A stretch of 64,000 nt of DNA from Clostridia bacterium (GTDB lineage: Bacteria; Bacillota; Clostridia; Oscillospirales; CAG-272). The notes under the pieces are model-generated. The model was not told the origin of the DNA and ran no database searches. It saw nothing but the letters and a program-made list of their open reading frames with translations. The stretch covers positions 529-64,528 of the forward strand of contig JAFVYY010000020.1 in the NCBI GenBank assembly GCA_017508405.1. The letters are read 5' to 3'. Shown here piece by piece: positions 1 to 64,000 of the stretch; within the stretch, counting starts at the first letter, position 1; the number at the start of each line of letters is the position of its first letter. The translations under genes were made by a program, and so were the position numbers.

Positions 1-132
1 CACTCGGACAGAATATTTATGTTTGAGGGCGGTGTACTTACGGAAAGCGGAAGTCACGAGGAGCTTATGAGAAATAATAAGAATTACGCGAAAATGTTTA
101 ATATACAGGCTAAAAACTACTGTATAAGCTAA
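1..132 (+). CDS. ABC transporter ATP-binding (exporter-type) protein, C-terminal end only; 5' part lies outside the window
   Basis: Frame 1 is open from base 1 to TAA at 130-132. It reads HSDRIFMFEGGVLTESGSHEELMRNNKNYAKMFNIQAKNYCIS, a typical tail of MsbA-like ABC ATPase domains. Confidence 0.7.
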   Translation, partial: HSDRIFMFEGGVLTESGSHEELMRNNKNYAKMFNIQAKNYCIS

Positions 133-137
133 AAAAG

Positions 138-188
138 ATAAGCCAACATGCAAAATCCGTAAGGGAATGTGCCTTGTTGGCTTATTTT
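138..188 (+). terminator. Putative rho-independent terminator of the upstream ABC gene
   Basis: ATAAGCCAACA (138-148) pairs with TGTTGGCTTAT (175-185), followed by TTTT. The 26-nt loop is large. Confidence 0.5.
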
Positions 189-235
189 ACGCTTATAATA
201 TGAACATATGTACATCCGATACTGTGAAAAACGGC

Positions 236-264
236 TTGAAAATTGCGTTTGTTTGTGTTATACT
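236..264 (+). promoter_or_regulatory. Sigma-A-type promoter for the GH127 gene
   Basis: TTGAAA (236-241), 17-nt spacer, TATACT (259-264), with an extended -10 TG at 256-257. Confidence 0.6.
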
Positions 265-293
265 CATTGTAGAATAGCTTTTTTGGAGGGCTT

Positions 294-2099
294 ATGGAAA
301 GAATAGATTTTTCAAATATAAAAATTACGGGGGGCTTTTGGAAGCAGAAGCAGGATCTTGTTCGTGACGTGACGGTACGTGCCGTGTATGACAGATTTAA
401 GGATACGGGCAGATTTGAAGCTTTTAAGGGAGACACCTCTCGCTTTGATCCCCATATCTTCTGGGACTCCGACGTTGCCAAGTGGATGGAGGGCGTTGCA
501 TATCTTACGTCCGAAAAGCGTGAGCCTCAGCTTGAAGCTATCGTTGATGAGCTCGTTGATGATATAGAAAGGATGCAGGATGAAAACGGATATTTCAATA
601 TCTTTTTCACAGTTAAGGAGCCCGAAAACAGATTCAAGTACAGAGACTGTCACGAGCTTTACTGTGCGGGACATCTTATGGAAGCGGCGGTTGCATACTA
701 TCAGGCAACGAGAAAAAGAAAATTCCTTGATCTTATGTGCAAGTATGCTGATTATATAGAAGAGCGGTTTGTAAAGAAAAAGGACACTGATTTTGTAACT
801 CCGGGTCATGAGGAGATAGAGCTTGCACTTGTCCGTCTTGCGGAATGCACCGGCGTTATGCGTTATTTGGAGCTTTCAAAATTTTTCGTTAACAAAAGAG
901 GCACTGTTCTTGAGGGACTTACTGATTGGAGCCAGCAGATGTACAATCAGTCCCATATGCCTGTAAGGGAGCAGAGGACTGCGGAGGGGCATGCAGTTCG
1001 TGCTGTATATCTTTATTGCGCTATGGCTGATCTTGCCCTTAAATACGGTGATACAGCTCTTAAGGACGCTTGCAAGGCTATCTTTGATAACATAGCGGAA
1101 AAGAGGATGTATATAACAGGCGGCATCGGCTCTTCCCATGCGGGAGAGGCGTTTACCGTTGATTACGATTTACCAAACCTAATATCATATACCGAGTCCT
1201 GTGCAGCGCTCGGACTTGCTCTTTTTGCACACAGAATGCTTCTTCTTGAAAAGGATTCCAAGTATGCGGACGTTGTTGAAAGAGCTATATATAACGGTTT
1301 TATGTCCTCAATTTCTCTTGACGGAAAATCCTACTTCTATACAAATCCCTTAGAGGTATTGCCCTATATGTTTACAAGGGACGTAAGCGTAAGCCATTAC
1401 AGTATCCAGCTTCCCGCAATGCAGAGATTCGAGGTGTTTGACTGTTCCTGCTGTCCTCCGAACATCGTACGCTTCATTCCGTCAATCGCTAATTTAATGT
1501 ACACCGTTGAGGGGGACACCCTTTACGTGCATCAGTTTATGGAGAGCGAAGCTAATATAGTAATAAACGGAAAAAGCGTTATAGTTAAGCAGAAAACCGC
1601 CTACCCTGTGGACGGTAAGGTTCAAATTTCCGTCAGCGGCGGTGATATAAAAATTGCGGTAAGAGTGCCTGAGTGGTGTGATAGCTACGAAGGTAAAACA
1701 AAAAAAGGATATATGTATCTTGATTTGTGCGATAACAAGTCCGTAGACCTTGATTTCGCAATGAAAGCAGTTTTGGTAGAGGCAAACCCCTTAGTCATTG
1801 CCGATGCGGGAAAATATGCCGTTATGCGCGGTCCGTTGGTTTACTGTATGGAGGGTGTTGATAACGGAAGCTGCATAAGAGATATAAGAATTGATTCAAA
1901 TTCCGACTTTATCCTCGGGGACGTGTCTGAATTTGGCGCTCCCGTAATAAAGGTAAATGCATACAGACGTAAGGCAACTGACAAGCTTTACTATACAAAG
2001 GCTGACAATTACGAAAAGACAGTTGCAACTCTTATTCCATACTACGCCTTTGCAAATCGAGGCGTAACCGAAATGCAGGTATGGCACTTGATAAAATGA
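294..2099 (+). CDS. Glycoside hydrolase family 127 (DUF1680, beta-L-arabinofuranosidase-like)
   Basis: 601 aa. The N-terminus FSNIKITGGFWKQKQ, the motifs HELYCAGHLMEAAVAYY and GHEEIELALVRL, and the Cys cluster FDCSCCPPNIVRF are characteristic of HypBA1-type GH127. GGAGGG lies upstream of the ATG. Confidence 0.88.
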   Translation: MERIDFSNIKITGGFWKQKQDLVRDVTVRAVYDRFKDTGRFEAFKGDTSRFDPHIFWDSDVAKWMEGVAYLTSEKREPQLEAIVDELVDDIERMQDENGYFNIFFTVKEPENRFKYRDCHELYCAGHLMEAAVAYYQATRKRKFLDLMCKYADYIEERFVKKKDTDFVTPGHEEIELALVRLAECTGVMRYLELSKFFVNKRGTVLEGLTDWSQQMYNQSHMPVREQRTAEGHAVRAVYLYCAMADLALKYGDTALKDACKAIFDNIAEKRMYITGGIGSSHAGEAFTVDYDLPNLISYTESCAALGLALFAHRMLLLEKDSKYADVVERAIYNGFMSSISLDGKSYFYTNPLEVLPYMFTRDVSVSHYSIQLPAMQRFEVFDCSCCPPNIVRFIPSIANLMYTVEGDTLYVHQFMESEANIVINGKSVIVKQKTAYPVDGKVQISVSGGDIKIAVRVPEWCDSYEGKTKKGYMYLDLCDNKSVDLDFAMKAVLVEANPLVIADAGKYAVMRGPLVYCMEGVDNGSCIRDIRIDSNSDFILGDVSEFGAPVIKVNAYRRKATDKLYYTKADNYEKTVATLIPYYAFANRGVTEMQVWHLIK

Positions 2100-2114
2100 T
2101 AGATCATTTTATCG

Positions 2115-2198
2115 GTGAAATTTGTCCTGAAGGACAAGTGAAATAGCTGCGCTGCGAAATATTTGCTATCGCAAATGTGAAATTTTTGCTTTGCAAAA
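2115..2198 (+). repeat. Four copies of G(T/C)GAAAT, three of them each followed by a different 6-bp-stem hairpin
   Basis: GTGAAAT at 2115, 2138 and 2177; GCGAAAT at 2154. Hairpins are TTGTCC/GGACAA (2122-2137), ATTTGC/GCAAAT (2161-2176) and TTTTGC/GCAAAA (2184-2198). Confidence 0.5.
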
Positions 2199-2255
2199 GC
2201 GATATGCTTGATTAACTTTTGTAAGAAAAATTACATACGTTATTAAAAATCAATA

Positions 2256-2288
2256 CAAAAAAAGCACTTCAAAACGAAGTGCTTTTTA
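2256..2288. terminator. Bidirectional rho-independent terminator between the convergent GH127 gene and pfkA
   Basis: GCACTTC (2264-2270) pairs with GAAGTGC (2276-2282). An A-run lies upstream and TTTTT downstream. Confidence 0.75.
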
Positions 2289-2298
2289 TGATTATTAA

Positions 2299-3366
2299 TT
2301 AGCAACCGATGGTGTTTGCAATGTCGCACATATCAATGAAGTAAGCCTTACGCTCCTCGCAAAGCGCCTTCATATCTTCGATCTGCTCGGGGGTGAATGC
2401 ATCAAGATCTCCATCCTTAAGCTTACCCTTATACATTCTGTCAACAATGAGAGCGTACTTGATATCGGTAGAGATGATCTTATTGTCTCTTGAACAGATT
2501 ACAACGTCGCTCTGACCCTGAAGAAGGAGGTCAACTGCTTTATCTCCCATTACGGATGCAAGAACTCTGTCGCGAAGGGTAGGTCTACCGCCGCGTACTA
2601 TATGAGCAGGGCAGTTATATCTTGCTTCAATACCTGTTTTCTGTTCAATTTCCTTTGTAAGGGACTGAGCGAATGCGGAGCCAAGACCCTCGGCAACAAT
2701 AACCATAAAGCTGCGTCTGCCATTATTTCTTGCCTCTATCATTCTTTCGAAAAGAGCCTCTTTATCAAAGGGAACCTCCTGAAGAGCAACGCCTATTGCG
2801 TTTAATGCGATACCTGTTTCGATGGCAATATAGCCTGCGTTTCTGCCCATAACCTCAACTACTGTGCAGCGAGCGTGGGATTCGGATGTATCACGAAGTC
2901 TGTCGCAAAGCTCAATAACCGTGTTCATAGCGGTGTCAAAGCCGATGGTTGTATCTGTAGCTGTAATATCGTTGTCAATTGTTCCGGGTAAGCCGATGCA
3001 AGGGATACCTCTCACGCTTAAATCCGTAGCGCCACGGAATGTTCCGTCTCCGCCTATAGCGATAATACCGTCAATGTTGTTTTTCTTACAGGTTTCAATA
3101 GCCTTAGCCATACCCTCTTCGGTTTTGAATTCGTCGCAACGGTCTGAGTAGAGATACGTACCGCCGAGGGAAATGATGCCGGAAACGTCATTTTTTGTAA
3201 GTGGCTTGATTCTGTTGTTGATAAGTCCGGAGTATCCTCCGAGAATGCCCACAACCTCAACACCTCTTGAAATTGCCGAGCAAGCTACGCTTTTAATTGC
3301 GGCGCTCATGCCGGGAGCGTCTCCACCGGAAGAAAGGATACCTATTTTTCTGAATTTCTTTTCCAT
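2299..3366 (-). CDS. pfkA: ATP-dependent 6-phosphofructokinase
   Basis: 355 aa. Motifs KIGILSSGGDAPGM, IGGDGTFRGA and GLPGTIDNDI. The GGDG form (not GGDD) suggests ATP dependence. AAGGAG lies 8 nt upstream of the ATG. Confidence 0.92.
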   Translation of the reverse strand: MEKKFRKIGILSSGGDAPGMSAAIKSVACSAISRGVEVVGILGGYSGLINNRIKPLTKNDVSGIISLGGTYLYSDRCDEFKTEEGMAKAIETCKKNNIDGIIAIGGDGTFRGATDLSVRGIPCIGLPGTIDNDITATDTTIGFDTAMNTVIELCDRLRDTSESHARCTVVEVMGRNAGYIAIETGIALNAIGVALQEVPFDKEALFERMIEARNNGRRSFMVIVAEGLGSAFAQSLTKEIEQKTGIEARYNCPAHIVRGGRPTLRDRVLASVMGDKAVDLLLQGQSDVVICSRDNKIISTDIKYALIVDRMYKGKLKDGDLDAFTPEQIEDMKALCEERKAYFIDMCDIANTIGC

Positions 3367-3434
3367 TATTATTCTCCTTTATAGGTAAATTCATAAATTT
3401 CCACTCTAAATTTTACCATATTATAGCATTAAAA

Positions 3435-3914
3435 TCAATAGATTTGTGAAATTTTGTCGTAAGCGTATTTAAGTATTTTGCATACGGTTTTATGTCTGAT
3501 TTCATCTCTTGTCATATTCTTGTCAAGCTTTAGATTAAAGGCTTCTGTCTCTCCCTTATAGGAAAAACCTACGTATACGGTACCTACCGGCTTTTCATCC
3601 GTTCCCCCATCGGGTCCCGCAATTCCCGTGGTACTGATTCCGATATCGGCAGAGCAAAGCTTTTTTACCCCCGCTGCCATTTCCATAGCGGTTTCCTTTG
3701 ATACTGCGCCGAAGGTTGAAAGCGTAGATTCCTTTACACCCAATACGTTGATTTTTACTTCGTTTGCATAAGAGACTACTCCGCCAAGGAAAACAGCCGA
3801 GCATCCGCTGACGTCGGTTATGGTTTTTGCCACAAGTCCGCCTGTGCATGATTCTGCGCATGAAAGCGTTAATCCACGCTCCTTTAAAATATTGATTAAG
3901 TCTATATTTGTCAT
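3435..3914 (-). CDS. CinA C-terminal domain / nicotinamide-nucleotide amidohydrolase (PncC-like)
   Basis: Motifs LSCAESCTGGL, VVSYANEVK and STTGIAGPDGG. I prefer the internal ATG at 3914 (MTNIDLINILK) over the track start at 3968, which adds an implausible hydrophobic leader. Confidence 0.85.
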   Translation of the reverse strand: MTNIDLINILKERGLTLSCAESCTGGLVAKTITDVSGCSAVFLGGVVSYANEVKINVLGVKESTLSTFGAVSKETAMEMAAGVKKLCSADIGISTTGIAGPDGGTDEKPVGTVYVGFSYKGETEAFNLKLDKNMTRDEIRHKTVCKILKYAYDKISQIY

Positions 3915-4039
3915 TTTTATATCAGTCCCTACATATATTTTTTTATAAATTGTAACATAAAATAGCAAAAAAAATCAACTTTTTTGCAAAAAATACACAA
4001 AAAATATCGAAAAAAATGAATTAAAAGTAAAAACAACTA

Positions 4040-4068
4040 TTGACAAACGCCAAAAAGTGTAGTACAAT
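4040..4068 (+). promoter_or_regulatory. Sigma-A-type promoter for the small lipoprotein gene
   Basis: TTGACA (4040-4045), 17-nt spacer, TACAAT (4063-4068). Confidence 0.65.
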
Positions 4069-4118
4069 AAACATAGAAAATTTTATGTGCAATGCACCAA
4101 ATAAAAAGGAGAACTATT

Positions 4119-4298
4119 ATGAAAAAGATTCTTGCACTCTTACTTGCTGTGCTTCTTTGTGTTACAGTATTCGTAGCTTGTGGTCCTGATGAAGAGCCCA
4201 CAACAACTGAAACACCCACAACAACTGAGCCCGGTTACACACCCGCATTCCCTGACGATACAACTCTTGACTCAGTAATGCCTGATTTCGGCGCTTAA
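4119..4298 (+). CDS. Small putative lipoprotein with a Thr/Pro-rich linker
   Basis: MKKILALLLAVLLCVTVFVACG has a lipobox-like VFVAC|G, followed by PDEEPTTTETPTTTEPGYTP. AAAGGAG lies 7 nt upstream of the ATG at 4119. The track start at 4092 lacks an RBS. Confidence 0.6.
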   Translation: MKKILALLLAVLLCVTVFVACGPDEEPTTTETPTTTEPGYTPAFPDDTTLDSVMPDFGA

Positions 4299-4306
4299 TT
4301 TAGTTT

Positions 4307-4335
4307 GAATAAAGTCTCCGTATTATGGGTATATT
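4307..4335 (+). promoter_or_regulatory. Possible forespore (sigma-F-like) promoter for spoIIR
   Basis: GAATA (4307-4311), 15-nt spacer, GGGTATATT (4327-4335). This was compared from memory with the B. subtilis sigma-F consensus GywTA-15-GgnrAnAnTw. The match is imperfect. Confidence 0.3.
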
Positions 4336-4361
4336 CCCTGTAATACGGAGGTTTTATTTTT
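4316..4361 (+). terminator. Rho-independent terminator of the lipoprotein gene; its 3' arm contains the spoIIR RBS
   Basis: CTCCGTATTA (4316-4325) pairs with TAATACGGAG (4341-4350), followed by GTTTTATTTTT. GGAGG lies at 4347-4351. Confidence 0.65.
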
Positions 4362-4961
4362 ATGAAATTTTTTACATCATTATCTATTTGTATTATAGCA
4401 TTTCTAACTTTATGGGGATTTATTCCCACAGCGGAGGAATGTGAGATTTATGATTCTACAATTCGTCTTCATATTATCGCAAACTCCGACAGTGAGGATG
4501 ATCAAAGGGTAAAACTGCTTGTTCGAGATGCTATACTTCAGCATATTTCGGAGTACGACGCAGCGACCAAGGAGGAGGCCCTTCTTGCGATCCGGTCTGA
4601 TAGGGATGAAATTACGGATATAGCTAAGAAAGTTCTTCTGGAAAACGGAATGGATAAAAACGTAGCAATAGAAATAGGAAAAGAAGAATACCCTGTTAGG
4701 TATTATGAGGATTTCAGCTTGCCGGCAGGGGAATATACGTCTGTAAGAATCATAATAGGTGAGGGCGAGGGTCAAAATTGGTGGTGCGTGTTGTTTCCGC
4801 CCATGTGTACGTCCTTTGCAATTGAATCAGATGATGAAAGCTATACAAGTGTAGGACTATCGAAGGATCAATATAATATGATAACCGGAGCAAACGGGGA
4901 ATATAAGGTAAAATTCAAGCTTCTTGAAATAGCGTCGAATGCATTTGGCATAGAATATTAA
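4362..4961 (+). CDS. spoIIR: Stage II sporulation protein R
   Basis: 199 aa with an N-terminal signal/TM segment. The motifs IRLHIIANSDSEDDQRVKLLVRDAIL and GQNWWCVLFPPMC are hallmarks of SpoIIR. Confidence 0.9.
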   Translation: MKFFTSLSICIIAFLTLWGFIPTAEECEIYDSTIRLHIIANSDSEDDQRVKLLVRDAILQHISEYDAATKEEALLAIRSDRDEITDIAKKVLLENGMDKNVAIEIGKEEYPVRYYEDFSLPAGEYTSVRIIIGEGEGQNWWCVLFPPMCTSFAIESDDESYTSVGLSKDQYNMITGANGEYKVKFKLLEIASNAFGIEY

Positions 4962-5035
4962 GAAATAAAATTCAAGCATAAACAGGAGAGATAATACAAT
5001 GTAAATGTATAATCTCTTCTTTTTTGCTTTTCATC

Positions 5036-5064
5036 TTGAAATCCGTGCGAATAGAGTGTATTAT
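5036..5064 (+). promoter_or_regulatory. Candidate sigma-A-type promoter for the DUF5685 gene
   Basis: TTGAAA (5036-5041), 17-nt spacer, TATTAT (5059-5064). Confidence 0.45.
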
Positions 5065-5097
5065 ATAATATAAGAATGTAACAAGGGGGAGAAGATT

Positions 5098-5970
5098 ATG
5101 TTCGGATATGTTAAACCGCTTGTTCCGGAGCTTAAGGTGAAGGAAAACGAGCTATATAAGGCAACATACTGCGGTCTTTGCCGCACTATGGGTAAAACTA
5201 CAGGATGTCTTTCTAAATTAACACTCAATTACGACTTTACATACCTTGCCCTTGTAAGATACGCTCTTGAGGGAAAGAGCGCTACCGTTAAGATGAGAAG
5301 ATGTATCGTTCATCCGTTCAGAAAAAGACCCATGCTTGAAATTGATGACACTCTTAAGTATTCTGCAAGGGCAAGCGTAATCTTGACAAGACTTAAGCTG
5401 CAGGACAACGTTAATGATTCAAAGGGACTTTCGCGCTTGAAAGCAAAGCTTGCAAAATTTATCTGTATATTCTTAAAAAAGACGGATAAGGAGCTTTTAC
5501 CCTTACAGGAAAGTATAGAAAAGCTAATAGCTGAGCTTAGCGAAAGAGAAAGAGAAAAATGTGATTCTATCGACACTGTGGCGGACATTTTCGGAAATAT
5601 CCTTAAGGAAATAGCATCCTTTGGGCTTGACGGAATAAACAGAAGAATCGCTGAGGAGATAGGTATGCATCTCGGCAGATGGATATACGTTATGGACGCC
5701 TGCGATGATTATGAAAGCGATAAAAAGTCAGGCTCCTATAACCCTTTGATATGCGCTTTCGGCAACTCGCTTACAGAGGATAACATCTACGCTATGCGTA
5801 CGGCGGCAATGTTGGAGCTTGAGGCTATGAGTAAATCGCTGGAGCTTATTGATTTTTCAAGCCATAGGGATGTAGAGGGCTTGGTCAAAAACGTAATTTA
5901 TCTCGGCATGGTTACAGAAACCGACAGGGTTCTTAAGTTTGACGGCTCAAGAGCTTTAAATAATCAGTAA
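5098..5970 (+). CDS. DUF5685-like uncharacterised protein
   Basis: 290 aa. The N-terminus MFGYVKPLVPELKVKENELYKATYCGLCRTMG matches my memory of the DUF5685 family signature (MFGYV...ELKV...Y.A.YCGLC). The assignment is unverified. Confidence 0.6.
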   Translation: MFGYVKPLVPELKVKENELYKATYCGLCRTMGKTTGCLSKLTLNYDFTYLALVRYALEGKSATVKMRRCIVHPFRKRPMLEIDDTLKYSARASVILTRLKLQDNVNDSKGLSRLKAKLAKFICIFLKKTDKELLPLQESIEKLIAELSEREREKCDSIDTVADIFGNILKEIASFGLDGINRRIAEEIGMHLGRWIYVMDACDDYESDKKSGSYNPLICAFGNSLTEDNIYAMRTAAMLELEAMSKSLELIDFSSHRDVEGLVKNVIYLGMVTETDRVLKFDGSRALNNQ

Positions 5971-6089
5971 AATTTACACCTTGTTAATTAATTATTCTTT
6001 ACAAAAGAAAAAATATATGATAAAATAAATAAGATAGGTTGGAGCTTAGACTCTACCTCTGACGATAAAAATAGTTATGGAGGATTTTA

Positions 6090-6683
6090 ATGAAGGATCC
6101 GTATAGAATTTTAGGAGTTTCTCCCAACGCTACAAATGAAGAGGTTAAGAATGCATACAGGGAGCTTGCGAAGAAGTATCATCCCGATAATTATGCAAAT
6201 AGCCCGATTGCAGACGTTGCAGAGGAAAAAATGAAGGAAATTAACGATGCGTATGACGAGATTTTGAAAATGCGCGCAGGAAAAAGCGAGGGTGCCGGAT
6301 ACGGAAACACGGGATATCAGAGCTCATATAGCGGTTCTGCATCGGGCGATCCGTATTTTTATGAGGTTCGTCAGAATATTAACAACGGAAGAATAAAAGA
6401 GGCAGAGGCATTTCTTAATAACACGCCAACGGAAAGAAGAAATTCCGAATGGTGCTTCCTTACCGCATGCGTACTTACCAAGAAGGGATATTACTTCGAC
6501 GCATTGCGTCTTGCGGATACTGCCTGCAATATGGCTCCCGATAACAGAGAATACGCAGCTCTTCGCGATAATCTTCGCCGTCAGTCAAACGGATATTCAC
6601 GTCCGGCTCAGCAAAATGTTGCGGGATGTAATATGTGTGACTGCTGTACAGCACTTATTTGTCTTGACTGTATGTGCAGATAA
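6090..6683 (+). CDS. J-domain protein with a TPR-like middle region and a C-terminal cysteine string
   Basis: The J domain reads [33 protein letters not shown], with the HPD motif. The C-terminus [20 protein letters not shown] has 7 Cys in its last 18 residues. GGAGGA RBS. Confidence 0.85.
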
Positions 6684-6692
6684 GGAGAAAAA

Positions 6693-7211
6693 ATGAGAAA
6701 AACAAAAAATCTTACATTTTGCTCCATTATGGTTGCCTTGAGTGTGGTGCTTTTGTTTATTTGCTCCTTTTTGGAATCTCTTAATCTTACCGCAGTGCTT
6801 CTTTCATCTATTTGTGTTTTTGTGGTAGATGAGGAGCTTCATATGAAGCGTGCGCTGGGAGTATACCTCGCAACGGGGATCTTGGCGTTTCTTTTGCTCC
6901 CGTCAAAGCTTATTGCAATTGAATATTTTATCTATGCTTTATATCCTGTTCTTAAGCGCCAAATAGGTAAAACAGGCAGAGGAGTGTCGATAATTCTAAA
7001 GGGAATTTACATTATGGCGGCTACTGTTGGAGATCTTGCCGTAATAAAGCTGTTTTTCCCTTCCGAAATAGAAAGTCAGCTTTTGTATATACTTTCGGGA
7101 GTTGTCGGAGTGATTTGGATAATTTTGTACGATCTTTTTTATTCAAGACTTGCAAAGTTGTATCATTTCAAATTAAGACATCAGCTCAGAATAGATAAAT
7201 TCTTCGACTAA
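6693..7211 (+). CDS. Hypothetical polytopic membrane protein
   Basis: 172 aa with about five hydrophobic segments. AAGGAG lies 5 nt upstream. It starts 9 nt after the J-protein stop. I recognise no family. Confidence 0.6.
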   Translation: MRKTKNLTFCSIMVALSVVLLFICSFLESLNLTAVLLSSICVFVVDEELHMKRALGVYLATGILAFLLLPSKLIAIEYFIYALYPVLKRQIGKTGRGVSIILKGIYIMAATVGDLAVIKLFFPSEIESQLLYILSGVVGVIWIILYDLFYSRLAKLYHFKLRHQLRIDKFFD

Positions 7212-7222
7212 ATTAACAAAAA

Positions 7223-7252
7223 ACACCGCTTGTACAAGCGGTGTTTTGTATT
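7223..7252 (+). terminator. Rho-independent terminator
   Basis: ACACCGCTTG (7223-7232) pairs with CAAGCGGTGT (7235-7244), followed by TTTGTATTTT. Confidence 0.8.
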
Positions 7253-7277
7253 TTCCTACAAACTTTTGATAAAAAAG

Positions 7278-7307
7278 TTGACAGGAATATATTATATATT
7301 GTAAAAT
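7278..7307 (+). promoter_or_regulatory. Sigma-A-type promoter for the yicC-remA-gmk-rpoZ... block
   Basis: TTGACA (7278-7283), 18-nt spacer, TAAAAT (7302-7307). Confidence 0.5.
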
Positions 7308-7349
7308 AATTATGTATATATTTTTATTAAATAAAAAGGACGAAATTGT

Positions 7350-8237
7350 ATGTTTAGAAGCATGACTGCCTTTGCAAGAGCCAGACAGACGGTTAACGGC
7401 AAGGATATAACAGCGGAAATCAAATCCGTAAATAACAGATATTTTGACTGCACTGTGAAAATATCAAGACTTTACAGCTTCCTTGAGGATAAAATCAAGC
7501 AGTATATTTCTCAAAAGGGAATTTCAAGAGGTAAGATCGAGGTATATGTAAACGTGGACGTTCTTACTCAGGAGGGTATAGAGATCTCACTGGATACTGC
7601 CTATGCAAAATCCTACATTGACGCTCTTTACAAGCTTCGTGACACCTTTGACTTAAAGGATGATATTACTGTTACAAGAATCGCTTCGAACAAGGATATC
7701 TTTAACGTAAAGAAGCCTGAGGATGACATAGAGGGTGACTGGGAGGATATCAAGGCTGTTCTTGATGTTGCTCTTGACGGATTTATAGAAAGAAGAATTA
7801 CAGAGGGTGAAAATCTTCTCAAAAATATACGGGAGAAAATCGATAATATCAAGGGGTATGTTGCAAAAATTTCCGAAAATTCCGAAAGAGATACTAAGGA
7901 ATACGGAAATAAGCTTAAGGAAAGAATTATCAAATTCCTTGATGAGCAGGCTCTCCGTATAGACGAGCAGAGAATTCTTACCGAGGTTGCTATCTTTGCC
8001 GATAAGATAGCTATTGATGAGGAGCTTGTAAGACTTGACAGCCACTTCGGTGCATTTGAGGAGATCGCGTCTTCAAATGAGCCTGCCGGCAGAAAGCTTG
8101 ACTTCCTTGTTCAGGAAATGAACAGAGAAACTAATACGATGGGCTCCAAGGCGTCCAATTCCGATACTGCTCATCTCGTTGTAAATATCAAGAACGAGCT
8201 TGAAAAAATCAGAGAGCAGATCCAGAATATAGAGTAA
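7350..8237 (+). CDS. yicC: YicC/YloC family stress-induced protein (endoribonuclease YloC-like)
   Basis: 295 aa. The motifs [21 protein letters not shown] and C-terminal [13 protein letters not shown] are typical of YicC. It occupies the yloC position upstream of remA-gmk. Confidence 0.88.
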
Positions 8238-8491
8238 TGAAATTTATTAACGTTGGATTTGGAAATATGATTCTTGACGAAAGGGTAGTAGCCCTGGTTT
8301 CCCCCGATTCCGCTCCCGCTAAAAGAACGGTTGCAGAGGCGAAGGAAAACGGAAGAATCATTGACTGCACAAGCGGCAGGCGCACTAAAAGCGTTATAAT
8401 CACGGATTCTGATCATGTAATAATATCGGCACTTGCGCCGGAAACCGTGGCAAACAGACTTAACGGCAACGATGACGGAGGTGAAGGATAA
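8237..8491 (+). CDS. remA: RemA/YlzA (DUF370) regulatory protein
   Basis: 84 aa. [27 protein letters not shown]...[33 protein letters not shown] overlap with yicC. Confidence 0.9.
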
Positions 8492-9099
8492 TGAGAAAGG
8501 GAATTTTATTTATTATCTCCGGCCCTGCGGGAAGCGGTAAGGGTACGGTTGTTAAGGAGCTTATATCCGCTCACAGCGAAATAGCTCTTTCTGTATCCGC
8601 AACCACGAGAAATCCCCGTCCGGGAGAAGAAAACGGAGTACATTACTACTTTATCTCGAAGGATGAATTTGAAAAGAGAATAGAACGGGGAGAAATCCTT
8701 GAATATACTACTTACTGTGAAAATTACTACGGTACTCCTTTGAAAGAGGTTAAAAAGGCTCTTGACAGCGGTAAGGATATCATCCTTGAAATAGAGGTTG
8801 ACGGCGCTATGCAGGTAAAGAAGAAGGTAAGGGGCTCCATAGCTATTATGCTTACTCCCCCCGATGCCGAAACTCTTGAAAGAAGGCTGAGAGGCAGAGG
8901 CACGGAAACCGAGGACGTTATAAAGTGGCGTCTTGAAAGAGCCAAGGAGGAGATAAAGCTACTTCCCAAATACGATTATTCCGTGGTCAATGAGGACGGA
9001 AAATCAAATGAATGTGCCGAGCTTATTTACGACATAATAAAAGCTGAGCATCAGAACACAAAAAATACCAAAAAAGAAATTATAAAGAAATTTATTTAA
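8491..9099 (+). CDS. gmk: Guanylate kinase
   Basis: P-loop SGPAGSGKGT, then SATTRNPRPGEENGVHYYF and EIEVDGA. TAATG overlap with remA. Confidence 0.93.
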   Translation: MRKGILFIISGPAGSGKGTVVKELISAHSEIALSVSATTRNPRPGEENGVHYYFISKDEFEKRIERGEILEYTTYCENYYGTPLKEVKKALDSGKDIILEIEVDGAMQVKKKVRGSIAIMLTPPDAETLERRLRGRGTETEDVIKWRLERAKEEIKLLPKYDYSVVNEDGKSNECAELIYDIIKAEHQNTKNTKKEIIKKFI

Positions 9100-9114
9100 A
9101 GAGAGGATTTATAT

Positions 9115-9594
9115 ATGATTTACCCTTCAATTCAGGACTTACTTAAGCTTTCACCCGACAAGGACGGCAACGATAGACTTAACAAATATATGCTTGTTAT
9201 GGCAACAGCGAAATGTGCGCGCGTTATTACAAACGAATATTTGAAGGACAGAAAAAAGGCTGAAAAGCTTATTGCAGAGAAGAAGACCGAAAAGGATATC
9301 GCATCTCTTCTTAAGAAGGAATACAGAGATGAAAAGGCAGTTAAGAATGCCGTTAAGGAGCTTAATGAGGGCGAGTTCAAGCTCTACTTCCCCGGTGATG
9401 AGGGATACGAGGATTCCTTGGTTGACGTAAGTGAGCTCAAGCCTGTTGATGTAGTTGAAGAAACTGACAACACTGTTGAGATCGTTGACGACGGTGAGGA
9501 CGAATTCGATACAGAGGAGCTTGCCGATCTTATGGGAGCTGACGAGGTTTTCGATAACGAAAAAGGTTTTCTTATCGAGGATGGAGAGGAATAA
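9115..9594 (+). CDS. rpoZ: DNA-directed RNA polymerase subunit omega with a long acidic C-terminal tail
   Basis: The N-terminus MIYPSIQDLLKL...NKYMLVMATAKCARVI is omega-like. It sits directly after gmk. Residues from about 95 to 159 are rich in D and E. Confidence 0.75.
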   Translation: MIYPSIQDLLKLSPDKDGNDRLNKYMLVMATAKCARVITNEYLKDRKKAEKLIAEKKTEKDIASLLKKEYRDEKAVKNAVKELNEGEFKLYFPGDEGYEDSLVDVSELKPVDVVEETDNTVEIVDDGEDEFDTEELADLMGADEVFDNEKGFLIEDGEE

Positions 9595-9635
9595 TTTTTT
9601 AAAATAAGTTTATTGCGAAAGGATGGGATGAGGCT

Positions 9636-12128
9636 ATGACAAGATGCGTACGGGTTCACATTTTGGATGTGCCTTATCACGCCGATTGTGAATATGACTA
9701 TTATATCAGCGATGAGCTTTTTCACGAGGTCTCGGTTGGCTCTATCGTTGTAGTACCCTTTGGCGCTGCTAACAGACAAAAGGCTGCGGTGGTCACCTCG
9801 TTTGGGGAGAGCGTAGAGTACGAAACAAATAAAATTAAGCACGTTATATCCGTAATGAGCTCATATCTTTCTCTTGACGAGAATATGTTGGGGCTTTGCC
9901 GATTTATGAAGTCAACGACTCTTTGCACAATAGGAGACGCTGTTAAATGTATTGCACCGTCAACCCTGATTTCAAAGATTGATGAACGACTTTATACTAC
10001 CGGCAAGGAGCTTTCCCGTGGGGAATTTTCGGATGTTTACGGCTTGATTTTTGCAAATCAGGGCATTACCGTAAAAAAGCTGAAGGACAAAATTCCCGAC
10101 TGTACGGAAAAAGTACTATGGCTTGTAAGGAACAAGTACGTTTATAAAAAAGCAGAGCTTTCGGAAAAAGATAAAAGCAAATATGAGAGCATACTTAAGC
10201 TTGCGGTTGAAAAGGATGAGGCTATTGCCATATTAAATTCCTCAGGCAAGATCAAATTGAGAAGCGCTAAGCATAAAGCAATAATTTCGCTTCTCTGCGA
10301 AAACGGAGACTTGCCTTTAACGGACGTATACAAGGAAACGGATTCCGCAAGAGCTCAAATAGATTCCCTTATCGGAAAGGGTATTGTTTCCATAGAAAAG
10401 CATGCGGTGACAAGGGACCCTTATGCTCTTGCAAAGGAAACGAAAAAGGAAAAGATCGTTCTTAGTGACGAGCAAAAGATCGCCTACGGCAAAATCGAGG
10501 CTTTGTATGCCACCAAGGAGGCAAAGGCTGTTTTACTTCACGGAATTACGGGAAGCGGTAAGACAAGTGTTATAAAGGAAATGATAGACAGAGTCATTTC
10601 CGACGGACGAAGCGTTATTATTCTGGTGCCTGAAATTTCATTGACTCCCCAGACTGTATCCACCTTCTGCGGATATTACGGTAACAGAGTAGCGGTTATT
10701 CATTCGGGACTTTCCGCGGGGGAACGCTTTGATGCCTTTAAAAAAATAAAGGATGGGGAGTGCGACGTCGTAATCGGTACGCGTTCCGCAGTATTTGCTC
10801 CTCTCTCCAATCTCGGTATGATAGTAATCGACGAGGAACAGGAGCATACCTATAAATCGGATACAAATCCAAAATATCTTGCTCACGATATCGCAAGATA
10901 CCGTTGCGCAAATGCGGGAGCATTAATGCTTCTTGCTTCAGCCACGCCGTCCCTTACGTCTTATTATAAGGCAATGAGCGGTGTGTACTCACTGGTTAAG
11001 CTTACAAAAAGATACGGAAATGCAACTCTACCCGACGTTATTATATCTGATATGCACAGGGAAAGATCACAGGGTAATGTAAGCGTTTTCGGTAATAAGC
11101 TATCGGAGCTTTTGTGCGATGTGAAGGATGAAGAAAAGCAGGCTATTCTATTCCTGAACAGGAGGGGATATCATTCATCCTTGTCCTGTACAGAGTGCGG
11201 AAAGGTAATAGAATGTCCCAACTGCTCCGTAGCTATGACATATCACTCCTACAAAAAAATAAATGAGGAAATAAACGCGGATAACGCATATGAAATAATG
11301 AGCGGCAGCGGAGTTCTGCGCTGTCACTACTGTGGATATCAGTCAAGAGTTCCAAGGCTGTGTCCAAGCTGTAAGGACGGACATTTTGAATATGTCGGAT
11401 TCGGCACCCAAAAGCTTGAAGAGGATATAACAAAGCTTATTCCGGATGTAAAGACCCTTCGAATGGATGCTGATACGACAACGAGAAAAGAGTCCTATGA
11501 AAACATACTCACGTCTTTCCTTAACAAGGAGGCTGACGTGCTTATAGGTACGCAAATGGTGACCAAGGGTCATAATTTTCCGTCGGTTACACTTGTTGGT
11601 GTAATGCTTGCCGATATGATGCTGTATACAGGTGATTACAGAGCCTCTGAAAGGACATTTTCAATGCTTACACAGGTGATCGGCAGAGCGGGAAGAGCAA
11701 GGGATAGGGGAATAGCGGTTATACAAACCAACTCTCCGTCTGACAGAACTATTCAGTTTGCGGCGAATCAAAATTATGAAGAATTTTATAAAAACGAAAT
11801 ACAGATAAGACAGGCGTACGTTTTCCCTCCGTTCTGCGATATTTGTCTTGTTACCGTTTCATCTCCTAATGAGAATGAAGCTGTGAGAAGCGCAGATAAT
11901 CTTATGAAAGCAATAAAGTCGGAGTTCACTAACGTTAATGCTCCGGTAATTGCTTACGGGCCGTTTGACGCACCAATATACAGGTCGCAAGGCAGATACA
12001 GGAAGAGAATTATAGTGAAATGCAAGCTTAACGCTCAAGTAAGAGGAATCTTCGGAAAAATATATGCTGATTCATTTAAGAGTGGCGGTGCGTTTGTATC
12101 CATTGATTTTAACCCTACTAATCTGTAG
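9636..12128 (+). CDS. priA: Primosomal protein N' (replication restart helicase PriA)
   Basis: 830 aa. Walker A GITGSGKT, DEEQEHTYK, and Cys clusters CTECGKVIECPNCS and CHYCGY...CPSC. Confidence 0.93.
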   Translation: MTRCVRVHILDVPYHADCEYDYYISDELFHEVSVGSIVVVPFGAANRQKAAVVTSFGESVEYETNKIKHVISVMSSYLSLDENMLGLCRFMKSTTLCTIGDAVKCIAPSTLISKIDERLYTTGKELSRGEFSDVYGLIFANQGITVKKLKDKIPDCTEKVLWLVRNKYVYKKAELSEKDKSKYESILKLAVEKDEAIAILNSSGKIKLRSAKHKAIISLLCENGDLPLTDVYKETDSARAQIDSLIGKGIVSIEKHAVTRDPYALAKETKKEKIVLSDEQKIAYGKIEALYATKEAKAVLLHGITGSGKTSVIKEMIDRVISDGRSVIILVPEISLTPQTVSTFCGYYGNRVAVIHSGLSAGERFDAFKKIKDGECDVVIGTRSAVFAPLSNLGMIVIDEEQEHTYKSDTNPKYLAHDIARYRCANAGALMLLASATPSLTSYYKAMSGVYSLVKLTKRYGNATLPDVIISDMHRERSQGNVSVFGNKLSELLCDVKDEEKQAILFLNRRGYHSSLSCTECGKVIECPNCSVAMTYHSYKKINEEINADNAYEIMSGSGVLRCHYCGYQSRVPRLCPSCKDGHFEYVGFGTQKLEEDITKLIPDVKTLRMDADTTTRKESYENILTSFLNKEADVLIGTQMVTKGHNFPSVTLVGVMLADMMLYTGDYRASERTFSMLTQVIGRAGRARDRGIAVIQTNSPSDRTIQFAANQNYEEFYKNEIQIRQAYVFPPFCDICLVTVSSPNENEAVRSADNLMKAIKSEFTNVNAPVIAYGPFDAPIYRSQGRYRKRIIVKCKLNAQVRGIFGKIYADSFKSGGAFVSIDFNPTNL

Positions 12129-12146
12129 CTTGAAGAGGAGATAAAT

Positions 12147-12614
12147 ATGGGAGTTATTCAGATAGTTAAAGAAGCGGATAACGAGGAATTTTTGAGAAAA
12201 AAGAGCAGAGAGGTTTCGGAGATCACGCCGAGAATTATAACTTTGCTTGACGATATGATTGATACTATGAGAAATGCCAACGGATGCGGTCTTGCCGCAG
12301 TACAGGTAGGCGTTCTTCGCCGTATTGTGGTTATTGAAACCGAGGAAGGACTTTTTGAGCTTATTAATCCCGTAATAATTAAAAAATCCGGATGTCAGGA
12401 GGGCGCCGAGGGCTGTCTTTCTCTGCCGGGAAAATGGGGACTCACAAAAAGACCGAGCAAGGTAACCGTAAGAGCTATGGACAGAAACGGCGACACCTTT
12501 GAGCTTACCGGAGAGGGACTTCTTGCAAAGGCAATTTGCCATGAGGTCGACCATCTTGACGGTATTCTGTACACCGATAAGGTTATAAGAATGTTAGGAG
12601 AAGACGAAATATAA
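12147..12614 (+). CDS. def: Peptide deformylase
   Basis: Motifs GCGLAAVQVG, EGCLSLPG and HEVDHLDG. Confidence 0.95.
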   Translation: MGVIQIVKEADNEEFLRKKSREVSEITPRIITLLDDMIDTMRNANGCGLAAVQVGVLRRIVVIETEEGLFELINPVIIKKSGCQEGAEGCLSLPGKWGLTKRPSKVTVRAMDRNGDTFELTGEGLLAKAICHEVDHLDGILYTDKVIRMLGEDEI

Positions 12615-13540
12615 TGAGAATACTTTTTATGGGTACACCGGATTTCGCAAGGGCAAATTTACAGGCGCTTTGCGATAAGGGTATGGAAGTTGTTGGTGTG
12701 GTTACTCCGCAGGATAAACCCAAGGGCAGAGGTCTTACGCTTACGCCTTGCGACGTAAAAAAATACGCTCTTGAAAAGGGATTACCCGTATATCAGCCTC
12801 TTACACTTAAGGATGGGGCGTTTCTCGATACGTTAAAGGAGCTTGATCCCGAGCTTATAGTAGTTGTGGCATACGGTAAGATACTTCCGAAATACGTGCT
12901 TGATTACCCCAAATACGGATGTATAAACGGTCATGCGTCCATTCTTCCCGAATACAGAGGCGCCGCCCCAATTCAGAGAGCCATTATAGACGGTAAGACT
13001 GAAACGGGCGTAAGCATTCAGAGAATGGATATAGGAATTGACACAGGTGATGTAATCTGTGTAGAAAAGGTTACTATTGAGCCAAGTGACGATTTTGAAG
13101 CGGTGCATGATAAGCTTGCCGTTGCATCCTCAAAGGGACTTTTAAAGGCTGTACAGCTTCTCTCGGATGGTAAAGCGACATACACTCCTCAGGGAGACGA
13201 GTTTACTTATGCGGAAAAGATTACAAAGGACGATTGTTATATTGATTTTAACGGTGCGGTAAATGACGTACACAACAGAATAAGAGGACTTTCCCCTATT
13301 CCGCTATCATTTACAAGAACTGCTGACGGCAAGGTTCTTAAGATAGTTAAGGCGCATATTTCCGATAAATCCGCCAATGGAAAAATCGGAGAGGTAGTGT
13401 TCCTTGACAGCTCTATCCACGTTAAGTGCAAAGACGGTGTTATCGCCCTTGATATAATTGTACCCGAGGGTAAGGGCAGAATGAATGCGAGAGACCTGAT
13501 AAACGGCAGAAAGATTGCCGTAGGAGATATCCTCGGCTGA
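12614..13540 (+). CDS. fmt: Methionyl-tRNA formyltransferase
   Basis: MRILFMGTPDFA, NGHASILPEYRGAAPIQRAI. TAATG overlap with def. Confidence 0.94.
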   Translation: MRILFMGTPDFARANLQALCDKGMEVVGVVTPQDKPKGRGLTLTPCDVKKYALEKGLPVYQPLTLKDGAFLDTLKELDPELIVVVAYGKILPKYVLDYPKYGCINGHASILPEYRGAAPIQRAIIDGKTETGVSIQRMDIGIDTGDVICVEKVTIEPSDDFEAVHDKLAVASSKGLLKAVQLLSDGKATYTPQGDEFTYAEKITKDDCYIDFNGAVNDVHNRIRGLSPIPLSFTRTADGKVLKIVKAHISDKSANGKIGEVVFLDSSIHVKCKDGVIALDIIVPEGKGRMNARDLINGRKIAVGDILG

Positions 13541-13562
13541 TATAAACCGAAAGGAGGAAATT

Positions 13563-14864
13563 ATGGATAATCCGAGAAAGCTGGCGTTTGCCTCGTTAGT
13601 AAGAGCGGATGCGCTTACAAGCTATTCAAATATTGAAATAAATACGGTTATTTCAAGGTCAGAGCTCAGTAAGAAGAATGCTGCGCTTTATACCGCTTTA
13701 TATATGGGCGTTACGGAAAAGCTTTTAACTCTTGATTACGCCATAGGTAAGTATTCCTCCGTAGGAATGGACAAGCTTGATATTGAAACAAAGAATGCCC
13801 TGAGACTTGGCTTTTATCAGCTTATGTTTATGGACAGAATCCCCGAATATTCTGCAGTTTCCGAAACAGTAAGTATTTGTCCGAAAAGGTCGAAGGGCTT
13901 TGTAAATGCGGTGCTCCGTTCCTTTATAAGAAACGAGAAGAAAGTGGACTATCCTGAAGACGAATGGGATAGATTTTCCGTGATTTCATCCACTCCCCCT
14001 TATATAATTGATATTTTCAGAAGCTCATATGGGGATGAAGCAACAAGACAGCTTCTCAGCGGAACAGATGCTTATAGCGGTATATCCTTGAGAGTAAATA
14101 CGCTTAAAACAAGTGTAAACGACATAATAACTGTCCTGGATACGAGAAAGATCGAATATAGAAAAGAGTCGCTTTGTGACGACGTTATAGCCGTATTTGC
14201 CCCTGTTTCCGAGCTCGAGGACCTTATATCCTCAGGCGAGGCTTTCGTACAGGATACGGCGTCAAGATGCGCTGTTAAGATATTTGATCCCAAATCGGGA
14301 ATGAGAATACTTGACGCATGCGCTTGCCCCGGAGGAAAAAGCTTTTCTTCCGCAATAGATATGGAAAATCAGGGAGAAATAATATCCTGCGATTTACATA
14401 GAAATAAGCTTTCCCTTATAGAAAGAGGAGCTAAAAATTTGGGTATCAATATAATAAAAGCAAGAGAACAAAACGGCAAGGAATACGTAAGCGAGTTTGA
14501 CAGCTTATTTGATAAGGTGCTTTGCGACGTTCCCTGCTCCGGACTTGGTGTAATACGCAAAAAGCCCGACATAAAGTACAAAAAGGTCGACGCTGTGGAC
14601 AGCTTACCGCCCATACAGAGAGAAATTTTGGAAAATTGCTCAAAATATGTTAAGATCGGCGGGGAGCTTGTTTATTCGACTTGTACTCTTAACAGAAAAG
14701 AAAACGAGGATGTTGTTACCTGCTTTCTCAGCTCAAACGATAATTTTGAGCCCTTGGAGTTTTCGGTAGGAGATACTTCCTCAAATAACGGAATGTATAC
14801 GTTTTTCCCTCATATAACGGGAAGCGACGGATTTTTCGTGGCCAAAATGAGGAGGGTGAAATAA
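13563..14864 (+). CDS. rsmB: 16S rRNA (cytosine967-C5)-methyltransferase
   Basis: 433 aa with an N-terminal NusB-like region. SAM motif DACACPGGKS and catalytic DVPCSGLGVIRKKPD, YSTCT. Confidence 0.9.
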   Translation: MDNPRKLAFASLVRADALTSYSNIEINTVISRSELSKKNAALYTALYMGVTEKLLTLDYAIGKYSSVGMDKLDIETKNALRLGFYQLMFMDRIPEYSAVSETVSICPKRSKGFVNAVLRSFIRNEKKVDYPEDEWDRFSVISSTPPYIIDIFRSSYGDEATRQLLSGTDAYSGISLRVNTLKTSVNDIITVLDTRKIEYRKESLCDDVIAVFAPVSELEDLISSGEAFVQDTASRCAVKIFDPKSGMRILDACACPGGKSFSSAIDMENQGEIISCDLHRNKLSLIERGAKNLGINIIKAREQNGKEYVSEFDSLFDKVLCDVPCSGLGVIRKKPDIKYKKVDAVDSLPPIQREILENCSKYVKIGGELVYSTCTLNRKENEDVVTCFLSSNDNFEPLEFSVGDTSSNNGMYTFFPHITGSDGFFVAKMRRVK

Positions 14865-15901
14865 TGGAAAAAACAGATATTTTATCACTTTCACTCCCCG
14901 AGGTGGAAAAATTAGTAACGGATATAGGCGAGCCTAAATTTCGCGCCAAGCAGATATACGGCTGGATCACCAAGGGTATGTGGGGCGAAAATATGCGTAA
15001 TATTCCCAAATCCTTGCAGGAAAAATTGAATAACGTATGCGAATTTCGCTTACCAAACGTTAAATTGAAGCTTGTATCAAGGATAGACGGAACCGTAAAA
15101 TACCTGTTTGAGCTTATTGACGGAGAGTGTATAGAGTCTGTATTTATGAAATACGAGCACGGAAACACTCTTTGTATTTCCTCACAGGTTGGATGCCGTA
15201 TGGGTTGTAAATTCTGCGCATCGACTCTGCTTGGCAGAGTGAGGGATCTTACCCCTTCTGAGATGCTTGGCCAGATCATAGCTGCGGAGAAGGATACGGG
15301 AGAAAGAATATCAAATGTAGTTATGATGGGAATAGGAGAGCCGCTTGACAATTACGATAACACTGTAAGATTTCTCAGGCTTGTAAGCTCCCCCGATTCC
15401 CTTAATATAGGACTTCGTCACATTTCTGTTTCTACCTGTGGACTCGTAAACGGAATTGAGCGCTTACAAAATGAGAATTTGCCTATAACTCTTTCTATTT
15501 CCCTCCACGCTTACGATAACGAGGTGCGCTCGTCAATTATGCCAATAAACAACAAATACGGAATAGAGGAGCTTCTTTCAGCCTGTCACAGATACTATGA
15601 ATCAACCGGCAGAAGGATTTCCTTTGAATATACTCTTATCGCAGGAAAAAATGATACGGAGGAAGGAGCAATCGCTCTTGCAGCCGTTTTGAAAAAATAT
15701 ATGCACTCGGGTATTCACGTAAATTTAATACCCTTAAATGAGGTTAAGGAAACAAAGCTTTCTACATCAAAAAATGTAAATGCATTTAAAAATAAGCTTA
15801 TTTCCCTCGGTATCAATGCTACTGTCCGCCGAAGGCTTGGTTCTGATATTAATGCCTCTTGCGGACAGCTAAGAAGACAATCACAAAAGGAGTCAATATG
15901 A
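14864..15901 (+). CDS. rlmN: 23S rRNA/tRNA (adenine-C2)-methyltransferase, radical SAM
   Basis: FRAKQIYGW and the radical-SAM cluster GCRMGCKFCAS. Follows rsmB with a TAATG overlap. Confidence 0.93.
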   Translation: MEKTDILSLSLPEVEKLVTDIGEPKFRAKQIYGWITKGMWGENMRNIPKSLQEKLNNVCEFRLPNVKLKLVSRIDGTVKYLFELIDGECIESVFMKYEHGNTLCISSQVGCRMGCKFCASTLLGRVRDLTPSEMLGQIIAAEKDTGERISNVVMMGIGEPLDNYDNTVRFLRLVSSPDSLNIGLRHISVSTCGLVNGIERLQNENLPITLSISLHAYDNEVRSSIMPINNKYGIEELLSACHRYYESTGRRISFEYTLIAGKNDTEEGAIALAAVLKKYMHSGIHVNLIPLNEVKETKLSTSKNVNAFKNKLISLGINATVRRRLGSDINASCGQLRRQSQKESI

Positions 15902-16668
15902 TTTGCGCAGCTAATACAGATATAGGAATGAAAAGAAACATAAATCAGGATAGCTATATCCTGAAGCCATTTTCCGAAAAAACGGCGCTCTGTGTGGTTT
16001 GTGACGGAATGGGAGGGGCAAAGGGTGGAGAGGAAGCATCCAAGATAGCATCCGAAGCCTTCGCCTCAAGCGTTGAGGAATTTATTATGCCCTTTGTGGG
16101 AACAAAGGAAAAAAGCGTTCACGTAAACGATATAAGACAGATGCTTATCGAAAGCGTAGATAAGGCAAATACGGCAGTATATTCCTATGCAAAGAGCCAC
16201 CCATCGCTTAAGGGCATGGGAACAACTCTTGTAGCGGTGCTTGTTATTGATCACAGCATTTTTGCAATAAACGTTGGTGACAGCCGTATGTACCTCATTA
16301 AGGGAAATAAGATAAAGCAGGTAACGAAGGACCATTCCTACGTTCAGTATCTTATTGATATGGGACAGCTCACGGAAAAGGAAGCGGAAACCTTTCCTAA
16401 CAGAAACGTGATCACAAGAGCGGTGGGAACAGAATCAAGCGTAGTTCCCGAATGCTTTAGAGAAAGCGCATCTGAGGGAACGTTCATTCTTCTTTGCTCC
16501 GACGGACTTACAAACTTTATAAGCAATGATGAGATAAGAGATATAATTACAAAAGACAGTAAAAATATGGACCAGCTCACCCTTAATTTGAGAGTCAGAA
16601 AGCTTATAGACGTTGCAAATGCTAACGGCGGTGCTGACAACATTACAGCGGCTGTAATTAAGATTTAA
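15898..16668 (+). CDS. stp: PP2C-family Ser/Thr protein phosphatase (Stp/PrpC)
   Basis: The ATG at 15898 (MICAANTDIGMKRNINQDS) forms an ATGA overlap with the rlmN stop. Motifs VCDGMGG, GTTLV, GDSR and GGADNIT. The track start at 15859 lies inside rlmN. Confidence 0.9.
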   Translation: MICAANTDIGMKRNINQDSYILKPFSEKTALCVVCDGMGGAKGGEEASKIASEAFASSVEEFIMPFVGTKEKSVHVNDIRQMLIESVDKANTAVYSYAKSHPSLKGMGTTLVAVLVIDHSIFAINVGDSRMYLIKGNKIKQVTKDHSYVQYLIDMGQLTEKEAETFPNRNVITRAVGTESSVVPECFRESASEGTFILLCSDGLTNFISNDEIRDIITKDSKNMDQLTLNLRVRKLIDVANANGGADNITAAVIKI

Positions 16669-16679
16669 GGAGGTATAGT

Positions 16680-17630
16680 ATGGAACGGGAAAAATACGAA
16701 GTCTACAAAAACTACGTAGGCACGACCCTTGACGGAAGATACTATATCGACGAGCTTATAGGAATAGGCGGAATGGCAGTTGTTTTTGGGGCTGTTGACA
16801 CCTACATCAATAATAACAGAGTAGCAATAAAGATGCTCAAGGTGGACGTAGCGACGGACGAAATAATGGTTAAACGCTTCAAAAATGAATCCAAGGCCGA
16901 ATCCATGCTTAAGCACAGAAACATTGTGGCTATTCACGACGTTTCCGTTAAGGGCAGGGAAAAATACATAGTTATGGAATACGTAGAGGGAATCACTCTT
17001 AAGAATTATCTTAAGGGTAGGAACGGTCCCCTCAGCTTTGACGAAATAATATGTTATTCAAAGCAGATTTTGAGGGCGCTTTGCGTTGCTCATGAAAATC
17101 ATATAATTCACAGGGATATAAAGCCTCAGAACATTATGGTTTTGCAGAACGGTCTTATTAAGGTGATGGATTTTGGTATTGCGAAGCTTCCCAATGCCGA
17201 AACAGTTACGGTTACCGATAAAGCCATAGGTACGGTTTACTATATGAGCCCCGAGCAGGCGAGAGGAAAGAAAATCGACTCAAGAAGCGATATTTATTCC
17301 TTTGGCGCAATGCTTTACGAGCTTGCGACGGGAGAGCTTCCTTTTACAGGCGAAACTCCATTGAGCGTTATACTTAAGCAGATTAACGATGACCCCATCC
17401 CCCCGAGAGAAATAAACCCGGAGATTCCCGTGGGCCTTGAGCAGATTATTCTTTGCGCAATGAGCAAGAATCCCGCCGAAAGATTTCAGTCTGCTGAGCT
17501 TATGCTTAATTTCATAAGACAGCTTCAGAAGGAAAAGGATATTAAGTTTGACGTTTTACCCTGCAGAAACTGGTTGTCAAACTTTATGTCACATACGAGA
17601 AGAATCTTCGGTATAAACAAAAAGAAATGA
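16680..17630 (+). CDS. Hanks-type Ser/Thr protein kinase, catalytic domain only (no TM or PASTA region)
   Basis: 316 aa. Motifs GIGGMAVV, AIKMLK, HRDIKPQNIMV, DFGIAK and SPEQARG. No hydrophobic segment follows the kinase domain. Confidence 0.9.
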   Translation: MEREKYEVYKNYVGTTLDGRYYIDELIGIGGMAVVFGAVDTYINNNRVAIKMLKVDVATDEIMVKRFKNESKAESMLKHRNIVAIHDVSVKGREKYIVMEYVEGITLKNYLKGRNGPLSFDEIICYSKQILRALCVAHENHIIHRDIKPQNIMVLQNGLIKVMDFGIAKLPNAETVTVTDKAIGTVYYMSPEQARGKKIDSRSDIYSFGAMLYELATGELPFTGETPLSVILKQINDDPIPPREINPEIPVGLEQIILCAMSKNPAERFQSAELMLNFIRQLQKEKDIKFDVLPCRNWLSNFMSHTRRIFGINKKK

Positions 17631-18565
17631 TAGTATCGGCAGTAATAATGAAAAGCGTCGGCGGACTATTTTCAATCCGCACCGATGAGGAATTTGAGGG
17701 GAAAAGAGAGTTTGACGTTCGAGCAAAGGGCTCCTTCAAGCATGAAAAAATCACACTTCTTGCAGGAGACAGAGTCGATGTTGAAATTGATAACCACGGT
17801 GAATTTTATATAAAAGAGATAAAGGAGAGAAAGAATTCTCTTATTCGTCCTCCCCTTGCTAATCTTGATATTATTTTTGTAGTAATTTCCTGCAAAAAGC
17901 CCGCCCCTGTGTATGAAACTATTGATAAGATGATATCTATTGCGGAGTTTAATAAAATTGAGCCGGTAATTGTTATTACAAAGGCTGATCTCGATCCCGA
18001 GTTCGCTAATGATGCGTACAAGATATATACAAAGGCAGGATTTAAGACTGTAATAACTTCGTCTGAATCAGGAGAGGGTTGCGCCGAGGTTAAGGAATAT
18101 ATAAGCGAAATTTCGCAAAAACAGCCTATCGTATGCGCATTTTCCGGTGCATCGGGCGCAGGAAAGAGTACTATTATAAATAAAATATTCCCATCTCTTA
18201 AGCTTGAAACGGGAGATTTAAGCCGCAAAATAGAAAGAGGTAAAAATACCACAAGAACAACTGAGCTTTTCCCCCTTGAAAAGCTTTTTGGAGAAGGACA
18301 TCTCGGCTATCTTGCAGACACACCGGGATTTTCACTTCTCGATTTTGAACGCTTTGATTTTTTCTCTCTCGAGGAGCTTAAGGACACTTTCCGTGAGTTT
18401 GGAGAGGTTGAGGGAAAGTGCAGATATACAAAATGCACTCATACAAAGGAAGAGGGCTGCAACATAATAGAAAGGGTAAAAGCGGGAGAAATACCGCACA
18501 CCCGTCACGAAAGCTACGTGTCACTTTATAATATTTTAAAATTAAAACCTAAATGGAAAAAGTAA
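17627..18565 (+). CDS. rsgA: Ribosome small-subunit-dependent GTPase A
   Basis: ITKADL, GASGAGKSTIINK, DTPGF and the C-terminal Zn motif CRYTKCTHTKEEGC. ATGA overlap with the kinase stop. Confidence 0.92.
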   Translation: MIVSAVIMKSVGGLFSIRTDEEFEGKREFDVRAKGSFKHEKITLLAGDRVDVEIDNHGEFYIKEIKERKNSLIRPPLANLDIIFVVISCKKPAPVYETIDKMISIAEFNKIEPVIVITKADLDPEFANDAYKIYTKAGFKTVITSSESGEGCAEVKEYISEISQKQPIVCAFSGASGAGKSTIINKIFPSLKLETGDLSRKIERGKNTTRTTELFPLEKLFGEGHLGYLADTPGFSLLDFERFDFFSLEELKDTFREFGEVEGKCRYTKCTHTKEEGCNIIERVKAGEIPHTRHESYVSLYNILKLKPKWKK

Positions 18566-18621
18566 CAGATTTACAAAATTCTTCATAATCTGTAATAGAC
18601 TCATATATTGCGAGGTATATT

Positions 18622-18711
18622 ATGAAGATAGTAATTGTTAAATCTCCAAGGCTACTAACACCTATTCTTTTGAGATTATTTAAAATTAAAACAAATAAAA
18701 ATCACCGCTGA
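18622..18711 (+). CDS. spoVM: Stage V sporulation protein M-like micropeptide (29 aa); below the ORF-track length cutoff
   Basis: ATG at 18622, with GAGG at 18612-18615 (6-nt spacing). It translates to MKIVIVKSPRLLTPILLRLFKIKTNKNHR. That aligns residue for residue with B. subtilis SpoVM as I remember it, MKFYTIKLPKFLGGIVRAMLGSFRKD (MK...K.P..L..I). It has the same genomic neighbourhood downstream of prkC/rsgA and is followed by a terminator. Confidence 0.7.
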   Translation: MKIVIVKSPRLLTPILLRLFKIKTNKNHR

Positions 18712-18728
18712 AAAACGGTGATTTTTTT
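18696..18728. terminator. Bidirectional rho-independent terminator
   Basis: ATCACCG (18701-18707) pairs with CGGTGAT (18716-18722). An A-run lies before it and TTTTTTT after. It sits between the convergent + strand block and the minus-strand gene ending at 18731. Confidence 0.8.
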
Positions 18729-18730
18729 CT

Positions 18731-19801
18731 TTAAATATTATCTATGTACCATTTGGGTGTGTCGCCAAAGCCTTCATAGATTACTTGCTCTATATCGTTT
18801 ATTGCGTGGTCTGCCATATCAAATATCCTTTTTGCAAATACCCTTGCCGTATTCTCGCTGTCAAGAAGAATATCATTATCGCAAAGGGAAGTGTGAATGC
18901 GGAAATTGTATCCCACTATTTCAAGCTCCGCAAAGGCAAGCCTTGTAAGAAGGGGACGGGTAATATCCACGCTAAAGGTATGATTATGCCCGTTGGTTTT
19001 CGTATATACCGTACCGTGAGCGGATTTTACACACGCGTATCCGTGGGCTTTTGCCTCCTTACTGAAAATTGCTTTCGGAGAAAAGCCTGATAGCGGTTCG
19101 GATTTTGCCATAATATATTCTTCGTCATTTTTTGCCGAAAGGTCATATGACTCAATAATATATCTGCTCTTAAGGTATGATGATATTTCCTTCTTTTTAT
19201 TTTCAAAATTTTCCTTTTGCTCGGCGGGAAAAATACAGAGAAGCTCTCTTTCGGTAGGCTTTCCAAGCTCGGCAAGAAAATCTTCAAAGCCGCAGGGATA
19301 CTCACGGATATCGCCTGTATCGGTGGTTCTGTCAATACTGACCCAAAGGGGGTTAAGCTTATTTCCGAAATCGAATTCCTTTTTCAGCCGTATATTGTTT
19401 CCGTAAAGCTCGGAAATATGCCCATCGTATACGTTTCCAAGCGTAGATTCCTTGTTTTCCCCGTACCAATCTATATTATCGAGAAATATATCTATAAATC
19501 CGAAATTTATTGGATTGGGTATTTTGGCAATCAGTCTGCAAAGCTCGCTCTCGTCCGCCTTATCTATATGAAAGCCTTCATTAGAGACACTACTGATAGC
19601 AGAACGGTAGGGAAGCGAGCGGTCGTACTTTTTAAGCGTTGGGAATGCTTTGAAGGCTTTTTCCGTTGTCCCCGTAAGCATGGAAAACACCATGCTTTTG
19701 TATGACCGGTCGTATTTATCTAAGAGATTATCAAGATATGATTTTGTTTCCTTGAACTTTATTTTGTTAAGGTTAAACCGTATTTTCTCAATTATTCTCA
19801 T
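18731..19801 (-). CDS. Hypothetical protein (356 aa), no family recognised
   Basis: A long ORF with non-repetitive composition. The ATG at 19801 (MRIIEKIRFNL) overlaps the upstream PHP gene stop by 14 nt. The track start at 19810 is a TTG. Neither start has an SD, which is consistent with translational coupling. Confidence 0.6.
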   Translation of the reverse strand: MRIIEKIRFNLNKIKFKETKSYLDNLLDKYDRSYKSMVFSMLTGTTEKAFKAFPTLKKYDRSLPYRSAISSVSNEGFHIDKADESELCRLIAKIPNPINFGFIDIFLDNIDWYGENKESTLGNVYDGHISELYGNNIRLKKEFDFGNKLNPLWVSIDRTTDTGDIREYPCGFEDFLAELGKPTERELLCIFPAEQKENFENKKKEISSYLKSRYIIESYDLSAKNDEEYIMAKSEPLSGFSPKAIFSKEAKAHGYACVKSAHGTVYTKTNGHNHTFSVDITRPLLTRLAFAELEIVGYNFRIHTSLCDNDILLDSENTARVFAKRIFDMADHAINDIEQVIYEGFGDTPKWYIDNI

Positions 19802-20468
19802 ATTCGCCAAGTCTTATAAGCGTGTAATTTCCACTTTTGATAATTTCAACAAGCTGTGTCATGCTTGTGATTTCGCATTCTGTCATAATTCCGGCATTTG
19901 TGGGAACGTCGGGGTAGTGGAAGTCTGTGCCTGATGTTTTGATAAGGTTGTATTTGTCAGCCCACATTTCAGCAATGTCATTGCGGGAGTCATGACCCTT
20001 GTGACCGTTGAATACCTCAACTCCGTCAATGTCGTGGGGTGCGTTTACAGTCATTCCGTTTCTGAAGGGATGAGCCTGTATGAGAAGATATCCCTTTTCC
20101 TGACATATCTTATGAAATTCCCATACCTTCATATTATAAATAAAAGGATGCTCGCGTAAGAATTCCTCATCAGGACCGAAAACGAGATAGTCGTTTGCAT
20201 TATGCTTGAAGCGAAGCTCCATTCCTAAAAGAATATTTAGCTTGCCCTCAGCGTGTGCTTTAAGCTTCTTGTATCCGCCGACAAAAGCATCAACAAGGCT
20301 ATCCCAGTCCGTTGCATGAAGATGATCATAGGTAAAATCTCCCAAATGGTTGGTAAGCACTATGGTTGAGTATCCGCCATCGATAAATCTTTTTGTTATA
20401 GTTTCAACGTCAACTCGTGCGCAAGCACTGACGTCATTTGAGTGACAGTGTAATTCGGTTTTAAACAT
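19788..20468 (-). CDS. PHP-domain metal-dependent phosphoesterase
   Basis: 226 aa. N-terminal ELHCHSNDVSACA (HxH), LTNH, QAHPFRNG and GTDFHYP are typical PHP metal ligand motifs. GGAGG RBS. Confidence 0.8.
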   Translation of the reverse strand: MFKTELHCHSNDVSACARVDVETITKRFIDGGYSTIVLTNHLGDFTYDHLHATDWDSLVDAFVGGYKKLKAHAEGKLNILLGMELRFKHNANDYLVFGPDEEFLREHPFIYNMKVWEFHKICQEKGYLLIQAHPFRNGMTVNAPHDIDGVEVFNGHKGHDSRNDIAEMWADKYNLIKTSGTDFHYPDVPTNAGIMTECEITSMTQLVEIIKSGNYTLIRLGEYENN

Positions 20469-20492
20469 TTGTAATCGCCTCCGTTCTATGAT

Positions 20493-20521
20493 ATTTTACA
20501 CCTATTTTAAAATTAAGTCAA
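20493..20521 (-). promoter_or_regulatory. Sigma-A-type promoter for the PHP / unknown gene pair
   Basis: On the minus strand: TTGACT (20521-20516), 17-nt spacer, TAAAAT (20498-20493). Confidence 0.55.
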
Positions 20522-20525
20522 GGAT

Positions 20526-21827
20526 TTACGTAATTGTTTCATAGATAAGAGGCTCTTTTTTAGGAGGCTCATCCGAATAGGCAAAGGCTTTGCTTAATTT
20601 TTCGGTAGCGGAGAGAAAAAGACTTTCGTCTGAAGAATAGAGAAGAGCCAACGGCTCGTTTTTCCTGACCAAGTGTCCGATTTTTACCTTTAACACAATT
20701 CCTGCGCCGAGGTCTATTTCATCATCCTTCGTTTTTCTTCCTGCTCCGAGAAGCATAGATGCTTCGCCGACTGTTTCGGCGCAAATTTTACTTATATACC
20801 CGTCACGTTCAGCTAAAAGCTCACGCTTATAGGGAGATACGGTAAGCCTCTCTTCATCATCTATAAGGGAAGAATCTCCGCCCTGCGCAGTTATCCATTC
20901 CTTCATTTTACAAAGCGCATTACCGCTTTCAACCGAGTTTACGCAAAGCTCTCTTGCGGTGCTTATATCAATTCCTAAGGATGCTGAAACCATATTTGCG
21001 GAAAGCTCTATGCAAAGAGTATACAAATCATTCTTTTTATAACCCTTTAAAATCTGTATAGCTTCCATTACCTCAAGGGAATTACCTATATTATATCCAA
21101 GAGGCTCATCCATATTCGTAATAAGTGCGCGAACGTTTTTGCCGAAGCCCTTACCGATTTCCACCATAGCTCTTGCAAGAGCTAATGAGTCATCCTTGCT
21201 TTTCATAAAGGCTCCGCTTCCCGTTTTAACGTCTAAAACAATGGTATCAGCGCCGGATGCCAGCTTTTTTGACATTATACTTGAAGCAATGAGAGGAATG
21301 GAATCAACCGTTGCCGTAACGTCACGAAGAGCGTACAGCTTTTTGTCGGCAGGAGCTAAATTACCGCTTTGGCCAACCACGCATATTCCATTTTCCTTAA
21401 CTACGGACAAAAACTCCGATGACGAAAGAGACGTTTTGTATCCGTCTATGGACTCAAGCTTATCAACAGTACCGCCTGTAAATCCTAAGCCTCTTCCGGA
21501 CATTTTTGCAATTTTTACACCGAGGGATGACACAATGGGGGCGACAATCAGGGTGGTTTTATCCCCGACTCCTCCTGTGCTGTGCTTGTCGGCACAAATT
21601 CCGTCAATGGAGGAAAGGTCGACAGTATCCCCCGATCGTAGCATAGCGTCGGTAAGGTAGAGAGTTTCATTTTTGTTCATTGAAGAAAAGCATATAGCCA
21701 TTAATAGAGCAGAAATTTGATAATCGGGAATATCCCCATTTGTATATCCGCGAACAAAGTAATCTATTTCCTCGCGGGTAAGCTCATTACCCATTCTTTT
21801 TTTATATATTATATCGTACATTCTCAT
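20526..21827 (-). CDS. pdp: Pyrimidine-nucleoside (thymidine) phosphorylase
   Basis: 433 aa. MRMYDIIYKKRMGNELTREEIDYFVRGYTNGDIPDYQISALLMAI, HSTGGVGDK and MSGRGLGFTGGT. Confidence 0.93.
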   Translation of the reverse strand: MRMYDIIYKKRMGNELTREEIDYFVRGYTNGDIPDYQISALLMAICFSSMNKNETLYLTDAMLRSGDTVDLSSIDGICADKHSTGGVGDKTTLIVAPIVSSLGVKIAKMSGRGLGFTGGTVDKLESIDGYKTSLSSSEFLSVVKENGICVVGQSGNLAPADKKLYALRDVTATVDSIPLIASSIMSKKLASGADTIVLDVKTGSGAFMKSKDDSLALARAMVEIGKGFGKNVRALITNMDEPLGYNIGNSLEVMEAIQILKGYKKNDLYTLCIELSANMVSASLGIDISTARELCVNSVESGNALCKMKEWITAQGGDSSLIDDEERLTVSPYKRELLAERDGYISKICAETVGEASMLLGAGRKTKDDEIDLGAGIVLKVKIGHLVRKNEPLALLYSSDESLFLSATEKLSKAFAYSDEPPKKEPLIYETIT

Positions 21828-21865
21828 ATAAATTTTTCTTTAAATAGCAGGAAGAGTGTCTGTAA

Positions 21866-22267
21866 TTAGAGATTCTTATTTGAAAACCCAAAGGGAAGAA
21901 GAGAAGAAAGCGTAAATGTATTCAACGCCCCCATTTCATCTGGAAGTATTATTTCAAAATCATCCGTACAATGCTCTGATAAAACCTGTCTGCATATACC
22001 ACAGGGATAGCAGGGTCCGTTTTGAGGGTCACTGACAATACAAATAGCGATAAAATCCCGTTGCCCCTCGCTTATTGCCTTTGAGATAGCAACCCTTTCT
22101 GCACATATCGTTGCGCCGTATGATGCGTTTTCTATATTGCATCCTGTATAGATGCTTCCGTCAGAGCAGAGTAGGGCTGCGCCAACCTTGAAGCCCGAAT
22201 AGGGCGCATAAGCTTTTTTTAAGACTTCCTTGGCTTTTTCTGCCAAAACGCTTTTGGGAGTGTCCAT
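21866..22267 (-). CDS. cdd: Cytidine deaminase
   Basis: Motifs CAERVAI and PCGICRQ. 133 aa. Confidence 0.93.
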   Translation of the reverse strand: MDTPKSVLAEKAKEVLKKAYAPYSGFKVGAALLCSDGSIYTGCNIENASYGATICAERVAISKAISEGQRDFIAICIVSDPQNGPCYPCGICRQVLSEHCTDDFEIILPDEMGALNTFTLSSLLPFGFSNKNL

Positions 22268-22269
22268 AT

Positions 22270-23463
22270 TTATACCTCCGTATTAAGTCGTGTAATTGCG
22301 TATGGGCTTAATATTTCATTCTTGAAGCTTTTGCCGTTTTTAAGAGCTATTGTACTGAAAAAATCGATAACGGTAGCGGAAATATCTGCAAATGTATCTC
22401 TTGTACCGAGATTTACCGGAACAATTCCTTTACCGTATATTAGGAGAGGAGTATATTCCCTTGTATGGTCTGTGCTTATATCACCGGGGTCACAGCCGTG
22501 GTCCGCAGTTATAATAAGCATATCATCATCACGAAGCTTAGATATAATTTCTGGAAGCCTTGAATCAAAATAGGAAAGAGCAGATGCGTAGCCGTCTATA
22601 TCGTTTCTGTGACCGTAGAGCATATCAAAGTCAACGAGATTTACAAAGCAAAGACCGTTAAATTCCTTGTCAAGTAATGAAAGGGTGATTTCAATACCCT
22701 CGTCGTTTGAATGGGACGGATGATGCTCCGTTATACCTCTTCCTACGAATATGTCGTTTATTTTTCCAACGGATATTACGTCATATCCGTTTTCTGATAT
22801 TAAATCAAGCATAGTTACGTCTGTGGGCTCAAGGGAAAAGTCACGCCTGTTTTCAGTTCTTACAAAGGGATATTCACCTTTAAACGGACGGGCAATAACT
22901 CTACCAACCCCATCCTTACCACAAAGAAGCTCTCTTGCAATTTTACAGTAGTCGTAAAGCTCTGAAACAGACACGATGCTCTCGTGGGCGGCTATCTGGA
23001 ATACGCTGTCGGCTGATGTGTAAACTATAAGCTTACCTGTTTTTAAATGCTCGTTTCCGTAATCCTTGATTACTTCAGTACCTGAGTAAGGCTTATTACA
23101 GAGTATTTTTCGTCCGCAAAGCTTAGAAAAGGAATCAAGAAGCTCCTGACTGAAGCCATTGGGATAGGTGGGCAAGGGATTTTCGGATACTATTCCGCTT
23201 ATCTCCCAGTGACCGATGGTAGTGTCCTTTCCTATGGATTTTTCCGCGCATCTGCCGAAAGCGGCCGAGGGAGTGTCTGTTTTTTCGATGCAAGAAACAC
23301 CGTCTATATTTCCAAGCCCCATTTTTATCATATTAGGAATATGGAATTTTTCGGATTTTTGTACGCTATTTAGAGTGTTTGCCCCTGCGTCACCGAAAAG
23401 AGAGGCATCGGGAAGCTCTCCAATTCCAAAGCTGTCAAGGACAATTAAAAATATTCTTCTCAT
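22270..23463 (-). CDS. deoB: Phosphopentomutase
   Basis: [28 protein letters not shown]. The ATG at 23463 forms an ATGA overlap with the deoD stop. The track start at 23478 lies inside deoD. Confidence 0.92.
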   Translation of the reverse strand: MRRIFLIVLDSFGIGELPDASLFGDAGANTLNSVQKSEKFHIPNMIKMGLGNIDGVSCIEKTDTPSAAFGRCAEKSIGKDTTIGHWEISGIVSENPLPTYPNGFSQELLDSFSKLCGRKILCNKPYSGTEVIKDYGNEHLKTGKLIVYTSADSVFQIAAHESIVSVSELYDYCKIARELLCGKDGVGRVIARPFKGEYPFVRTENRRDFSLEPTDVTMLDLISENGYDVISVGKINDIFVGRGITEHHPSHSNDEGIEITLSLLDKEFNGLCFVNLVDFDMLYGHRNDIDGYASALSYFDSRLPEIISKLRDDDMLIITADHGCDPGDISTDHTREYTPLLIYGKGIVPVNLGTRDTFADISATVIDFFSTIALKNGKSFKNEILSPYAITRLNTEV

Positions 23464-24185
23464 AGCTTTATTGCACACTCAAGGGCAAGTGTCATCATAT
23501 CGGTAAAGGTGGTTTGTCTTTCCTGTGCGGTGGTTGCTTCGCCTGTTACAAGGTGGTCGGACACGGTGCAAATCGCAAGAGCGTTTTTACCCAGTCTTGC
23601 AGCAGTCATATAGAGTCCTGCCGCCTCCATTTCCACAGCTAAAACTCCCATTTTAGCCCATTTTGGAGTGGCGCTTTCAACGGCGGTGTCGGCATAAAAA
23701 ACGTCGGAGGAGAGAATATTACCTACGTGAAAGCTTAAGCCCATTTTCTCCGCCTCGTCGCAGAAGGTCTTTAAAAGCCTGTATGATGCTATGGGAGAAA
23801 AGGTACCCGGTAGAGCAAACTGATTTGCAAAATTAGAGTCGGTGCAGGCTCCCATACCGATTACGATATCGCGGATTTTAACCTTTTCGCTGATTCCGCC
23901 TGCTGAGCCGACGCGGATAATGTTTTCAACTCCAAAAACAGAGTATAGCTCGTTTGCGTAAATGCCTATTGAGGGAATACCCATTCCGCTTGCCATTATG
24001 CTTATTTTTTTACCCTTGTACATACCCGTATATCCGTTTATTCCTCTAACAGAGTTTACCAGAACGGGATTTTCAAGGTATGTTTCTGCCATAAATTTAG
24101 CACGGAGCGGATCCCCCGGCATTAATACTGTCTTTGCAAAATCCTCGGGCTTTGCATTAATATGAGGAGTTGGATAATTTGTCAT
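23460..24185 (-). CDS. deoD: Purine nucleoside phosphorylase, DeoD type
   Basis: [41 protein letters not shown]. Confidence 0.93.
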
Positions 24186-24837
24186 TGCTATTCTCCTTTA
24201 CTATTTTTATTATTCTGCTTGTTCCGAGTCGGGAAGCACCGAGGCGTATAAATTCCTCTGCATCCTCTATGGATGAAATTCCGCCCGCCGCCTTGATTTT
24301 CACGTTTTCACTAACGTTCTCGGCGAAAAGCTTAATGTCATCAAATGTTGCTCCCCATTTAGAAAAGCCTGTTGATGTTTTTATAAAATCCGCGCCTGAT
24401 TTAGACACGATATCGCACATAATTATTTTTTCTTCTTCCGTAAGAAGACAGCATTCGATAATTACCTTAAGTATTTTATCTCCGCACACCTTTTTAAGAG
24501 AAGTAAGCTCGTCAAGAATTTTATCGTATTTTTTGTCTTTAAGGTCGCAAATATTAATAACGGTATCAATTTCGTCAGCTCCATCGTCTATATACTGCTT
24601 AGCCTCAAAGCACTTAACCTCTTTAGATGAGTATCCGTTTGGAAATCCAATAACCGTACATATCGTCATTTTACCGTTAACATACTCCTTAGCCGCCTTT
24701 ACAAAGGCTCCGGGAATACAAACGGAAGCGGTATTATATTTTATTGCATCATCGCAAAGAGAAAAAATTTCCGTATCCGTACAGTCCTGCTTTAAAAGAG
24801 TATGATCCACCTTTGATAAAATTTCCTTAATATCCAT
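24157..24837 (-). CDS. deoC: Deoxyribose-phosphate aldolase
   Basis: [36 protein letters not shown]. Its 3' end overlaps the deoD start by 29 nt. Confidence 0.92.
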
Positions 24838-24865
24838 ATAAGCCTCCTTATATCTTCTTTATTTA

Positions 24866-24894
24866 ATATTATCATAATTAATATGAAAAATCAA
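24866..24894 (-). promoter_or_regulatory. Sigma-A-type promoter of the deoC-deoD-deoB-cdd-pdp operon
   Basis: On the minus strand: TTGATT (24894-24889), 17-nt spacer, TAATAT (24871-24866), preceded by TGa. Confidence 0.55.
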
Positions 24895-24955
24895 CAATAT
24901 TAACACTCCCTTGACTGTTTTTTCGAAAACGGAGGATTAAATTTTAAAATACACC

Positions 24956-24983
24956 TTGAAAAATCAATTTTCTGTGGTAAAAT
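24956..24983 (+). promoter_or_regulatory. Sigma-A-type promoter for the E2-like acyltransferase gene
   Basis: TTGAAA (24956-24961), 16-nt spacer, TAAAAT (24978-24983), with an extended -10 TG at 24975-24976. Confidence 0.5.
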
Positions 24984-25017
24984 AAACATACGGAGAAAAA
25001 GAAAGAGAGGTTTCAGT

Positions 25018-25995
25018 ATGAACGAAGAAAAAGTAGTTCTTGAAGCGAGTACAGAAGAAGCCCCCCTGACAAAAAAGCAAATAAAGGCTAAGAGGAAAGA
25101 AGAGAAGCAGGAATTAAAAAGGAAAAAGAAGGAAAGAAAGCTCCGTGAAAAGGACAAGTTCCGCAGAGTAAGGAAAATTGCTCCGTATAACCGTCTTATT
25201 CCCTACATTATGGAGACCCGTAACACCTCACAGAACTTTATATTCGATTCTATCAGTATGGAAAAGATAGATAAGTATATAAGGAAGAAGCAGGAAGAGG
25301 GTCTTACCAATCTTACGCTTATGCACGTTATTATCGCTGCATATTGCCGTGCCTGCTCACAACGCCCCGCTATTAACAGATTTATCCGCGGACAGAAGAT
25401 CTATACACGTAAAAAGGTAGAGGTAGCTCTTGTCGTTAAAAAGGAAATGTCACTTGAATCCCCCGATACGGTTATCAAGGTAATTCTCGATCCCGCATCC
25501 ACGATTGAGGACGTTTACAACGCTTTTAATGAGAAGATCGAGGGATACAGAAATCATCCTAACAGCGGCTTTGATAAGCTTGCTAAGGTTTTGAATTTCA
25601 TTCCCGGTATACTTCTTCGCTGGACTATCAGAGCTATAAGATTTTTTGATTATCTGGGACTTTTGCCGAGATGGCTTACAAAGCTCAGTCCTTTCCACGG
25701 CTCTCTGTTTATAACGTCTATGGGTTCGCTTGGTATTCCTCCTATTGTGCATCATTTGTATGATTTTGGTACTGTACCCGTATTTATTGCCTTTGGCTCA
25801 AAGCAAAGGGAATTCAAGGTCAGGGCGGATGGCAGTGTGTACAAGCACAGCTACGTTGATATAACCTACAACCTTGATGAAAGAATTTGCGACGGATATT
25901 ATTACGCTTCTGCGATGAAGGTTATCAGAGGCATTTATAAGAATCCCGAGGTTCTTGATAACCCTCCCGAAAAGGTAATAGAAGACATTCGCTGA
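25018..25995 (+). CDS. 2-oxoacid dehydrogenase E2 catalytic-domain-like (CAT-fold) acyltransferase family protein with a Lys/Glu-rich N-terminus
   Basis: 325 aa. Residues 17-50 are K/E/R-rich. The C-terminal region LDERICDGYYYASAMKVI occupies the position of the E2 DHRxxDG motif. The family assignment is from memory. Confidence 0.6.
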   Translation: MNEEKVVLEASTEEAPLTKKQIKAKRKEEKQELKRKKKERKLREKDKFRRVRKIAPYNRLIPYIMETRNTSQNFIFDSISMEKIDKYIRKKQEEGLTNLTLMHVIIAAYCRACSQRPAINRFIRGQKIYTRKKVEVALVVKKEMSLESPDTVIKVILDPASTIEDVYNAFNEKIEGYRNHPNSGFDKLAKVLNFIPGILLRWTIRAIRFFDYLGLLPRWLTKLSPFHGSLFITSMGSLGIPPIVHHLYDFGTVPVFIAFGSKQREFKVRADGSVYKHSYVDITYNLDERICDGYYYASAMKVIRGIYKNPEVLDNPPEKVIEDIR

Positions 25996-25996
25996 A

Positions 25997-26027
25997 TAAA
26001 AAAAGATGGGATATCCCATCTTTTTTT
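25997..26027. terminator. Bidirectional rho-independent terminator
   Basis: A perfect palindrome, AGATGGGAT/ATCCCATCT (26004-26021), flanked by an A-run and a T-run. Confidence 0.8.
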
Positions 26028-26034
26028 AATTTTG

Positions 26035-26565
26035 TTATTCTATTTCCGGAACGATTATTCCGTATCCGCCTGCGTTTCTCTTGTATACCACACAGGTTTC
26101 AAGGCTGTCAGCGTCCTTGAATACGTAGAAGGAATGACCGATAAGCTCCATTTGAAGTATAGCTTCCTCAACTGACATAGGCTTAAAGGAAAACGTCTTA
26201 ACTCGGATATTTGCGGTGAGGTCCTCTTCCTCAATGTCTGGGAAATCGTTTTCGGCTATCTCGAAGCCCTCCTCCTTGATCTTCTTCTGAAGTCTTGTTT
26301 TGTTCTTTCTTATCTGTCTTTCAAGTGCGTCTATAGCCTTGTCGATAGCGTTGGCGAATGTGTCTGAGCTTTCTTCTGCACGGAGCGTCGTGCCATCGGT
26401 GTAGATGGTGATTTCCACCTTTTCCGCATTTTTAGGCATTGAGAAGGTTATTTCCATTTCAGCATCATCGTGGAAAAATCTGTTGAATTTGGAAAGCTTT
26501 TTTTCAGCCATTTCCTTAACAACGTCAAATACCTTCATATGGCGTCCTACAAAATTCATCTTCAT
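26035..26565 (-). CDS. hpf: Ribosome hibernation promoting factor, long form
   Basis: MKMNFVGRHMKVFDVVKEMAEKKLSKF and C-terminal KPMSVEEAILQMELIGHSFYVFKDADS. I prefer the ATG at 26565. The track start at 26574 is the GTG of the GAGGTG Shine-Dalgarno. Confidence 0.9.
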   Translation of the reverse strand: MKMNFVGRHMKVFDVVKEMAEKKLSKFNRFFHDDAEMEITFSMPKNAEKVEITIYTDGTTLRAEESSDTFANAIDKAIDALERQIRKNKTRLQKKIKEEGFEIAENDFPDIEEEDLTANIRVKTFSFKPMSVEEAILQMELIGHSFYVFKDADSLETCVVYKRNAGGYGIIVPEIE

Positions 26566-26703
26566 ACTGTTCACCTCTTCTGATTATTCAAAGATCTCTC
26601 TTTGTAATACTATTGTAGCATACATTTTGATAAAAATAAATATAAAAATCTTAAAAAAATCTAAATTTTTGTGAAAAAGCACTAAAATTTGTGTGACTTT
26701 ATA

Positions 26704-26919
26704 TTAAAGAACAGAGAAGCCGAGCTTTTCGATAGCAGATTTTAAAATGTCGTTTTTAATTTCAGACTTTGAAATAACTGTAACTGTTTTTGCATCAAGG
26801 TCGACACTGACCTTTTTTACGTTTTCTGTTTTTCTTAGTGCCTCTGTTATACGTGCAACGCATTTTTGACAGTGCATACCGTCAACAGTAAGCTTTTGTT
26901 CGTATTTTTTGAAAATCAT
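26704..26919 (-). CDS. copZ: Copper chaperone (HMA domain)
   Basis: 71 aa with GMHCQKC. ATGA overlap with the copA stop. Confidence 0.88.
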   Translation of the reverse strand: MIFKKYEQKLTVDGMHCQKCVARITEALRKTENVKKVSVDLDAKTVTVISKSEIKNDILKSAIEKLGFSVL

Positions 26920-29114
26920 TTTTGTTTTCTCCTTCTTGTAAGTCGCAGTGAGTTTAAGGATACTGAAATACTGCTCAGTATCATAGCAAAGGCAGCTATC
27001 ATAGGATTTATTGTAATTCCGAAAGGAATAAGCACGCCTGCAGCTATGGGTATCATAAATGAATTGTACAGAAAAGCAAGGAAAAGATTTTCCTTGATGA
27101 TCCTCATGGTTTTTTTGCTTGTGTCAATCAGCTTGGAGATTCCATTTATCGTAGGCCTTGTAAAAATAACGTCGGCGCAATCCATTGCGATGTCGGTGGC
27201 TCCGTGCATACTTATACTTATATCGGCAGAGGCAAGGGCGGCAGCATCGTTTATTCCGTCACCGACCATAGCTAATATTCTTCCGCTGTTTCTGAGCCTG
27301 ATAACAGTATCTACCTTATCCTTGGGCATGACCCCCGCAATAACAGTGTCTATGCCTAATTCATTTGCCACATGATTCGCTGTTTTTTCATTATCTCCTG
27401 TCAGCATTATTGTTTCTATTCCGGCATCATTGAGGGCTGTGATTTCCTTTGGCGCATCCTCTTTTATTACGTCACTTATGCCAAAAAGTGCCAGCACGTG
27501 GCCGTTTTCAATGAAATATACAATGCTTTCGCCTTTTGATGAAAGGGTTGTCTCCTCTTTTGAAAACGGATTTTTTATATTGTTTTCCAAAAGATATTTT
27601 CCGTTCACCATATGAAGGGGGACTCCCTTGTATGAGGCTGCGATTCCGTACCCCTCAAGAACGGTGAAATCAGACACGTCCTGCATGGAAATACAATTTT
27701 TAGAAGCATAATCCTTGAATGCATATGCTATGGGATGAGATGATTTTTGCTCTATGGAACACGCCTTTTTCATTAATTCATTAGTATCGTCTGTATTTGT
27801 GAATGAATGAGCAATGCTCATTTTTCCATAGGTAAGGGTGCCTGTTTTATCAAAAATCACTGTGTTAAGCTTCTGAGCATTTTCAAGGATTTCACTCTTT
27901 TTTATAAGAATTCCATCGGCAGCAAGCTCTCCTTCGCTTATTACTGTTGCAAGAGGTGTTGCAAGGCCGAGGGAACACGGACAGGCTACTACCAGAACTG
28001 TTATAAATCCGTGAACAGATGATGAGAGCCCCAAGCCCGAGGCAAGCTGGATTATAAACGTCAGAATAGCGATTATGGCAACCGTCGGGACAAAGAAAAG
28101 ACATATTTTATCAGCTGCCCTTGCAATGGGCGGCTTTGTACTTGAGGACTCGAGAACAAGACGCACAATTTCAGATACGGTAGAGTTTTTTCCTACCTTT
28201 TTTGCACGAATCTCTATATATCCGTTAGTGTTGATCGAGCCTGCGAGAACCATATCTCCGGGCTTTTTTAACGACGGCTTGCTTTCTCCGGTTATAAAAG
28301 CTTCGTCTACGTGGGCGGAGCCGATTACTATTTCTCCGTCAGCCGCTATCTTTTCACCTGGATGACAGGCTAAAATATCATTTTCCGTTATTTCGTCTAT
28401 CGAAACACGTTTTTCACCATGTTCGGTTTTTATGAAGGCAAAGGCAGGTGTGATTTGAACCAAAGCTGAAATAGCCTTTTTTGTTTTAGCCTTACTTTTT
28501 TTGTCTATAAGCTTTCCGAGCTTTACAAAATAGATTACCGCAGCCACGGATTCAAAGTAAACATCGGGGGGAGTGTCTGTTTTTCCAAAAACAAACAGAA
28601 GTGAAACAGCTACGCTGTATAGAAAAGCGGAGAATACGCCGAGGGTGACTAAGGAATCCATATTTGGAGTGATGTGGATTGCGTTTTTAACACCGCTTTT
28701 TAAAATATCGTATCCATAATAAAGGAACGGGACGGAGAGAACAAAGGATGCAGCGTAAAATACCGTTGCATTAGAGCTTACGTACGGAATACGAACCCCC
28801 AGCATGTGTCCCATAGATAGGAAAAGCACAAAAACAGCAAATACAGAAAAAATGGCAAACTGTTTTTTTGAAAGGGATGTGTCATTATCTTCGGTTTTGT
28901 CGTATTCTCCTATACATTCAAAGCCGGCTTCGGAAATGAAATCCGAAATGCTGCCGTATGAAAGTATGGAGCCGTCGTATTCTATCGTGGCACTTGCCAT
29001 TACGAGATTTACTGATGCGCTTATTATTCCGTTTTGCTTGTTCAAGTATTTTTCAAGTCCGCTCGAGCATGCAGAGCAGCTCATTCCACCTATACGTAAA
29101 ACCATCTTTTCCAT
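26916..29114 (-). CDS. copA: Copper-translocating P1B-type ATPase
   Basis: N-terminal HMA GMSCSACS, transmembrane CPCSLGLATP, DKTGTLT and GDGINDAAAL. Confidence 0.93.
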   Translation of the reverse strand: MEKMVLRIGGMSCSACSSGLEKYLNKQNGIISASVNLVMASATIEYDGSILSYGSISDFISEAGFECIGEYDKTEDNDTSLSKKQFAIFSVFAVFVLFLSMGHMLGVRIPYVSSNATVFYAASFVLSVPFLYYGYDILKSGVKNAIHITPNMDSLVTLGVFSAFLYSVAVSLLFVFGKTDTPPDVYFESVAAVIYFVKLGKLIDKKSKAKTKKAISALVQITPAFAFIKTEHGEKRVSIDEITENDILACHPGEKIAADGEIVIGSAHVDEAFITGESKPSLKKPGDMVLAGSINTNGYIEIRAKKVGKNSTVSEIVRLVLESSSTKPPIARAADKICLFFVPTVAIIAILTFIIQLASGLGLSSSVHGFITVLVVACPCSLGLATPLATVISEGELAADGILIKKSEILENAQKLNTVIFDKTGTLTYGKMSIAHSFTNTDDTNELMKKACSIEQKSSHPIAYAFKDYASKNCISMQDVSDFTVLEGYGIAASYKGVPLHMVNGKYLLENNIKNPFSKEETTLSSKGESIVYFIENGHVLALFGISDVIKEDAPKEITALNDAGIETIMLTGDNEKTANHVANELGIDTVIAGVMPKDKVDTVIRLRNSGRILAMVGDGINDAAALASADISISMHGATDIAMDCADVIFTRPTINGISKLIDTSKKTMRIIKENLFLAFLYNSFMIPIAAGVLIPFGITINPMIAAFAMILSSISVSLNSLRLTRRRKQK

Positions 29115-29139
29115 AGGCCTCCTCCTTTCCTTTTTTTAT

Positions 29140-29168
29140 ATTTTAGCAGAACATATTTGATTAGTCAA
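29140..29168 (-). promoter_or_regulatory. Sigma-A-type promoter for copA-copZ
   Basis: On the minus strand: TTGACT (29168-29163), 17-nt spacer, TAAAAT (29145-29140). Confidence 0.6.
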
Positions 29169-29246
29169 GAGATTGCAATTCAAAAAGTCAACATTATCAG
29201 ATAGATGCATATAACAAAAAATATAAACAAAAAGTTAGTATTTTAT

Positions 29247-29275
29247 TTGACATTTCGTTTCTTGTATGATATACT
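29247..29275 (+). promoter_or_regulatory. Sigma-A-type promoter for the DUF1846 gene
   Basis: TTGACA (29247-29252), 17-nt spacer, TATACT (29270-29275), with an extended -10 TG at 29267-29268. Confidence 0.7.
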
Positions 29276-29361
29276 ATTATCTGTTGATATATTATCATTA
29301 ACTGTATTCCTTTGATGGGGATACGGTTTTACTATTTCGTGTAAGATCAAAGGGGCATACA

Positions 29362-30846
29362 ATGTATAAAATAGGTTTTGACAATGATAAATATTTAAAA
29401 AAGCAGTCGGAGCAGATCAAGGAAAGAATTGCTAAGTTCGGCGGTAAGCTGTATCTTGAATTCGGTGGCAAGCTTTTCGATGATTTCCACGCTTCGAGAG
29501 TGCTTCCGGGCTTTGCTCCCGACAGCAAGATCAGAATGCTTGCAGAGCTTAAGGATCAGGCGGAAATTATTATCGTTATCAATGCTACGGATATTGAAAA
29601 GAATAAGGTAAGAGGCGATCTTGGAATTACGTATGATCTCGATGTTTTAAGACTTATTGATGCGTTCCGCGGCTTCGGCTTATTTGTGGGCAGTGTTGTT
29701 ATGACGAGATACGAGGCATCCGCACCTGTTGAAGCCTTTATTTCAAAGCTTCAGTCGCTGGGTATTAAGGTATATAAGCATTACGCTATTAAAAACTATC
29801 CTTACGATATTGACAGCATTGTAAGTGACGAGGGCTATGGAAAAAACGAATATATCGAAACGTCCCGTTCGCTCGTTGTCGTAACTGCTCCCGGACCCGG
29901 TAGCGGTAAAATGGCAACTTGTCTTTCACAGATTTATCATGAGCATAAAATGGGAATCAAGGCAGGATATGCAAAGTTTGAAACCTTCCCTATATGGAAT
30001 CTTCCTTTGAATCACCCTGTTAACGTAGCCTACGAGGCGGCAACAGCCGACTTGAACGATATAAATATGATAGACCCATTCCATCTTGAGGCTTATGGTA
30101 AAACTACCGTAAATTATAACAGAGACGTGGAAATATTTCCTGTTCTTCACGCTATGCTTGAGGGCATAATGGGTGAATGCCCATATAAGTCTCCTACGGA
30201 TATGGGAGTGAATATGGCTGGAGACTGCATTTTCGATGATGAAAACGTAAGAGCTGCGGCAAGAGGCGAGATCATAAGAAGATATTACAATGCCCTTTGT
30301 AATGCTCGTAAGGGAAATAACTGTGATGTTGAAATAAACAAGATAAAGATACTCATAAAGCAAATGGGTATAGATATAAAGGAGCGTAAATGCATACAGG
30401 CGGCTCTGGATAAAGCTGAAGCAACGGGAGCTCCCGCTGCTGCAATTGAGCTTTATGACGGAAGAGTCGTAACAGGTAAGACGTCTGCGCTTCTCGGCGC
30501 ATCAAGTGCGGTGCTTATCAACGCAGTTAAGGAAATTGCGGGAATAGATGATGAAATGAACATTATTTCTCATGAAATTCTTGAGCCGGTTCAAAAGCTC
30601 AAGGTGGAGAATCTCGGCAACCATAATCCAAGATTGCATACTGACGAGGTGCTTGTGGCTTTAGCCATCACAGCGGCAAGCAGTGATGTGGCAAAGAGAG
30701 CTATGGAAGCTCTTAAGCTTCTTAAGGGGGCAGAGCTTCACTCATCCGTTATTCTTTCTCCGGTTGACACAGCAACCTTCAGAAAGCTTGGAATAAATGT
30801 GACTTGTGAGCCTGTTTATCAGACCAAAAAGCTCTTTCACGGTTAA
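29362..30846 (+). CDS. DUF1846 (UPF0371) family protein
   Basis: 494 aa. The N-terminus KIGFDNDKYLKKQSEQIKERI...GGKLYLEFGGKLFDDFHASRVLPGF matches my memory of UPF0371. Confidence 0.8.
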   Translation: MYKIGFDNDKYLKKQSEQIKERIAKFGGKLYLEFGGKLFDDFHASRVLPGFAPDSKIRMLAELKDQAEIIIVINATDIEKNKVRGDLGITYDLDVLRLIDAFRGFGLFVGSVVMTRYEASAPVEAFISKLQSLGIKVYKHYAIKNYPYDIDSIVSDEGYGKNEYIETSRSLVVVTAPGPGSGKMATCLSQIYHEHKMGIKAGYAKFETFPIWNLPLNHPVNVAYEAATADLNDINMIDPFHLEAYGKTTVNYNRDVEIFPVLHAMLEGIMGECPYKSPTDMGVNMAGDCIFDDENVRAAARGEIIRRYYNALCNARKGNNCDVEINKIKILIKQMGIDIKERKCIQAALDKAEATGAPAAAIELYDGRVVTGKTSALLGASSAVLINAVKEIAGIDDEMNIISHEILEPVQKLKVENLGNHNPRLHTDEVLVALAITAASSDVAKRAMEALKLLKGAELHSSVILSPVDTATFRKLGINVTCEPVYQTKKLFHG

Positions 30847-30851
30847 AAAAC

Positions 30852-30890
30852 AGCAGGTATAAGGATGACGATCCTTATACCTGCTTTTTA
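30852..30890. terminator. Bidirectional rho-independent terminator (DUF1846 gene / recG)
   Basis: AGCAGGTATAAGGAT (30852-30866) pairs with ATCCTTATACCTGCT (30871-30885). An A-run lies before it and TTTTT after. Confidence 0.85.
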
Positions 30891-30916
30891 TGTTTTTATA
30901 ATGGAGTATATGATTT

Positions 30917-33052
30917 TTAGTTTATTGTTTTTAAATTTGAGCGTAGGCTGATATTAAGTCTTTCTCTCAGAAGAATGTTTTCTTCTTTTATAAGATATCT
31001 GTCGTCGTTTAAGATCTCACGTGCGCATTCAAATGCGGAGAGGAGAAGATCTGTGTCTGTGCAGGAGCTTGCAAGAGAAAAGTTCATTTGTCCGGACTGA
31101 CGTATAGAAGGGTCCTGAGAGAAAAAGTCACCCGGACCTCGCATCCTCAGGTCACGTTCCGCAATGGTGTATCCGTCGTATACAGTATGCATTATATCAA
31201 GACGCTCACGGGATTTTTCACCCTTTGACGATGAAACTAAAATACAGTACGATTTATCGGAGCCTCTGCCTACCCGTCCTCTTAACTGATGAAGCTGAGA
31301 CAGACCGAAGCGTTCGGCGTTTTCTACTATCATAAGGGTTGCGTTGGGCACGTTTACGCCAACCTCAATAACAGTTGTGGAAACCAGAACGTCAATTTTG
31401 CCCTCGGAGAAATCCATCATAATTTTATCCTTTTCCTTGCCTTTAAGCTTCCCGTGAATAAATTCTACGCTTAAATCAGGAAAAATGCTTTCCTTTAGCT
31501 CCTTTGCGTAGGGAACAGCAGCCTTTAATTGTGTCCCATCGCATTCGTTGTCGTGTATTATGAATGGATTGTAATCGAAGAAATCAAGGACGTCCTCGCT
31601 CTTTTCCTCGACAGATGGACAAACGATGTATACTTGATGCCCCTCATTGACTTGCTTGCGAATGAAAGAATTAAGTCTGTCACGGTAGCTTTCATCCACG
31701 ACAAAGGTGTCAACACGTTTTCTGCCCGGAGGCATCATATCAATAAGTGAGATATCCAGGTCACCGTAGATCATAAGGGACAGGGTTCTTGGAATGGGTG
31801 TTGCACTCATTACAAGAACATGGGCATTTTTGCTTTTTTGAGCGAGACGGGCTCTTTGCCGTACTCCGAATCTGTGCTGCTCATCGGTGATGACAAGGCC
31901 TAACTTTGAAAATTCCACAGTATCCTGTATAAGAGCGTGAGTGCCGATTACAAAATCGATTTCTCCCCGCTTCAGCTTTTCCAGAATGCAACGCTTTTCT
32001 TTTGCCGGAGTGGAGCCCGTAAGAAGCTCACACGTGTATCCGAGACGGTGAAAATCCTCTTTCATAGAGTTGTAATGCTGTACCGCAAGGATTTCCGTAG
32101 GCACCATCATAGCAGCTTGATAACCGTTTTTACATACAGTGTAGGCAGCAATAGCAGCGCAAACGGTTTTTCCGCTGCCAACGTCACCGACAACGATTCG
32201 ATTCATCGCTTTGACGTATTCACCCTCACTGCCGGAAAGATCGGTAAGTATTTCGCCGATTGCTCTCGCCTGAGCATCGGTGAGCTCATACGGAAGCATA
32301 TTGAGATATTTTGAAATATCTGTATCTGACATTTTTGGAGCTTCAAATACGTTTGCCGAGCTTTTTATCATGGAAACCGATGTGGCAAACAAAAAAAGCT
32401 CATCAAATGAAAGACGCCGTATAGCAGCATTCAGCGTGTTTTCGTCGGGGGGAGTGTGGATATTTTTCAAGGCAAAGGGAAGAGAACAGAGATTCATTCT
32501 GTTAAGGATGCTTTCCGGAAGAAATTCTTTTGATATGGAATCAATATTATCCGTAACCTCGGAAATCAGTTTACTTATAAGCTTTTGATTTATACCGTTA
32601 AAAAGAGGATAAACCGGAACTAAGGGAGGAAGGCTTTTTTTCGGAAGTATAGGTTCGTATGCGGGGGAGGTCATGGAAGGAGTTTTTTTGTCTCTTGACA
32701 GCTTTCCGAAAAATCTGAACGTAGATCCTATTTTAAATACGTCCTTAAGGTAATTCTGGTTGAAATAAGTTATATTTACGCTTCCACTTTCGTCAAACGC
32801 CTTGAATTTAAGAAGCGTCATCCCTCGTTTTATCATTGCAACCTTAGGCTCGCTTCCTACGGTCAAAATATATGAATGAGGGTAAAGGTCAAAGGGAGTG
32901 TCGGAAATTTTAAAAACGTCACCTCTGTTTTGGTATGCTCTCGGAAAGTAATAAAGAAGGTCGCCTAACGTGCATATTCCGTTTTCGTTGAACCGTTTTT
33001 CGTACGTTGCTCCAACACCGTGCAAAATACTTATTTTGTCGTTAAAATTCAT
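30917..33052 (-). CDS. recG: ATP-dependent DNA helicase RecG
   Basis: 711 aa. N-terminal ILHGVGATYEKRF...LLYYFPRAY, GDVGSGKT, DEQHRFGV and QLRGRVGRG. Confidence 0.93.
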   Translation of the reverse strand: MNFNDKISILHGVGATYEKRFNENGICTLGDLLYYFPRAYQNRGDVFKISDTPFDLYPHSYILTVGSEPKVAMIKRGMTLLKFKAFDESGSVNITYFNQNYLKDVFKIGSTFRFFGKLSRDKKTPSMTSPAYEPILPKKSLPPLVPVYPLFNGINQKLISKLISEVTDNIDSISKEFLPESILNRMNLCSLPFALKNIHTPPDENTLNAAIRRLSFDELFLFATSVSMIKSSANVFEAPKMSDTDISKYLNMLPYELTDAQARAIGEILTDLSGSEGEYVKAMNRIVVGDVGSGKTVCAAIAAYTVCKNGYQAAMMVPTEILAVQHYNSMKEDFHRLGYTCELLTGSTPAKEKRCILEKLKRGEIDFVIGTHALIQDTVEFSKLGLVITDEQHRFGVRQRARLAQKSKNAHVLVMSATPIPRTLSLMIYGDLDISLIDMMPPGRKRVDTFVVDESYRDRLNSFIRKQVNEGHQVYIVCPSVEEKSEDVLDFFDYNPFIIHDNECDGTQLKAAVPYAKELKESIFPDLSVEFIHGKLKGKEKDKIMMDFSEGKIDVLVSTTVIEVGVNVPNATLMIVENAERFGLSQLHQLRGRVGRGSDKSYCILVSSSKGEKSRERLDIMHTVYDGYTIAERDLRMRGPGDFFSQDPSIRQSGQMNFSLASSCTDTDLLLSAFECAREILNDDRYLIKEENILLRERLNISLRSNLKTIN

Positions 33053-33115
33053 ATACGTACCTCCTTTTTCCGTATTTTTAACTTCAAATTCAGATTTTAT
33101 TGCGTATAAATCAGA

Positions 33116-33146
33116 AGAGGAACAAACCTATTAAGCTTGTTCCTCT
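33116..33146 (-). terminator. Putative terminator of glcK
   Basis: AGAGGAACAA (33116-33125) pairs with TTGTTCCTCT (33137-33146). The U-tract on the minus strand is weak. Confidence 0.45.
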
Positions 33147-33180
33147 TTTGTAATTTATAAACGAATATGTAATTTACGCA

Positions 33181-34143
33181 TCAAATACCGAGAACGGCAG
33201 CACCGAGAATGCCTGCATCGTTACCAAGCTCAGCGATCTTGATCTGTGTTGCTGCGCTTTCGCCGTTTCCGTAGGTTTCCTTTCTTACCTTTTCGCAAAG
33301 GGGCTTCAGAAGATAATCCTTTTCGTTACATACTCCGCCACCGATGGAAAGAACGTTGGGCTGGAAGATATTTATCATTGTTGCAACGCCTGATGCGAGA
33401 TAATCAATGTATTCATCAACTATTTCGGCGCCAACCTTGTCACCCTGCTTCATAGCTGCAAACGCAACTCTTGCATTAACGGCATTGAGATCTCCGTTTA
33501 TCATATCTTCAATAATAGATTTCTCGCCGTTTTCTCTTGCTTTGATAAGGTGCTCCTTTGTCATGTTAACAAGACCTGTTGCGGAGCTGTATGTTTCCCA
33601 ACAGCCCTTTCTTCCGCATGTGCACTGCTTACCACCCTTTTGAATTACAACGTGACCAAGCTCTGCTCCTGCGTGATTGAATCCGGAGTATACCTTGCCG
33701 TCAAGAACGATGCCACCGCCAAGACCTGTACCAAGTGTTATCATTACAGAATATTTTGCGCCTTTGGCTGCGCCTACAATAGCTTCTGCCTTTGCAGCTG
33801 CATTGGCGTCGTTTTCTATATATACCTTTTCAATTCCCAAATATTCCTTTAAAAGGTCGGCGATAGGGAAATTGTTAAAAGGAAGATTGTTTGCATACAC
33901 AACAACTCCCGTATCGGAATCAGCAGTACCGGGTGTAGCAATACCCGCATATGCGAAATCCTTTAAAGTAAGTCCCGCATTTGCAATCAGCTTTTTACAA
34001 AGTTCTGCCATATCCTTGATGATAAGCTTACCGTCTCGATTTGCAAGGGTCGGAACACTACCCTTTGAGATGATCTCATACTTTTCGTTTACGATGCCTG
34101 CGGCGATGTTAGTTCCGCCAAGGTCAATACCCAAATAATACAT
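33181..34143 (-). CDS. glcK: ROK-family glucokinase
   Basis: YYLGIDLGGTNIAAGIV, the Zn motif HVVIQKGGKQCTCGRKGCWETY and IGGGV. Confidence 0.88.
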   Translation of the reverse strand: MYYLGIDLGGTNIAAGIVNEKYEIISKGSVPTLANRDGKLIIKDMAELCKKLIANAGLTLKDFAYAGIATPGTADSDTGVVVYANNLPFNNFPIADLLKEYLGIEKVYIENDANAAAKAEAIVGAAKGAKYSVMITLGTGLGGGIVLDGKVYSGFNHAGAELGHVVIQKGGKQCTCGRKGCWETYSSATGLVNMTKEHLIKARENGEKSIIEDMINGDLNAVNARVAFAAMKQGDKVGAEIVDEYIDYLASGVATMINIFQPNVLSIGGGVCNEKDYLLKPLCEKVRKETYGNGESAATQIKIAELGNDAGILGAAVLGI

Positions 34144-34196
34144 AAATTCAGCCTTTCCGGCAAAACTGGGAATGTTTGTGTGTTTTGCTCCTTTTT

Positions 34197-34225
34197 ATTA
34201 TAAAATATTAAGGTTGAATTGTCAA
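34197..34225 (-). promoter_or_regulatory. Consensus sigma-A promoter for glcK
   Basis: On the minus strand: TTGACA (34225-34220), 17-nt spacer, TATAAT (34202-34197). Both hexamers match the consensus perfectly. Confidence 0.7.
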
Positions 34226-34382
34226 GATAGTATTTCAAAAATATTAAATTTAAGTTTATTTTCACGCAACCGTCAAAAAATCTACATATTTTTTTTATGT
34301 CAAAAAATCGAACCGTAAATTGTGCATGTTGCACAACGTGAAAAAATAAAAAAATTTATAAAAATTTATCATCAAACGGCTT

Positions 34383-34429
34383 GACAAGAAATAAATGACT
34401 GTAAATCAAGGACTTTTTCGACAAGAAAT
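34383..34429 (+). repeat. 10-bp direct repeat GACAAGAAAT, two copies, in the long AT-rich intergenic region
   Basis: Copies at 34383-34392 and 34420-34429, start positions 37 bp apart. Confidence 0.5.
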
Positions 34430-34548
34430 CCTTTTCACTCAAAGGAATGCTGCAGGGTAAGTTAACAATTTATTCATAAATAGGGCCTGTATGTCCAATG
34501 ATTGCGAAATTTTTTTTCCTACTTATAATTAATATAGAAAAAGCGTTC

Positions 34549-34577
34549 TTGACTTTGGACATGATTTATGATAAAAT
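34549..34577 (+). promoter_or_regulatory. Sigma-A-type promoter of the seven-gene transport locus
   Basis: TTGACT (34549-34554), 17-nt spacer, TAAAAT (34572-34577), with an extended -10 TG at 34569-34570. Confidence 0.6.
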
Positions 34578-34620
34578 GGATTCACAAAAGGTTATATTTG
34601 TGCATAATCACATATATCCG

Positions 34621-34641
34621 ATCCCGCCCAACCGGCGGGAT
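34621..34641 (+). other. GC-rich stem-loop in the predicted 5' leader of the locus
   Basis: ATCCCGCC (34621-34628) pairs with GGCGGGAT (34634-34641). No U-tract follows. It ends 14 nt upstream of the RBS. Confidence 0.45.
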
Positions 34642-34667
34642 ATTACTTGCAAAATGGAGGAATTCTT

Positions 34668-37600
34668 ATGAAAGCAAAAGCAAGAAAAGCGCTGGCGTTA
34701 TTCCTTTGTATCGTTATGCTCGTCGGTACAATGATAACGGCAGTATCCGCTGCTTCCGCTGGTACCAGTGGGAATAAGGGTGGAACGACATCGATTGATG
34801 ACGTTACCGATATCCTTAACGCAATATCCTACTCAAAGTACTATGCAAAGTATGCGAATGTCAAGAAGGGTGAGGGAACGATAGTAATTCCCGCTCTCAA
34901 CTATGACAAGGACAACACTACGGCGGCTGTTACTGAAAAAGACGGCCATTACGGTGTTGACGATGCATTACTCATTCCCGAAGTAGGAAAAGTAAGCTGG
35001 ACCTTCGACGTCCCGTCCAACGCTCTTTACACTATTGAAATCGAGTACTGCCAGAACGACGGCGGTAAGAAAACTTCAATTGAAAGAGCCTTTTATCTTA
35101 ACGGAGAAGTTCCCTTTTCCGGCGCTCGTTCCGTAATTCTTACTAAAACATGGAAGTACGACTACGTTATTGAAAACGGTAAGGAATCATTTAAGCATGA
35201 CGGAAAAGAAGACAGTGATGAAAGAGGAAATGATATTCGTCCCGGTATGTCAGCTGATCCTAAGTGGACAACGTACGCAATTTCAGATGCTAACGGATAT
35301 TACAACGATCCTTTCCAGTTCTATTTCAAGGCGGGAAAGAACACTATAACTCTTGAGGGCTCAAGAGAGTCTGTTGTAATCAAGTCCATTAAGCTCGTTC
35401 CCGCAGAGGACAATATTTCATATGAGGAATACCGTAAGCTTTATACTGATAACGCTAATGGCGTAATCGGTAAAGTAGAGGCTGAGAATCCTGTGAATGT
35501 ATCCCACGTTACCGTATACCCCGTTTATGACAGAACTTCCTGTATCACAAGCGGACTTACAGGTGAACAGTCTGCTAAGGTTACAAAGTACAACACTATA
35601 GGCGGTACACAGTGGCAGAATGTAGGCGAGTGGGTTGAATACGTTGTTGAGGTTCCAAAGGGAGCGGCAGGTTATTACAACATTCCTGTTCGTTATAAGC
35701 AGAACTTGCTCAGCGGTATGTTCGTGTCAAGAAGAGTTTATATTGACGGCTCGGTTCCTTTCGAAGAAGCAAATTACTGTAACTTCAATTTCAGCGAGGA
35801 CTGGGAGGTAAGAAATCTCGGTAACGGCGACACGGATTATCAATTCTATCTTTCTGAGGGCAAGCACGTCATAAGACTTGAGGTTGTTCTCGGCGATATG
35901 GGACAGCAGATAGAGCAGGTTAGTGAATCACTTACAGTAATCAATAACTGCTATCTTGAAATACTCAAGCTTACAGGTAGTACACCTGACGAAGACCGTA
36001 CATACGGCTTCTCAAGAGTAATGCCCGACGTAATTACATCTTTGCTTGAGGAATCAATCAGACTTAAGGGAGTGTACAACTACCTTACCGAGAAGACAGG
36101 ACTTAAGGGTCAGCAGACAGCTACACTTGAGCAGATCTTCAATCTTCTCCACAAGATGGCAAGCGACGAAACTGAAATTGCTAAAAATCTTGAAACACTT
36201 AAGTCTCAGATCGGTAACCTCGGAACATGGGTAAATACAGCTAAAACTCAGCCCCTTCAGGTTGACTATATACAGGTACAGAGTCCCAGTGAGGAAGCAC
36301 CTAAGAGCGAAGGTAACTTCTTCCAGTCACTTTGGTATGAGATTAAGCTTTTCTTTTATAGCTTTATAGTAGATTACAATGCACTTGGCGATTCCGACAA
36401 GGTTGGCGGAGAGCCTGTAGAGGTTTGGATCACAACAGTTGCAAATACAACAGGTCGTGACCAGGCACAGATCGTAAGAACCCTCATTGAAAACGAGTTT
36501 ACACCTAAGACAGGCATAAATGCGAACATCAAGCTTGTAGCTTCCGGAACACTTCTTCCCTCAGTTCTTGCGGGAGTTGGTCCTGACGTATCCTTGTACG
36601 AAGGCAGCACGTCAATTATTGACTATGCTATCCGTGGAGCGGCAATGCCTCTTAACGAATTTGTTAAGCAGGATCCCGATGTTCTCAGCAGATTCCCTGC
36701 AGCAGCTGTTGAGCCTTTGACACTTTACAGCTACACACATGATGAAGACACTGATACATATCTTAAGGAAGAGATCCTTTACGGTCTTCCCGACAAGATG
36801 GACTTTTCAATGATGTTCTATCGCAAGGATATCCTTTCAGACCTCGGTCTTGAAATTCCCAAAACATGGGACGATCTTCTTGCTATGATCCCCGTACTTC
36901 AGTATAACAACATGGAAATCGGTATCCAGAAGGATATTTACACGTTTATTCACCAGAGTAACAATGTTGTATACGATAACGGCGGTATGGAAATCAACTT
37001 TGATAACACAGGCGTTCTTAAGGCATTTACAAAGCTCTGTAATATGTTTACACAGTACTCATTGCCTTATCAGTACGACTTTGCTAACCGTTTCAGAACA
37101 GGTGAAATGCCTATCGGTATTGCATCCTACGGTATGTGTAACCAGCTTGAAGTATTCGCAACGGAAATTTCAGGTCTTTGGGGCTTCGTTCCGCTTCCCG
37201 GTTACGCTTACACCGATGACAATGGTAACATTGTAGAAATCAACAACACTTCCAACGCAGGCGTTTCCGGATGCTTGATGCTTAGAGGATGCGATAATCC
37301 TTCTAATGCTTGGGAGTTTATGAAGTGGTATACAGACAAAGATTATCAGGCTGAATACTCTAACGAAATCGTTGCTCTTATGGGTATTTCCGCAAGACCT
37401 TTGATCGCTAACATTGAAGCTATTTACGAGCTTCCTTGGACAAACGAAGAGGCTGCGAACATAAGCGCACAGATGCAGAATCTTAAGGGCGTTCCCAGCC
37501 ATCCCGGAAGCTATTATCTCCAGAGATATATAGATTTCGCGTTTCTTGCTGCATATAACAACGGAGTGGATCCTGCAGACGCTATGTTGAGCTATGTTAA

Positions 37601-37754
37601 TACAATTAACAAGGAGCTTACAAGAAAGCGTAATGAGTTCAACTACGTTACAATGGACTACATCGAAGAGTTGGGTTATGACACCTTAGAGCAATTCGAG
37701 TGGGCTAACTCAAAGAAGATAACCGTAAAATCCTACAGAGATTATTTGAAATAA
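34668..37754 (+). CDS. Giant extracellular solute-binding protein: signal peptide, two tandem CBM-like beta-sandwich repeats, a helical linker and an SBP family-1-like domain
   Basis: ATG at 34668 with GGAGGA 6 nt upstream; the track start at 34647 is a TTG. The signal peptide is MKAKARKALALFLCIVMLVGTMITAVSA. Internal repeats are visible (FYLNGEVPF vs VYIDGSVPF; FQFYFKAGKNTITLEG vs YQFYLSEGKHVIRLEV). The C-terminal approx. 450 aa (EPVEVWITTVANTTGRD...) resemble CUT1 sugar-binding proteins. Confidence 0.8.
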   Translation: MKAKARKALALFLCIVMLVGTMITAVSAASAGTSGNKGGTTSIDDVTDILNAISYSKYYAKYANVKKGEGTIVIPALNYDKDNTTAAVTEKDGHYGVDDALLIPEVGKVSWTFDVPSNALYTIEIEYCQNDGGKKTSIERAFYLNGEVPFSGARSVILTKTWKYDYVIENGKESFKHDGKEDSDERGNDIRPGMSADPKWTTYAISDANGYYNDPFQFYFKAGKNTITLEGSRESVVIKSIKLVPAEDNISYEEYRKLYTDNANGVIGKVEAENPVNVSHVTVYPVYDRTSCITSGLTGEQSAKVTKYNTIGGTQWQNVGEWVEYVVEVPKGAAGYYNIPVRYKQNLLSGMFVSRRVYIDGSVPFEEANYCNFNFSEDWEVRNLGNGDTDYQFYLSEGKHVIRLEVVLGDMGQQIEQVSESLTVINNCYLEILKLTGSTPDEDRTYGFSRVMPDVITSLLEESIRLKGVYNYLTEKTGLKGQQTATLEQIFNLLHKMASDETEIAKNLETLKSQIGNLGTWVNTAKTQPLQVDYIQVQSPSEEAPKSEGNFFQSLWYEIKLFFYSFIVDYNALGDSDKVGGEPVEVWITTVANTTGRDQAQIVRTLIENEFTPKTGINANIKLVASGTLLPSVLAGVGPDVSLYEGSTSIIDYAIRGAAMPLNEFVKQDPDVLSRFPAAAVEPLTLYSYTHDEDTDTYLKEEILYGLPDKMDFSMMFYRKDILSDLGLEIPKTWDDLLAMIPVLQYNNMEIGIQKDIYTFIHQSNNVVYDNGGMEINFDNTGVLKAFTKLCNMFTQYSLPYQYDFANRFRTGEMPIGIASYGMCNQLEVFATEISGLWGFVPLPGYAYTDDNGNIVEINNTSNAGVSGCLMLRGCDNPSNAWEFMKWYTDKDYQAEYSNEIVALMGISARPLIANIEAIYELPWTNEEAANISAQMQNLKGVPSHPGSYYLQRYIDFAFLAAYNNGVDPADAMLSYVNTINKELTRKRNEFNYVTMDYIEELGYDTLEQFEWANSKKITVKSYRDYLK

Positions 37755-37815
37755 TCGCTAATAGTCATATGACAGATCACACAAGTCGGAAATACTGTTT
37801 AAGGAGATAATTTAG

Positions 37816-38940
37816 ATGGCAAATCAAGATAATAATAAAAAAGCTGTCAACGTACGCAAAATCTCCAAGGATGAATTCAAAAAGGTCTATTTTGAAACGT
37901 CTCTGGAGCCTGTAGCGTTGGCATCAGATCTAAATGTGAATAGTACCGACGCCGCAGTTGTAGCTGACGAGCCCGATACAGCCTCCTCTGCCAATGCAAA
38001 GGCAAAGAAGGTTGTAACAGCTCGTAAGGATATGACTATGGCTCAGTGGACAATTAAGGAAATGAAGAGAAATAAAGTAGGCTATTTTATGGTAGCGCCC
38101 TTTATGCTCGTATTTACTTTGTTTACATTGTTCCCCGTACTACTTTCATTTGCGCTCAGCTTTACATCATTTAATATGCTTGAATTCAAGGCCGATATGT
38201 TCGTTGGTATAAGCAACTATACAAGATTGTTCTTCGACGATGACATATTCCTTCAGGCATGTAAAAACACTCTCGTATTCGCAATGGTTACAGGTCCTGT
38301 TTCTTACATACTCTCATTCCTTGTAGCATGGTTCATTAACGAGCTTGCTCCTAAGATCAGAGCTCTTGTAACTCTTGTATTCTACGCTCCGTCCTTTGGT
38401 GGTAACGCTTACCTCGTATGGCAGACTCTTTTCCATGATGACGCTAACGGTTGGGTAAACGGTACACTCTTGGATCTCGGACTTATCAACGAACCTATAC
38501 TTTGGTTCCATGATGAAAATTATGCTATGACTCTCTGTATCGTAGTTGCTCTGTGGATGTCACTCGGTACATCGTTCCTTTCATTTATCGCAGGTCTTCA
38601 GACCATGGATAAGAGCTTGTTTGAGGCCGCTTCGGTTGACGGTATCAAGAACAGATGGCAGGAGCTTTGGTACATTACGCTTCCTCAGATGAAGCCGCAG
38701 TTGCTCTTCGGTGCGGTTATGGCTATCACAGGCTCATTCGGTTTCGGCGCAGTAGTTACCGCTCTTTGCGGATTCCCGTCAGTTAACTACTCTTGTCACA
38801 CCATTATGCACTGTCTTGACGACTATGGTGGAACAAGATGGGAGGTTGGTTATGCATCTGCTATTGCAACTATCCTCTTCTTTATCATGATTGGCGCAAA
38901 TATGCTGGTACAGAAATTAATTTCGAAGGTAGGACAATAA
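37816..38940 (+). CDS. CUT1 sugar ABC transporter permease (MalF-like), pair 1, with a hydrophilic N-terminal extension of about 75 aa
   Basis: EAA loop EAASVDGIKNRWQELWYITLPQMKP and multiple TM segments. AAGGAG lies 8 nt upstream of 37816. An alternative internal start lies at 38038. Confidence 0.85.
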   Translation: MANQDNNKKAVNVRKISKDEFKKVYFETSLEPVALASDLNVNSTDAAVVADEPDTASSANAKAKKVVTARKDMTMAQWTIKEMKRNKVGYFMVAPFMLVFTLFTLFPVLLSFALSFTSFNMLEFKADMFVGISNYTRLFFDDDIFLQACKNTLVFAMVTGPVSYILSFLVAWFINELAPKIRALVTLVFYAPSFGGNAYLVWQTLFHDDANGWVNGTLLDLGLINEPILWFHDENYAMTLCIVVALWMSLGTSFLSFIAGLQTMDKSLFEAASVDGIKNRWQELWYITLPQMKPQLLFGAVMAITGSFGFGAVVTALCGFPSVNYSCHTIMHCLDDYGGTRWEVGYASAIATILFFIMIGANMLVQKLISKVGQ

Positions 38941-38941
38941 T

Positions 38942-39823
38942 ATGCAAAAAGTGCAAAAAATGAGAATTAGAAATCATCAAGTTGTCCTTAACCGTTCGGT
39001 TGGTGGCGACGCGGGAATCTTTACGTTCCTCGCTATCATGGGCTTCTTTATGTTCCTGCCTATGGTATATGTCATCATGCAGTCACTTAAGCCACTTGAT
39101 GAGTTATTCATCTTCCCCCCAAGATTCTGGGTACAGAAGCCCACATTCGGCAACTTCGGAAGCTTGTTTAAGCTCCTTGGTGAATCCTGGGTACCTTTCT
39201 CCAGATATATTTTCAACACAGTGTTCATTACGGCAGCGGGTGTATTCGGAAACCTTTTCTTCTCCTCACTTGCAGCGTATGCACTTTCTAAGATTCCTTT
39301 CCCCGGAAGAAACGGAATCTTTAAGACCATAAGATCATCCCTTATGTTTACTTCAACAGTTACAGCTATCGCGAACTTCCTTACACTTTCTACATTAGGT
39401 TTGCTTGACAACCACCTTGCAATCATCATTCCTGCATGGGGTTCAACACTTGGTCTCTACCTTATGAAGCAGTTTATGGATTCATCTATTACCGATACAG
39501 TTCTTGAGAGCGCACGTCTTGACGGATGTAGCGAGCTTAAGACATTCTGGGTAATCGCGATGCCTATGGTTAAGCCCGCTTGGCTTACACTTATCATTTA
39601 TTCATTCCAGGGACTTTGGAATGCAGGCGCTTCCGTATACATTTACAGTGAAGAGCTTAAAACACTTAACTACGCAATTGGTCAGATCACATCAGGTGGT
39701 ATTGCTCGTGCAGGCGCATCTGCGGCAGGTACAGTTATTATGATGATTGTTCCTATTCTCGTATTTGTAATTTCACAGAGTAATATCATTGAAACAATGG
39801 GATCCAGTGGTATGAAGGATTAA
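38942..39823 (+). CDS. CUT1 carbohydrate ABC transporter permease (MalG-like), pair 1
   Basis: ESARLDGCSELKTFWVIAMPMVKP. 293 aa. Starts 1 nt after the previous stop. Confidence 0.88.
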   Translation: MQKVQKMRIRNHQVVLNRSVGGDAGIFTFLAIMGFFMFLPMVYVIMQSLKPLDELFIFPPRFWVQKPTFGNFGSLFKLLGESWVPFSRYIFNTVFITAAGVFGNLFFSSLAAYALSKIPFPGRNGIFKTIRSSLMFTSTVTAIANFLTLSTLGLLDNHLAIIIPAWGSTLGLYLMKQFMDSSITDTVLESARLDGCSELKTFWVIAMPMVKPAWLTLIIYSFQGLWNAGASVYIYSEELKTLNYAIGQITSGGIARAGASAAGTVIMMIVPILVFVISQSNIIETMGSSGMKD

Positions 39824-39832
39824 GGAGGATTT

Positions 39833-42004
39833 ATGAAGAAAATAACAAAAATATTAGTATTCGTAATGATGCTCCTCATGGTATTCCCTATGGTAATATC
39901 AGCTATCGTGCCTTACGAATCCTACACATATGATATTGACGGATTTTCAGTACCGTCACCTCACGCATACGTTCCGGACATTCTTGTAGACTCTGCATAT
40001 ATCGGCGAGCTTGCAGGCGGACTTGATGTTCCCCTTGTAAGCCCCACAGACGTTGAGGCAGATGCTGATGGCAACGTATATATTACTGATAACGGCAATA
40101 ACAGAATCGTGGTGCTTAACGATGAATACAGACTTAAGTACATAATCAAGGATTTTGTTAATGCAAGTGGAGTAGATGATACATTTAATAAGCCCTCAAG
40201 CACATTTGTAGTTGATTCAGGTGCTTACAGAGGACTTTACGTATGTGATACAGCTAACTCAAGAATCTTGGTTTTCAATCAGGATAATGGTGAGCTTATT
40301 CGCGAAATCAACAAACCCAAGTCAACACTTCTCGTAGATACAAACTATTCTCCTGTAAGCTGCGTAGTTGATAAATACGGTCGACTCTACGTTGCTGCTA
40401 ACGACAGAACAGAAGGTATCATGGTTATGACCATTGATGGTAAGCTTATTAACTTTATAGGCGCACCTAAGGTAACAGTAACCGCAGCAGAGGCACTTCT
40501 TGCTCTCTTGAGCCCTAAGGCTAAAGAGCTTCAGTCAAATATTGCTACAACATTCGTAAACCTTGATATCGACCAGACATCAAATGAGTTCGTTTACGGT
40601 ACATGTATCTTTAACAAGGAAGAAGAGCAGAATCAGATTGCTGCCATTACATCCAAGGATGGTACATATTCACCTACAAGACTTCTTAACGCTAAGGGTA
40701 AGGATATTATGAAGCGTAACGGCTTCTTCCTTCCTGCCGGTGAGGTTGATATAATTACAAAGGAGCTTCAGTCCTCTACAAGCATTCCCGCAGGACCCTC
40801 ACAGATAAGAGATATTTCAAGCGGTCCTAACGGAACATGGTCAATCATTGATATCAACAGATGTAAGGTATATACATACGATAACGACGGTAACCTTCTT
40901 CACATTTTCGGTGACGTTGGTGACCAGCTCGGTAACCTTACGTTCAAGTTTGCTCAGTCCTTGACATATCAGGGCACAAAGATCTTGGTTCTTGATATTA
41001 ACAAGAATGCGTTTACAGTATACCGCAGAACAGAATACGGTGACCTTCTTGATGAGGCTATAAGCCTTCAGAACTCCAGTGAGTATGATCTTGCTATTGA
41101 AAAGTGGGAAGAGGTACTTGCAAGAAACAACAACTTTGATACAGCGTATGTAGCTATCGGTAAGGCTCTTCACAGAAACGGTAAATATTCAGAGGCTATC
41201 GAATATTTTGAAACAGCATTCGATACAGAAAACTATGCTACCACCTTTAAAGAGGTTCGTAAGACCGTTATGGAGGTATGGTTCGTACCTGTAATCTTCC
41301 TTATCGTAGTATTGTTTATTATCCTCGGCAAGATTTTTGGCTGGGTAGGAAAGGTAAACAAAAATGCAACGTTTAAATCCGGCAGAAGAACTCTTAAGGA
41401 GGAGCTCTGTTACGGTATGCACATTATTTTCCATCCCTTTGACGGTTACTGGGATTTGAAGCATGAGCAGAGAGGTTCAGTAAGAGCGTCACTTATTTAC
41501 GTTGTACTTACTGTGCTTGCATTCTATTACCAGTCTATTGGTACAGGCTTCTACAAGAATCCTCAGGGTGGTTCAAACTCAATCTTTATGACAGCAACAT
41601 CTATTATCGTTCCGCTTCTTCTTTGGGTGATCGGTAACTGGTGCTTCACTACATTGTTCGACGGCGAAGGCAATATGAAGCATATTTTCATGGCGTCTTC
41701 ATACGCATTGTTCCCCGTACCTCTCTTTGTAATTGTTTCTACAATTCTTACAAACTTCTTGGTAGGTGACGAAGCGCAGATCGCTACAATGCTTATAACA
41801 CTCGCATATGTATGGATGGCATTCCTTCTTGTCTTTGGTATGCAGACCATTCATAACTTCTCAACAGGTAAAAACATTGTAATGATACTTTGTACACTTG
41901 TTGGTATGATATTTATTGTATTCATTGCATTGCTGTTTACAACTCTTGCATCTAAGATGATAGGATTTGTTGAAACCATTGTAGATGAAATTTCATTCAG
42001 GTAA
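39833..42004 (+). CDS. Signal peptide + NHL-repeat beta-propeller + TPR-like segment + C-terminal Yip1-like polytopic membrane domain
   Basis: 723 aa. NHL-like repeats are DADGNVYITDNGNNRIVVLN, GLYVCDTANSRILVFN and GRLYVAAND. The TPR-like stretch is EYDLAIEKWEEVLARNNNFDTAYVAIGKALHRNGKYSEAIEYFETAF. Then come a TM segment (VWFVPVIFLIVVLFIILG) and IFHPFDGYWDLKHEQRGS plus about 5 TM segments, which recall bacterial Yip1-family proteins (from memory). Confidence 0.7.
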   Translation: MKKITKILVFVMMLLMVFPMVISAIVPYESYTYDIDGFSVPSPHAYVPDILVDSAYIGELAGGLDVPLVSPTDVEADADGNVYITDNGNNRIVVLNDEYRLKYIIKDFVNASGVDDTFNKPSSTFVVDSGAYRGLYVCDTANSRILVFNQDNGELIREINKPKSTLLVDTNYSPVSCVVDKYGRLYVAANDRTEGIMVMTIDGKLINFIGAPKVTVTAAEALLALLSPKAKELQSNIATTFVNLDIDQTSNEFVYGTCIFNKEEEQNQIAAITSKDGTYSPTRLLNAKGKDIMKRNGFFLPAGEVDIITKELQSSTSIPAGPSQIRDISSGPNGTWSIIDINRCKVYTYDNDGNLLHIFGDVGDQLGNLTFKFAQSLTYQGTKILVLDINKNAFTVYRRTEYGDLLDEAISLQNSSEYDLAIEKWEEVLARNNNFDTAYVAIGKALHRNGKYSEAIEYFETAFDTENYATTFKEVRKTVMEVWFVPVIFLIVVLFIILGKIFGWVGKVNKNATFKSGRRTLKEELCYGMHIIFHPFDGYWDLKHEQRGSVRASLIYVVLTVLAFYYQSIGTGFYKNPQGGSNSIFMTATSIIVPLLLWVIGNWCFTTLFDGEGNMKHIFMASSYALFPVPLFVIVSTILTNFLVGDEAQIATMLITLAYVWMAFLLVFGMQTIHNFSTGKNIVMILCTLVGMIFIVFIALLFTTLASKMIGFVETIVDEISFR

Positions 42005-42018
42005 AGGAGGAAAAGCTA

Positions 42019-44907
42019 ATGAAAAAGAGAATAACAGCAATAATCCTTGCCGTGATTATGATTTTATCCACTCTTGGAACTTTGGTAATATCTGCCGCTG
42101 ATGAAAGCAGTACTACTACAAAAACACTTGCGGTAATTAAAGAAGCTGATGACGCAAGACACAAGAGTGAGCTTGCGAAAATTAAAAAGATGACCGCAAT
42201 CAAAACCTCTTCTACATCTAAGTATCAGTTTTTCTTTGATGAAAAGACCCTCACTGTTGCTATCCAAAATAAGGCAACCGGTGAGATTATGATGACAGAC
42301 AGAGGAACAAAGGACGAATACGGCTCACAGCTCAGAATTGACTACAGACAGTTAGGTGCTACAAATATTTCTACTTATTTTTCATATAACAACTGCGTTA
42401 AGTATGAAAACATTCAGTACGAATATGATATAAGTGGCACAGATACAATTAAGGTAATCTATACCTTGGGTGAGCTTAACCCCGTACCCTGTCTCCCTGA
42501 TACTATCGGTTATAACGAAATGCAGGCTATTCTTAAGGAATTAAGAGAATCAGGATTGTTTACAGACTCGGAAATCAACACATTCTATAAATCCTACAGA
42601 TATGCTTCAGTTACTCTTAAAGAGCCTGATGAAAACGGTGAAAGAAAGCCGGTTTCCGATTCTGTCAACAAAGATGACTTGATTGAAAAATACGGTGACT
42701 ACGGAATCGAAACAGAGGCTATTTACTATAACGTAGTAGGTCAGATTACTAGAAAGAAGACAAATGAAGCAATGCTTAAGGCCATCGGTTATACCGAAGA
42801 GCGTAAGCTTCAGGATTATGCAGTAATCAATTTCGAAGAGGCTACAGCTAACGTAGCGAGAATGACAATTCCCCTTGTTTATAAGATTACCGATACAGGC
42901 TTTACCGCAGAGGTAGATGCCGGAGAAATGAAATATCCCGATGTTGAAACATTTGCTATTGAAAGCCTTTGCATTTTGCCCTACCTTAATGCAGCAGAGG
43001 TTACAATAGACAACTCTGTTCCCAATGTTGAAAAAAAGATTACAGATTCAGGTTATATATTCATTCCTGACGGAAGCGGCGCGCTTGTAAGATTTGAAGA
43101 CGTTGCAAGACAGAGCTCTACAAACGATATTACGTTCAGCCTTTATGGAACTGATAACGCTTTCTATAAGCTTACTCCTAAGAATGAAGAGCAGATGACA
43201 ATGCCTGTATTTGGTATGGTGCTTAACGAGCTTCCTTATAAATCAGGATTCTTTGCAATTATTGAAAGCGGAGATGCGGTTGCATCTATAACATCATCTC
43301 ACAGACGTTTGTCTCACTCCGTATACGCTTCATTCAAGCTTTCTACACAGGACTCCCGTACTATCCCCGGAACATCAACTCGTGCAGAAGGTAAGCTTAA
43401 TATGAAGACAGATGCAATTTTCACCGAAAAGTGTACTGTTAGATATATTATGCTTAGCGATAAAGAGGCTATGAACGTAACCTCAAATGACGTATTTGAT
43501 ACATCTTATATCGGAATGGCAGAGTGCTACAGAGATTATCTTATGGATAATGGCGCTCTTGAAAAAATAACCTCCGTTGATGAAAAGACAAAGCTCTTTG
43601 TTGAAGTTCTCGGATCAATGAAGGTTGAAGAAAAAATTGCTACATTCCCCGTAACAGTTAATAAGCCTCTTACAACCTTTGAGCAGGTTATGATTATGCA
43701 GCAGGAGCTTACAAGCGGTACAGCTGTTATTAACGGCGAAACCGTTAAAGCAGCTAAAGACGGCGTAGGTCCTATTAACTTTATCCTTACCGGCTTTGCA
43801 AACGAGGGACTTTCCTCTAAATATCCCACAAAGATCAAGTGGATCCGTTCCGTAGGAGGAAAGGATGGCTTTAATGAGCTTCTTGCAGATGCTGAGGCAA
43901 AGGGATATGAGGTTTCACCTAACTTTGATTTTGTTTACTCCACATATATTTTTGGATCAGATAATATCAAATACAGAAAATATGGTTCAAAATCCCTTGA
44001 TAACAGATTCTCAATGAAGCTTACATATGACCCCGCTTTACAGATGCTTTCATATATTGGCGGTATTGTAATTTCCGCGGGAGCATATGATTACGCTTAC
44101 GAAAAATTTGCAGATCAGGCAATTAAGTACGATATGAAGAATATCGCAGTACCTACTCTTGGCTCCGATCTTAACTCCAACTTTGATCCTACTGAGGATA
44201 AAGACGGTAATTTGAAGAACTTCCTTTTCAGAACCGACTCATTAAGACTTACACAGCAGCTTCTCGGTAAGCTTTCCGGTAAGGAAGAAAGCAGCACAGA
44301 TTATAAGCTTCTTACAAAGAAGGGTAACGCATTTTCTTATAAGTATGTAGACTACATTCTTGACATTTCACTTGATAGTAGCCGTCGTACTAACGAATCA
44401 GAGGCTGTTCCTTTCTTGGGAATCGTTCTTCACGGCAGCAAGACATTTGCAGGTGAAGCTCTCAATATGGACGGTGATGCTGATTACAGCTTCCTTAAGA
44501 CGCTTGAAAGCGGTGCAAACCTTTACTTCACTTTGGCTTACGATAACGTTGAAAATCTTAAGCTCAATTGGAAATTTGCAAATTACTATTCAGTAGACTA
44601 TGCTCTTTGGTTTGAATATGTTGTAACTAAGTACAACGAGTACAATGCGCTTATGGCATCAAAGCAGACCAGCTACATTACAGAGCATGAATTCATTAAC
44701 ACATCCGAAGGCGGAAGCAGATACAATGTTTACCGTAACGATGAAACTAAGGGCGCTCTTGAAAACTCACGTGTTGTAAGAGTTGAGTACAGTAACGGTG
44801 AAGGCTTCTTCCTTAACTATAACGCAGACTTTGGCGTTAAGGTTGAATATCAGGGCAAAACATATAGCATACCCGCTCTTGGATATGTTACATACACAAG
44901 TAAATAA
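42019..44907 (+). CDS. Large secreted or anchored protein of unknown function (possibly DUF5696-like)
   Basis: 962 aa. N-terminal signal/anchor MKKRITAIILAVIMILSTLGTLVISA. AAAGGAGG RBS. I recognise no catalytic motif. The DUF5696 suggestion rests only on my memory of gene neighbourhoods (large unknown protein + Yip1 + CUT1 permeases). Confidence 0.55.
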   Translation: MKKRITAIILAVIMILSTLGTLVISAADESSTTTKTLAVIKEADDARHKSELAKIKKMTAIKTSSTSKYQFFFDEKTLTVAIQNKATGEIMMTDRGTKDEYGSQLRIDYRQLGATNISTYFSYNNCVKYENIQYEYDISGTDTIKVIYTLGELNPVPCLPDTIGYNEMQAILKELRESGLFTDSEINTFYKSYRYASVTLKEPDENGERKPVSDSVNKDDLIEKYGDYGIETEAIYYNVVGQITRKKTNEAMLKAIGYTEERKLQDYAVINFEEATANVARMTIPLVYKITDTGFTAEVDAGEMKYPDVETFAIESLCILPYLNAAEVTIDNSVPNVEKKITDSGYIFIPDGSGALVRFEDVARQSSTNDITFSLYGTDNAFYKLTPKNEEQMTMPVFGMVLNELPYKSGFFAIIESGDAVASITSSHRRLSHSVYASFKLSTQDSRTIPGTSTRAEGKLNMKTDAIFTEKCTVRYIMLSDKEAMNVTSNDVFDTSYIGMAECYRDYLMDNGALEKITSVDEKTKLFVEVLGSMKVEEKIATFPVTVNKPLTTFEQVMIMQQELTSGTAVINGETVKAAKDGVGPINFILTGFANEGLSSKYPTKIKWIRSVGGKDGFNELLADAEAKGYEVSPNFDFVYSTYIFGSDNIKYRKYGSKSLDNRFSMKLTYDPALQMLSYIGGIVISAGAYDYAYEKFADQAIKYDMKNIAVPTLGSDLNSNFDPTEDKDGNLKNFLFRTDSLRLTQQLLGKLSGKEESSTDYKLLTKKGNAFSYKYVDYILDISLDSSRRTNESEAVPFLGIVLHGSKTFAGEALNMDGDADYSFLKTLESGANLYFTLAYDNVENLKLNWKFANYYSVDYALWFEYVVTKYNEYNALMASKQTSYITEHEFINTSEGGSRYNVYRNDETKGALENSRVVRVEYSNGEGFFLNYNADFGVKVEYQGKTYSIPALGYVTYTSK

Positions 44908-44924
44908 GAAAGGAGGACAAATAT

Positions 44925-45989
44925 ATGGCTAAAAATAAAGATTTTACAACCACAAGTGCTGACGGTACAGTCTTGTATCATATGGCCCCGAAAAAGAAAA
45001 TGAGACTTACTCTTTCAAAGAGAAAGGCTCTTTCCGGATGGCTTCTTGTCCTTCCCTTCGTTATTGGATTGATTTTTGTATATGGTCCCATTCTTTTCTC
45101 CTCGTTACGTGCAGTATTTTATTCCGTAGAGGTTAAGCTTACAGGTATCGAATACTATTTTGTAGGCATTGGAAACATTAAATGGGCGTTTCAGGACGAC
45201 TTGTATTTTGTTGACTCACTTGTAAATGGTTTTAAGAGTCTTCTTATTCAGGTTCCTGCAATCATTATCTTCTCACTCTTTATGGCTATTATACTTAACC
45301 AGAAGATGAGAGGACGTGCAGCTTTCCGTGCAATATTCTTCCTTCCTGTAATTCTTTCAATAGGTATTATTGATACTATTGATACGAATGCTCAGCTTAC
45401 AATGGCTGCTATTACAGGCGGTATTGATGACGGTACAGGTGCACTTACAGAGGGTGCTAACTCCTTCGTTTCAATGATGGACCTTAATAATTTGTTTGCA
45501 AATGTACAGATTGGCGGCGGATTCATGGAAATCGCTATGGGACTTGTTAACGACATATTCAATGTTGTTAGCCGTTCCGGCGTACAGATGCTTATCTTCC
45601 TTTCCGGTCTTCAGTCAATTTCCCCTGCAATTTATGAATCTTGTCAGATAGACGGTGCAAGCGCATGGGAAACATTCTGGAAGGTAACGCTTCCTATGAT
45701 AAGCCCTATGATTCTTGTAAACTCTATTTACACTCTTATTGATGCATTTACCGCATCAAGCAATAAGGTTATTAATCATATCTTCATTAATATTGGAGGT
45801 AACAGTAACCCAATTAACTCAATGTACGAATACGTAGACCCTGCAACCGGTGAAACAATTCACAAGCTCTTCTCAGATAACTCTCTCCGAACAACGGAGA
45901 TGTGGATATACGTTGTATTTATCTCATTGCTTGTAGTTGTTGTGGCATTGCTTATGAAAGCATTCGTATTCTATCAGAAGAGAGATTAA
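44925..45989 (+). CDS. CUT1 sugar ABC transporter permease (MalF-like), pair 2
   Basis: ESCQIDGASAWETFWKVTLPMISP. 354 aa. AAAGGAGG RBS. Confidence 0.85.
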   Translation: MAKNKDFTTTSADGTVLYHMAPKKKMRLTLSKRKALSGWLLVLPFVIGLIFVYGPILFSSLRAVFYSVEVKLTGIEYYFVGIGNIKWAFQDDLYFVDSLVNGFKSLLIQVPAIIIFSLFMAIILNQKMRGRAAFRAIFFLPVILSIGIIDTIDTNAQLTMAAITGGIDDGTGALTEGANSFVSMMDLNNLFANVQIGGGFMEIAMGLVNDIFNVVSRSGVQMLIFLSGLQSISPAIYESCQIDGASAWETFWKVTLPMISPMILVNSIYTLIDAFTASSNKVINHIFINIGGNSNPINSMYEYVDPATGETIHKLFSDNSLRTTEMWIYVVFISLLVVVVALLMKAFVFYQKRD

Positions 45990-46001
45990 GGAGGGGAGAA
46001 A

Positions 46002-47096
46002 ATGGACGCACCAAAAATTAAAAAAGAATCAAAAAACAAGATCCGTGTGGACTTTGAAAGAGCTCCTCTTTGGGAAAGAGTCAAGGGAAAATATTTCTCT
46101 ATGAAATTTGTAAAGGATGTTGTTTACAAGATATTCAGATTAGTACTTCTTGTCGGTGTATGTTTTGTAATACTTTATCCGTACATTTCAAAGATTGCAG
46201 ACTCATTCAAGATATTCCCCGACTTTCAGGATGTAACGGTTATCTACATTTCGACTAATCCTACGTTGGAACAGTATAAGTATATTATTACAGAGAATGA
46301 CTATTTCTTAGCGTTGCTTAATACGTTCTTGGTTTCTGCTTCAACCGCATTTGTACAGACTCTCGTTTGTGCGCTTATCGGTTACGGTCTTGCAAAATTC
46401 AAGTTCAGAGGAAGAAATTTACTTTTCGCAATAGTTGTTCTTACTATGATGCTTCCTCAGGATCTTATAAGACTTCCTATGCAGAATATGTTCTGTCGTT
46501 TTGATACAGAGCATCCTATAGGAATACTTATCAATAAGCTGTTTGGAACACAGGTCAGATTCGGTGTTGGTAATAGTGAAACTTGGGTAAAATTCTCAGG
46601 ATTTATTCCTCACTACTTGCTCTCAATAACAGGATTTGGTTTTAGAAACGGTTTGTTTATATTCCTTTTAAGACAGTTCTTTACAGGCGTTCCCGACGAG
46701 CTTGAAGAATCTGCTTATATGGATGGATGTACAGCCTTCAGAACCTTCTTCCAGATTATCATTCCCATTGCTATTCCTATGCTTATTACAGTATTTATCT
46801 TCTCGTTCTCGTGGCAGTGGACAGATGACTTCTACATCAATACATTCTGGACATCAGCTCACTGGACAGGAGATAACTCTATTCCGCTTCTCAGCAGTGG
46901 TAACTTCGTTACTAAATTCCCAAGCCAGCTTACATCTATGTACGGCGGCTCGGATAAGGTTGTTGGTTGGGACGCATATGTTAACGCGGTTAGCGGAACA
47001 TCTACAATTCTTATCGCTTTACCCCTTATTATTGCTTTCATATTCTTGCAGAATAAGATCGTTCAGGGTATTGAACGAAGCGGTATTGTCGGCTAA
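46002..47096 (+). CDS. CUT1 carbohydrate ABC transporter permease (MalG-like), pair 2, with enlarged loops
   Basis: ESAYMDGCTAFRTFFQIIIPIAIP. 364 aa. AAGGAGGGG RBS. Confidence 0.85.
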   Translation: MDAPKIKKESKNKIRVDFERAPLWERVKGKYFSMKFVKDVVYKIFRLVLLVGVCFVILYPYISKIADSFKIFPDFQDVTVIYISTNPTLEQYKYIITENDYFLALLNTFLVSASTAFVQTLVCALIGYGLAKFKFRGRNLLFAIVVLTMMLPQDLIRLPMQNMFCRFDTEHPIGILINKLFGTQVRFGVGNSETWVKFSGFIPHYLLSITGFGFRNGLFIFLLRQFFTGVPDELEESAYMDGCTAFRTFFQIIIPIAIPMLITVFIFSFSWQWTDDFYINTFWTSAHWTGDNSIPLLSSGNFVTKFPSQLTSMYGGSDKVVGWDAYVNAVSGTSTILIALPLIIAFIFLQNKIVQGIERSGIVG

Positions 47097-47118
47097 TATA
47101 CAGTCTACAAAATTAAAA

Positions 47119-47145
47119 AGAGCTTGGTTTTCCAAGCTCTTTTTT
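47119..47145 (+). terminator. Rho-independent terminator of the seven-gene locus
   Basis: AGAGCTTGG (47119-47127) pairs with CCAAGCTCT (47132-47140), followed by TTTTT. Confidence 0.8.
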
Positions 47146-47275
47146 ATATTAAACATTTGTCATATAATAATGATAGGTAGAGATACATGTGCTGTTCCTG
47201 TTAAAAAGCTTCTCTAAGCGTAAAGACATATCAAATGTAAATCCGATCGAGTCCGATACCATATATCAATTTAAA

Positions 47276-47316
47276 AGAGCAAGAGTAAAAGGAGAAAATC
47301 CTTTTATTCTTGCTCT
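47276..47316. terminator. Long hairpin terminator downstream of asd (minus strand)
   Basis: 18-nt arms at 47276-47293 and 47299-47316 with one mismatch. T-rich sequence follows on both strands. Confidence 0.7.
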
Positions 47317-47383
47317 GTTTGATTTTATGGATTATCTACAACAAGCATTATGCCGTCATTGTAACTATATATCAATCGGTATA

Positions 47384-48385
47384 TTAGTCAATAAGCGCTT
47401 CTGCAATTTGTACAGCGTTAGTAGCAGCACCCTTACGAACCTGGTCGCCGCAGCACCAAAGTGTAATTGCGTTGTCGTGAACAAGATCTTCACGGATTCT
47501 TCCTACGAATACAAGATCCTGATCGGATGTTACGATAGGCATGGGATAAATCTTGTTTTCACCGTCATCATAAAGCTTACAGCCCTTTTCATTAGCGATA
47601 GCATTCTTAACGTCATTAACTGAAAGCTTATCCTCTGTAATAACAGTTACTGATATGGAGTGAGAACGAACAACGGGAACACGAACACAGGTACAAGTAA
47701 CCTTAAGCTCGGGTAAATGAAGGATCTTTCTTCCTTCGTTCTGCATCTTCATTTCTTCTGTGGTGTATCCGTTTTCATTAAATGATCCGATCTGAGGAAT
47801 AAGGTTAGCGGCAATCTGATGCTGGAAAACCTCTACGTTGATATCTCCGCCGTTTACCATAGCCTTCATCTGATCCATAAGCTCAACCGGACCTGCAGCG
47901 CCTGCTCCACTTGTCGCCTGATATGTGGAAGCAACCATGCCCTTGATCTTTGAAAGCTTATTGATTGCATTTACAGCTACAAGAGTAATGATTGTGGAGC
48001 AGTTGGGGTTGGAAATAATGCCTTTATTCTTTCTTGCGTCGTCAGCATTGATTTCAGGCACTACAAGGGGAACGTCATCATTCATGCGGAATGCGCTGGA
48101 GTTATCAATAAATACGGCGCCCGCCTTAACGATATGGGGAGCAAGCTCCTTTGCAAGAGCATTTGATGCAGCGCCAAGAACGAAATTCATTCCTTCGAAT
48201 GCGTCTGCGCAAGCTAACTGAACCTCGTATTCCTTACCGCAGTAGGATATTTTCTTACCTACGGAGCGAGCGCTCGCAAGGAGTCTTAATTCACCCATAG
48301 GGAAGTTTCTTTCTTCGAGAACCTTAAGCATTTCTCTGCCTACGGCGCCTGTTGCGCCGAGAATTGCAACATTATATTTTTTCAT
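47384..48385 (-). CDS. asd: Aspartate-semialdehyde dehydrogenase
   Basis: VAILGATGAVGREM, NPNCSTI, and the C-terminus GAATNAVQIAE. Confidence 0.93.
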   Translation of the reverse strand: MKKYNVAILGATGAVGREMLKVLEERNFPMGELRLLASARSVGKKISYCGKEYEVQLACADAFEGMNFVLGAASNALAKELAPHIVKAGAVFIDNSSAFRMNDDVPLVVPEINADDARKNKGIISNPNCSTIITLVAVNAINKLSKIKGMVASTYQATSGAGAAGPVELMDQMKAMVNGGDINVEVFQHQIAANLIPQIGSFNENGYTTEEMKMQNEGRKILHLPELKVTCTCVRVPVVRSHSISVTVITEDKLSVNDVKNAIANEKGCKLYDDGENKIYPMPIVTSDQDLVFVGRIREDLVHDNAITLWCCGDQVRKGAATNAVQIAEALID

Positions 48386-48406
48386 TTCTGTTTACCTCGT
48401 TTATAT

Positions 48407-49717
48407 TTAACTAAGCTCGTAAAGAACCTTAATTGCTTTAGCATAATCCGTGTCATTTACACCGATTATAATATTAATTTCGTCAGCGCCCTGCTCAATC
48501 ATTCTGATATTGATATCATTTTCGCCGAGAGCTGTAAAGATTCTGCCCGCAATACCGATATTATCAGCAAGCTTTCTGCCTACAATGGCGATAAGGCTGA
48601 CCTCGTTTACTATCTGTACGCTGTCAGGAGAAAGTCTATCGTTTATCTGTGAAATAAGGTCGTGGAGACAGCTTTCAATGGAGCTTGATGCTACAACAAT
48701 GGAGAAGCTATCAATACTGCTGGGGATGTGTTCAATAGAAATACCGAGATTTTCAAATACTTCAAGTGTTTTTCTTATATAACCGATCTCCTCATTCATT
48801 CTGCTCTTTGCGATAGTAATGATGGAGTAGTTTTTCTTACCGGAGATACCTGTAATAAAGTTTGTTCCCTTATCGTCGTCCTCAAAGCTTTCCATAATAA
48901 GAGTACCGGGAGCATTCATATCGTTTGTATTCTTTATGTAAAGAGGAATATTTTTGCTTCTTACAGGGAACACGGTTTCTTCGTGAAGAACCTCTGCGCC
49001 CATGTAGGAAAGCTCACGAAGCTCGCTGAAGGTTACTCTGTCAATGGGTCTGGGATTAGCTACGATTCTTGGGTCTACAGTCATAATTCCGGACACGTCT
49101 GTCCAGTTTTCATACATATCAGCATTGATTGCGGCTGCTGCGATGGCGCCTGTAATGTCTGAACCGCCGCGAGAGAATGTTTTGATACTTCCATCGGGAT
49201 TAACACCGTAGAAGCCGGGAATTACGATTCTTGAGTTCTCTTCAACAATGGCTGCAAGATTTTCATATGTTTTTTCAAAGTTAACCTTTCCATTGTATCC
49301 GAAAACAAGCCAATCAGCGCTATCTACGAATTTATAACCAAGATATTCAGCCATCAAACGCGCATTAAGATATTCACCTCTGGAAACGATGTAGTCAACA
49401 CTTGTTTTTTTGTTAAGATTAGCCTCAATATTTACAAGCTCCGTTTCGAGGTCCTGCTTGAGACCGCAGGAAGCATATATTTCGCGGTATCTGTCCTTGA
49501 TTTTTTCGAAAATGTCATTATATGGAGCGTTATACTTGATGTGAGCGTGGAGAATGTAGAGAAGGTCAGTTACCTTTGTATCTCCGCCAAATCTCTTACC
49601 GGGAGCGGATACAACCACAATAGCTCTTGAAGGATCCGCTTCAACAATTCTTTTAACCTTTGCAAATGACTCACCTGATGCTAAGGATGAGCCGCCGAAT
49701 TTTAATACCTTAATCAT
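48407..49717 (-). CDS. lysC: Aspartate kinase
   Basis: MIKVLKFGGSSLAS, SRGGSDITGA, and tandem ACT-like C-terminal regions. Confidence 0.9.
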   Translation of the reverse strand: MIKVLKFGGSSLASGESFAKVKRIVEADPSRAIVVVSAPGKRFGGDTKVTDLLYILHAHIKYNAPYNDIFEKIKDRYREIYASCGLKQDLETELVNIEANLNKKTSVDYIVSRGEYLNARLMAEYLGYKFVDSADWLVFGYNGKVNFEKTYENLAAIVEENSRIVIPGFYGVNPDGSIKTFSRGGSDITGAIAAAAINADMYENWTDVSGIMTVDPRIVANPRPIDRVTFSELRELSYMGAEVLHEETVFPVRSKNIPLYIKNTNDMNAPGTLIMESFEDDDKGTNFITGISGKKNYSIITIAKSRMNEEIGYIRKTLEVFENLGISIEHIPSSIDSFSIVVASSSIESCLHDLISQINDRLSPDSVQIVNEVSLIAIVGRKLADNIGIAGRIFTALGENDINIRMIEQGADEINIIIGVNDTDYAKAIKVLYELS

Positions 49718-49720
49718 AAT

Positions 49721-50866
49721 TTACTCCTCAATACCGGCAAAGAATGCGCCGTTGTCAACTGCAAAAACGTCTTTTGCAATCTCGTGGATATCCTTCACGC
49801 CGATTTTCTTCGTTAATATATAGTTTACGCCGTCAATGACTTCCTTGCTATCAACTATATCACAAGGAAGCTTTCCGGTTGTTCTTACGTAATATTTTCT
49901 TTTACACTCGTTATTGTTAACCGCAGCATCCTTTGTAGGATAGCAAAGAACTGTGTCTCCGTTCAAAATGTCAATAACGTCCTGAGCGAGGGAGTTGCCT
50001 GTAGGGTACTTACCTGCGCCCTGACCGTAGAAGGAAAGTCTGCCGACACCTTCGCCAAAGAGTGTGATCATGTTGAAATTTTTGAATACGTTCGCTTCAA
50101 GCTGATCGTATCCGAGAATTGTAGGTTCAACAAAAGTTGATACCGTATCACAATTTTTGATACCAAAACCCAAATAACGTACAGTTTTATTAAGCTTTGA
50201 TTTGATATAGTCAATATCGGACTTTTTGATATTGCGAAGTCCGAATACGTTTACGTTTTCTTCCTTTATTATAGTATCAAAGGCAATGGATGAGGAAATT
50301 GCGGTTTTTCTTGCTGTATCAAGACCGTCAATATCAGCGGAGGGATTAGCTTCCGCATAGCCGAGCGCCTGAGCCTCTTTAAGCACTTCATCAAAGTCAC
50401 GTGAATCGGTTATCATAGCATCAAGGATAAAATTGGTAGTGCCGTTCATAATACCCATAACCTTATTTATCTCGTCGCATCTTGTACCTCGCTTGAGATT
50501 ATAAAGCCAAGGGATACCGCCACCCGCAGAGGATGTGAATTTAATGGTTACTCCGTTTTCAATAGCTAATTTATGAAGCTCATCGTAATATGTGCATATC
50601 AAGTGCTTGTTGGAGCTTACAACGTGCTTACCCGCCTTCAGGGCTTTAACAACAAAGGTGTGGGCAGGCTCAAGACCGCCTATAGCCTCAGCAACAACAG
50701 TAATTTCATTGTCATTAAGTATATCGTCAAAATTGCTTGTGAGTTTATCCCCAAGGCTTTCGTGTTGACGGATATCGAGCACTTTTTTTACCTCATAGCC
50801 ATAATGGGTAAGGATTTCATATGCGCCTGAACCAACTACGCCAAAGCCTAAAATTGCTGTTTTCAT
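49721..50866 (-). CDS. hom: Homoserine dehydrogenase
   Basis: ILGFGVVGSG, NGTTNFILD and GYAEANPSADIDGLDTARK. Confidence 0.88.
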   Translation of the reverse strand: MKTAILGFGVVGSGAYEILTHYGYEVKKVLDIRQHESLGDKLTSNFDDILNDNEITVVAEAIGGLEPAHTFVVKALKAGKHVVSSNKHLICTYYDELHKLAIENGVTIKFTSSAGGGIPWLYNLKRGTRCDEINKVMGIMNGTTNFILDAMITDSRDFDEVLKEAQALGYAEANPSADIDGLDTARKTAISSSIAFDTIIKEENVNVFGLRNIKKSDIDYIKSKLNKTVRYLGFGIKNCDTVSTFVEPTILGYDQLEANVFKNFNMITLFGEGVGRLSFYGQGAGKYPTGNSLAQDVIDILNGDTVLCYPTKDAAVNNNECKRKYYVRTTGKLPCDIVDSKEVIDGVNYILTKKIGVKDIHEIAKDVFAVDNGAFFAGIEE

Positions 50867-50906
50867 AAAAAATTTACCTTTCCTTGTGTCTTTATTTCAA
50901 AAACAC

Positions 50907-50935
50907 TTGTATTTTGTTTGCAAATAGTGTATCAT
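50907..50935 (+). promoter_or_regulatory. Candidate sigma-A-type promoter for thrC-thrB-ACT
   Basis: TTGTAT (50907-50912), 17-nt spacer, TATCAT (50930-50935). Its -10 overlaps the -10 of the divergent hom promoter. Confidence 0.4.
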
Positions 50936-50954
50936 ATAAGAAATAAAAAATCAA
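50926..50954 (-). promoter_or_regulatory. Sigma-A-type promoter for hom-lysC-asd
   Basis: On the minus strand: TTGATT (50954-50949), 17-nt spacer, TACACT (50931-50926), preceded by TGa. Confidence 0.5.
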
Positions 50955-50969
50955 GGGGTATTTTAAAAA

Positions 50970-52466
50970 ATGTTTTATTTAAGTACAAGAAATGAAAAAA
51001 TAAGAAAAACTCCCGCCGAAGCTATCCTTCAGGGTATTGCAGATGACGGCGGATTATATATGCCGGAGTCCTTTGAATCGACCTCCTTTCCTATGGAAAG
51101 ACTTACTGAAATGAGCGGAAAGGAAATCTCTGCAAAGGTGCTTTCTCTTCTTTTTTCCGGAGATTCTATGTTCCCCGAGGACAGCGATAAGGAAGCTGCT
51201 TTTTTGAAGGCAGTTAAGAGAGGCTATGACGGAAAGTTTGATGACGAGGATTATGCTCCTCTTGCAAAGGTTGGCGATGCTTACGTTATGGAGCTTTATC
51301 ATGGACCCACATGCGCTTTCAAGGACGTTGCGCTTCAGCTTCTTCCTCAACTTGTTGCCGAGGCAAAGAGAGCTACTGAGATGAAAGAGGAAATTGTAAT
51401 TCTTACAGCCACAAGCGGCGATACCGGATCTGCGGCGCTTTCGGGCTTCTCAGATGTTGACGGTACAAAGATCATTGTATTTTATCCTAAGCACGGTATA
51501 AGCGCAGTACAGGAAAGACAGATGGTTTCCTGTAAGGGTAAAAACACCTGTGTTGTTGCTGTTGAGGGTAAATTTGATGATGCTCAGAGCGGAGTTAAGA
51601 ATATTTTTGCCACGCTTCAGCTTCCCGAGGGTGTTAAGCTCTCAAGTGCAAACTCTATTAATATAGGAAGACTTGCGCCTCAGGTTGCATACTATTTCAA
51701 GGCATATCGTGACTTGCTTATGGGTAATGAGATAAAGATGGGCGACAAGGTAAACTTTATTGTTCCTACAGGAAACTTCGGTGACATTTTGGCAGGATAT
51801 TTTGCTATGAATATGGGACTTCCCGTTGGCAAGCTTGTATGCGCTTCCAACGAAAATAAGGTTCTTACCGATTTCTTTGAAAAGGGCGTATATAACAAGA
51901 ACAGAGATTTCCACGTGACAAAATCTCCCTCTATGGATATTCTTATTTCCTCCAACCTTGAAAGACTTCTTTATCTTGTATGCGGTGCCGAAAAGTGCGC
52001 ATCTTACATGAAGGACCTCAAGGAAAACGGTGAATATAAGATTTCATCCGATGAGCTTGCAAAAATCAGAGCTATATTTGATGCCGGCTTTGCAGATGAT
52101 AAAACAACTCTTGACGTAATAAACAGCGTTTATGCTAAGCACGGATATATTATGGATACTCATACGGCAGTTGCTTGGAAGGTTTACGAGGATTGGGCTA
52201 AGGACAACGGAAACGGATACAAGAGTGTTGTTCTTTCAACCGCATCGGCTTATAAATTCTCCAACAGCGTTATGAACGCTATTGGTAAGGAGTACGATGA
52301 CGAATTTGATGCCCTTGAAAAGCTTCATAAGGAAACAGGAGCTAAGATCCCCGGTTCGCTTGTAGGAATCAAGGAAAAGCCTGTAGTACACAATAACGTA
52401 GTTAAAAAGGAAGATATGCTTACCTTTGTTGCTGATATGGTAGGTAAAAAGGAATGGATAAAATAA
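50970..52466 (+). CDS. thrC: Threonine synthase
   Basis: 498 aa. YLSTRN..., GGLYMP, and the PLP lysine context GPTCAFKDVALQ. Confidence 0.92.
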   Translation: MFYLSTRNEKIRKTPAEAILQGIADDGGLYMPESFESTSFPMERLTEMSGKEISAKVLSLLFSGDSMFPEDSDKEAAFLKAVKRGYDGKFDDEDYAPLAKVGDAYVMELYHGPTCAFKDVALQLLPQLVAEAKRATEMKEEIVILTATSGDTGSAALSGFSDVDGTKIIVFYPKHGISAVQERQMVSCKGKNTCVVAVEGKFDDAQSGVKNIFATLQLPEGVKLSSANSINIGRLAPQVAYYFKAYRDLLMGNEIKMGDKVNFIVPTGNFGDILAGYFAMNMGLPVGKLVCASNENKVLTDFFEKGVYNKNRDFHVTKSPSMDILISSNLERLLYLVCGAEKCASYMKDLKENGEYKISSDELAKIRAIFDAGFADDKTTLDVINSVYAKHGYIMDTHTAVAWKVYEDWAKDNGNGYKSVVLSTASAYKFSNSVMNAIGKEYDDEFDALEKLHKETGAKIPGSLVGIKEKPVVHNNVVKKEDMLTFVADMVGKKEWIK

Positions 52467-53332
52467 AAATAAAGGTTCCGGCTACGTCAGCTAATCTCGG
52501 CTCGGGATTTGACTGTATGGGAATAGCTTTTCAAAAATACAATGTTTTTGAATTTGAAAAAATTCCTTGCGGAGTAGAATTTGAGGGCTGTGATGAGAAA
52601 TATGCAAATATGAACAACTTATCATATGTTGCATATAAGACGGTTTGCGATAAGATAGGGGCAAAGCCCTATGTTAAGATCACGGAGATTGATATTGACG
52701 TTCCGGTATCACGTGGACTTGGCTCATCGGCTACTCTTATTGTGGCGGGAGCAATTGCTGCAAACGAGTTGAATGGCAGAAGGCTGACAAAGGAGCAGAT
52801 ATTTGCCATTTGCAACGATATAGAGGGTCATCCGGATAATATTGCGGCGGCTATCTACGGCGGATTATGTGCGTCTGTTGTGATAGACGGAACACCGATC
52901 ACAGTTAAATATCCCGTAAGTGACGAAATATATTTTACTGCAGTTGTGCCGGATTTTGAGGTTAGCACAAGAGATGCAAGATCGACGCTGCCTGCTCAAA
53001 TAAATTACAGTGATGCTATATTTAACTTGTCAAGGACGGCGATTCTGCCCCACGCTCTTGAAAGTGCAAATTTTCCTCTGATTAAAATTGCTACACAGGA
53101 TAAAATTCACGAAAGATATAAGCGTTGTCTGTTCCGAAACATTTCGGAAATTGAGACCTTGGCGTACGAATGCGGAGCGGTGGCATTTTTGATAAGCGGT
53201 GCGGGCTCTACCTGCCTTTGTATTTCGGACAAGCCAATATATAATGAGCTTAATGAGAAAATAAGCAGACTTGAAAATAATTGGAAGGCTTTTTCGCTGA
53301 CAGTTGACGGTGAGGGAGCAAGAGAGGCTTAA
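52454..53332 (+). CDS. thrB: Homoserine kinase
   Basis: KVPATSANLGSGFDCMG and GLGSSAT. Overlaps the thrC end by 13 nt. Confidence 0.92.
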   Translation: MDKIKIKVPATSANLGSGFDCMGIAFQKYNVFEFEKIPCGVEFEGCDEKYANMNNLSYVAYKTVCDKIGAKPYVKITEIDIDVPVSRGLGSSATLIVAGAIAANELNGRRLTKEQIFAICNDIEGHPDNIAAAIYGGLCASVVIDGTPITVKYPVSDEIYFTAVVPDFEVSTRDARSTLPAQINYSDAIFNLSRTAILPHALESANFPLIKIATQDKIHERYKRCLFRNISEIETLAYECGAVAFLISGAGSTCLCISDKPIYNELNEKISRLENNWKAFSLTVDGEGAREA

Positions 53333-53333
53333 T

Positions 53334-53774
53334 ATGCATAGTAAATATTTACTTGTTGATAAAAGCATTCTTCCGGACTATTACGAAAAGGTAATAGAAG
53401 CAAGAACTCTTTTGTCAAGCGGAAAAATAAACGACGTCAGCGAAGCTGTCAAGGTCGTGGGCATTTCGAGAAGTACATACTACAAATATAAGGATTACGT
53501 TTTTGCTCTTAATGAGGATACCGGATGTCGTAAAGCGGTTATTTCATTTACTTTATCCCACAAAGCAGGTATTCTCGGTGAGGTTATAGGTAAGCTTTCA
53601 GAGCTTGGGGCTAATATTCTTACAATAACACAGAATATGCCGATTAACTCCCGTGCCCACGTGGTGGTTTCTCTTGATATTTCCTGCCTTGAGGTTAACA
53701 GACCTGAGGAGCTTATTTCAATTCTTAACAGCGTTGACGGAGTAACGGGAACTAAGCTTATTTCAATAGAATAA
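53334..53774 (+). CDS. ACT domain protein (UPF0735 / PheB-like)
   Basis: The ATG at 53334 lies 1 nt after the thrB stop. MHSKYLLVDKSILPDYYEKVIEARTLL...ISRSTYYKYKDYVF is followed by an ACT fold region. The track start at 53304 lies inside thrB. Confidence 0.8.
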   Translation: MHSKYLLVDKSILPDYYEKVIEARTLLSSGKINDVSEAVKVVGISRSTYYKYKDYVFALNEDTGCRKAVISFTLSHKAGILGEVIGKLSELGANILTITQNMPINSRAHVVVSLDISCLEVNRPEELISILNSVDGVTGTKLISIE

Positions 53775-53789
53775 AACGTTAAAAATAAA

Positions 53790-53824
53790 AGAGTCGACTT
53801 GGAATTTACAAGTCGACTCTTTTT
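53790..53824. terminator. Bidirectional rho-independent terminator
   Basis: AGAGTCGACTTG (53790-53801) pairs with CAAGTCGACTCT (53809-53820). An A-run lies before it and TTTT after. Confidence 0.85.
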
Positions 53825-53861
53825 ATACTTATGAGAAGTGGTCTTTTATGATATACAGTTA

Positions 53862-56684
53862 TTATTCTGTACGGAGAGCTATTACGGGATCCTTCTTTGC
53901 TGCGATTCTTGAGGGAATAAGACCGGCAATAAGGGTAAGACCCATACTGATAAGCACGAGAATAATTGCGCCCGTAACGGGAAGCACTGCCTTAAGAGCT
54001 GCCAAGCCTGTCAACGCATAGAGAATTATGTTTATTATGATATTAAGAAGGAGAGTAGCTATAATTCCTATTGCACCTGCTGCAAAGCCCACAATAAGGG
54101 TTTCTGCGTTGAATACTCTTGATATGTCCTTCTTCGATGCTCCGATAGCTCGGAGTATACCGATTTCCTTTGTTCTTTCAAGAACCGAAATATAGGTAAT
54201 AATACCTATCATAATTGAAGAAACCACGAGGGAAATAGCTACAAAAGCGATAAGCACATAGGATATAGCGTTTACGATAGTGGTAACGGAGCTCATAAGA
54301 AGTCCGACTGTATCAGTATAGGTGATTTTGTCCTCGTCAGCAGTCATGGATTCATTGTATTTCTCAATTTCAGCGCTGATAATATCCTTTGCCTCAAAAT
54401 CCTTAGGATAAATAAGAATCGAAGAGGGCTTATCCTTGCTTACAAATCCGATATCGGAGAGAACATCGTCGTAATCACTTGAGCCAACCATAGTATTTAC
54501 AATATTTGCAAGGTTTGTGGGATTTGTCATAGCCTGCATCATAAGAAGACCTGCAAGGGATTTTACACTTACGTCGTCAATCTTTGTAAGCTCTGTGAGA
54601 ACGGCTGTTATTCTTGCCATGTGGGCAACGTCTGAGCCGTTGTATCCGCCGTAAGGAACGTCAATAAGAAGAGAATCCATACCCTCGCCAAGAGTAGTCT
54701 TAATAAGTTCAACAACCTGCTCGTCGGACTTGATATAATTTTCAAGCTCGGGAGATGCTGTGAACAATATATTCTTAATAGATGTTACGTCGTATTCAAA
54801 GCCTGCAAAGGGGAAGCCGGTTACGAGATTTACGTTGGGGCTTGCTTTCTGCGCGTCGATGGTTTCTGCCGTGTTGGAGTTGGTTATCATTTTGTCCATG
54901 AGACCCTTTAAGTAGCCGATAGAGCCTACTGCGCTGGAGCTCAAGGAGTCCTCAGAGGGAGTAACGATACCTACAACCTTAACGGTTTCACAGGAGTCAC
55001 TTGCAAGAATCTGGTTGATTTCATATTCAGAGCGACGAACTATTTTTCCGTCCTCAACCTTGAATTTCATTGAATCGGGGATAACCTTAAATTCGTAGTT
55101 AAGAATCTGCTCGAATGTATAGCTTGTGGGCTCGATTGTAATATCGTTTGAGGGGTCGTTATCGTAAATGGATCTTAAATAGTTCTTAAGCTCCTGTGTA
55201 TCTCTTATACCTAGAGTGTAAAGAGTAAAATCGGAGATAAGAAGGTCTTTGCCAACAATGAGCACTACCTCATTTTCATTTTCCGGGAAGCGACCGCCGT
55301 TTTCAACAAGATTATACTGGGTCTTTATGTGATTCATATCTCCAACGAGTTCAGACCACGCGGAGGAAATAAGAGAGCCTGCCGTGCCTGTGTCGCCGAG
55401 ACCGAGCTCTGCCATAAGCTCATTTATACCGCCGAGATTTTTCTTATAGGTGTATTTTACGTTACCCGCTGTATCAACGCCTTCAATAACCGTATAGGTG
55501 TTAAGTCCTGCTCTATAGCGGTACTTAATATCGATGGAATTATCCTTGAATACGGAATTTTCTTCAATATGCTGCTTAAATGCCGTTAAGTTATTTGACG
55601 TTATTCCCTTAGAAAAGGCATCCATTACGTTAAGCATAACGTCGTTTGAGTAAACCGTATTAGGTTGAGGATTTTCAATTGTCTTTTGCTCCATAAACGA
55701 GCTTAAAAGACTCATTGTATCCATAGTACTTTCGTATATTTCAATAGGATATGAGGACATTGTGTTTTCCTCGACGGAGTTAATATACGCGTTTACGCCG
55801 CTGGAAACTGAAAGAATAAGAGCAATACCGATAATACCTATGCTTCCCGCGAAGGAGGTCAGGAAGGTACGACCCTTCTTTGTCATTAAGTTATTTAAGG
55901 AAAGGAGAAGAGCAGTAAAGAATGACATAGATCTCTTCTTTTTAATCTTTTTAACAGGCTTTTCATTATGAGCATCAGCTTCAGTTACCGCCTGTGAATC
56001 GTAAGGGTTGGAATCGTCCACAACTCTACCGTCAAGAAGACGAATAATTCTGTTGGAGTATTCGTCTGCAAGGTCAGGGTTATGGGTAACCATGATAATA
56101 AGCTTTTCCTTTGAAATCTCCTTAAGAATCTCCATGATCTGTACTGATGTTTCGGAGTCAAGAGCGCCTGTCGGCTCATCTGCAAGGAGAATGTCCGGAT
56201 CATTTACAAGCGCACGGGCAATGGCAACACGCTGCATCTGACCGCCTGACATTTGGTTGGGCTTCTTATGAAGCTGGTCGCCAAGACCAACTCTTTCAAG
56301 CACCTCTCTAGCTCTTTTTCTTCTTTCCTCTTTAGAAACACCGGAGAGGGTAAGAGCAAGCTCTACATTTGAAAGAACGGTCTGGTGGGGGATAAGATTG
56401 TAGCTCTGGAATACGAAGCCGATGGAATGGTTTCTGTAGGTATCCCAGTCCTTATCCTGAAATTCCTTCGTTGATTTGTCGTTTATAATAAGATCGCCAC
56501 TTGTGTATTTGTCAAGACCGCCTATGATGTTAAGAAGGGTGGTTTTTCCGCATCCCGACGGACCGAGAATTGATACAAATTCATTTTCTCTGAATTCTAT
56601 GCTTACGTCTTTAAGCGCGCCTACAACAGTATCGCCCATTACGTAGTTTTTGGTAATGTGTTGTAATTTTAGCAAAATGCTCAC
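53862..56684 (-). CDS. Fused ABC transporter: N-terminal ATPase + MacB/FtsX-type permease with a very large extracytoplasmic domain
   Basis: 940 aa. GPSGCGKTT, LSGGQMQRVAIARAL and LLADEPTGALD, then a TM segment, about 500 aa of soluble sequence, and a C-terminal FtsX-like three-TM bundle (ERTKEIGILRAIGASKKDI). The start is uncertain: the track start at 56684 is a GTG with a weak RBS. Confidence 0.85.
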   Translation of the reverse strand: MSILLKLQHITKNYVMGDTVVGALKDVSIEFRENEFVSILGPSGCGKTTLLNIIGGLDKYTSGDLIINDKSTKEFQDKDWDTYRNHSIGFVFQSYNLIPHQTVLSNVELALTLSGVSKEERRKRAREVLERVGLGDQLHKKPNQMSGGQMQRVAIARALVNDPDILLADEPTGALDSETSVQIMEILKEISKEKLIIMVTHNPDLADEYSNRIIRLLDGRVVDDSNPYDSQAVTEADAHNEKPVKKIKKKRSMSFFTALLLSLNNLMTKKGRTFLTSFAGSIGIIGIALILSVSSGVNAYINSVEENTMSSYPIEIYESTMDTMSLLSSFMEQKTIENPQPNTVYSNDVMLNVMDAFSKGITSNNLTAFKQHIEENSVFKDNSIDIKYRYRAGLNTYTVIEGVDTAGNVKYTYKKNLGGINELMAELGLGDTGTAGSLISSAWSELVGDMNHIKTQYNLVENGGRFPENENEVVLIVGKDLLISDFTLYTLGIRDTQELKNYLRSIYDNDPSNDITIEPTSYTFEQILNYEFKVIPDSMKFKVEDGKIVRRSEYEINQILASDSCETVKVVGIVTPSEDSLSSSAVGSIGYLKGLMDKMITNSNTAETIDAQKASPNVNLVTGFPFAGFEYDVTSIKNILFTASPELENYIKSDEQVVELIKTTLGEGMDSLLIDVPYGGYNGSDVAHMARITAVLTELTKIDDVSVKSLAGLLMMQAMTNPTNLANIVNTMVGSSDYDDVLSDIGFVSKDKPSSILIYPKDFEAKDIISAEIEKYNESMTADEDKITYTDTVGLLMSSVTTIVNAISYVLIAFVAISLVVSSIMIGIITYISVLERTKEIGILRAIGASKKDISRVFNAETLIVGFAAGAIGIIATLLLNIIINIILYALTGLAALKAVLPVTGAIILVLISMGLTLIAGLIPSRIAAKKDPVIALRTE

Positions 56685-56844
56685 TTCTTTCTAAATTTGA
56701 AAATATATACATATTATATTAGTTTTTGTATCTGTAGTCAATAATTTTTTAAAATTTTTAATTAACTTATCACACAATTTTCATAAAGAACTATGGATTT
56801 GTAGACTTACTCAATTATAAAAGCTCGGAATGAGTCTTATTTTG

Positions 56845-58092
56845 TCATTCTAATTTTCTTATATGAAAATTGAGGGTGACAAGGTTGAAAACAGTTAAAA
56901 GAGCGATATTTACATCGGACACTGTCCACATAAGAGATGAGGGCACAAGTGGTGAGAGAATACAGACTGAGGCTGATAAAATAGCGAAGAGAGTGTGGAT
57001 AATTTTGCTGTTTGTAATATATGAAATGGATTTATCGCCATAGTAAAATTGCGAAATAAGAGTTGAAAAAACGTATATTAAACAGGATATTTTTATGAAG
57101 TATTCGCCGAATGCATATAAATAATGTCCGTATGCCTTCGCCACCCATTCAATAGGAGACAAATCTCTTTCTCCATAGATAAGAATAACAAGAGCGGTAA
57201 GAGTGCAAAGAATAACCGTATCAAAAAGCACCTCAAATATTCCAAGGCAAGCCTGTGTATGAGCATCGTTATCCGAGGAGGCGTGTGCAATGGGAGACGT
57301 GCCGCAGCCCGCCTCATTTGATAGCACTCCTCGGCTTACACCGTAACGAACAGCTGTCAGAATACTGAACGTGCCAACGCCCGAAAAGGCTGCCTTAAAA
57401 TTAAAGGCTTCTTTAATGATTTTTGAAAAAACCTCGGGGATGTGTTGATAATTTGTGAAAATAATGTAAAGTGAAAGAATAATATGGGTAAGAGTTAAAA
57501 ATGGGATTACAAGAGATGTTAACGTGCTTATTTTATTGACTCCCTTTCGTACAGTCAAAAGAAGTGAAACCGCAAATAAGCTGCCAATTATAAGGTAATC
57601 TACAGGAAAAACATCCTTTATTGAGTTTATTTGAACGAAATTTCCTGTTATTAAGGAGTTTCCTATGCATAAAACAGAAAAAACTATTGCCAATATTTTC
57701 CCTTTTTTGCTTGGAAAGGCTTCCTTGATGTAGTACGGTGCTCCGCCAAAAGCGACACCGTTATTGATTTTTTTGTACTTTATTGCGAAAAAGGTCTCTG
57801 CATATTTTACGCTCATGGCTACGATTGCCGATGCACACATCCAGAAAAGAGCACCGGCGCCGCCCACCGTTATGGCGGCGGCGACCCCCGCAATGTTACC
57901 TATACCGAGGGTTCCCGCAAGCGCAAGGGACAGAGCTGAAAAGCCGCCCTTACCCGACATTATGGACTTTGCCGTATTCAACGGTTTAGTAATATAAAAG
58001 AATTTTAATTTTATTCCGTAGCGTATACCGGTAAAGAGAAGAAACAAGGGAAGAAGGATCCCGCATAGAAAAAACATACCGCCATTTAGCAT
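56845..58092 (-). CDS. Alanine/glycine:cation symporter (AGCS) family transporter
   Basis: 415 aa, polytopic. LALAGTLGIGNIAGVAAAITVGGAGALFWM matches the AGCS signature region. Confidence 0.8.
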   Translation of the reverse strand: MLNGGMFFLCGILLPLFLLFTGIRYGIKLKFFYITKPLNTAKSIMSGKGGFSALSLALAGTLGIGNIAGVAAAITVGGAGALFWMCASAIVAMSVKYAETFFAIKYKKINNGVAFGGAPYYIKEAFPSKKGKILAIVFSVLCIGNSLITGNFVQINSIKDVFPVDYLIIGSLFAVSLLLTVRKGVNKISTLTSLVIPFLTLTHIILSLYIIFTNYQHIPEVFSKIIKEAFNFKAAFSGVGTFSILTAVRYGVSRGVLSNEAGCGTSPIAHASSDNDAHTQACLGIFEVLFDTVILCTLTALVILIYGERDLSPIEWVAKAYGHYLYAFGEYFIKISCLIYVFSTLISQFYYGDKSISYITNSKIIHTLFAILSASVCILSPLVPSSLMWTVSDVNIALLTVFNLVTLNFHIRKLE

Positions 58093-58183
58093 AAAATCAC
58101 CACCGAATATAATATATTCATCATGTAGAGTTAATTATATTAAGGAGGATTGTTAATTATTTGTGAACAATGATGTCTACCCC

Positions 58184-58212
58184 TTGATTTTCTATGTATG
58201 CGGGGATAGAAT
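58184..58212 (+). promoter_or_regulatory. Sigma-A-type promoter of groES-groEL
   Basis: TTGATT (58184-58189), 17-nt spacer, TAGAAT (58207-58212). Confidence 0.6.
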
Positions 58213-58223
58213 ATACAATGTAC

Positions 58224-58250
58224 TTGGCACTCACAACCAAAGAGTGCTAA
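58224..58250 (+). promoter_or_regulatory. CIRCE operator (HrcA binding site)
   Basis: TTGGCACTC-N9-GAGTGCTAA compared with the consensus TTAGCACTC-N9-GAGTGCTAA (one mismatch). It sits between the promoter and the groES RBS. Confidence 0.9.
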
Positions 58251-58265
58251 AGCTTAAGGAGGTAA

Positions 58266-60195
<1,930 letters not shown>

Positions 60196-60196
60196 T

Positions 60197-60399
60197 TGAG
60201 TTGTGAAAATCACAACTCATCGATATAAATCCCTTGTGGGATTTTCGATATGTTGCTAACGTAACTCGATATAGCTACGCTCGATATGTTTGTTTCACAA
60301 ACGAGAGATTTATATCATATCGAAACCGACCGAGAGGGAGGTTATATCGAATTTGCCGAGATGCAAATATATAGAGTCGAGCATAGCGAAACATATCGA
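60197..60399 (+). repeat. Repeat-rich structured region in the groEL 3' trailer: 4 TCGATAT and 3 inverted ATATCGA copies plus local hairpins
   Basis: TCGATAT at 60220, 60245, 60266 and 60281. ATATCGA at 60317, 60344 and 60393. Hairpins are TGAGTTGTG/CACAACTCA (60197-60219) and AAATCCC/GGGATTT (60227-60244). Nested long-range complementarity: 60245-60254 with 60390-60399 (10 bp), 60266-60273 with 60343-60350 (8 bp), and 60281-60288 with 60316-60323 (8 bp). Confidence 0.6.
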
Positions 60400-60406
60400 C
60401 GAAAAA

Positions 60407-60440
60407 ACAAATCGGCACCCTCGGGTGCCGATTTGTTTTT
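60407..60440 (+). terminator. Strong rho-independent terminator ending the groESL transcript
   Basis: ACAAATCGGCACCC (60407-60420) pairs with GGGTGCCGATTTGT (60423-60436), followed by TTTT. An A-run lies upstream. Confidence 0.85.
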
Positions 60441-60602
60441 AATATCCGACTCGGTCGACTTCATCCGTGGCAGATTTCATTTTATAGCTGTACATATATT
60501 GGAAATTGTGATAAAATATTTTTTGAGATTTTAATTAACCGATTGATTTTTTCTTTCACTATAATGGCAGAAGCTTCTAAAAACCGAAAGGGAGGTGAGC
60601 AA

Positions 60603-62159
60603 ATGGACGAAAGCAAATTTAACGAAAAGCTGACAGACGCGGCAAAAACTATTTTCTCATTTTATATGGCTAAAACATCAAACAGAGAGGATGCGGAGGA
60701 TTTGTCGCAGGATATACTGTATGAGCTTATTAAATCCTCGGGCAGTATAAGAGATGATGGCGCATTTTACGGCTTTATGTGGGCTGTAGCTAACAATGTA
60801 TATAATCATTGGTACAAAAGGAAATTAAAGAACGCAACCTATGAGCTGGATGAAAATATGGCGTCGGAGGATGACCTTTTTGATGTAGAGGGTAATACCG
60901 ATATTTATCTTTTGCGTAGAGAATTGACTTTGCTTTCTGAAAAGTACAGAAAAGCAACTATTTTGTACTATATTGATGGAAGATCCTGTCGAGAAATTGC
61001 TCAATCCTTAAATATCACGGAAAGTATGGTAAAATACCTGCTTTTCAAATCGAGAAAAATATTGAAAGAAGGAATGAATATGGAAAGAAATCTCGGAGAG
61101 CTTAGCTATAACCCTAAAACATTGCATCCAATGTACCACGGTCAGGGACCTAATCGGTTTTATGATTTTATGCAGAGCAAGATAAGACAGAATATTGTGG
61201 GAGCGTGCTACAATGACTCATTGACATTACAGCAAATAAGCCTAGAAACAGGAATACCGCTTCCGTACATTGACGATGAAGTTAAGGCACTTGAAGATAA
61301 AAAGATTATAATCAAGGAGGGTAAGCACTATAAATCAAATATAGTCATTATTTCAACTGAATGTGCCAACGAGATTGAACGAGCCGTTATAAAGTATCAC
61401 AATATTATTGCTGATAAAATGAAAGCTTTTATTGAAGAAAAGATGTTGGATTATAAAGCAATAGGCTTTATCAACAACGATTTTTCTGAGAATACGTTGC
61501 GTTGGCAGATGGTAGCCATTTTATTTAGAAAGATATGTGGTATAAATAACGAAGCAATCTCTACTCCTAAAACAGGTTGGGGAGAAAACGCTTTCCTTTG
61601 GTGCTTGGAAAAGCTTCCACAAAGCTACATGTTTAATTATTGTGGAGTAAACAGCAAGCAAGGGGATAGTATATATTTCTTTGATTATTTGGGCTCAGAA
61701 AATCGCAAAGGAGATCATCACGATTTTTATGGTAATGAACGCTACATCAATATTTTTTGTGATATTTGTCGAGACGAAAAGAAGAATTTTAGCGAATATG
61801 ACCTCGAAGCCATTGCGGAAATGATAAAGAAGGGTTATGTTGTCAAAGCGGACGATTCATTTAAAACAACTGTTCCGATCTACACAACCGAGCAATACAA
61901 TCAAATCACAGATTCTGCTGAACAGTTTGTATGTGATAGTCTTTCAACCATTATTAAAGAAATGGATGACACAACAGCTCGCATATTAAGTTCGCATACA
62001 CCTAAACATTTACAAGACCAAGTAAACGGAATCGCTGCTACTGATAAGTTTGTAAATGCAGTATGTATTCCTGCAACAATACTAGTTGATAGACGATTTT
62101 TGAGTACCTCTTGGCATCCTTTTGAAATGCCTACGACTTATGTTGTTTTGAATATGTAA
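60603..62159 (+). CDS. Sigma-70 family (ECF-like) RNA polymerase sigma factor with a C-terminal extension of about 330 aa of unknown function
   Basis: ATG at 60603 with GGAGGTG 5 nt upstream; the track start at 60543 lacks an RBS. Region 2-like: REDAEDLSQDILYELIK...FYGFMWAVANNVY. Region 4-like HTH: YYIDGRSCREIAQSLNITESMVKYLLFKSRKILKE. I recognise nothing in the remainder. Confidence 0.75.
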   Translation: MDESKFNEKLTDAAKTIFSFYMAKTSNREDAEDLSQDILYELIKSSGSIRDDGAFYGFMWAVANNVYNHWYKRKLKNATYELDENMASEDDLFDVEGNTDIYLLRRELTLLSEKYRKATILYYIDGRSCREIAQSLNITESMVKYLLFKSRKILKEGMNMERNLGELSYNPKTLHPMYHGQGPNRFYDFMQSKIRQNIVGACYNDSLTLQQISLETGIPLPYIDDEVKALEDKKIIIKEGKHYKSNIVIISTECANEIERAVIKYHNIIADKMKAFIEEKMLDYKAIGFINNDFSENTLRWQMVAILFRKICGINNEAISTPKTGWGENAFLWCLEKLPQSYMFNYCGVNSKQGDSIYFFDYLGSENRKGDHHDFYGNERYINIFCDICRDEKKNFSEYDLEAIAEMIKKGYVVKADDSFKTTVPIYTTEQYNQITDSAEQFVCDSLSTIIKEMDDTTARILSSHTPKHLQDQVNGIAATDKFVNAVCIPATILVDRRFLSTSWHPFEMPTTYVVLNM

Positions 62160-62167
62160 AACTAAAA

Positions 62168-62192
62168 ACAGCCACACCCGTGGCTGTTTTTT
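62168..62192. terminator. Bidirectional rho-independent terminator
   Basis: ACAGCCAC (62168-62175) pairs with GTGGCTGT (62180-62187), followed by TTTTT. An A-run lies upstream. Confidence 0.8.
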
Positions 62193-62207
62193 GTATGAAT
62201 TTATTTA

Positions 62208-62885
62208 TTAATAATCTCCGGGGTGAAGGTCGAGGGTTACGTCTGTTGCGTAATCGGGAAGAGAATTGTTTTCCTCCTTTGGAGGATATCCCATATATTC
62301 GCGCAGATGCTTGTCATAGGCATCCTTATAAAACTGAGTTTCCCTTACAGAATCGGTTATAACAAGGTCCTTTCCTTCATATTTGTCCGAGAAGGTAGGA
62401 TTATCTCTTTCAATTTCATATATTTGTCTGTTGCATTGTTCTAAGCTTGAGTTCAGCCCCGCCGCATTAAAGCCTTCAACTCTATGAAGCAGCAGCTCAT
62501 AATTTGCTTTGCATTTCCGTACCCTTCCGGGCTTGCTTGCAGCAATAAATATAGCGATAAACGGCGATAAAATGATATAAAGTAGCAGCCATACTATATC
62601 AACAGCTATACAGAATAAGCCCGCTATAATAACAAAGGGAACTGCTCCTGCCATTATGATGGTAACAAGCAAGCCGATGGCTGTGCTGAATACGGTTATG
62701 ATAGCGTCCATACTGAACGGAAACCATATATTATGAAAAACCTTTTTTAAGGCAGAGCTTTTTTCCTCTCTTGAAAGTCTGTTTTTGCTCCGTTGAAGAT
62801 TTGTTTGAAGGGCTTTGTAATCATTAAGCCTTCCTTCAAGGCTTTCCCTTTCCTTTCGCAGGGCTGAGTATTCGTTATAATTCAT
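62208..62885 (-). CDS. Hypothetical membrane protein (N-terminal coiled-coil-like region, 2-3 TM segments, soluble C-terminus)
   Basis: 225 aa. AAAGGGGG RBS. A hydrophobic core spans about residues 60-125. No family recognised. Confidence 0.6.
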   Translation of the reverse strand: MNYNEYSALRKERESLEGRLNDYKALQTNLQRSKNRLSREEKSSALKKVFHNIWFPFSMDAIITVFSTAIGLLVTIIMAGAVPFVIIAGLFCIAVDIVWLLLYIILSPFIAIFIAASKPGRVRKCKANYELLLHRVEGFNAAGLNSSLEQCNRQIYEIERDNPTFSDKYEGKDLVITDSVRETQFYKDAYDKHLREYMGYPPKEENNSLPDYATDVTLDLHPGDY

Positions 62886-62911
62886 ATCAGCAATCTACCC
62901 CCTTTTGTTTT

Positions 62912-62941
62912 ATTGTAGCATATAACAGGTAAATCTGTCAA
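62912..62941 (-). promoter_or_regulatory. Sigma-A-type promoter for the 62208-62885 gene
   Basis: On the minus strand: TTGACA (62941-62936), 18-nt spacer, TACAAT (62917-62912), preceded by TGc (extended -10). Confidence 0.65.
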
Positions 62942-62947
62942 CAAAAA

Positions 62948-62969
62948 AGAGAGTGCCGTGGCACTCTCT
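62948..62969 (-). terminator. Rho-independent terminator of the PEPCK gene
   Basis: AGAGAGTGCC (62948-62957) pairs with GGCACTCTCT (62960-62969). On the minus strand TTTTTTGT follows. Confidence 0.75.
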
Positions 62970-62985
62970 TTTAAGTTAATCTATA

Positions 62986-64000
62986 TTACTTGTTAAGTCT
63001 TGCTTCAAGAGCAGCAAGCTCCTCGTACATAGTAGCGGGAACTCTTTCGCCAACCTGAGCGTAGAAGGACTTGATGTTCTCAACGTCCTCGAGCCAGGAT
63101 GCCTTGTCAACGGAGAGAAGACCCTCAACAGTATCAACTGTGATATCGTCAAGACCCTCAATGTTGATGTCCTTAGCGTAAGGAACGTAACCGATAGCTG
63201 TCTCTCTTGCCTCAACCTTATCTTCGCAACGAGCGAGGATCCAGTCAAGAACTCTCATATTATCGCCAAATCCGGGCCAGATGAAGTGACCTTCGTCATC
63301 TGTTCTGAACCAGTTAACGTGGAAGATCTTGGGAGCGTTGGGAATCTTCTTACCCATGTCGAGCCAGTGCTGGAAGTAGTCACCCATATCATAGCCTACG
63401 AAGGGTCTCATAGCCATGGGGTCACGACGTACTACACCTACTGCGCCTGCAGCAGCTGCTGTTGTCTCGGAAGCCATGATAGAACCAACGAAGGAACCGT
63501 GCTGCCAGCCAAAGGACTGGTATACGAGGGGAGCAGTCTTAGCGCGGCGTCCGCCAAATACGATAGCGGAAATAGGAACGCCTGCGGGATTGTCAAATTC
63601 CTTGGAGATGCAAGGACAGTTCTTTGCAAGAGCTGTAAATCTGGAGTTGGGATGAGCAGCGGATGTGTTAACCTTATCCTTCTTGTCATACTTAGCCTTA
63701 TCCCACTTTTCGCCCTTCCAGTTGATGCAGTTGTCGGGAGCGTTGTCGTCAAGACCTTCCCACCATACTGTATTGTTATCAAGAACGTGACCAACGTTTG
63801 TAAAGATTGTATCTCTCATTGTTGTAGCGAGAGCGTTGGGGTTGGACTTATCGTTAGTACCGGGAGCAACGCCGAAGAATCCGTTTTCAGGGTTGATAGC
63901 CCAGAGTCTGCCGTCCTTACCAACACGGAGCCAAGCGATATCGTCGCCTACGCACCATACCTTGTATCCCTTGTTCTTGTAAACTGCGGGAGGAATAAGC
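62986..64000 (-). CDS. pck: Phosphoenolpyruvate carboxykinase (GTP), C-terminal two-thirds or less; 5' end outside the window
   Basis: The ORF stays open to the window edge (GFFGVAPGTNDKSNPNALATTMRDTIFTNV...). FGGRRA, HVNWFR and the C-terminal tail are typical of GTP-dependent PEPCK. Confidence 0.9.
   Translation of the reverse strand, partial: LIPPAVYKNKGYKVWCVGDDIAWLRVGKDGRLWAINPENGFFGVAPGTNDKSNPNALATTMRDTIFTNVGHVLDNNTVWWEGLDDNAPDNCINWKGEKWDKAKYDKKDKVNTSAAHPNSRFTALAKNCPCISKEFDNPAGVPISAIVFGGRRAKTAPLVYQSFGWQHGSFVGSIMASETTAAAAGAVGVVRRDPMAMRPFVGYDMGDYFQHWLDMGKKIPNAPKIFHVNWFRTDDEGHFIWPGFGDNMRVLDWILARCEDKVEARETAIGYVPYAKDINIEGLDDITVDTVEGLLSVDKASWLEDVENIKSFYAQVGERVPATMYEELAALEARLNK

Follow-up and report, generated by a model that had tools for sequence, protein, structure and literature searches.

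The gene at positions 39833..42004 (+) of the window, i.e., the whole stretch of 64,000 nucleotides analysed here, unites in one reading frame two genes that occur as a separate pair in other Firmicutes. Fused or split, it is an invariant core part of a gene cassette in which it lies directly upstream of the genes for a DUF5696 protein and an ABC permease pair (P3/P4), while a giant solute-binding protein (SBP) and a further permease pair (P1/P2) constitute a separable second module. The encoded protein carries an NHL propeller and TPR repeats, predicted to lie outside the cell, on a Yip1 membrane bundle.

Domain architecture of the fusion protein

The open reading frame (ATG start; GGAGG ribosome-binding site, 9 nt past the preceding permease gene) translates into a protein of 723 aa that is identical to NCBI MBR7100865.1, so that the name "YIP1 family protein" is already known in NCBI for exactly the window protein. 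Its architecture was assigned from Pfam, AlphaFold2 and homologue searches and reads, in order, signal peptide, six-bladed NHL propeller, two TPR repeats, one transmembrane (TM) helix, a predicted cytoplasmic motif and a five-TM Yip1 bundle. Pfam matches were judged against the curated cut-offs, and the HMM searches gave matches for all three domains named in the original prediction: Yip1 (PF04893, E 1.5e-17, 64.5 bits versus a cut-off of 28.6, aa 530-699, profile positions 2-172 of 173), NHL (PF01436, E 1.4e-8, 34.8 bits versus 20) and, barely over threshold, TPR_2 (E 7.9e-7, 29.2 bits versus 27); the scores of TPR_1 and TPR_16 in this protein were under their Pfam cut-offs. The AlphaFold2 model (pLDDT 77, pTM 0.66) agreed with these calls, comprising about six blades of four strands each (aa 30-399), four TPR helices (401-462), a long helix (465-513) and five TM helices.

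The signal peptide (aa 1-24, 39833..39904 (+)) consists of an MKK n-region, a 17-aa hydrophobic core and a cleavage site of A-x-A type between VISA and IV, which is kept in orthologues immediately ahead of a PYxTYTY motif. It is followed by the propeller (aa 25-400, 39905..41032 (+)), predicted to be extracellular and delineated by Pfam, PDB profile searches, AlphaFold2, Foldseek and conservation. Its N-terminal strand is aromatic and conserved (PYESYTY), and the conserved RLLNAxGxDIMxRNGFFxPxGEV falls within an insert modelled with low confidence (about aa 210-320). The strings on which the propeller had originally been proposed, DGNVYITDNGNNRIVVLN (aa 79-96), LYVCDTANSRILVFN (aa 135-149) and GRLYVAAND (aa 183-191), are all present, as is IFHPFDGYWDLKHEQRGS (aa 532-549); the propeller itself held up, the proposed size of roughly 450 aa being more precisely about 375 aa of propeller plus about 65 aa of TPR. 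Family-profile searches against the PDB returned PknD, Pizza and TRIM NHL domains (best E 3.4e-27), and Foldseek returned the NHL propellers of TRIM71, Brat and Thin as well as the PknD-derived Pizza (E down to 4e-13, target-normalised TM-score about 0.75; E 4e-13 to 1e-10 and target-normalised TM-scores of 0.70-0.78 for TRIM71, Thin and Brat). The six-bladed fold is thus predicted from the AlphaFold2 strand pattern together with the Foldseek matches to TRIM71, Thin and Brat.

The TPR segment (aa 401-464, 41033..41224 (+)) comprises two repeats (four helices) and is predicted to be membrane-proximal on the outside; apart from the TPR_2 match and the AlphaFold2 model, it is delimited by consensus-TPR structures in the PDB, which align to aa 408-463 and cover about two repeats only. 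A stalk helix and the first TM helix (TM0) follow (41225..41341 (+); hydropathy and AlphaFold2), TM0 corresponding to the hydrophobic segment VWFVPVIFLIVVLFIILGKIF (aa 482-502, nt 41276-41338). The fusion junction lies in the predicted cytoplasmic linker (aa 504-550, 41342..41482 (+)), which was recognised by conservation and charge and bears the HPFDGYWDLKHEQRGS motif; the conserved consensus preceding the Yip1 bundle is HPFDGxWDLKHExRGS. The HPF.G.WDLK motif, which the original prediction had ascribed to small bacterial Yip1 proteins, is indeed common to standalone members of 200-226 aa. The bundle and its C-terminal helix (aa 551-723, 41483..42001 (+)) were supported by Pfam, AlphaFold2 and the conservation map, and hydropathy peaks agreed with the five TM helices of the model (550-575, 584-609, 615-642, 645-673 and 681-722), as had been anticipated. 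No PDB match to the Yip1 part was obtained by the family-profile search or by Foldseek of the whole-protein model.

Topology and conservation

The propeller is predicted to face outside, as originally proposed, because an N-terminal signal peptide precedes it and a K/R-rich segment follows the first TM helix. By the same features, i.e., signal peptide, one preceding TM helix and a mean net linker charge of +4.3 (about aa 503-550, 85 orthologues), the N-terminus of the Yip1 domain is predicted from sequence to be cytoplasmic. A clear positive-inside signal is confined to the segment after TM0, the topology of the inner loops following from helix counting; the DGEG loop of the bundle is acidic. 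The predicted cytoplasmic segments, which include the conserved loops NWCFTTLFDGEGN (602-614) and GMQTIHNFSTGKN (669-681), are the most conserved ones (mean top-residue frequency 0.88, 0.88 and 0.78 versus 0.44-0.49 in outside loops), and 13 of 23 positions of the linker motif are at least 95% conserved. Conservation of the ectodomain equals that of the TM part: across 85 fused and split sequences, 49 of its positions are at least 97% conserved, among which several Asp are invariant and no His, Cys or Glu occurs.

Operon and neighbouring genes

The gene lies between two permease pairs, as had been noted, within an operon flanked by a promoter-like site (TTGACT-17-TAAAAT with TG, 34549..34577 (+)) and a terminator-like hairpin 3' of the last gene (18-bp stem and T-run, 47276..47316 (+)), both being consensus matches only. 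Its first gene encodes the giant SBP (34668..37754 (+); 1028 aa from ATG 34668, the mechanical ORF beginning at TTG 34647), which is identical to MBR7100862.1 and consists of a signal peptide, an N-terminal extension of about 570 aa with a CBM35-like stretch, and a C-terminal SBP_bac_1 domain (Pfam E 1.3e-19, aa 609-902). In family-profile searches against the PDB, the C-terminal part matched Lin1841 (E 3.4e-27), and profile positions 306-403 matched the CBM35 region of cycloisomaltooligosaccharide glucanotransferase (5x7g, E 5e-7). Then come the permeases P1 (37816..38940 (+), MalF/UgpA type, EAA motif at aa 270) and P2 (38942..39823 (+), MalG/UgpE type, EAA motif at aa 189), both assigned by Pfam and motif, the fusion gene, the 962-aa DUF5696 protein with signal peptide (42019..44907 (+), PF18952, E 1.9e-106), and the divergent permeases P3 (44925..45989 (+), MalF/UgpA type, EAA at aa 238, three long predicted outside loops) and P4 (46002..47096 (+), MalG/UgpE type, EAA at aa 235, long predicted outside loops).

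The operon thus combines SBP_bac_1 with BPD_transp_1 permeases, all four of which carry the EAA motif, as in type I (CUT1-like) importers. No MalK/MsmK-type ATPase was found in the operon, in the whole 64-kb window or in related loci; the ATPase must therefore be recruited from elsewhere, and a shared ATPase (MsmK/MsmX) encoded at another site is usual for Firmicutes CUT1 systems. There is no MacB/FtsX-type partner by the fusion gene, the sole FtsX-type ABC gene of the window being located 12 kb away on the other strand. No Rfam match was detected in 33000-48000 at E <= 0.1, including the 500-nt leader that separates the operon from a divergent ROK-family sugar kinase gene (33181..34143 (-), Pfam ROK E 1.2e-61). 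This kinase gene is found upstream of the cassette in 25 of 80 genome loci and is possibly a loose associate. Clustering of 395 flank ORFs revealed no conserved regulator or CAZyme around the 80 fused-type loci, only housekeeping genes and ROK; a LacI gene occurs near some split-type loci only, and the CAZymes flanking cassettes are variable (GH43, GH30, GH113/GH5/GH18, GH38, CBM6).

The signal peptides of both DUF5696 and the giant SBP are of the ordinary kind, and neither protein contains LPXTG. Lipobox-like sites occur in a minority of their orthologues (3/73 and 8/67, respectively), whereas split-type loci have a small second SBP that is clearly a lipoprotein; as an argument for a protein tether of the giant SBP and DUF5696, this sequence survey is only suggestive.

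The AlphaFold2 model of DUF5696 (pLDDT 85.8, pTM 0.84) shows a beta-sandwich at the N-terminus and, after it, a (beta/alpha)8 barrel, and Foldseek placed it closest to GH129 enzymes (5opq, E 1e-26; NagBb, 5wzn, E 1e-22, target-normalised TM-score 0.72), with GH101, GH36 and GH31 ranking next (TM-score to GH129 0.69-0.73, target-normalised). A GH129/GH101-like glycosidase fold is therefore predicted from the model, resembling the Zobellia 3,6-anhydro-D-galactosidase and Bifidobacterium NagBb over most of their length, although sequence similarity to them is marginal: the sole PDB sequence-profile match was NagBb (E 0.029, about 10% identity), and a single-sequence PDB search gave no match.

Distribution of fused and split forms

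The homologue search yielded 1,352 sequences, of which the best 120 were all 705-752 aa long with 98-100% coverage, and the genomes of at least 574 species encode a relative of the fusion. The gene order giant SBP-P1-P2-fusion-DUF5696-P3-P4 was found in 80 of 80 genome loci where the contig allows (61 of them complete), down to 43% identity. That a frameshift or lost stop codon fused two genes in this metagenome-assembled genome alone might be suspected, since the two halves are separate, overlapping genes in other Firmicutes. Such an artefact was rejected and is practically inconceivable: more than 1,300 database clusters contain full-length fusions, as do 80 genome assemblies that are independent of one another, the linker is conserved among them, and the identical protein is found on contigs from several sources (NCBI, ENA, JGI, Logan); the fusion is genuine.

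When fused and split forms were compared, both turned out to occur in the same cassette. In the split form, an NHL/TPR protein of about 500 aa ends in a C-terminal TM anchor, equivalent to TM0, and a K/R tail, and its gene usually overlaps the start codon of the following Yip1 gene (about 207 aa). Split pairs within the cassette were found in Lachnospiraceae, Clostridiaceae and Paenibacillus, e.g., in Paenibacillus bovis, Anaerotaenia torta and Butyrivibrio, and in metagenomes. Of 59 metagenome loci that were sampled from DUF5696 and had enough DNA, 58 showed Yip1 directly upstream (fused in 16, split in at least 40). One locus (L161) carries DUF5696-P3-P4 without Yip1 in the 3.1 kb upstream; the NHL/TPR gene was present in every cassette examined. 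Metagenome variants consisted of [NHL+Yip1]-DUF5696-P3-P4, with or without a second SBP, either alone or preceding giant SBP-P1-P2. In a neighbour-joining tree of the Yip1 domain, fused and split forms are intermingled, and parsimony requires at least 12 changes between them; the 220-aa TM domain gives a weak tree, however, in which some 'short' entries may be gene-calling artefacts.

Co-variation within the cassette

Across 62 cassettes, pairwise distances of the ectodomain correlated with those of DUF5696, P3 and P4 (Spearman 0.89, 0.87 and 0.86) more closely than with those of P1, P2 and the SBP (0.36, 0.35 and 0.53-0.60), a preference of 0.32 (taxon-bootstrap 95% CI 0.23-0.42), whereas the Yip1 TM part showed no partner preference (0.06, CI -0.05 to 0.19). 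The analysis as a whole narrows the likely partners of the fusion protein to DUF5696 and the second permease pair P3/P4, although the correlation may reflect co-inheritance, or recombination between the two sub-modules, instead of contact.

Comparison with known systems

Small five-TM Yip1-family proteins (PF04893) accompany ABC transporters as a fourth component in other Firmicutes operons: YknW (Bacillus subtilis/amyloliquefaciens) is reported to modulate the assembly of its ABC transporter complex (PMC4887032), and BawG belongs to the bawcin cluster (PMC10707071). These systems, compared by family and context, are MacB-type exporters with an HlyD/MFP partner and no ectodomain, whereas the window cassette has MalF/MalG-type permeases, SBPs, a glycosidase-like protein and a fused or paired NHL-TPR ectodomain. 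Eukaryotic YIPF proteins (Yip1p/Yif1p) share the Yip1 domain with five predicted TM helices, and their N-terminus faces the cytosol; they are distant, form hetero-oligomers in Golgi/ER, and have neither a propeller/TPR ectodomain nor a link to ABC transport. Channel, transporter or receptor roles have been suggested for their molecular function (PMC6682643). In PknD of Mycobacterium tuberculosis, an outside six-bladed NHL propeller is likewise anchored through just one TM helix, which leads to a cytoplasmic Ser/Thr kinase, without TPR, instead of to a Yip1 bundle. Gram-positive polysaccharide utilisation loci similarly unite a secreted glycosidase-like protein, carbohydrate-type SBPs and MalFG-type permeases in one operon, with the ATPase elsewhere; to our knowledge, none has been described with Yip1, an NHL/TPR ectoprotein, DUF5696, two permease pairs or an SBP of about 1000 aa as a fixed set. 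The likeness to SusC/D-type complexes of Bacteroidetes is a functional analogy.

Proposed role and alternatives

The reading that we tentatively favour is that of a non-catalytic organiser or tether for a DUF5696-P3/P4 glycan import unit, loosely analogous to YknW in its ABC exporter. The Yip1 bundle and TM0 would lie in the membrane beside the P3/P4 translocator, and the propeller/TPR ectodomain would keep DUF5696, once secreted, close to the transporter, perhaps together with the binding protein; the release of glycan fragments would thus take place at the site of their import. In the most speculative step, the conserved cytoplasmic Yip1 face would probably touch a conserved cytoplasmic partner, candidates being permease coupling loops or a shared MsmK-type ATPase encoded elsewhere. 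In favour of an organiser count the architecture and topology, the wide occurrence and invariant gene order, the split pair within the same cassette, the position of Yip1 next to DUF5696 in metagenome loci, the co-variation of the ectodomain with DUF5696, P3 and P4, the lack of a catalytic signature, the ordinary signal peptides of DUF5696 and the giant SBP, the long predicted outside loops of P3 and P4, and the company that YknW and BawG keep with ABC transporters. Counting against it, the surface with the highest conservation is predicted to face the cytoplasm, which a purely extracellular scaffold leaves unexplained, the Yip1 TM part lacks a partner preference, lipoboxes in some giant SBP and DUF5696 orthologues indicate that a protein tether is not strictly required, locus L161 has no Yip1 in the 3.1 kb upstream, and the Yip1 precedents concern MacB-type exporters and not MalFG-type importers. 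A more ambitious version, which we consider rather unlikely, is a hitherto undescribed, Firmicutes-wide glycan capture-and-import machine of NHL/TPR-Yip1, DUF5696 and P3/P4 that would span surface and membrane, and in which the Yip1 protein would physically couple the extracellular GH129-like enzyme to the ABC translocator and talk to the cytoplasmic ATPase via its conserved inner face. All findings agree with the idea, put forward in the original prediction, that the ectodomain may bind a partner or substrate and be tethered to a membrane module.

The conservation of the predicted cytoplasmic segments would also suit a trans-membrane sensor or regulator, whose propeller/TPR part would detect glycan or loaded DUF5696/SBP and whose Yip1 face would gate the importer, e.g., by recruiting or releasing the shared ATPase or another cytoplasmic factor. 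The need for an ATPase from elsewhere, the NHL propeller serving as extracellular domain of the receptor kinase PknD (1rwi, among the sequence matches) and the 'transmembrane receptors' listed among suggested YIPF roles (PMC6682643) point the same way; the protein has no recognisable output domain, however, and the cassette has no regulator conserved beside it, which makes a sensor unlikely. Nor do we know of any Yip1 protein that signals. Taken in the strict sense, the modulation of YknXYZ assembly by YknW would make the protein a purely intramembrane assembly or stability factor for both ABC translocators, with the ectodomain as a spacer or generic wall-associated domain, and the roughly equal correlation of the Yip1 TM part with both permease pairs, as well as a standalone Yip1 protein (P0241) with a lipoprotein-type leader only and no propeller, would fit. 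This is quite unlikely in view of the 49 ectodomain positions that stay nearly invariant whether the gene is fused or split, the constant presence of the NHL/TPR gene and an ectodomain evolution that tracks DUF5696/P3/P4 specifically. Finally, the propeller might be an enzyme, e.g., a lactonase or lyase related to SGL or streptogramin lyase, and modify the substrate ahead of its import; its invariant Asp, Foldseek matches including virginiamycin B lyase (E about 1e-10) and a weak match to SGL (PF08450, E 1.4e-4) could be adduced for this. The SGL match, however, stays under the cut-off (22.0 versus 26.3 bits), and the invariant Asp, Arg and Gly appear to occupy canonical NHL repeat positions, judging from the NHL consensus. 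Catalysis by Vgb needs His/Glu, and SGL-family lactonases need metal-ligand residues. As no His, Cys or Glu is near-invariant and the best structural matches are non-enzymatic, binding-type NHL domains, the ectodomain is probably non-catalytic, and a catalytic propeller was judged very improbable.

Significance

Literature searches returned no paper mentioning DUF5696, none linking Yip1 with NHL or, in bacteria, with GH43, nothing relevant for Yip1 combined with ABC and solute-binding terms, and no paper on the NHL/TPR, Yip1 and DUF5696 core proteins of the cassette. The constant proximity of the protein to the enzyme-like DUF5696 protein and a sugar importer suggests an accessory component, not yet described, of carbohydrate uptake in bacteria. 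The cassette occurs very commonly and is carried by gut and rumen Clostridia, Lachnospiraceae and Paenibacillus. Should the protein prove to be a passive anchor, it would amount to no more than a common type of domain fusion within a sugar operon yet to be characterised. If the organiser model is true, the protein would represent a new kind of accessory subunit for binding-protein-dependent sugar importers, and DUF5696 a new glycosidase-like family tied to uptake, which bears on glycan harvest by abundant uncultured gut Firmicutes. Should the capture-and-import machine exist, it would be a Gram-positive counterpart in logic to SusC/D, would for the first time assign a defined molecular role and a set of partners to a Yip1-domain protein, and would offer a bacterial model amenable to experiment for the YIPF proteins of eukaryotes. 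The fused/split pair provides the Yip1 domain with fixed and experimentally accessible bacterial partners.

Domain architecture and topology of the fusion protein

The open reading frame of the fusion protein (39833..42004, + strand) is uninterrupted and encodes 723 aa, in which all peptide strings quoted in the original prediction were found at the positions assigned to them. In searches against Pfam, the predicted NHL, TPR and Yip1 domains were each recovered above the curated cut-off, with a full-length match to Yip1 (PF04893, aa 530–699, E 1.5e-17, 64.5 bits versus a cut-off of 28.6) and matches to NHL (1.4e-8) and TPR_2 (7.9e-7); a match to the SGL lactonase family scored under the Pfam cut-off. 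By the defining features of these families, the fusion is a bona fide Yip1, NHL and TPR family member. The AlphaFold2 model (49 homologues as input; pLDDT 77, pTM 0.66) comprised a propeller of six blades with four strands each (aa 30–399, with a poorly modelled insert at about aa 210–320), four TPR helices (401–462), one unbroken helix (465–513), and five more membrane helices, in agreement with the "about five" transmembrane (TM) helices originally proposed. Using Foldseek, the ectodomain (propeller and TPR) matched the NHL propellers of TRIM71, Thin, Brat, and the PknD-derived Pizza proteins, and more weakly virginiamycin B lyase. When searched against structures, the family profile identified these NHL and TPR folds at the sequence level as well and gave no match for the Yip1 part.

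The protein begins with a typical signal peptide (MKK n-region, 17-residue hydrophobic core, A-x-A type site), whose A-x-A type site is kept in orthologues directly before a strikingly conserved PYxTYTY motif. The first TM helix (TM0) spans aa 482–502, and the next 48 residues carry an average net charge of +4.3 (n = 85 orthologues). The signal peptide and this positively charged segment place the propeller/TPR part outside, as had been claimed, and the HPFDGYWDLKHEQRGS motif probably inside. By helix counting, the loops NWCFTTLFDGEGN (602–614) and GMQTIHNFSTGKN (669–681) would also lie inside; a positive-inside signal of their own was looked for in both loops and was absent. Conservation was mapped on 85 sequences, fused and split, and was highest on the predicted cytoplasmic segments, with mean top-residue frequencies of 0.88 (aa 528–550), 0.88 (606–617), and 0.78 (669–681), and of 0.44–0.49 in the outside loops of the Yip1 bundle. 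The ectodomain reached 0.65–0.70 and contained 49 near-invariant positions, which were mostly canonical NHL Asp, Gly, and Arg as well as aromatic residues; none of the 49 was His, Glu, or Cys.

Variant architectures were observed within the same Yip1 subfamily (P0242, 998 aa; P0258, 912 aa; P0264, 883 aa; P0241, 280 aa). Some are fusions with insertions of 150–280 aa within or ahead of the propeller, and one has a lipoprotein-type leader directly on the Yip1 domain, without a propeller.

Distribution of fused and split forms

In the protein search, 1,352 homologues of the fusion were obtained, the best 120 of which were all 705–752 aa long (query coverage 98–100%, identity down to 53%) and, where named, labelled 'YIP1 family protein [Clostridia bacterium]'. 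A MAG contig of 64.8 kb carries the identical sequence (MBR7100865.1), which was also found on ENA, JGI, and Logan contigs. With that many homologues, near full length among the best 120, and with the identical sequence on all of these contigs, the possibility that the fusion is a sequencing or assembly artefact can be practically dismissed. Scanning one genome per species yielded at least 574 confirmed relatives, of which the best 80 came from uncultured Oscillospiraceae and 'Eubacteriales' MAGs (including Candidatus Flemingiibacterium and Avispirillum) of ruminant, rabbit, chicken, and human guts. One complete Clostridia-type cassette (L061, JAGARL010000319.1) was filed under 'Methanocorpusculum sp.', an archaeon, and this contig is most likely mis-binned in the respective MAG.

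The Yip1 part alone was searched against 1.84 billion cluster representatives, which yielded 1,654 clusters, of which 191 were at E <= 1e-30. The 149 best included 100 proteins of at least 680 aa and 18 standalone Yip1 proteins of 199–226 aa, which begin with Met and have the same three motifs as the fusion. At least 2,500 proteins matched a profile of the short form; they came from Lachnospiraceae, Butyrivibrio, Clostridiaceae, Anaerotaenia torta, and Paenibacillus bovis. The contigs of seven short forms (nine loci) were inspected for gene context, and in all seven the short Yip1 gene was preceded by a gene for a 479–502-aa protein that starts with a signal peptide, continues with an NHL propeller and TPR, and ends in a TM anchor plus K/R tail. 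The Yip1 gene overlaps or adjoins this gene in six cases and lies 35 nt away from it in the seventh (L089); a GGAGG site is found shortly before the overlapped Yip1 start in Paenibacillus bovis. The comparison of fused and split forms suggested in the original prediction thus found both in the same cassette, the order in the split type being giant solute-binding protein (giant SBP, 956–978 aa)-P1-P2-NHL/TPR-Yip1-DUF5696-P3-P4, usually followed by a second SBP of ordinary size, a lipoprotein in all four loci whose N-terminus was read. Because the split pair occupies the same cassette, the protein in the window is a Rosetta-stone fusion of two proteins obliged to work together. A rough and weak tree suggests that fusion or fission may have occurred repeatedly.

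Operon structure and genomic surroundings

The operon consists of seven + strand genes with gaps of 1–61 nt and a GGAGG-type ribosome-binding site at each, encoding the 1028-aa giant SBP (34668–37754, true start ATG at 34668 in agreement with the database entry), the permeases P1 and P2, the fusion, the 962-aa DUF5696 protein (PF18952, 42019–44907, +), and the permeases P3 and P4. The fusion gene is thus located between two permease pairs, as stated beforehand, with P3 and P4 following after DUF5696. The 500-nt leader contains promoter-like sites, and P4 is followed by a strong hairpin; no Rfam element was found at the operon. P1/P3 are MalF/UgpA-like and P2/P4 MalG/UgpE-like, and since paralogous permeases share 21–22% identity and all four have the EAA coupling motif, they represent two complete translocators. 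Unusually long outside loops were predicted for P3 and P4. No MalK/MsmK-type ATPase was detected in the operon or the whole 64-kb window; Firmicutes sugar importers commonly share one ATPase.

Housekeeping genes surround the operon, i.e., recG, DUF1846, and a divergent ROK-family sugar kinase (33181–34143, −) upstream and asd-aspartokinase-hom-thrC downstream. The sole classical CAZyme found in the window was a GH127-type beta-L-arabinofuranosidase (294–2099, +), 32 kb from the cassette. A Ser/Thr kinase (16680–17630, +) in a PP2C-kinase-rsgA housekeeping cluster has just 316 aa, i.e., the kinase domain, with no space for the TM segment and PASTA repeats that PrkC-type kinases at this position typically have. 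Unlinked to the cassette, a 940-aa single chain (53862–56684, −) combines an ABC ATPase domain with an FtsX-type permease domain (MacB-like). Four open reading frames (18731–19810, −; 6693–7211, +; 9115–9594, +; 62208–62885, −) encode 159–359 aa with no Pfam match at E <= 1e-4.

Conservation of the cassette

The order SBP-P1-P2-fusion-DUF5696-P3-P4 was held in all 80 genome loci as far as the contigs extend, down to 43% identity, and all seven genes were full length in 61. The flanks of these 80 loci vary by lineage, and no conserved regulator or glycosidase was found in them; the sole recurrent flanking gene was the ROK kinase, located upstream in 25/80, which weakly hints at a hexose or N-acetylhexosamine as the imported product. 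Metagenomes were sampled independently from the DUF5696 side (at least 578 confirmed relatives). Of 59 loci with sufficient DNA 5' of DUF5696, a script detected Yip1 as the directly preceding gene in 56; among the three loci that it missed, L141 and L168 were due to overlapping ORF calls and did have a visible Yip1. In the sole remaining locus (L161, 3172–7913), 3.1 kb of DNA precede DUF5696-P3-P4, and neither an NHL/TPR nor a Yip1 gene was detectable there. Two permease genes lay 3' of DUF5696 in 60/63 metagenome loci.

The unit [NHL+Yip1]-DUF5696-P3-P4 stands alone with a second SBP in several loci (L157, L166, L151, L140), is followed by giant SBP-P1-P2 in L135 (5654–18613) and L132, and directly follows the giant SBP without intervening P1/P2 in L134. 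These rearrangements show two separable sub-modules, with NHL/TPR, Yip1, DUF5696, P3, and P4 as invariant core and giant SBP-P1-P2 as separable companion. Pairwise-distance matrices of 62 complete fused cassettes reproduced this division, with Spearman correlations of the ectodomain of 0.89, 0.87, and 0.86 with DUF5696, P3, and P4 versus 0.36, 0.35, and 0.53–0.60 with P1, P2, and SBP (difference between modules 0.32, bootstrap 95% CI 0.23–0.42); the Yip1 TM part had no partner preference. These correlations demonstrate a common history or shifts in rate but do not establish contact.

DUF5696 and the giant SBP

No PDB match was obtained for the single DUF5696 sequence. Its confident model (pLDDT 85.8, pTM 0.84) superposed on GH129, i.e., on Zobellia 3,6-anhydro-D-galactosidase (E 1e-26) and Bifidobacterium alpha-N-acetylgalactosaminidase NagBb (E 1e-22, target-normalised TM-score ~0.72), with GH101, GH36, and GH31 structures ranking next, and NagBb was also the sole PDB match of the family profile (E 0.029). 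Asp435 serves as the nucleophile of NagBb and Glu478 as its acid/base residue. Based on superposition and profile match, DUF5696 is predicted with high confidence to have a GH129/GH101-like fold and is probably of alpha-glycosidase type; it may represent an unrecognised glycoside-hydrolase-like family. In some genomes (L026, 8953–14808; L032, 12187–17970; L051, 12171–18116; L063, 12176–17890), the gene is about twice as long (~1,900 aa), which implies additional domains on the enzyme-like partner.

At about 1000 aa, the giant SBP exceeds the usual size more than twofold; it has a sugar-binding-protein fold at its C-terminus (best match Lin1841, 3.4e-27) and an N-terminal extension of ~570 aa containing a CBM35-like stretch (5e-7). 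DUF5696 and the giant SBP each have an ordinary signal peptide and lack LPXTG. SBPs of Gram-positive bacteria normally carry a lipid anchor; a lipobox was found in a minority of the orthologues of both proteins, and was missing from the giant SBP in 59/67. The flanks of split-type loci carry varying CAZymes (GH43, GH30, GH113/GH5/GH18, GH38, CBM6), which point to no single substrate.

Possible role of the fusion protein

The analyses above show the architecture, the propeller on the outside, how fused and split forms relate, the constant adjacency to DUF5696-P3-P4, and the covarying distances, whereas the role of the protein is inferred. We tentatively favour the fusion as a non-catalytic organiser, for which somewhat less than an even chance is estimated. 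TM0 and the Yip1 bundle would lie beside the P3/P4 translocator, the propeller/TPR part would keep DUF5696, and possibly also the binding protein, at the transporter, and the conserved inner face suggests an extra contact with the permease coupling loops or the shared ATPase. Should this additional interaction be regulatory, sensor/regulator would be a better description than organiser; a sensor or regulator is presently considered unlikely, and a purely intramembrane assembly factor rather improbable. The propeller is very unlikely to be catalytic, given the SGL match under the cut-off and the near-invariant ectodomain positions devoid of His, Glu, and Cys; an SGL enzyme was rejected on both HMM and residue criteria.

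A loose precedent for an organiser is YknW, a Yip1-family protein modulating assembly of the YknXYZ ABC exporter (PMC4887032), to which BawG is a similar case (PMC10707071). A YknW-type system was rejected for the fusion due to the absence of a MacB/MFP partner. The function of the eukaryotic YIPF proteins is unknown according to a review (PMC6682643). No mention of an NHL-Yip1 association, of DUF5696, or of the cassette was found in the searchable literature. As the sequence itself was in the databases before, under an automatic name, what is new is the cassette as recognised here and the role that it implies; we regard the fusion as a putative Yip1-type ABC transporter accessory, here on an importer and with an ectodomain.

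Follow-up and report, generated by a model that had tools for sequence, protein, structure and literature searches.

The window analysed here, a 64,000-nucleotide stretch of DNA from a Clostridia bacterium (GCA_017508405.1, JAFVYY010000020.1:529-64528), carries a seven-gene cassette in the order giant solute-binding protein, permease P1, permease P2, NHL-TPR-Yip1 membrane protein, DUF5696 protein (the fifth gene), permease P3 and permease P4. Together with a divergent kinase gene upstream and a hairpin downstream, the locus reads as follows:

33181..34143, minus strand: ROK-family sugar kinase, 320 aa, divergent from the cassette (Pfam ROK, E 1e-61)
34647..37754, plus strand: gene 1, giant extracellular solute-binding protein, 1035 aa as listed (SBP_bac_1 at residues 609-902, E 1e-19)
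37816..38940, plus strand: gene 2, permease P1, MalF/UgpA-like, 374 aa (BPD_transp_1, NCBIfam; EAA loop FEAASVDG)
38942..39823, plus strand: gene 3, permease P2, MalG/UgpE-like, 293 aa (BPD_transp_1, NCBIfam; EAA loop ESARLDG, residue 189)
39833..42004, plus strand: gene 4, NHL-TPR-Yip1 membrane protein, 723 aa (Yip1 at residues 530-699, E 1.5e-17; NHL, E 1.4e-8; TPR, E 8e-7)
42019..44907, plus strand: gene 5, DUF5696 protein with a predicted GH129/GH101-like three-domain fold (ORF call, PF18952, AF2, Foldseek)
44925..45989, plus strand: gene 6, permease P3, MalF/UgpA-like, 354 aa (BPD_transp_1, NCBIfam; EAA loop ESCQIDG, residue 238)
46002..47096, plus strand: gene 7, permease P4, MalG/UgpE-like, 364 aa (BPD_transp_1, NCBIfam; EAA loop ESAYMDG, residue 236)
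47276..47316, plus strand: terminator-like hairpin after gene 7, 18 pairs and a T-rich tail

The hairpin was judged by its position and length, because the total count of such sites was not above the shuffled expectation.

The initial annotation had described gene 5 as a 962-aa ORF with a signal sequence, a strong ribosome-binding site and an ordinary, non-repetitive composition, and each of these points held on re-examination. The same ATG-started ORF with the same N-terminus was recovered, 14 nt past the gene 4 stop and 17 nt ahead of gene 6, and its translation and export signals are as follows:

42005..42010, plus strand: ribosome-binding site AGGAGG (direct sequence reading), with the ATG 8 nt downstream
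42019..42096, plus strand: signal peptide, residues 1-26, MKKRITAIILAVIMILSTLGTLVISA (predicted cleavage between ISA and AD)

The N-terminus comprises a KKR n-region, a hydrophobic core of ~20 residues and the ISA-AD site, and an equivalent signal peptide was present in each DUF5696 homologue inspected. In the AlphaFold (AF2) model it forms a helix (residues 2-26) that leads into a linker of low confidence, and the signals of the other two large operon products terminate in VSA and ISA. By its sequence, the gene 5 product is predicted to be exported via Sec and presumably cleaved at this site. No tandem repeats were found in gene 5, the GC content is even across the locus (0.38-0.44), and the protein is identical to a deposited 'hypothetical protein' of a Clostridia MAG.

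With the binding protein and two permeases on its 5′ side and two permeases on its 3′ side, gene 5 indeed holds the central position in a transport locus that was initially attributed to it. The gene 1 protein, for which the Met at codon 8 is the likely start, has a signal peptide that lacks a lipobox, ~600 N-terminal residues that include two weakly similar CBM-like modules (internal repeat, E 0.001; a faint CBM_35 match on the orthologue at locus L002), and a C-terminal SBP_bac_1 domain, its closest solved structure being the binding protein Lin1841 (E 3e-6). The gene 4 protein is predicted to combine a signal peptide with an NHL beta-propeller outside the cell, TPR repeats and, at the C-terminus, a Yip1 domain that spans the membrane several times. 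The propeller matches PknD-type NHL structures in the PDB, and the hydrophobic segments of the protein lie at 484-700. In P4, the spacing of the hydrophobic segments suggests a topology with enlarged outer loops.

In having an SBP_bac_1 protein and two pairs of MalF/UgpA-like and MalG/UgpE-like permeases, all four with EAA loops, the cassette resembles CUT1 importers (cf. MalEFGK2 and UgpABCE). It differs from them in that two complete permease pairs accompany one binding protein, that this protein is ~1000 aa long with CBM-like modules and no lipobox, and that the permease pairs are separated by genes for two additional large ectoproteins. Moreover, no ABC ATPase gene was present in the cassette at any locus, and none of the MsmK or MalK type was found among the window ORFs scanned. 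A Yip1-type partner for an ABC transporter has been described in Bacillus YknWXYZ, in which the Yip1-family membrane protein YknW is an accessory subunit (PMC4887032). The likeness lies in a Yip1-domain membrane protein being encoded with an ABC transporter, as gene 4 is in the cassette; YknYZ, however, is a MacB-type exporter of a peptide toxin and not an importer, and YknW is without NHL or TPR ectodomains.

The seven genes occurred in identical order in 55/55 evaluable loci, with differing flanks, and the cassette is kept in at least 549 species-level genomes, so that hundreds of species of gut Clostridia have it intact. The divergent ROK kinase gene, found upstream in 34 of the 65 loci with enough upstream sequence, is the sole recurrent neighbour. 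The flanks are housekeeping genes (recG, asd, aspartokinase, hom and thrC at the window locus; nifS/nifU or mnmA at other loci), no regulator and no recognised or cytoplasmic glycosidase recurs in cassette or flanks, and within the cassette only the DUF5696 gene is glycosidase-like. The locus consequently falls outside the definition of a Gram-positive polysaccharide utilisation locus, i.e., a transporter with a recognised glycoside hydrolase and a local regulator. The housekeeping surroundings, the lack of an adjoining regulator or cytoplasmic glycosidase and the wide retention would also suit a cassette that remodels or recycles one of the cell's own envelope polymers, on which the DUF5696 protein would act, and that does not forage for glycans of the diet or the host; an anionic group could in that case be bound by this protein through its invariant Arg738, Lys848 and His805. 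We regard such a role as very improbable: the permeases are of CUT1 sugar-importer types, the binding protein has CBM-like modules, the nearest folds to the DUF5696 protein are exo- and endo-glycosidases for mucin and algal glycans, and envelope-synthesis genes are not linked to the cassette.

The family label DUF5696, offered only tentatively at first, was correct: Pfam DUF5696 (PF18952) matched residues 275-895 (profile positions 18-578 of 612) with 357.5 bits and an E-value of 1.9e-106, above the curated gathering threshold of 25.6 bits. This was the only significant Pfam match, and searches of NCBIfam and PDB sequences returned nothing (including phmmer against NagBb, a GH129 enzyme discussed below), in keeping with the earlier statement that no motif could be tied to a known enzyme family. 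Pfam GH129 (PF11308) and GH101 (PF12905) left the protein unmatched even at E 10, none of the DUF5696, Yip1 and binding proteins was recognised by PADLOC defence models, and we found no paper that mentions DUF5696. No family unrelated to carbohydrates was matched, nor was anything else encountered that had been named beforehand as refuting the initial reading.

Structure proved more informative. The AF2 model (pLDDT 86.9, pTM 0.85) predicts a GH129 architecture of three domains:

42106..43458, plus strand: N-terminal beta-sandwich domain, residues ~30-480, with a helical insert at ~165-275 (model secondary structure)
43507..44673, plus strand: (beta/alpha)8 barrel, residues ~497-885 (model secondary structure, hhalign)
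44674..44904, plus strand: C-terminal beta-sandwich domain, residues 886-962 (model strands at 887-960), resembling the C-terminal Ig-like domain of DagB (PMC5698469)

Foldseek against the PDB ranked DagB first (5opq/8rzk; E 2e-25, TM by target 0.66-0.68) and NagBb second (5wzn/5wzr; best E 4e-23, TM 0.70-0.72), followed after these GH129 matches by GH101 (weaker, with E 1e-14 to 1e-11 and TM 0.28-0.38), GH36, GH31 and then GH13. Among sequence methods, only profile-profile comparison detected the GH129 homology: hhalign aligned the DUF5696 family with GH129-like proteins (Prob 93.9%, E 1.5e-7) and barrel with barrel (Prob 96.7%, E 4.8e-10), and residues 394-480 with the GH129 N-domain. A search of PDB sequences with the DUF5696 family profile placed NagBb on top at a non-significant E 0.36, and NagBb-like enzymes themselves exceed the Pfam thresholds for DUF5696 (88 bits), GH101 and GH129. 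Alignments and model together support the gene 5 protein as a remote homologue of GH129 within the GH129/GH101 glycosidase superfamily.

DagB (ZGAL_3152) of Zobellia galactanivorans is a 'GH129-like' exo-alpha-1,3-(3,6-anhydro)-D-galactosidase composed of an N-terminal beta-sandwich, a TIM barrel and a C-terminal Ig-like domain, in which a segment of the N-domain supplies the catalytic Asp202 and the substrate contacts Cys198, Lys208 and Asn218, and it is active without the acid/base of NagBb (PMC5698469). It shares with the gene 5 protein the order of the three domains, an Asp-rich loop after strand beta4 followed by an Arg that opens the next helix, and an active-site N-domain segment that aligns with the region of the invariant Tyr-x-Phe-x-Pro-Asp-Gly-Ser-Gly loop of gene 5; the acid/base of NagBb is absent from DagB and the DUF5696 family alike. 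The two proteins nevertheless share only ~11% identity and did not match each other significantly in direct sequence comparison, the gene 5 protein is ~270 residues longer, the strictly conserved Asp202, Asp486 and Glu517 of DagB lack invariant counterparts in the DUF5696 family, and DagB is a periplasmic protein of a carrageenan locus in a marine member of the Bacteroidota, whereas gene 5 belongs to a Clostridia ABC cassette. NagBb, the GH129 alpha-N-acetylgalactosaminidase of Bifidobacterium bifidum (5wzn), shows profile-profile homology that starts at the end of the N-domain and extends through strand beta3, but is cytoplasmic and ~630 aa long. The third tier, GH101 endo-alpha-N-acetylgalactosaminidases (EngBF, 2zxq; SpGH101, 5a55), consists of extracellular enzymes of Gram-positive gut bacteria whose disaccharide product an ABC importer then takes up (PMC8106489); these enzymes differ in their accessory domains and in the Pfam GH101 match that the gene 5 protein lacks.

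Conservation was assessed in 145 representatives from separate 50%-identity clusters and in 84 cassette orthologues, with the following positions of interest:

43066..43080, plus strand: Pro350-Asp351-Gly352-Ser353-Gly354 loop, with Asp351, Gly352 and Gly354 invariant
44158..44187, plus strand: loop after strand beta4, L714-G-S-D717-L-N-S720-N721-F-D723, resembling the L-E-A-D483-I-T-D486 nucleophile motif of DagB
44179..44181, plus strand: codon 721, AAC (Asn; Asp in relatives), best candidate for the nucleophile position (DNA reading)
44326..44328, plus strand: codon 770, Asn, aligned with the acid/base Glu478 of NagBb (hhalign and two MAFFT modes)

Across the two domains, ~20 polar residues are strictly invariant among the 145 representatives, a pattern that, as far as alignments tell, is enzyme-like. 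Among the acids, strict invariance was seen for Asp351 and Asp445, both of the N-domain, and for Glu830. Asp351 (145/145 representatives and 84/84 orthologues) and the near-invariant Tyr376 fall within the equivalent of the DagB active-site segment, as residues 345-377 align with the part that holds Asp202, Cys198 and Lys208; Asn218 pairs near residue 390, and Asp379 lies in an adjoining insertion. In the barrel, polar residues are conserved in the loops that come after the strands in sequence, and no invariant carboxylate was present in these loops among the representatives, the most frequent acids being Asp721 (93%), Glu529 (93%), Asp661 (90%) and Asp/Glu767 (70%).

Three alignment methods placed Glu478 of NagBb on Gly769/Asn770, of which Asn770 is Asn in 145/145 representatives. 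Glu517 of DagB pairs with position 767, which is Lys in the gene 5 protein. The NagBb nucleophile Asp435 pairs with position 710 (Ala here, Ser or Ala throughout the family) in a doubtful register, since residue-level alignment near strand beta4 is unreliable and the same approach shifts the proven nucleophile of DagB by 7 residues. Alignment based on DagB points to loop 721-724, with hhalign pairing 721 with Asp483 and 724 with Asp486 in a family-versus-DagB profile alignment of 47% probability. Other NagBb positions have also changed, i.e., the LDGW Asp is Thr591 and the Asp of the HD motif is Gly806 in the gene 5 protein. Conversely, Trp398 of NagBb, a stacking platform for the sugar (PMC8106489), aligns in three alignments with Tyr670 (Tyr 138, Trp 4 and Phe 2 among the 145 representatives), and Gln403, His520 and Asn545 (402, 519 and 544 in P0129) align with the conserved Gln675, His805 and Asn831, the last of which is Ser in the gene 5 protein. 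The alignments indicate that the canonical GH129 acid/base is not kept and, in the less reliable register near strand beta4, suggest the same for the nucleophile of the gene 5 protein. A TIM barrel or (alpha/alpha)6 core with paired acidic residues had been named as the feature to look for: the barrel of a carbohydrate enzyme, with DagB and NagBb as best matches, is predicted, but paired acids were not found at the canonical positions.

Position 721 invites a conventional explanation, i.e., that the family comprises DagB-type retaining alpha-glycosidases with an Asp721 nucleophile, of which the gene 5 protein (Asn721, Lys767) would be either a copy inactivated in nature or a sequencing variant. 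The family sequence L-G-S-D-L-N-S-D721 resembles L-E-A-D-I-T-D486 of DagB, Arg738 pairs with DagB Arg493 at a common 'R-E-x-x-K' helix start, position 721 is Asp in 82/84 orthologues and 135/145 representatives, GAC needs only a single G-to-A change to become the AAC seen here, and D486N was the substitution used to trap the Michaelis complex of DagB (entry 8rzk). Asn721 nevertheless recurs in scattered, seemingly unrelated lineages with all other invariant residues and the cassette intact, which is unexpected for an essential nucleophile; judged from the sequences, these recurrences look independent in origin. The loop alignment is moreover ambiguous, and a conserved acid/base partner is missing, so that we consider this explanation unlikely. 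The adjacent Ser720 is invariant in the 84 orthologues (Ser in 137 and Thr in 8 of the 145 representatives), and position 717 is Asp in merely 51-73% of relatives.

The same residues can be read as the marks of a non-catalytic pseudo-glycosidase that has lost hydrolysis and serves as a glycan receptor or adaptor, or as a structural subunit of the transporter complex, and we take this as a substantial possibility, such a receptor being nearly as likely as an enzyme. The canonical acid/base position is the invariant Asn770, the candidate nucleophile is Asn here and in ~7% of representatives whose proteins are otherwise intact, 2/145 representatives have no acid at both 717 and 721, the usually acidic position 767 is Lys here, and the residues of the NagBb quadruple mutant (LDGW Asp and HDQY His) are lost, while retention of the aromatic platform Tyr670 fits binding. 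The gene order Yip1-DUF5696-P3-P4 furthermore mirrors SBP-P1-P2 in all evaluable loci, and the DUF5696 protein could be a docking or binding partner of P3/P4, because it occupies the gene position usual for a solute-binding protein. An analogy exists in the SLC3 heavy chains 4F2hc and rBAT, ancillary subunits of eukaryotic heteromeric amino-acid transporters with GH13-like ectodomains, which in 4F2hc is without catalytic residues; these proteins are eukaryotic and belong to another glycosidase clan and another transporter class, and no homology is claimed. On the other hand, ~20 strictly invariant polar residues in two domains exceed the number usual for binding proteins, and with a CBM-like binding protein and an NHL propeller already present, another binder would leave the operon without depolymerising activity. 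Catalytic residues have been relocated within family GH97, and loss of the canonical residues need not mean inactivity, as DagB shows.

The reading we prefer, to which we assign a little less than an even chance, is that the gene 5 protein is a glycan-engaging ectoprotein of a two-channel ABC importer and probably an enzyme whose catalytic set is non-canonical. A precedent for catalysis is DagB, which is active without the acid/base of NagBb (PMC5698469). Against it stand the lack of an invariant carboxylate in the strand-following loops of the barrel, Asn721, Lys767 and Asn770 in this protein, and the lack of an ATPase, regulator or cytoplasmic glycosidase alongside the cassette. Of the original proposal of a glycan-processing enzyme or scaffold, the predicted glycosidase-type fold and the export signal are in support, but not the canonical catalytic acids, with Asn770 aligned to the acid/base and Asn721 at the best candidate position for the nucleophile. 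In the mechanism we envisage, the binding protein and the DUF5696 protein would both be secreted and would stay attached to the membrane through the TPR and NHL ectodomains of the protein that Yip1 anchors. An extracellular glycan would be engaged in the barrel pocket and then cleaved or trimmed by a catalytic set that differs from those of NagBb and DagB and may be drawn from strictly invariant residues, among them Asp351, Asp379 and Asp445 of the N-domain and Arg738, Asn770, His805, Asn816 and Lys848 of the barrel. The products would be taken in via both ABC translocators, with a division of labour between the permease pairs and with power from a shared MsmK-type ATPase encoded elsewhere, as is assumed from general knowledge of Firmicutes, and the imported sugar would be phosphorylated by the neighbouring ROK kinase.

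Finally, and more speculatively, the cassette might be a hitherto undescribed machine by which Gram-positive gut anaerobes capture and import glycans, and in which a glycosidase-derived ectoprotein without the canonical Asp/Glu pair, a Yip1-anchored NHL-TPR scaffold, a binding protein with CBMs and a pair of ABC translocators would work as one assembly; we hold this bolder proposal to be doubtful. If it were true, DUF5696 would either found a new glycoside-hydrolase family, with an N-terminal domain that donates catalytic residues, or be the transporter's ancillary subunit, a bacterial case of a glycosidase-fold transporter subunit.

The gene at the centre of the transport locus proved to be an open reading frame at 42019-44907 on the forward strand, with an ATG start, 962 codons and the N-terminus quoted in the initial annotation. 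The strong RBS claimed for it is present as AGGAGG at 42005-42010, 8 nt 5′ of the ATG, and the gene is tightly packed, with the upstream stop 14 nt away and the next start 17 nt downstream. The proposed signal sequence is likewise predicted, comprising a KKR n-region, a hydrophobic core of ~20 residues and a site between ISA and AD. An equivalent signal peptide opens all homologues inspected, and the operon's other two large proteins carry signals ending in VSA or ISA. The composition is non-repetitive as described (no tandem repeats, and an even GC content over the locus), and the tentative DUF5696 label is correct (PF18952, E 1.9e-106, residues 275-895). This was the sole significant Pfam match; the Pfam GH129 and GH101 models did not match even at E 10, and the NCBIfam and PDB sequence searches yielded no match. 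An identical "hypothetical protein" from a Clostridia MAG has been deposited.

The DUF5696 gene is the fifth of seven co-directional, closely spaced genes that form a sugar-uptake cassette:

Gene 1, 34647-37754: SBP_bac_1 binding protein of 1035 aa, with two CBM-like modules and no lipobox
Gene 2: permease P1, MalF-like (P1 and P2 at 37816-39823)
Gene 3: permease P2, MalG-like
Gene 4: 723-aa protein with a signal peptide, NHL propeller, TPR repeats and Yip1 membrane domain
Gene 5, 42019-44907 (+): DUF5696 protein
Gene 6: permease P3, MalF-like (P3 and P4 at 44925-47096)
Gene 7: permease P4, MalG-like

All four permeases contain EAA loops. The seven genes occurred in the same order in every locus with sufficient flanking sequence (55/55), while the flanks varied between lineages and a divergent ROK sugar kinase (34 of 65 loci) was the sole recurrent neighbour. 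Among these loci and the scanned window ORFs, no ABC ATPase, regulator or cytoplasmic glycosidase was linked to the cassette. Its importers would presumably be powered by a shared ATPase, as known from CUT1 systems of Firmicutes. A long hairpin (47276-47316) follows the last gene; promoter and terminator scans did not rise above shuffled expectation, and PADLOC gave no match. In the binding protein (~1000 aa), the N-terminal extension spans ~600 residues, matched nothing in Pfam and contains two CBM6/35-like modules of weak mutual similarity (internal repeat, E 0.001). Unusually for a Gram-positive binding protein, its Sec signal lacks a lipobox.

The two permease pairs have evolved at very different rates across loci L001-L085. 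Median identity to the window was 66-71% for P1 and P2 and 44-47% for the binding protein, the Yip1 protein, P3 and P4 (about 47% for the latter two), and lower still for DUF5696 itself (about 30-35% for most orthologues). Together with the enlarged predicted outer loops of P4 and the 90-residue cytoplasmic N-terminal extension of P1, this rate gap suggests that the two translocators have different partners or roles. Since the DUF5696 gene occupies the position of a binding protein relative to P3/P4, its product could be a non-catalytic glycan receptor or adaptor, perhaps a docking partner of P3/P4, a reading that we consider quite possible. The Yip1 protein might provide a membrane tether through its TPR and NHL ectodomains, an idea with YknW, the Yip1 accessory subunit of a Bacillus ABC transporter, as its sole precedent (PMC4887032).

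Elsewhere among the window ORFs that were scanned, the exceptions to ordinary housekeeping or single-gene functions are a GH127 gene, a fused ABC/FtsX transporter and three proteins of unknown function. The following were recorded:

294-2099: gene resembling GH127-type beta-L-arabinofuranosidases (Pfam E 2e-97), lying ~32 kb upstream of the cassette
5098-5970: DUF5685 protein (E 8e-75)
18731-19810 (-): 359-aa ORF with no Pfam match at E 1e-5
29362-30846: DUF1846 protein (E 6e-182)
53862-56684 (-): 940-aa fusion of an ABC ATPase and an FtsX-like permease, i.e., a MacB/FtsX-type transporter in one polypeptide
60543-62159: 538-aa protein, recognised only in a sigma-70 region 4 near its N-terminus, possibly a sigma factor extended by a long C-terminal region of no recognised domain

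GH127 and GH129-like enzymes act jointly in the carrageenan locus of Zobellia, but no link with the window GH127 gene was evident.

The DUF5696 family comprises 5,622 clusters at 50% identity, with relatives in at least 549 species-level genomes in the genome scan. The best 80 loci came almost all from Clostridia MAGs of ruminant, bird and human guts and of digesters. One complete cassette (L048, contig JAGARL010000319.1) lies on a contig binned as the archaeon Methanocorpusculum sp.; as its sequence resembles the Clostridia loci, this placement is most likely a binning error. Many family members reach 1,800-2,500 aa, with >1,000 extra residues devoid of Pfam domains (protein records P0249, P0300, P0312, P0331 and others), and in some the profile match is broken into two or three stretches. 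Four very long members scanned with Pfam showed no extra domain hinting at a substrate.

An AlphaFold2 model built from an alignment of 60 homologues (A1; pLDDT 86.9, pTM 0.85) predicted the following architecture:

N-terminus: signal helix
Residues ~30-480: N-terminal beta-sandwich, with a helical insert at ~165-275
Residues ~497-885: (beta/alpha)8 barrel
Residues 886-962: C-terminal beta-sandwich

The structure search proposed in the initial annotation, i.e., for a TIM-barrel catalytic core, indeed matched this model to TIM-barrel glycosidases, with DagB, the "GH129-like" 3,6-anhydro-D-galactosidase of Zobellia galactanivorans (5opq, and 8rzk for the D486N variant with tetrasaccharide), as top Foldseek match in the PDB (E 2e-25, TM by target 0.66-0.68). 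Second came NagBb, the GH129 alpha-N-acetylgalactosaminidase of Bifidobacterium bifidum (5wzn, with GalNAc, and 5wzr; best E 4e-23, TM by target 0.70-0.72), while GH101 endo-alpha-GalNAc-ases (E 1e-14 to 1e-11) and then GH36, GH31 and GH13 enzymes ranked lower. At the sequence level, the best PDB hit of the family profile was NagBb, at a non-significant E of 0.36 and with a sensible alignment over strands beta1-beta2 and the beta7 region. A 68-aa NagBb fragment used as query retrieved gene fragments only; a GH129 proxy was rebuilt from a frameshifted contig, after which full-length relatives were found. The NagBb-like proteins obtained in this way from Lachnospiraceae (alignment A2) were confirmed as NagBb (E 1e-296), and NagBb numbering was checked on them (Asp435 in "AYLD", Glu478 as the first Glu of "SSEEV", Trp398 in "MWAGG"). 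For the GH129-like protein, a shallow alignment yielded a poor AlphaFold2 model (pLDDT 56), which was discarded. Comparison of A1 with A2 via hhalign gave a probability of 93.9% (E 1.5e-7, residues 394-630), and of barrel with barrel 96.7% (E 4.8e-10). We place the window protein in the GH129/GH101 fold superfamily, as a remote and exported member.

The true GH129-type proteins of A2 exceed the Pfam gathering thresholds for DUF5696 (88 bits), GH101, GH129 and DUF6259 simultaneously and are named "DUF5696 domain-containing protein" by NCBI, so that the Pfam model covers both kinds of protein. For annotators, the "DUF5696" label thus conceals two or more protein types that differ greatly. Lachnospiraceae proteins of ~630 aa (P0129-P0247) are NagBb-type GH129 enzymes with catalytic Asp and Glu intact, and score higher with Pfam DUF5696 than with Pfam GH129; one NagBb-type GH129 gene (L087:4075-5970) adjoins an AraC-type regulator.

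Conservation was scored in 84 cassette orthologues translated from genome loci and in 145 representatives of the 50%-identity clusters:

Invariant in both sets: Asp351, Asp445, Arg738, Asn770, His805, Asn816, Glu830
Invariant among the 84, one exception among the 145: Asp379, Ser788, Lys848, Pro798
Very highly conserved: Tyr346, Tyr376, Tyr670, Ser720, Asn843, His890, Asn933

NagBb residues were mapped onto the window protein via hhalign, MAFFT L-INS-i and E-INS-i, with all three in agreement:

Trp398 (sugar-stacking platform): Tyr670
Gln403 (conserved): Gln675
Asp435 (nucleophile): Ala710, Ser/Ala throughout the family; mapping unsafe
Glu478 (acid/base): Gly769/Asn770
His520 ("HD" motif): His805
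Asp521 ("HD" motif): Gly806
LDGW Asp (changed in the NagBb quadruple mutant): Thr591

Ala710 was dropped as a firm nucleophile position, since in a like alignment NagBb Asp435 falls on a DagB Gly that precedes Asp486 by 7 residues. Asp486 is the residue that the DagB authors equated with Asp435 and showed to be essential (PMC5698469). Asp717, the first idea for a nucleophile, was abandoned because it is Asp in just 51-73% of relatives, and Glu830 because in the model it ends the helix right before strand beta8, probably on the non-catalytic barrel face. The DagB motif L-E-A-D483-I-T-D486 resembles L714-G-S-D717-L-N-S720-D721 of the DUF5696 family. Aligning a small DagB family assembled from marine metagenomes with the 84 orthologues (Prob 47%, E 2e-4) paired 721 with Asp483, 724 with Asp486, Arg738 with Arg493, 767 with Glu517 and His805 with His556. 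Position 721 is occupied by Asp in 82/84 and 135/145 sequences and by Asn in the window protein (codon AAC, 44179-44181), while 767 is Asp/Glu in 70% of sequences and Lys in the window protein; in two of the 145 representatives, neither 717 nor 721 is acidic. The paired acidic residues expected by the initial annotation were therefore not found at the canonical positions: no carboxylate is invariant in the strand-following loops of the barrel, and the window orthologue lacks both best candidates.

These substitutions could mean that the family consists of canonical DagB-type enzymes of which the window copy is naturally inactivated. However, Asn721 also occurs in scattered other sequences from what look like independent lineages; its recurrence in otherwise intact orthologues suggests that 721 is not the essential residue, in which case the window protein would be as competent as its relatives. 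We regard the DagB-type reading with an inactivated window copy as unlikely.

The N-domain of DagB extends a segment into the active site of the partner monomer, and this segment supplies Asp202, a catalytic residue, together with three substrate contacts, Cys198, Lys208 and Asn218 (PMC5698469). This segment aligns convincingly with the DUF5696 family ("GYIFIPDGSGALVRFED" vs. "SYIF-PMNGGRFCKWDD"). The direct counterpart of Asp202, Asp361, is acidic in just 74% of sequences. The segment also holds an invariant Pro350-Asp351-Gly-Ser-Gly354 loop and ends in a Tyr376-Gly-x-Asp379 motif, whose Asp379 belongs to an insertion that DagB lacks. It is therefore plausible from the alignment that invariant N-domain acids may line the pocket.

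Taken together, we tentatively favour an enzyme with a non-canonical catalytic set over the receptor or adaptor. About 20 polar residues are strictly kept over two domains, the aromatic sugar platform is retained, and part of the invariant N-domain segment (Asp351, Tyr376) corresponds to the stretch by which DagB supplies its active site. Moreover, DagB is active without the NagBb acid/base, Asn721 recurs in intact orthologues, and the operon otherwise lacks a depolymerising activity, the DUF5696 protein being the sole glycosidase-like part of a conserved two-translocator sugar-import cassette. That the system instead recycles an envelope polymer of the cell itself seems very improbable.

The Pfam family and the superfamily fold are already known, and the protein is in databases as hypothetical. 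No literature was found on DUF5696, PF18952, or Yip1 combined with sugar transport, and the link of cassette-type DUF5696 to GH129, the altered catalytic positions and the fixed arrangement of seven genes, two permease pairs and a Yip1-NHL-TPR protein among them, all appear to be new. If DUF5696 is an enzyme, it would constitute a new family of glycosidases, unusual in its catalytic arrangement, in gut bacteria that are abundant and for the most part uncultured; should it be a binding subunit instead, an ABC importer would have co-opted a glycosidase fold. In both cases, the fixed seven-gene layout offers a concrete, testable unit for carbohydrate acquisition by these bacteria.

Follow-up and report, generated by a model that had tools for sequence, protein, structure and literature searches.

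Gut-1 (RF01706) has been described as a probable non-coding RNA with 43 members, known from human gut metagenomes only and without a function (Weinberg et al. 2010, PMC2864571), and was listed as a free-standing non-coding RNA in that study. Its consensus comprises three hairpins with GUGAAAU between them. No follow-up after the 2010 paper emerged when we searched the literature for Gut-1, for RF01706 and for the linker strings. The element that we describe here downstream of groEL shares with Gut-1 the short hairpins, the conserved 7-nt linker and the occurrence in gut Clostridia. In contrast to Gut-1 as published, it lies in the regions 3' of genes and tRNAs and occurs in rumen genomes as well, while the Rfam model consists of three forward hairpins and lacks the anchor hairpin (H0), the closing helix (P1), the centre and the inverted arm.

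REP sequences possess one conserved palindrome per family with a GT(A/G)G head, alternate in orientation, are accompanied by a RAYT gene and have been reported from Proteobacteria only (Nunvar et al. 2010, PMC2817692). Like REP and BIME sequences, the element is extragenic and consists of palindromic units in which a hairpin adjoins a short conserved head; these units are clustered in both orientations, keep their palindromes by complementary changes and are located at 3' ends of transcription units in many copies per genome (PMC2817692). However, its hairpins vary between units and between loci, its head has 7 nt and is of the TCGA type in the copy studied here, and its units are direct within an arm, with a single orientation switch per element. 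We know of no RAYT for the Gut-1-type family.

The pneumococcal BOX elements are modular and contain a variable number of sequence-conserved subunits of ∼45–60 nt, and their function is debated. Both BOX and the element are modular intergenic repeats with extensive predicted RNA structure that are co-transcribed with their neighbours, but BOX has neither the unit of 7-nt linker and mini-hairpin nor two mirrored arms. Small RNAs derived from 3' UTRs and tRNA 3' external transcribed spacers are single-locus, sequence-specific regulators. They also lie directly after a coding gene or tRNA in sense orientation, whereas the element is dispersed, polymorphic and absent at the same locus in close relatives.

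The element between groEL and its terminator

The window, i.e. the whole stretch of 64,000 nucleotides that was analysed, encodes a GroEL that is 97–100% identical to proteins of rumen or gut 'Clostridia bacterium' MAGs in a homologue search, while an exact look-up of this protein gave no record. Behind the groEL stop, TCGATAT starts at positions 60220, 60245, 60266 and 60281 of the + strand, and its complement ATATCGA at 60317, 60344 and 60393. The two strings occur 13 times in the whole 64-kb window compared to 11.9 copies expected by chance, and 7 of the 13 fall inside 180 nt (60220-60399). A scan for any 7-mer plus its complement in 200-nt windows yielded a count of 7 for the groEL-tail region and of 4 for the next non-trivial heptamer, and no other GATAT-type triple array was found in the 64-kb window. 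The original prediction had called this cluster far beyond chance, and it is indeed the top heptamer cluster of the window. The structured, repeat-rich segment that it had described between the end of groEL and the terminator is confirmed as well. Overlooked were the role of the heptamers as linkers, the P1 helix and the membership in a dispersed family.

The TCGATAT/ATATCGA heptamers are the linkers between the short hairpins of one two-armed repeat of ∼205 bases. H0 is followed by 4 forward units of linker plus hairpin, the centre, three to four inverted units and then the terminator, and the 4 forward linkers are matched by 4 inverted ones, one of which is degenerate. The parts are given below, where three-digit L numbers designate sequences from outside the window.

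58570-60195, + strand: groEL, the upstream, co-oriented gene (ORF list and GroEL homologue search)
60197-60219, + strand: anchor hairpin H0, TGAGTTGTGA-AAA-TCACAACTCA, no T-run, kept in L010 and L278
60220-60226, + strand: forward linker L0, TCGATAT
60222-60231, + strand: 5' strand of P1, GATATAAATC, with its partner at 60307-60316 (inverted-repeat list and covariance model alignment)
60227-60244, + strand: hairpin hpA, AAATCCC-TTGT-GGGATTT, homologous to AAATCC-TGT-GGATTT in L001
60245-60251, + strand: forward linker L1, TCGATAT
60252-60265, + strand: hairpin hpB, GTTGC-TAAC-GTAAC, with one G-U pair
60266-60272, + strand: forward linker L2, TCGATAT
60273-60281, + strand: hairpin hpC, AGC-TAC-GCT, 3 bp, read from the sequence, its last T common to the next linker
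60281-60287, + strand: forward linker L3, TCGATAT
60288-60302, + strand: hairpin hpD, GTTTG-TTTCA-CAAAC (folding)
60303-60316, + strand: centre, GAGAGATTTATATC (14 nt), of which 60307-60316 (GATTTATATC) is the 3' strand of P1
60317-60323, + strand: inverted linker R1, ATATCGA
60324-60343, + strand: hpE-equivalent segment, AACC-GACCGAGAGGGA-GGTT, identical in L010 and L278
60344-60350, + strand: inverted linker R2, ATATCGA
60351-60368, + strand: hairpin hpF, ATTTGC-CGAGAT-GCAAAT, stem kept and loop variable in L010 and L278
60369-60375, + strand: degenerate inverted linker R3, ATATAGA (ATATCGA in L010)
60376-60392, + strand: hpG-equivalent segment, GTCGAGCATAGCGAAAC, poorly paired
60393-60399, + strand: inverted linker R4, ATATCGA
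60403-60440, + strand: terminator hairpin of groESL, an 18-nt perfect inverted repeat with GC-rich core and T-rich tail

The groESL terminator at 60403-60440 is bidirectional in form. It was not listed by a simple terminator scan because its T-run is absorbed into the stem. Since it is also found in relatives without the element, with L009 and L020 carrying it directly after the groEL stop codon, it is resident at the locus. A scan revealed no promoter-like site inside 60196-60402, and no terminator was found ahead of 60403 in the groEL tail. Rfam returned just microRNA-like noise over the terminator and one sub-threshold CRISPR-DR match to the region (19.6 bits, gathering score 42). A CRISPR array, which has identical repeats of at least 23 nt and unique spacers of similar length, was rejected: the repeat here measures 7 nt and the 'spacers' are palindromes of 8–20 nt. 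A small ORF at 60353-60442 (TTG start, behind GAGGGAGG) was also rejected as coding, because the L010 and L278 differences are mostly non-synonymous and the ORF crosses the terminator.

The three local hairpins predicted at 60197-60219, 60227-60244 and 60351-60368 are all real, as judged from the inverted-repeat list and the folds. Without the terminator, the + strand of the interval folds with z = -7.3 relative to shuffled controls and the opposite strand similarly well with z = -6.9; the structure is real, yet its folding energy is not strand-specific. A helix of the minimum-free-energy fold, 60274-60284/60377-60387, was rejected, since it is broken in L278 and absent from L010. The 5' half of hpA can alternatively pair with the centre, which results in P1 with 10 perfect base pairs (60222-60231/60307-60316). 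P1 of L010, GATATTCGCC/GGCGAATATC, is found at the same place and differs from that of the window by compensatory change. Therefore, hpA and the centre have changed together, and hpA likewise shows compensatory differences between the window and L010.

Gut-1 and the full-length family

At the gathering threshold, the sole Gut-1 match of the whole window is a canonical copy at 2113-2188 (52.7 bits), which has the stop of ORF 294-2099 on one side and a bidirectional terminator on the other, while between 59500 and 61200 no match was obtained at E<=10. With respect to Rfam membership, the groEL-tail copy fails the Gut-1 model, but syntenic arrays in relatives pass it, the forward arrays of L001 and L003 with 56.5 and 58.8 bits (gathering score 50). 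The groEL-tail copy possesses hairpins at 7-nt spacing, and its linker UCGAUAU shares just the core GAUAU with GUGA(A/U)AU. At the DNA level, TCGATAT/ATATCGA of this lineage compares to the usual GTGA(T/A)AT/AT(A/T)TCAC, and the linker intermediates GCGATAT and ACGATAT are present in L010. An ATCGAT core, as suggested by the original prediction, is not conserved: only GA(A/T)AT is constant across relatives, and the two bases ahead of it vary (GT, GC, GG, TC, AC). Three linker versions are found in this genome, GTGAAAT/GCGAAAT at 2114-2200, TCGATAT at 60220-60287 and ATGAAAT on the - strand near 60458-60480. From sequence comparison, the groEL-tail copy is judged to be homologous by descent to accepted Gut-1 members, because both occupy the same site, hpA is common to L001 (AAATCC..GGATTT) and L277 carries a hybrid allele.

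In the published Gut-1 seed with its flanks, forward GUGAUAU units are followed by inverted AUAUCAC units. The motif catalogued as Gut-1 thus covers no more than the forward arm of a two-armed element. When species-representative genomes were scanned for three GTGATAT linkers, at least 120 loci were retrieved, and the carriers among the matches listed were almost all animal and human gut MAGs of Oscillospiraceae, Acutalibacteraceae, Ruminococcus, Christensenellaceae and Lachnospiraceae. Roseburia sp. AF12-17LB (L037) is one carrier of a canonical copy. The family is scattered over genomes of gut and rumen Clostridia. R1, a covariance model of the whole element built from 25 canonical elements, identified 53 full-length elements in 100 of the at least 120 loci.

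The canonical core has a very constant length of ∼173 nt, or ∼215 nt including H0. Its 5' part is composed of H0, (C)AGTTnTATTCGCC-loop-GGCGA and three units of GTGATAT plus hairpin. The centre, GTT..GGCGAATAn'A, is followed by the inverted arm with three units of ATATCAC plus hairpin and a final ATATCAC. Canonical P1 is formed by 5' TTnTATTCGCC with the centre GGCGAATAn'AA. In the 25 canonical elements P1 is 97.5% paired, with one pair occurring as AU in 12, CG in 7 and UA in 6 elements and never as a mismatch (0/500 shuffles). The local hairpins of the same elements are 94% paired, and 29 of their 38 pairs have changed on both sides (0/500 shuffles). In the window, hpC resembles canonical hpB (TGC-TAC-GCA).

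Model R1 aligned over its full length, positions 1-174, to the window at 60219-60401 of the + strand with 30.1 bits and E=1.7e-4, a rough E-value from a short calibration. The - strand of the groEL-tail copy scored 15.4 bits and the orthologue in L010-12 75.7 bits. R1 cannot orient forward-only arrays, since a forward array looks like an inverted arm when the opposite strand is read.

Using the Rfam strand for the 53 elements, 14 follow a tRNA of the same orientation at a distance of 30–38 nt, no element follows a tRNA of opposite orientation, and ∼25 lie 37–107 nt past the stop of a co-oriented ORF, with 3–4 unclear cases. The groEL-tail copy follows this pattern, with the stop at 60195, H0 at 60197-60219 and the element on the + strand. 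A strong hairpin (H0) precedes every canonical element and has a T-run behind tRNAs but usually none behind ORFs; an element behind the terminator-like, tRNA-linked H0 with its T-run may be barely transcribed. By eye, the genes upstream of the elements are diverse, and an identical H0, core and downstream terminator adjoins different, unrelated genes in different genomes. Bystander copies amount to seven in ∼640 kb plus the two in the 64-kb window, which suggests tens of copies per genome. In viral contigs with the three-linker pattern, the model matched 3 times, in 2 of 100 loci among the matches listed. Being nearly absent from these viral contigs, the element does not represent a phage feature. 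Many other viral three-linker loci were seen by eye on giant-virus contigs.

The groEL site in related genomes

The DNA 3' of groEL was compared from 40 related contigs, whose groEL genes show 82–98% nucleotide identity to the window. At least six alleles exist at this site. The element is missing in L009 and L020-22, in which the terminator immediately follows the stop codon, and in L013, L014, L016 and L023-30, in which the downstream region is a different one. Forward-only arrays with 2, 4 or 5 units, GTGATAT linkers and a different H0 are carried by L001-L008, L015-19, L275-6 and L279-81. A full two-armed element is present in L010-12, with GCGATAT, TCGATAT and ACGATAT as linkers and four ATATCGA. 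The window type recurs in L278 with a 98% identical copy, although groEL is only ∼92% identical and the downstream gene is different. The hybrid L277 combines H0 and the first two units of the window type with final units of the L001 type.

The allelic series indicates that the groEL site is a hotspot of unit-level recombination and that the element is dispensable for groEL. L275, for example, has a groEL with 97.6% identity to the window (100% over the first half), yet carries a forward-only array. Comparison of the window to L010 revealed conservation of H0 and of the inverted half (∼92% for the latter), while all four forward hairpins are unrelated in sequence but hairpin-forming in both. 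The 98% identity between the copies of the window and L278 would reflect either a constraint beyond the need of a passive repeat or a recent exchange of the element. A metagenome scan with the window-type segment GAGAGGGAGGTTATATCGA returned 4 matches, all of them unrelated coding sequence.

Possible role and alternative explanations

We consider it probable that 60196-60402 represents a full-length, diverged copy of a Gut-1-type repeat, similar to REP and BOX elements, that is co-transcribed in the groESL 3' UTR. Of the three candidate explanations given in the original prediction, a 'miniature repeat element' comes closest, whereas the attribute 'decayed' does not apply to a full-length copy. 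Since no promoter-like site lies within the element and the only terminator is downstream of it, the element would be transcribed solely as the 3' UTR of groES-groEL in this genome. Its RNA would fold into H0, a forward array of small hairpins with P1 as the closing helix, and the hairpins of the inverted arm, and its effect would at most be a generic one at the message 3' end, as a barrier to 3' exonucleases or by a modest change of half-life. By analogy to REP/BIME and BOX, the element may serve as a message stabiliser. A role as groEL-specific regulator is improbable, because close relatives lack the element or have other alleles. At the DNA level, the element is presumably gained, lost and reshuffled via recombination between the short linkers.

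It is possible, though rather unlikely, that the arrays function or simply spread as DNA and that the RNA copy in the groESL tail is irrelevant, with the element being a MITE- or REPIN-like non-autonomous mobile element, or else a cruciform or protein-binding site similar to BIMEs. The strict sense orientation, the covariation of hairpins and P1, and the G-U pair of hpB that is replaced by G-C in L278 point to the RNA or to a link with transcription. However, the stems with their ∼1,800 pairs are almost purely Watson-Crick and contain 13 G-T compared to 14 A-C pairs, and since each amounts to ∼1%, testing the strand by G-U versus A-C is uninformative. One arm mirrors the other, the bias in linkers and loops being the same but on the opposite strand (loops TTC/TAC/TGC/TTAC versus GAA/GTA/GCA/GTAA). 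The few G-U pairs, the mirror-image loops and the folding of both strands fit a constraint on DNA at least as well as one on RNA.

Several further observations favour such a DNA-level element: all 7–8 linkers of the window lineage have shifted together, near-identical copies lie 2.7 kb apart (L074) and inverted copies adjoin each other (L070), one module is found beside unrelated genes, presence/absence and hybrid alleles occur at the groEL site, and some copies have a T-run terminator on one side and the next promoter on the other. On the other hand, orientation is locked to upstream transcription, as documented by the tRNA and ORF counts above. With regard to a MITE, the arms are mutually inverted, but no target-site duplication is visible when the empty sites of L009 and L020 are compared to filled groEL alleles, and an unsystematic look found no transposase nearby. 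The two copies in the 64-kb window share no hairpin sequence, so that no recent transposition has taken place within it, and hairpin sequences differ from unit to unit, unlike those of REPs.

A binding platform or sponge, whose single-stranded GA(A/U)AU linkers, exposed between hairpins, would bind an RNA-binding protein or a complementary RNA and either titrate this factor or recruit it to message 3' ends, appears unlikely to us. No part of the element is more conserved than the linker core while hairpin sequences are free to change, the number of units varies between alleles, and forward arrays are always sense-oriented in 3' regions, an architecture like that of multi-site sponge RNAs. Given the three different linkers of this genome, a single factor would need to accept just the 5-nt core. 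Moreover, the inverted arm shows the complement and not the motif, and no candidate factor is known.

The original prediction proposed a 3'-UTR-derived small RNA or stability element with three nested helices between the heptamers. The complementarity does exist: a forward linker with 3 additional nt pairs with inverted linker R4 over 10 bp in both the window (GTT/AAC) and L010 (GTC/GAC), and forward and inverted linkers have changed together in this lineage. Nested helices are not the only option, since every forward heptamer is able to pair with each of the inverted copies and TCGA is complementary to itself. The minimum-free-energy fold contains one linker-linker helix, 60220-60226/60393-60399, in place of the nested ones, and the centroid fold lacks the long helices altogether. 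What is missing is covariation. In the 25 canonical relatives, pairing of forward with inverted linkers equals that of shuffles in all measures, with 0 compensatory changes, and single-sided variants stay uncompensated (8/25 at one pair). Forward-only alleles have no partner for such pairing at all, and the helix that covaries is P1, which would cross the nested helices. We therefore regard this model as very improbable. A chance cluster or decaying remnant without coherent architecture is effectively refuted by the highest heptamer cluster of the window, the full-length match to model R1 and the 98% identical copy in a lineage with ∼92% identical groEL, despite one degenerate inverted linker (ATATAGA) and a poorly paired last segment.

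Taken as a copy of the Gut-1-type repeat, the groEL-tail element is a diverged variant of a known but uncharacterised family, which has been an Rfam orphan since 2010, described as a probable small RNA. Copies that have diverged like the present one are missed by the Rfam Gut-1 model. New here are the extended architecture with closing helix P1 and inverted arm, the orientation rule and the allelic series. Only tentatively do we suggest that Gut-1-type elements constitute an unrecognised class of orientation-locked, two-armed hairpin-array repeats that have spread to 3' ends of transcription units in gut Clostridia and are served by a dedicated partner, which might be an enzyme mobilising the repeats or a protein reading the hairpin-flanked GA(A/U)AU linkers. 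If this is true, the TCGATAT copy behind groEL would represent a lineage with a joint shift of all linkers within a single element. The element is a testable object for the question whether abundant, uncultured gut Clostridia possess a counterpart of REP/BIME or BOX. It also calls for caution, in that such arrays should not be read as locus-specific regulators of the preceding gene, here the heat-shock chaperonin operon.

Probable recombination and an insertion at the groEL locus

The groEL genes of two fetched relatives' loci (L275 and L276) are 100% identical to window 58570-60195 over the first half, while identity drops to 95-97% over the second half. The element 3' of the gene also differs from that of the window, and the downstream gene encodes an HTH_3 protein in these loci versus a sigma factor in the window. 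This pattern indicates a recombination breakpoint within groEL. In four other loci (L005-L008) the groEL terminator is broken after AAAATCGGCAC by a GC-rich, hairpin-filled insertion of >400 nt, which begins about 60 nt past the groEL stop and is a repeated or mobile sequence distinct from the element. Upstream of groES, a promoter-like TTAGCA-16-TATAAT is present at window 58086-58113; the CIRCE operator consensus begins with TTAGCA.

Within the window copy of the element, a TTG in the interval 60334-60442 starts a 29-codon frame, which is preceded at 11 nt by a strong Shine-Dalgarno-like GAGGGAGG and reads across the terminator. Because the changes relative to the copies of two relatives (L010 and L278) are mostly non-synonymous, this frame is probably non-coding. 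The GAGAGGGAGG stretch is nonetheless unchanged in all three window-type copies.

Further arrays in the window

A further array of this same design, in which ATTTCAT alternates with short hairpins, lies downstream of the groEL terminator and ahead of the sigma-factor gene's promoter (window 60458-60480). Only two ATTTCAT-like copies are found there; the relatives' loci L009, L010, L015 and L020 carry 3-4 units 3' of the groEL terminator, for example ATTTCAT-CCGGAACGG-ATTTCAT-CTGTAAAACAG-ATTTCAT-CCACAACGTGG-ATTTCAT. ATTTCAT complements an AUGAAAU linker (linkers are the spacers between the short hairpins of these elements), and the array therefore looks like a Gut-1-type array on the minus strand.

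Besides the copy at the groEL site, the window holds another member of the family at 2090-2298, composed as follows.

Features of the array at window 2090-2298
2090-2113, hairpin overlapping the stop of ORF 294-2099
about 2114-2200, four hairpins with linkers GTGAAAT, GTGAAAT, GCGAAAT, GTGAAAT and GCGATAT
2259-2287, bidirectional terminator common to the array side and the convergent ORF 2299-3366

Rfam Gut-1 matches this array on the plus strand with 52.7 bits. Its orientation is ambiguous, since R1, our covariance model of the full-length element built from 25 canonical elements, favours the minus strand (41 bits versus 26 bits on the plus strand).

Paired copies and flanking sequences at other loci

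Three loci carry two elements that are at most a few kb apart.

Element pairs
L074, 2277-2450 and 4995-5160
L070, 6904-7076 (minus strand) and 7646-7819 (plus strand)
L083, 1021-1182 and 1434-1595

The L074 copies are near-identical from the third hairpin on and differ at their 5' ends. Those of L070 face one another over tRNA genes; their forward arms are similar and their inverted arms differ.

At six loci (L112, L131, L081, L044, L067 and L084) no more than about 10 nt separate the final inverted linker from the start of a good sigma-70-type promoter for the next gene, as exemplified by TTGACT-17-TATAAT (L112) and TTGCAC-17-TATACT (L044). Here the element lies between a hairpin or terminator and the promoter, and not ahead of a terminator.

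A recurrent hairpin, GCATTTGT-NNNN-ACAAATGC, often adjoining GGGTATGGGC..GCCC, flanks several elements (L005, L036, L043, L052, L057, L069, L097 and L104) at a distance of about 150 nt or less. Possibly, this hairpin is another dispersed repeat that travels with the elements.
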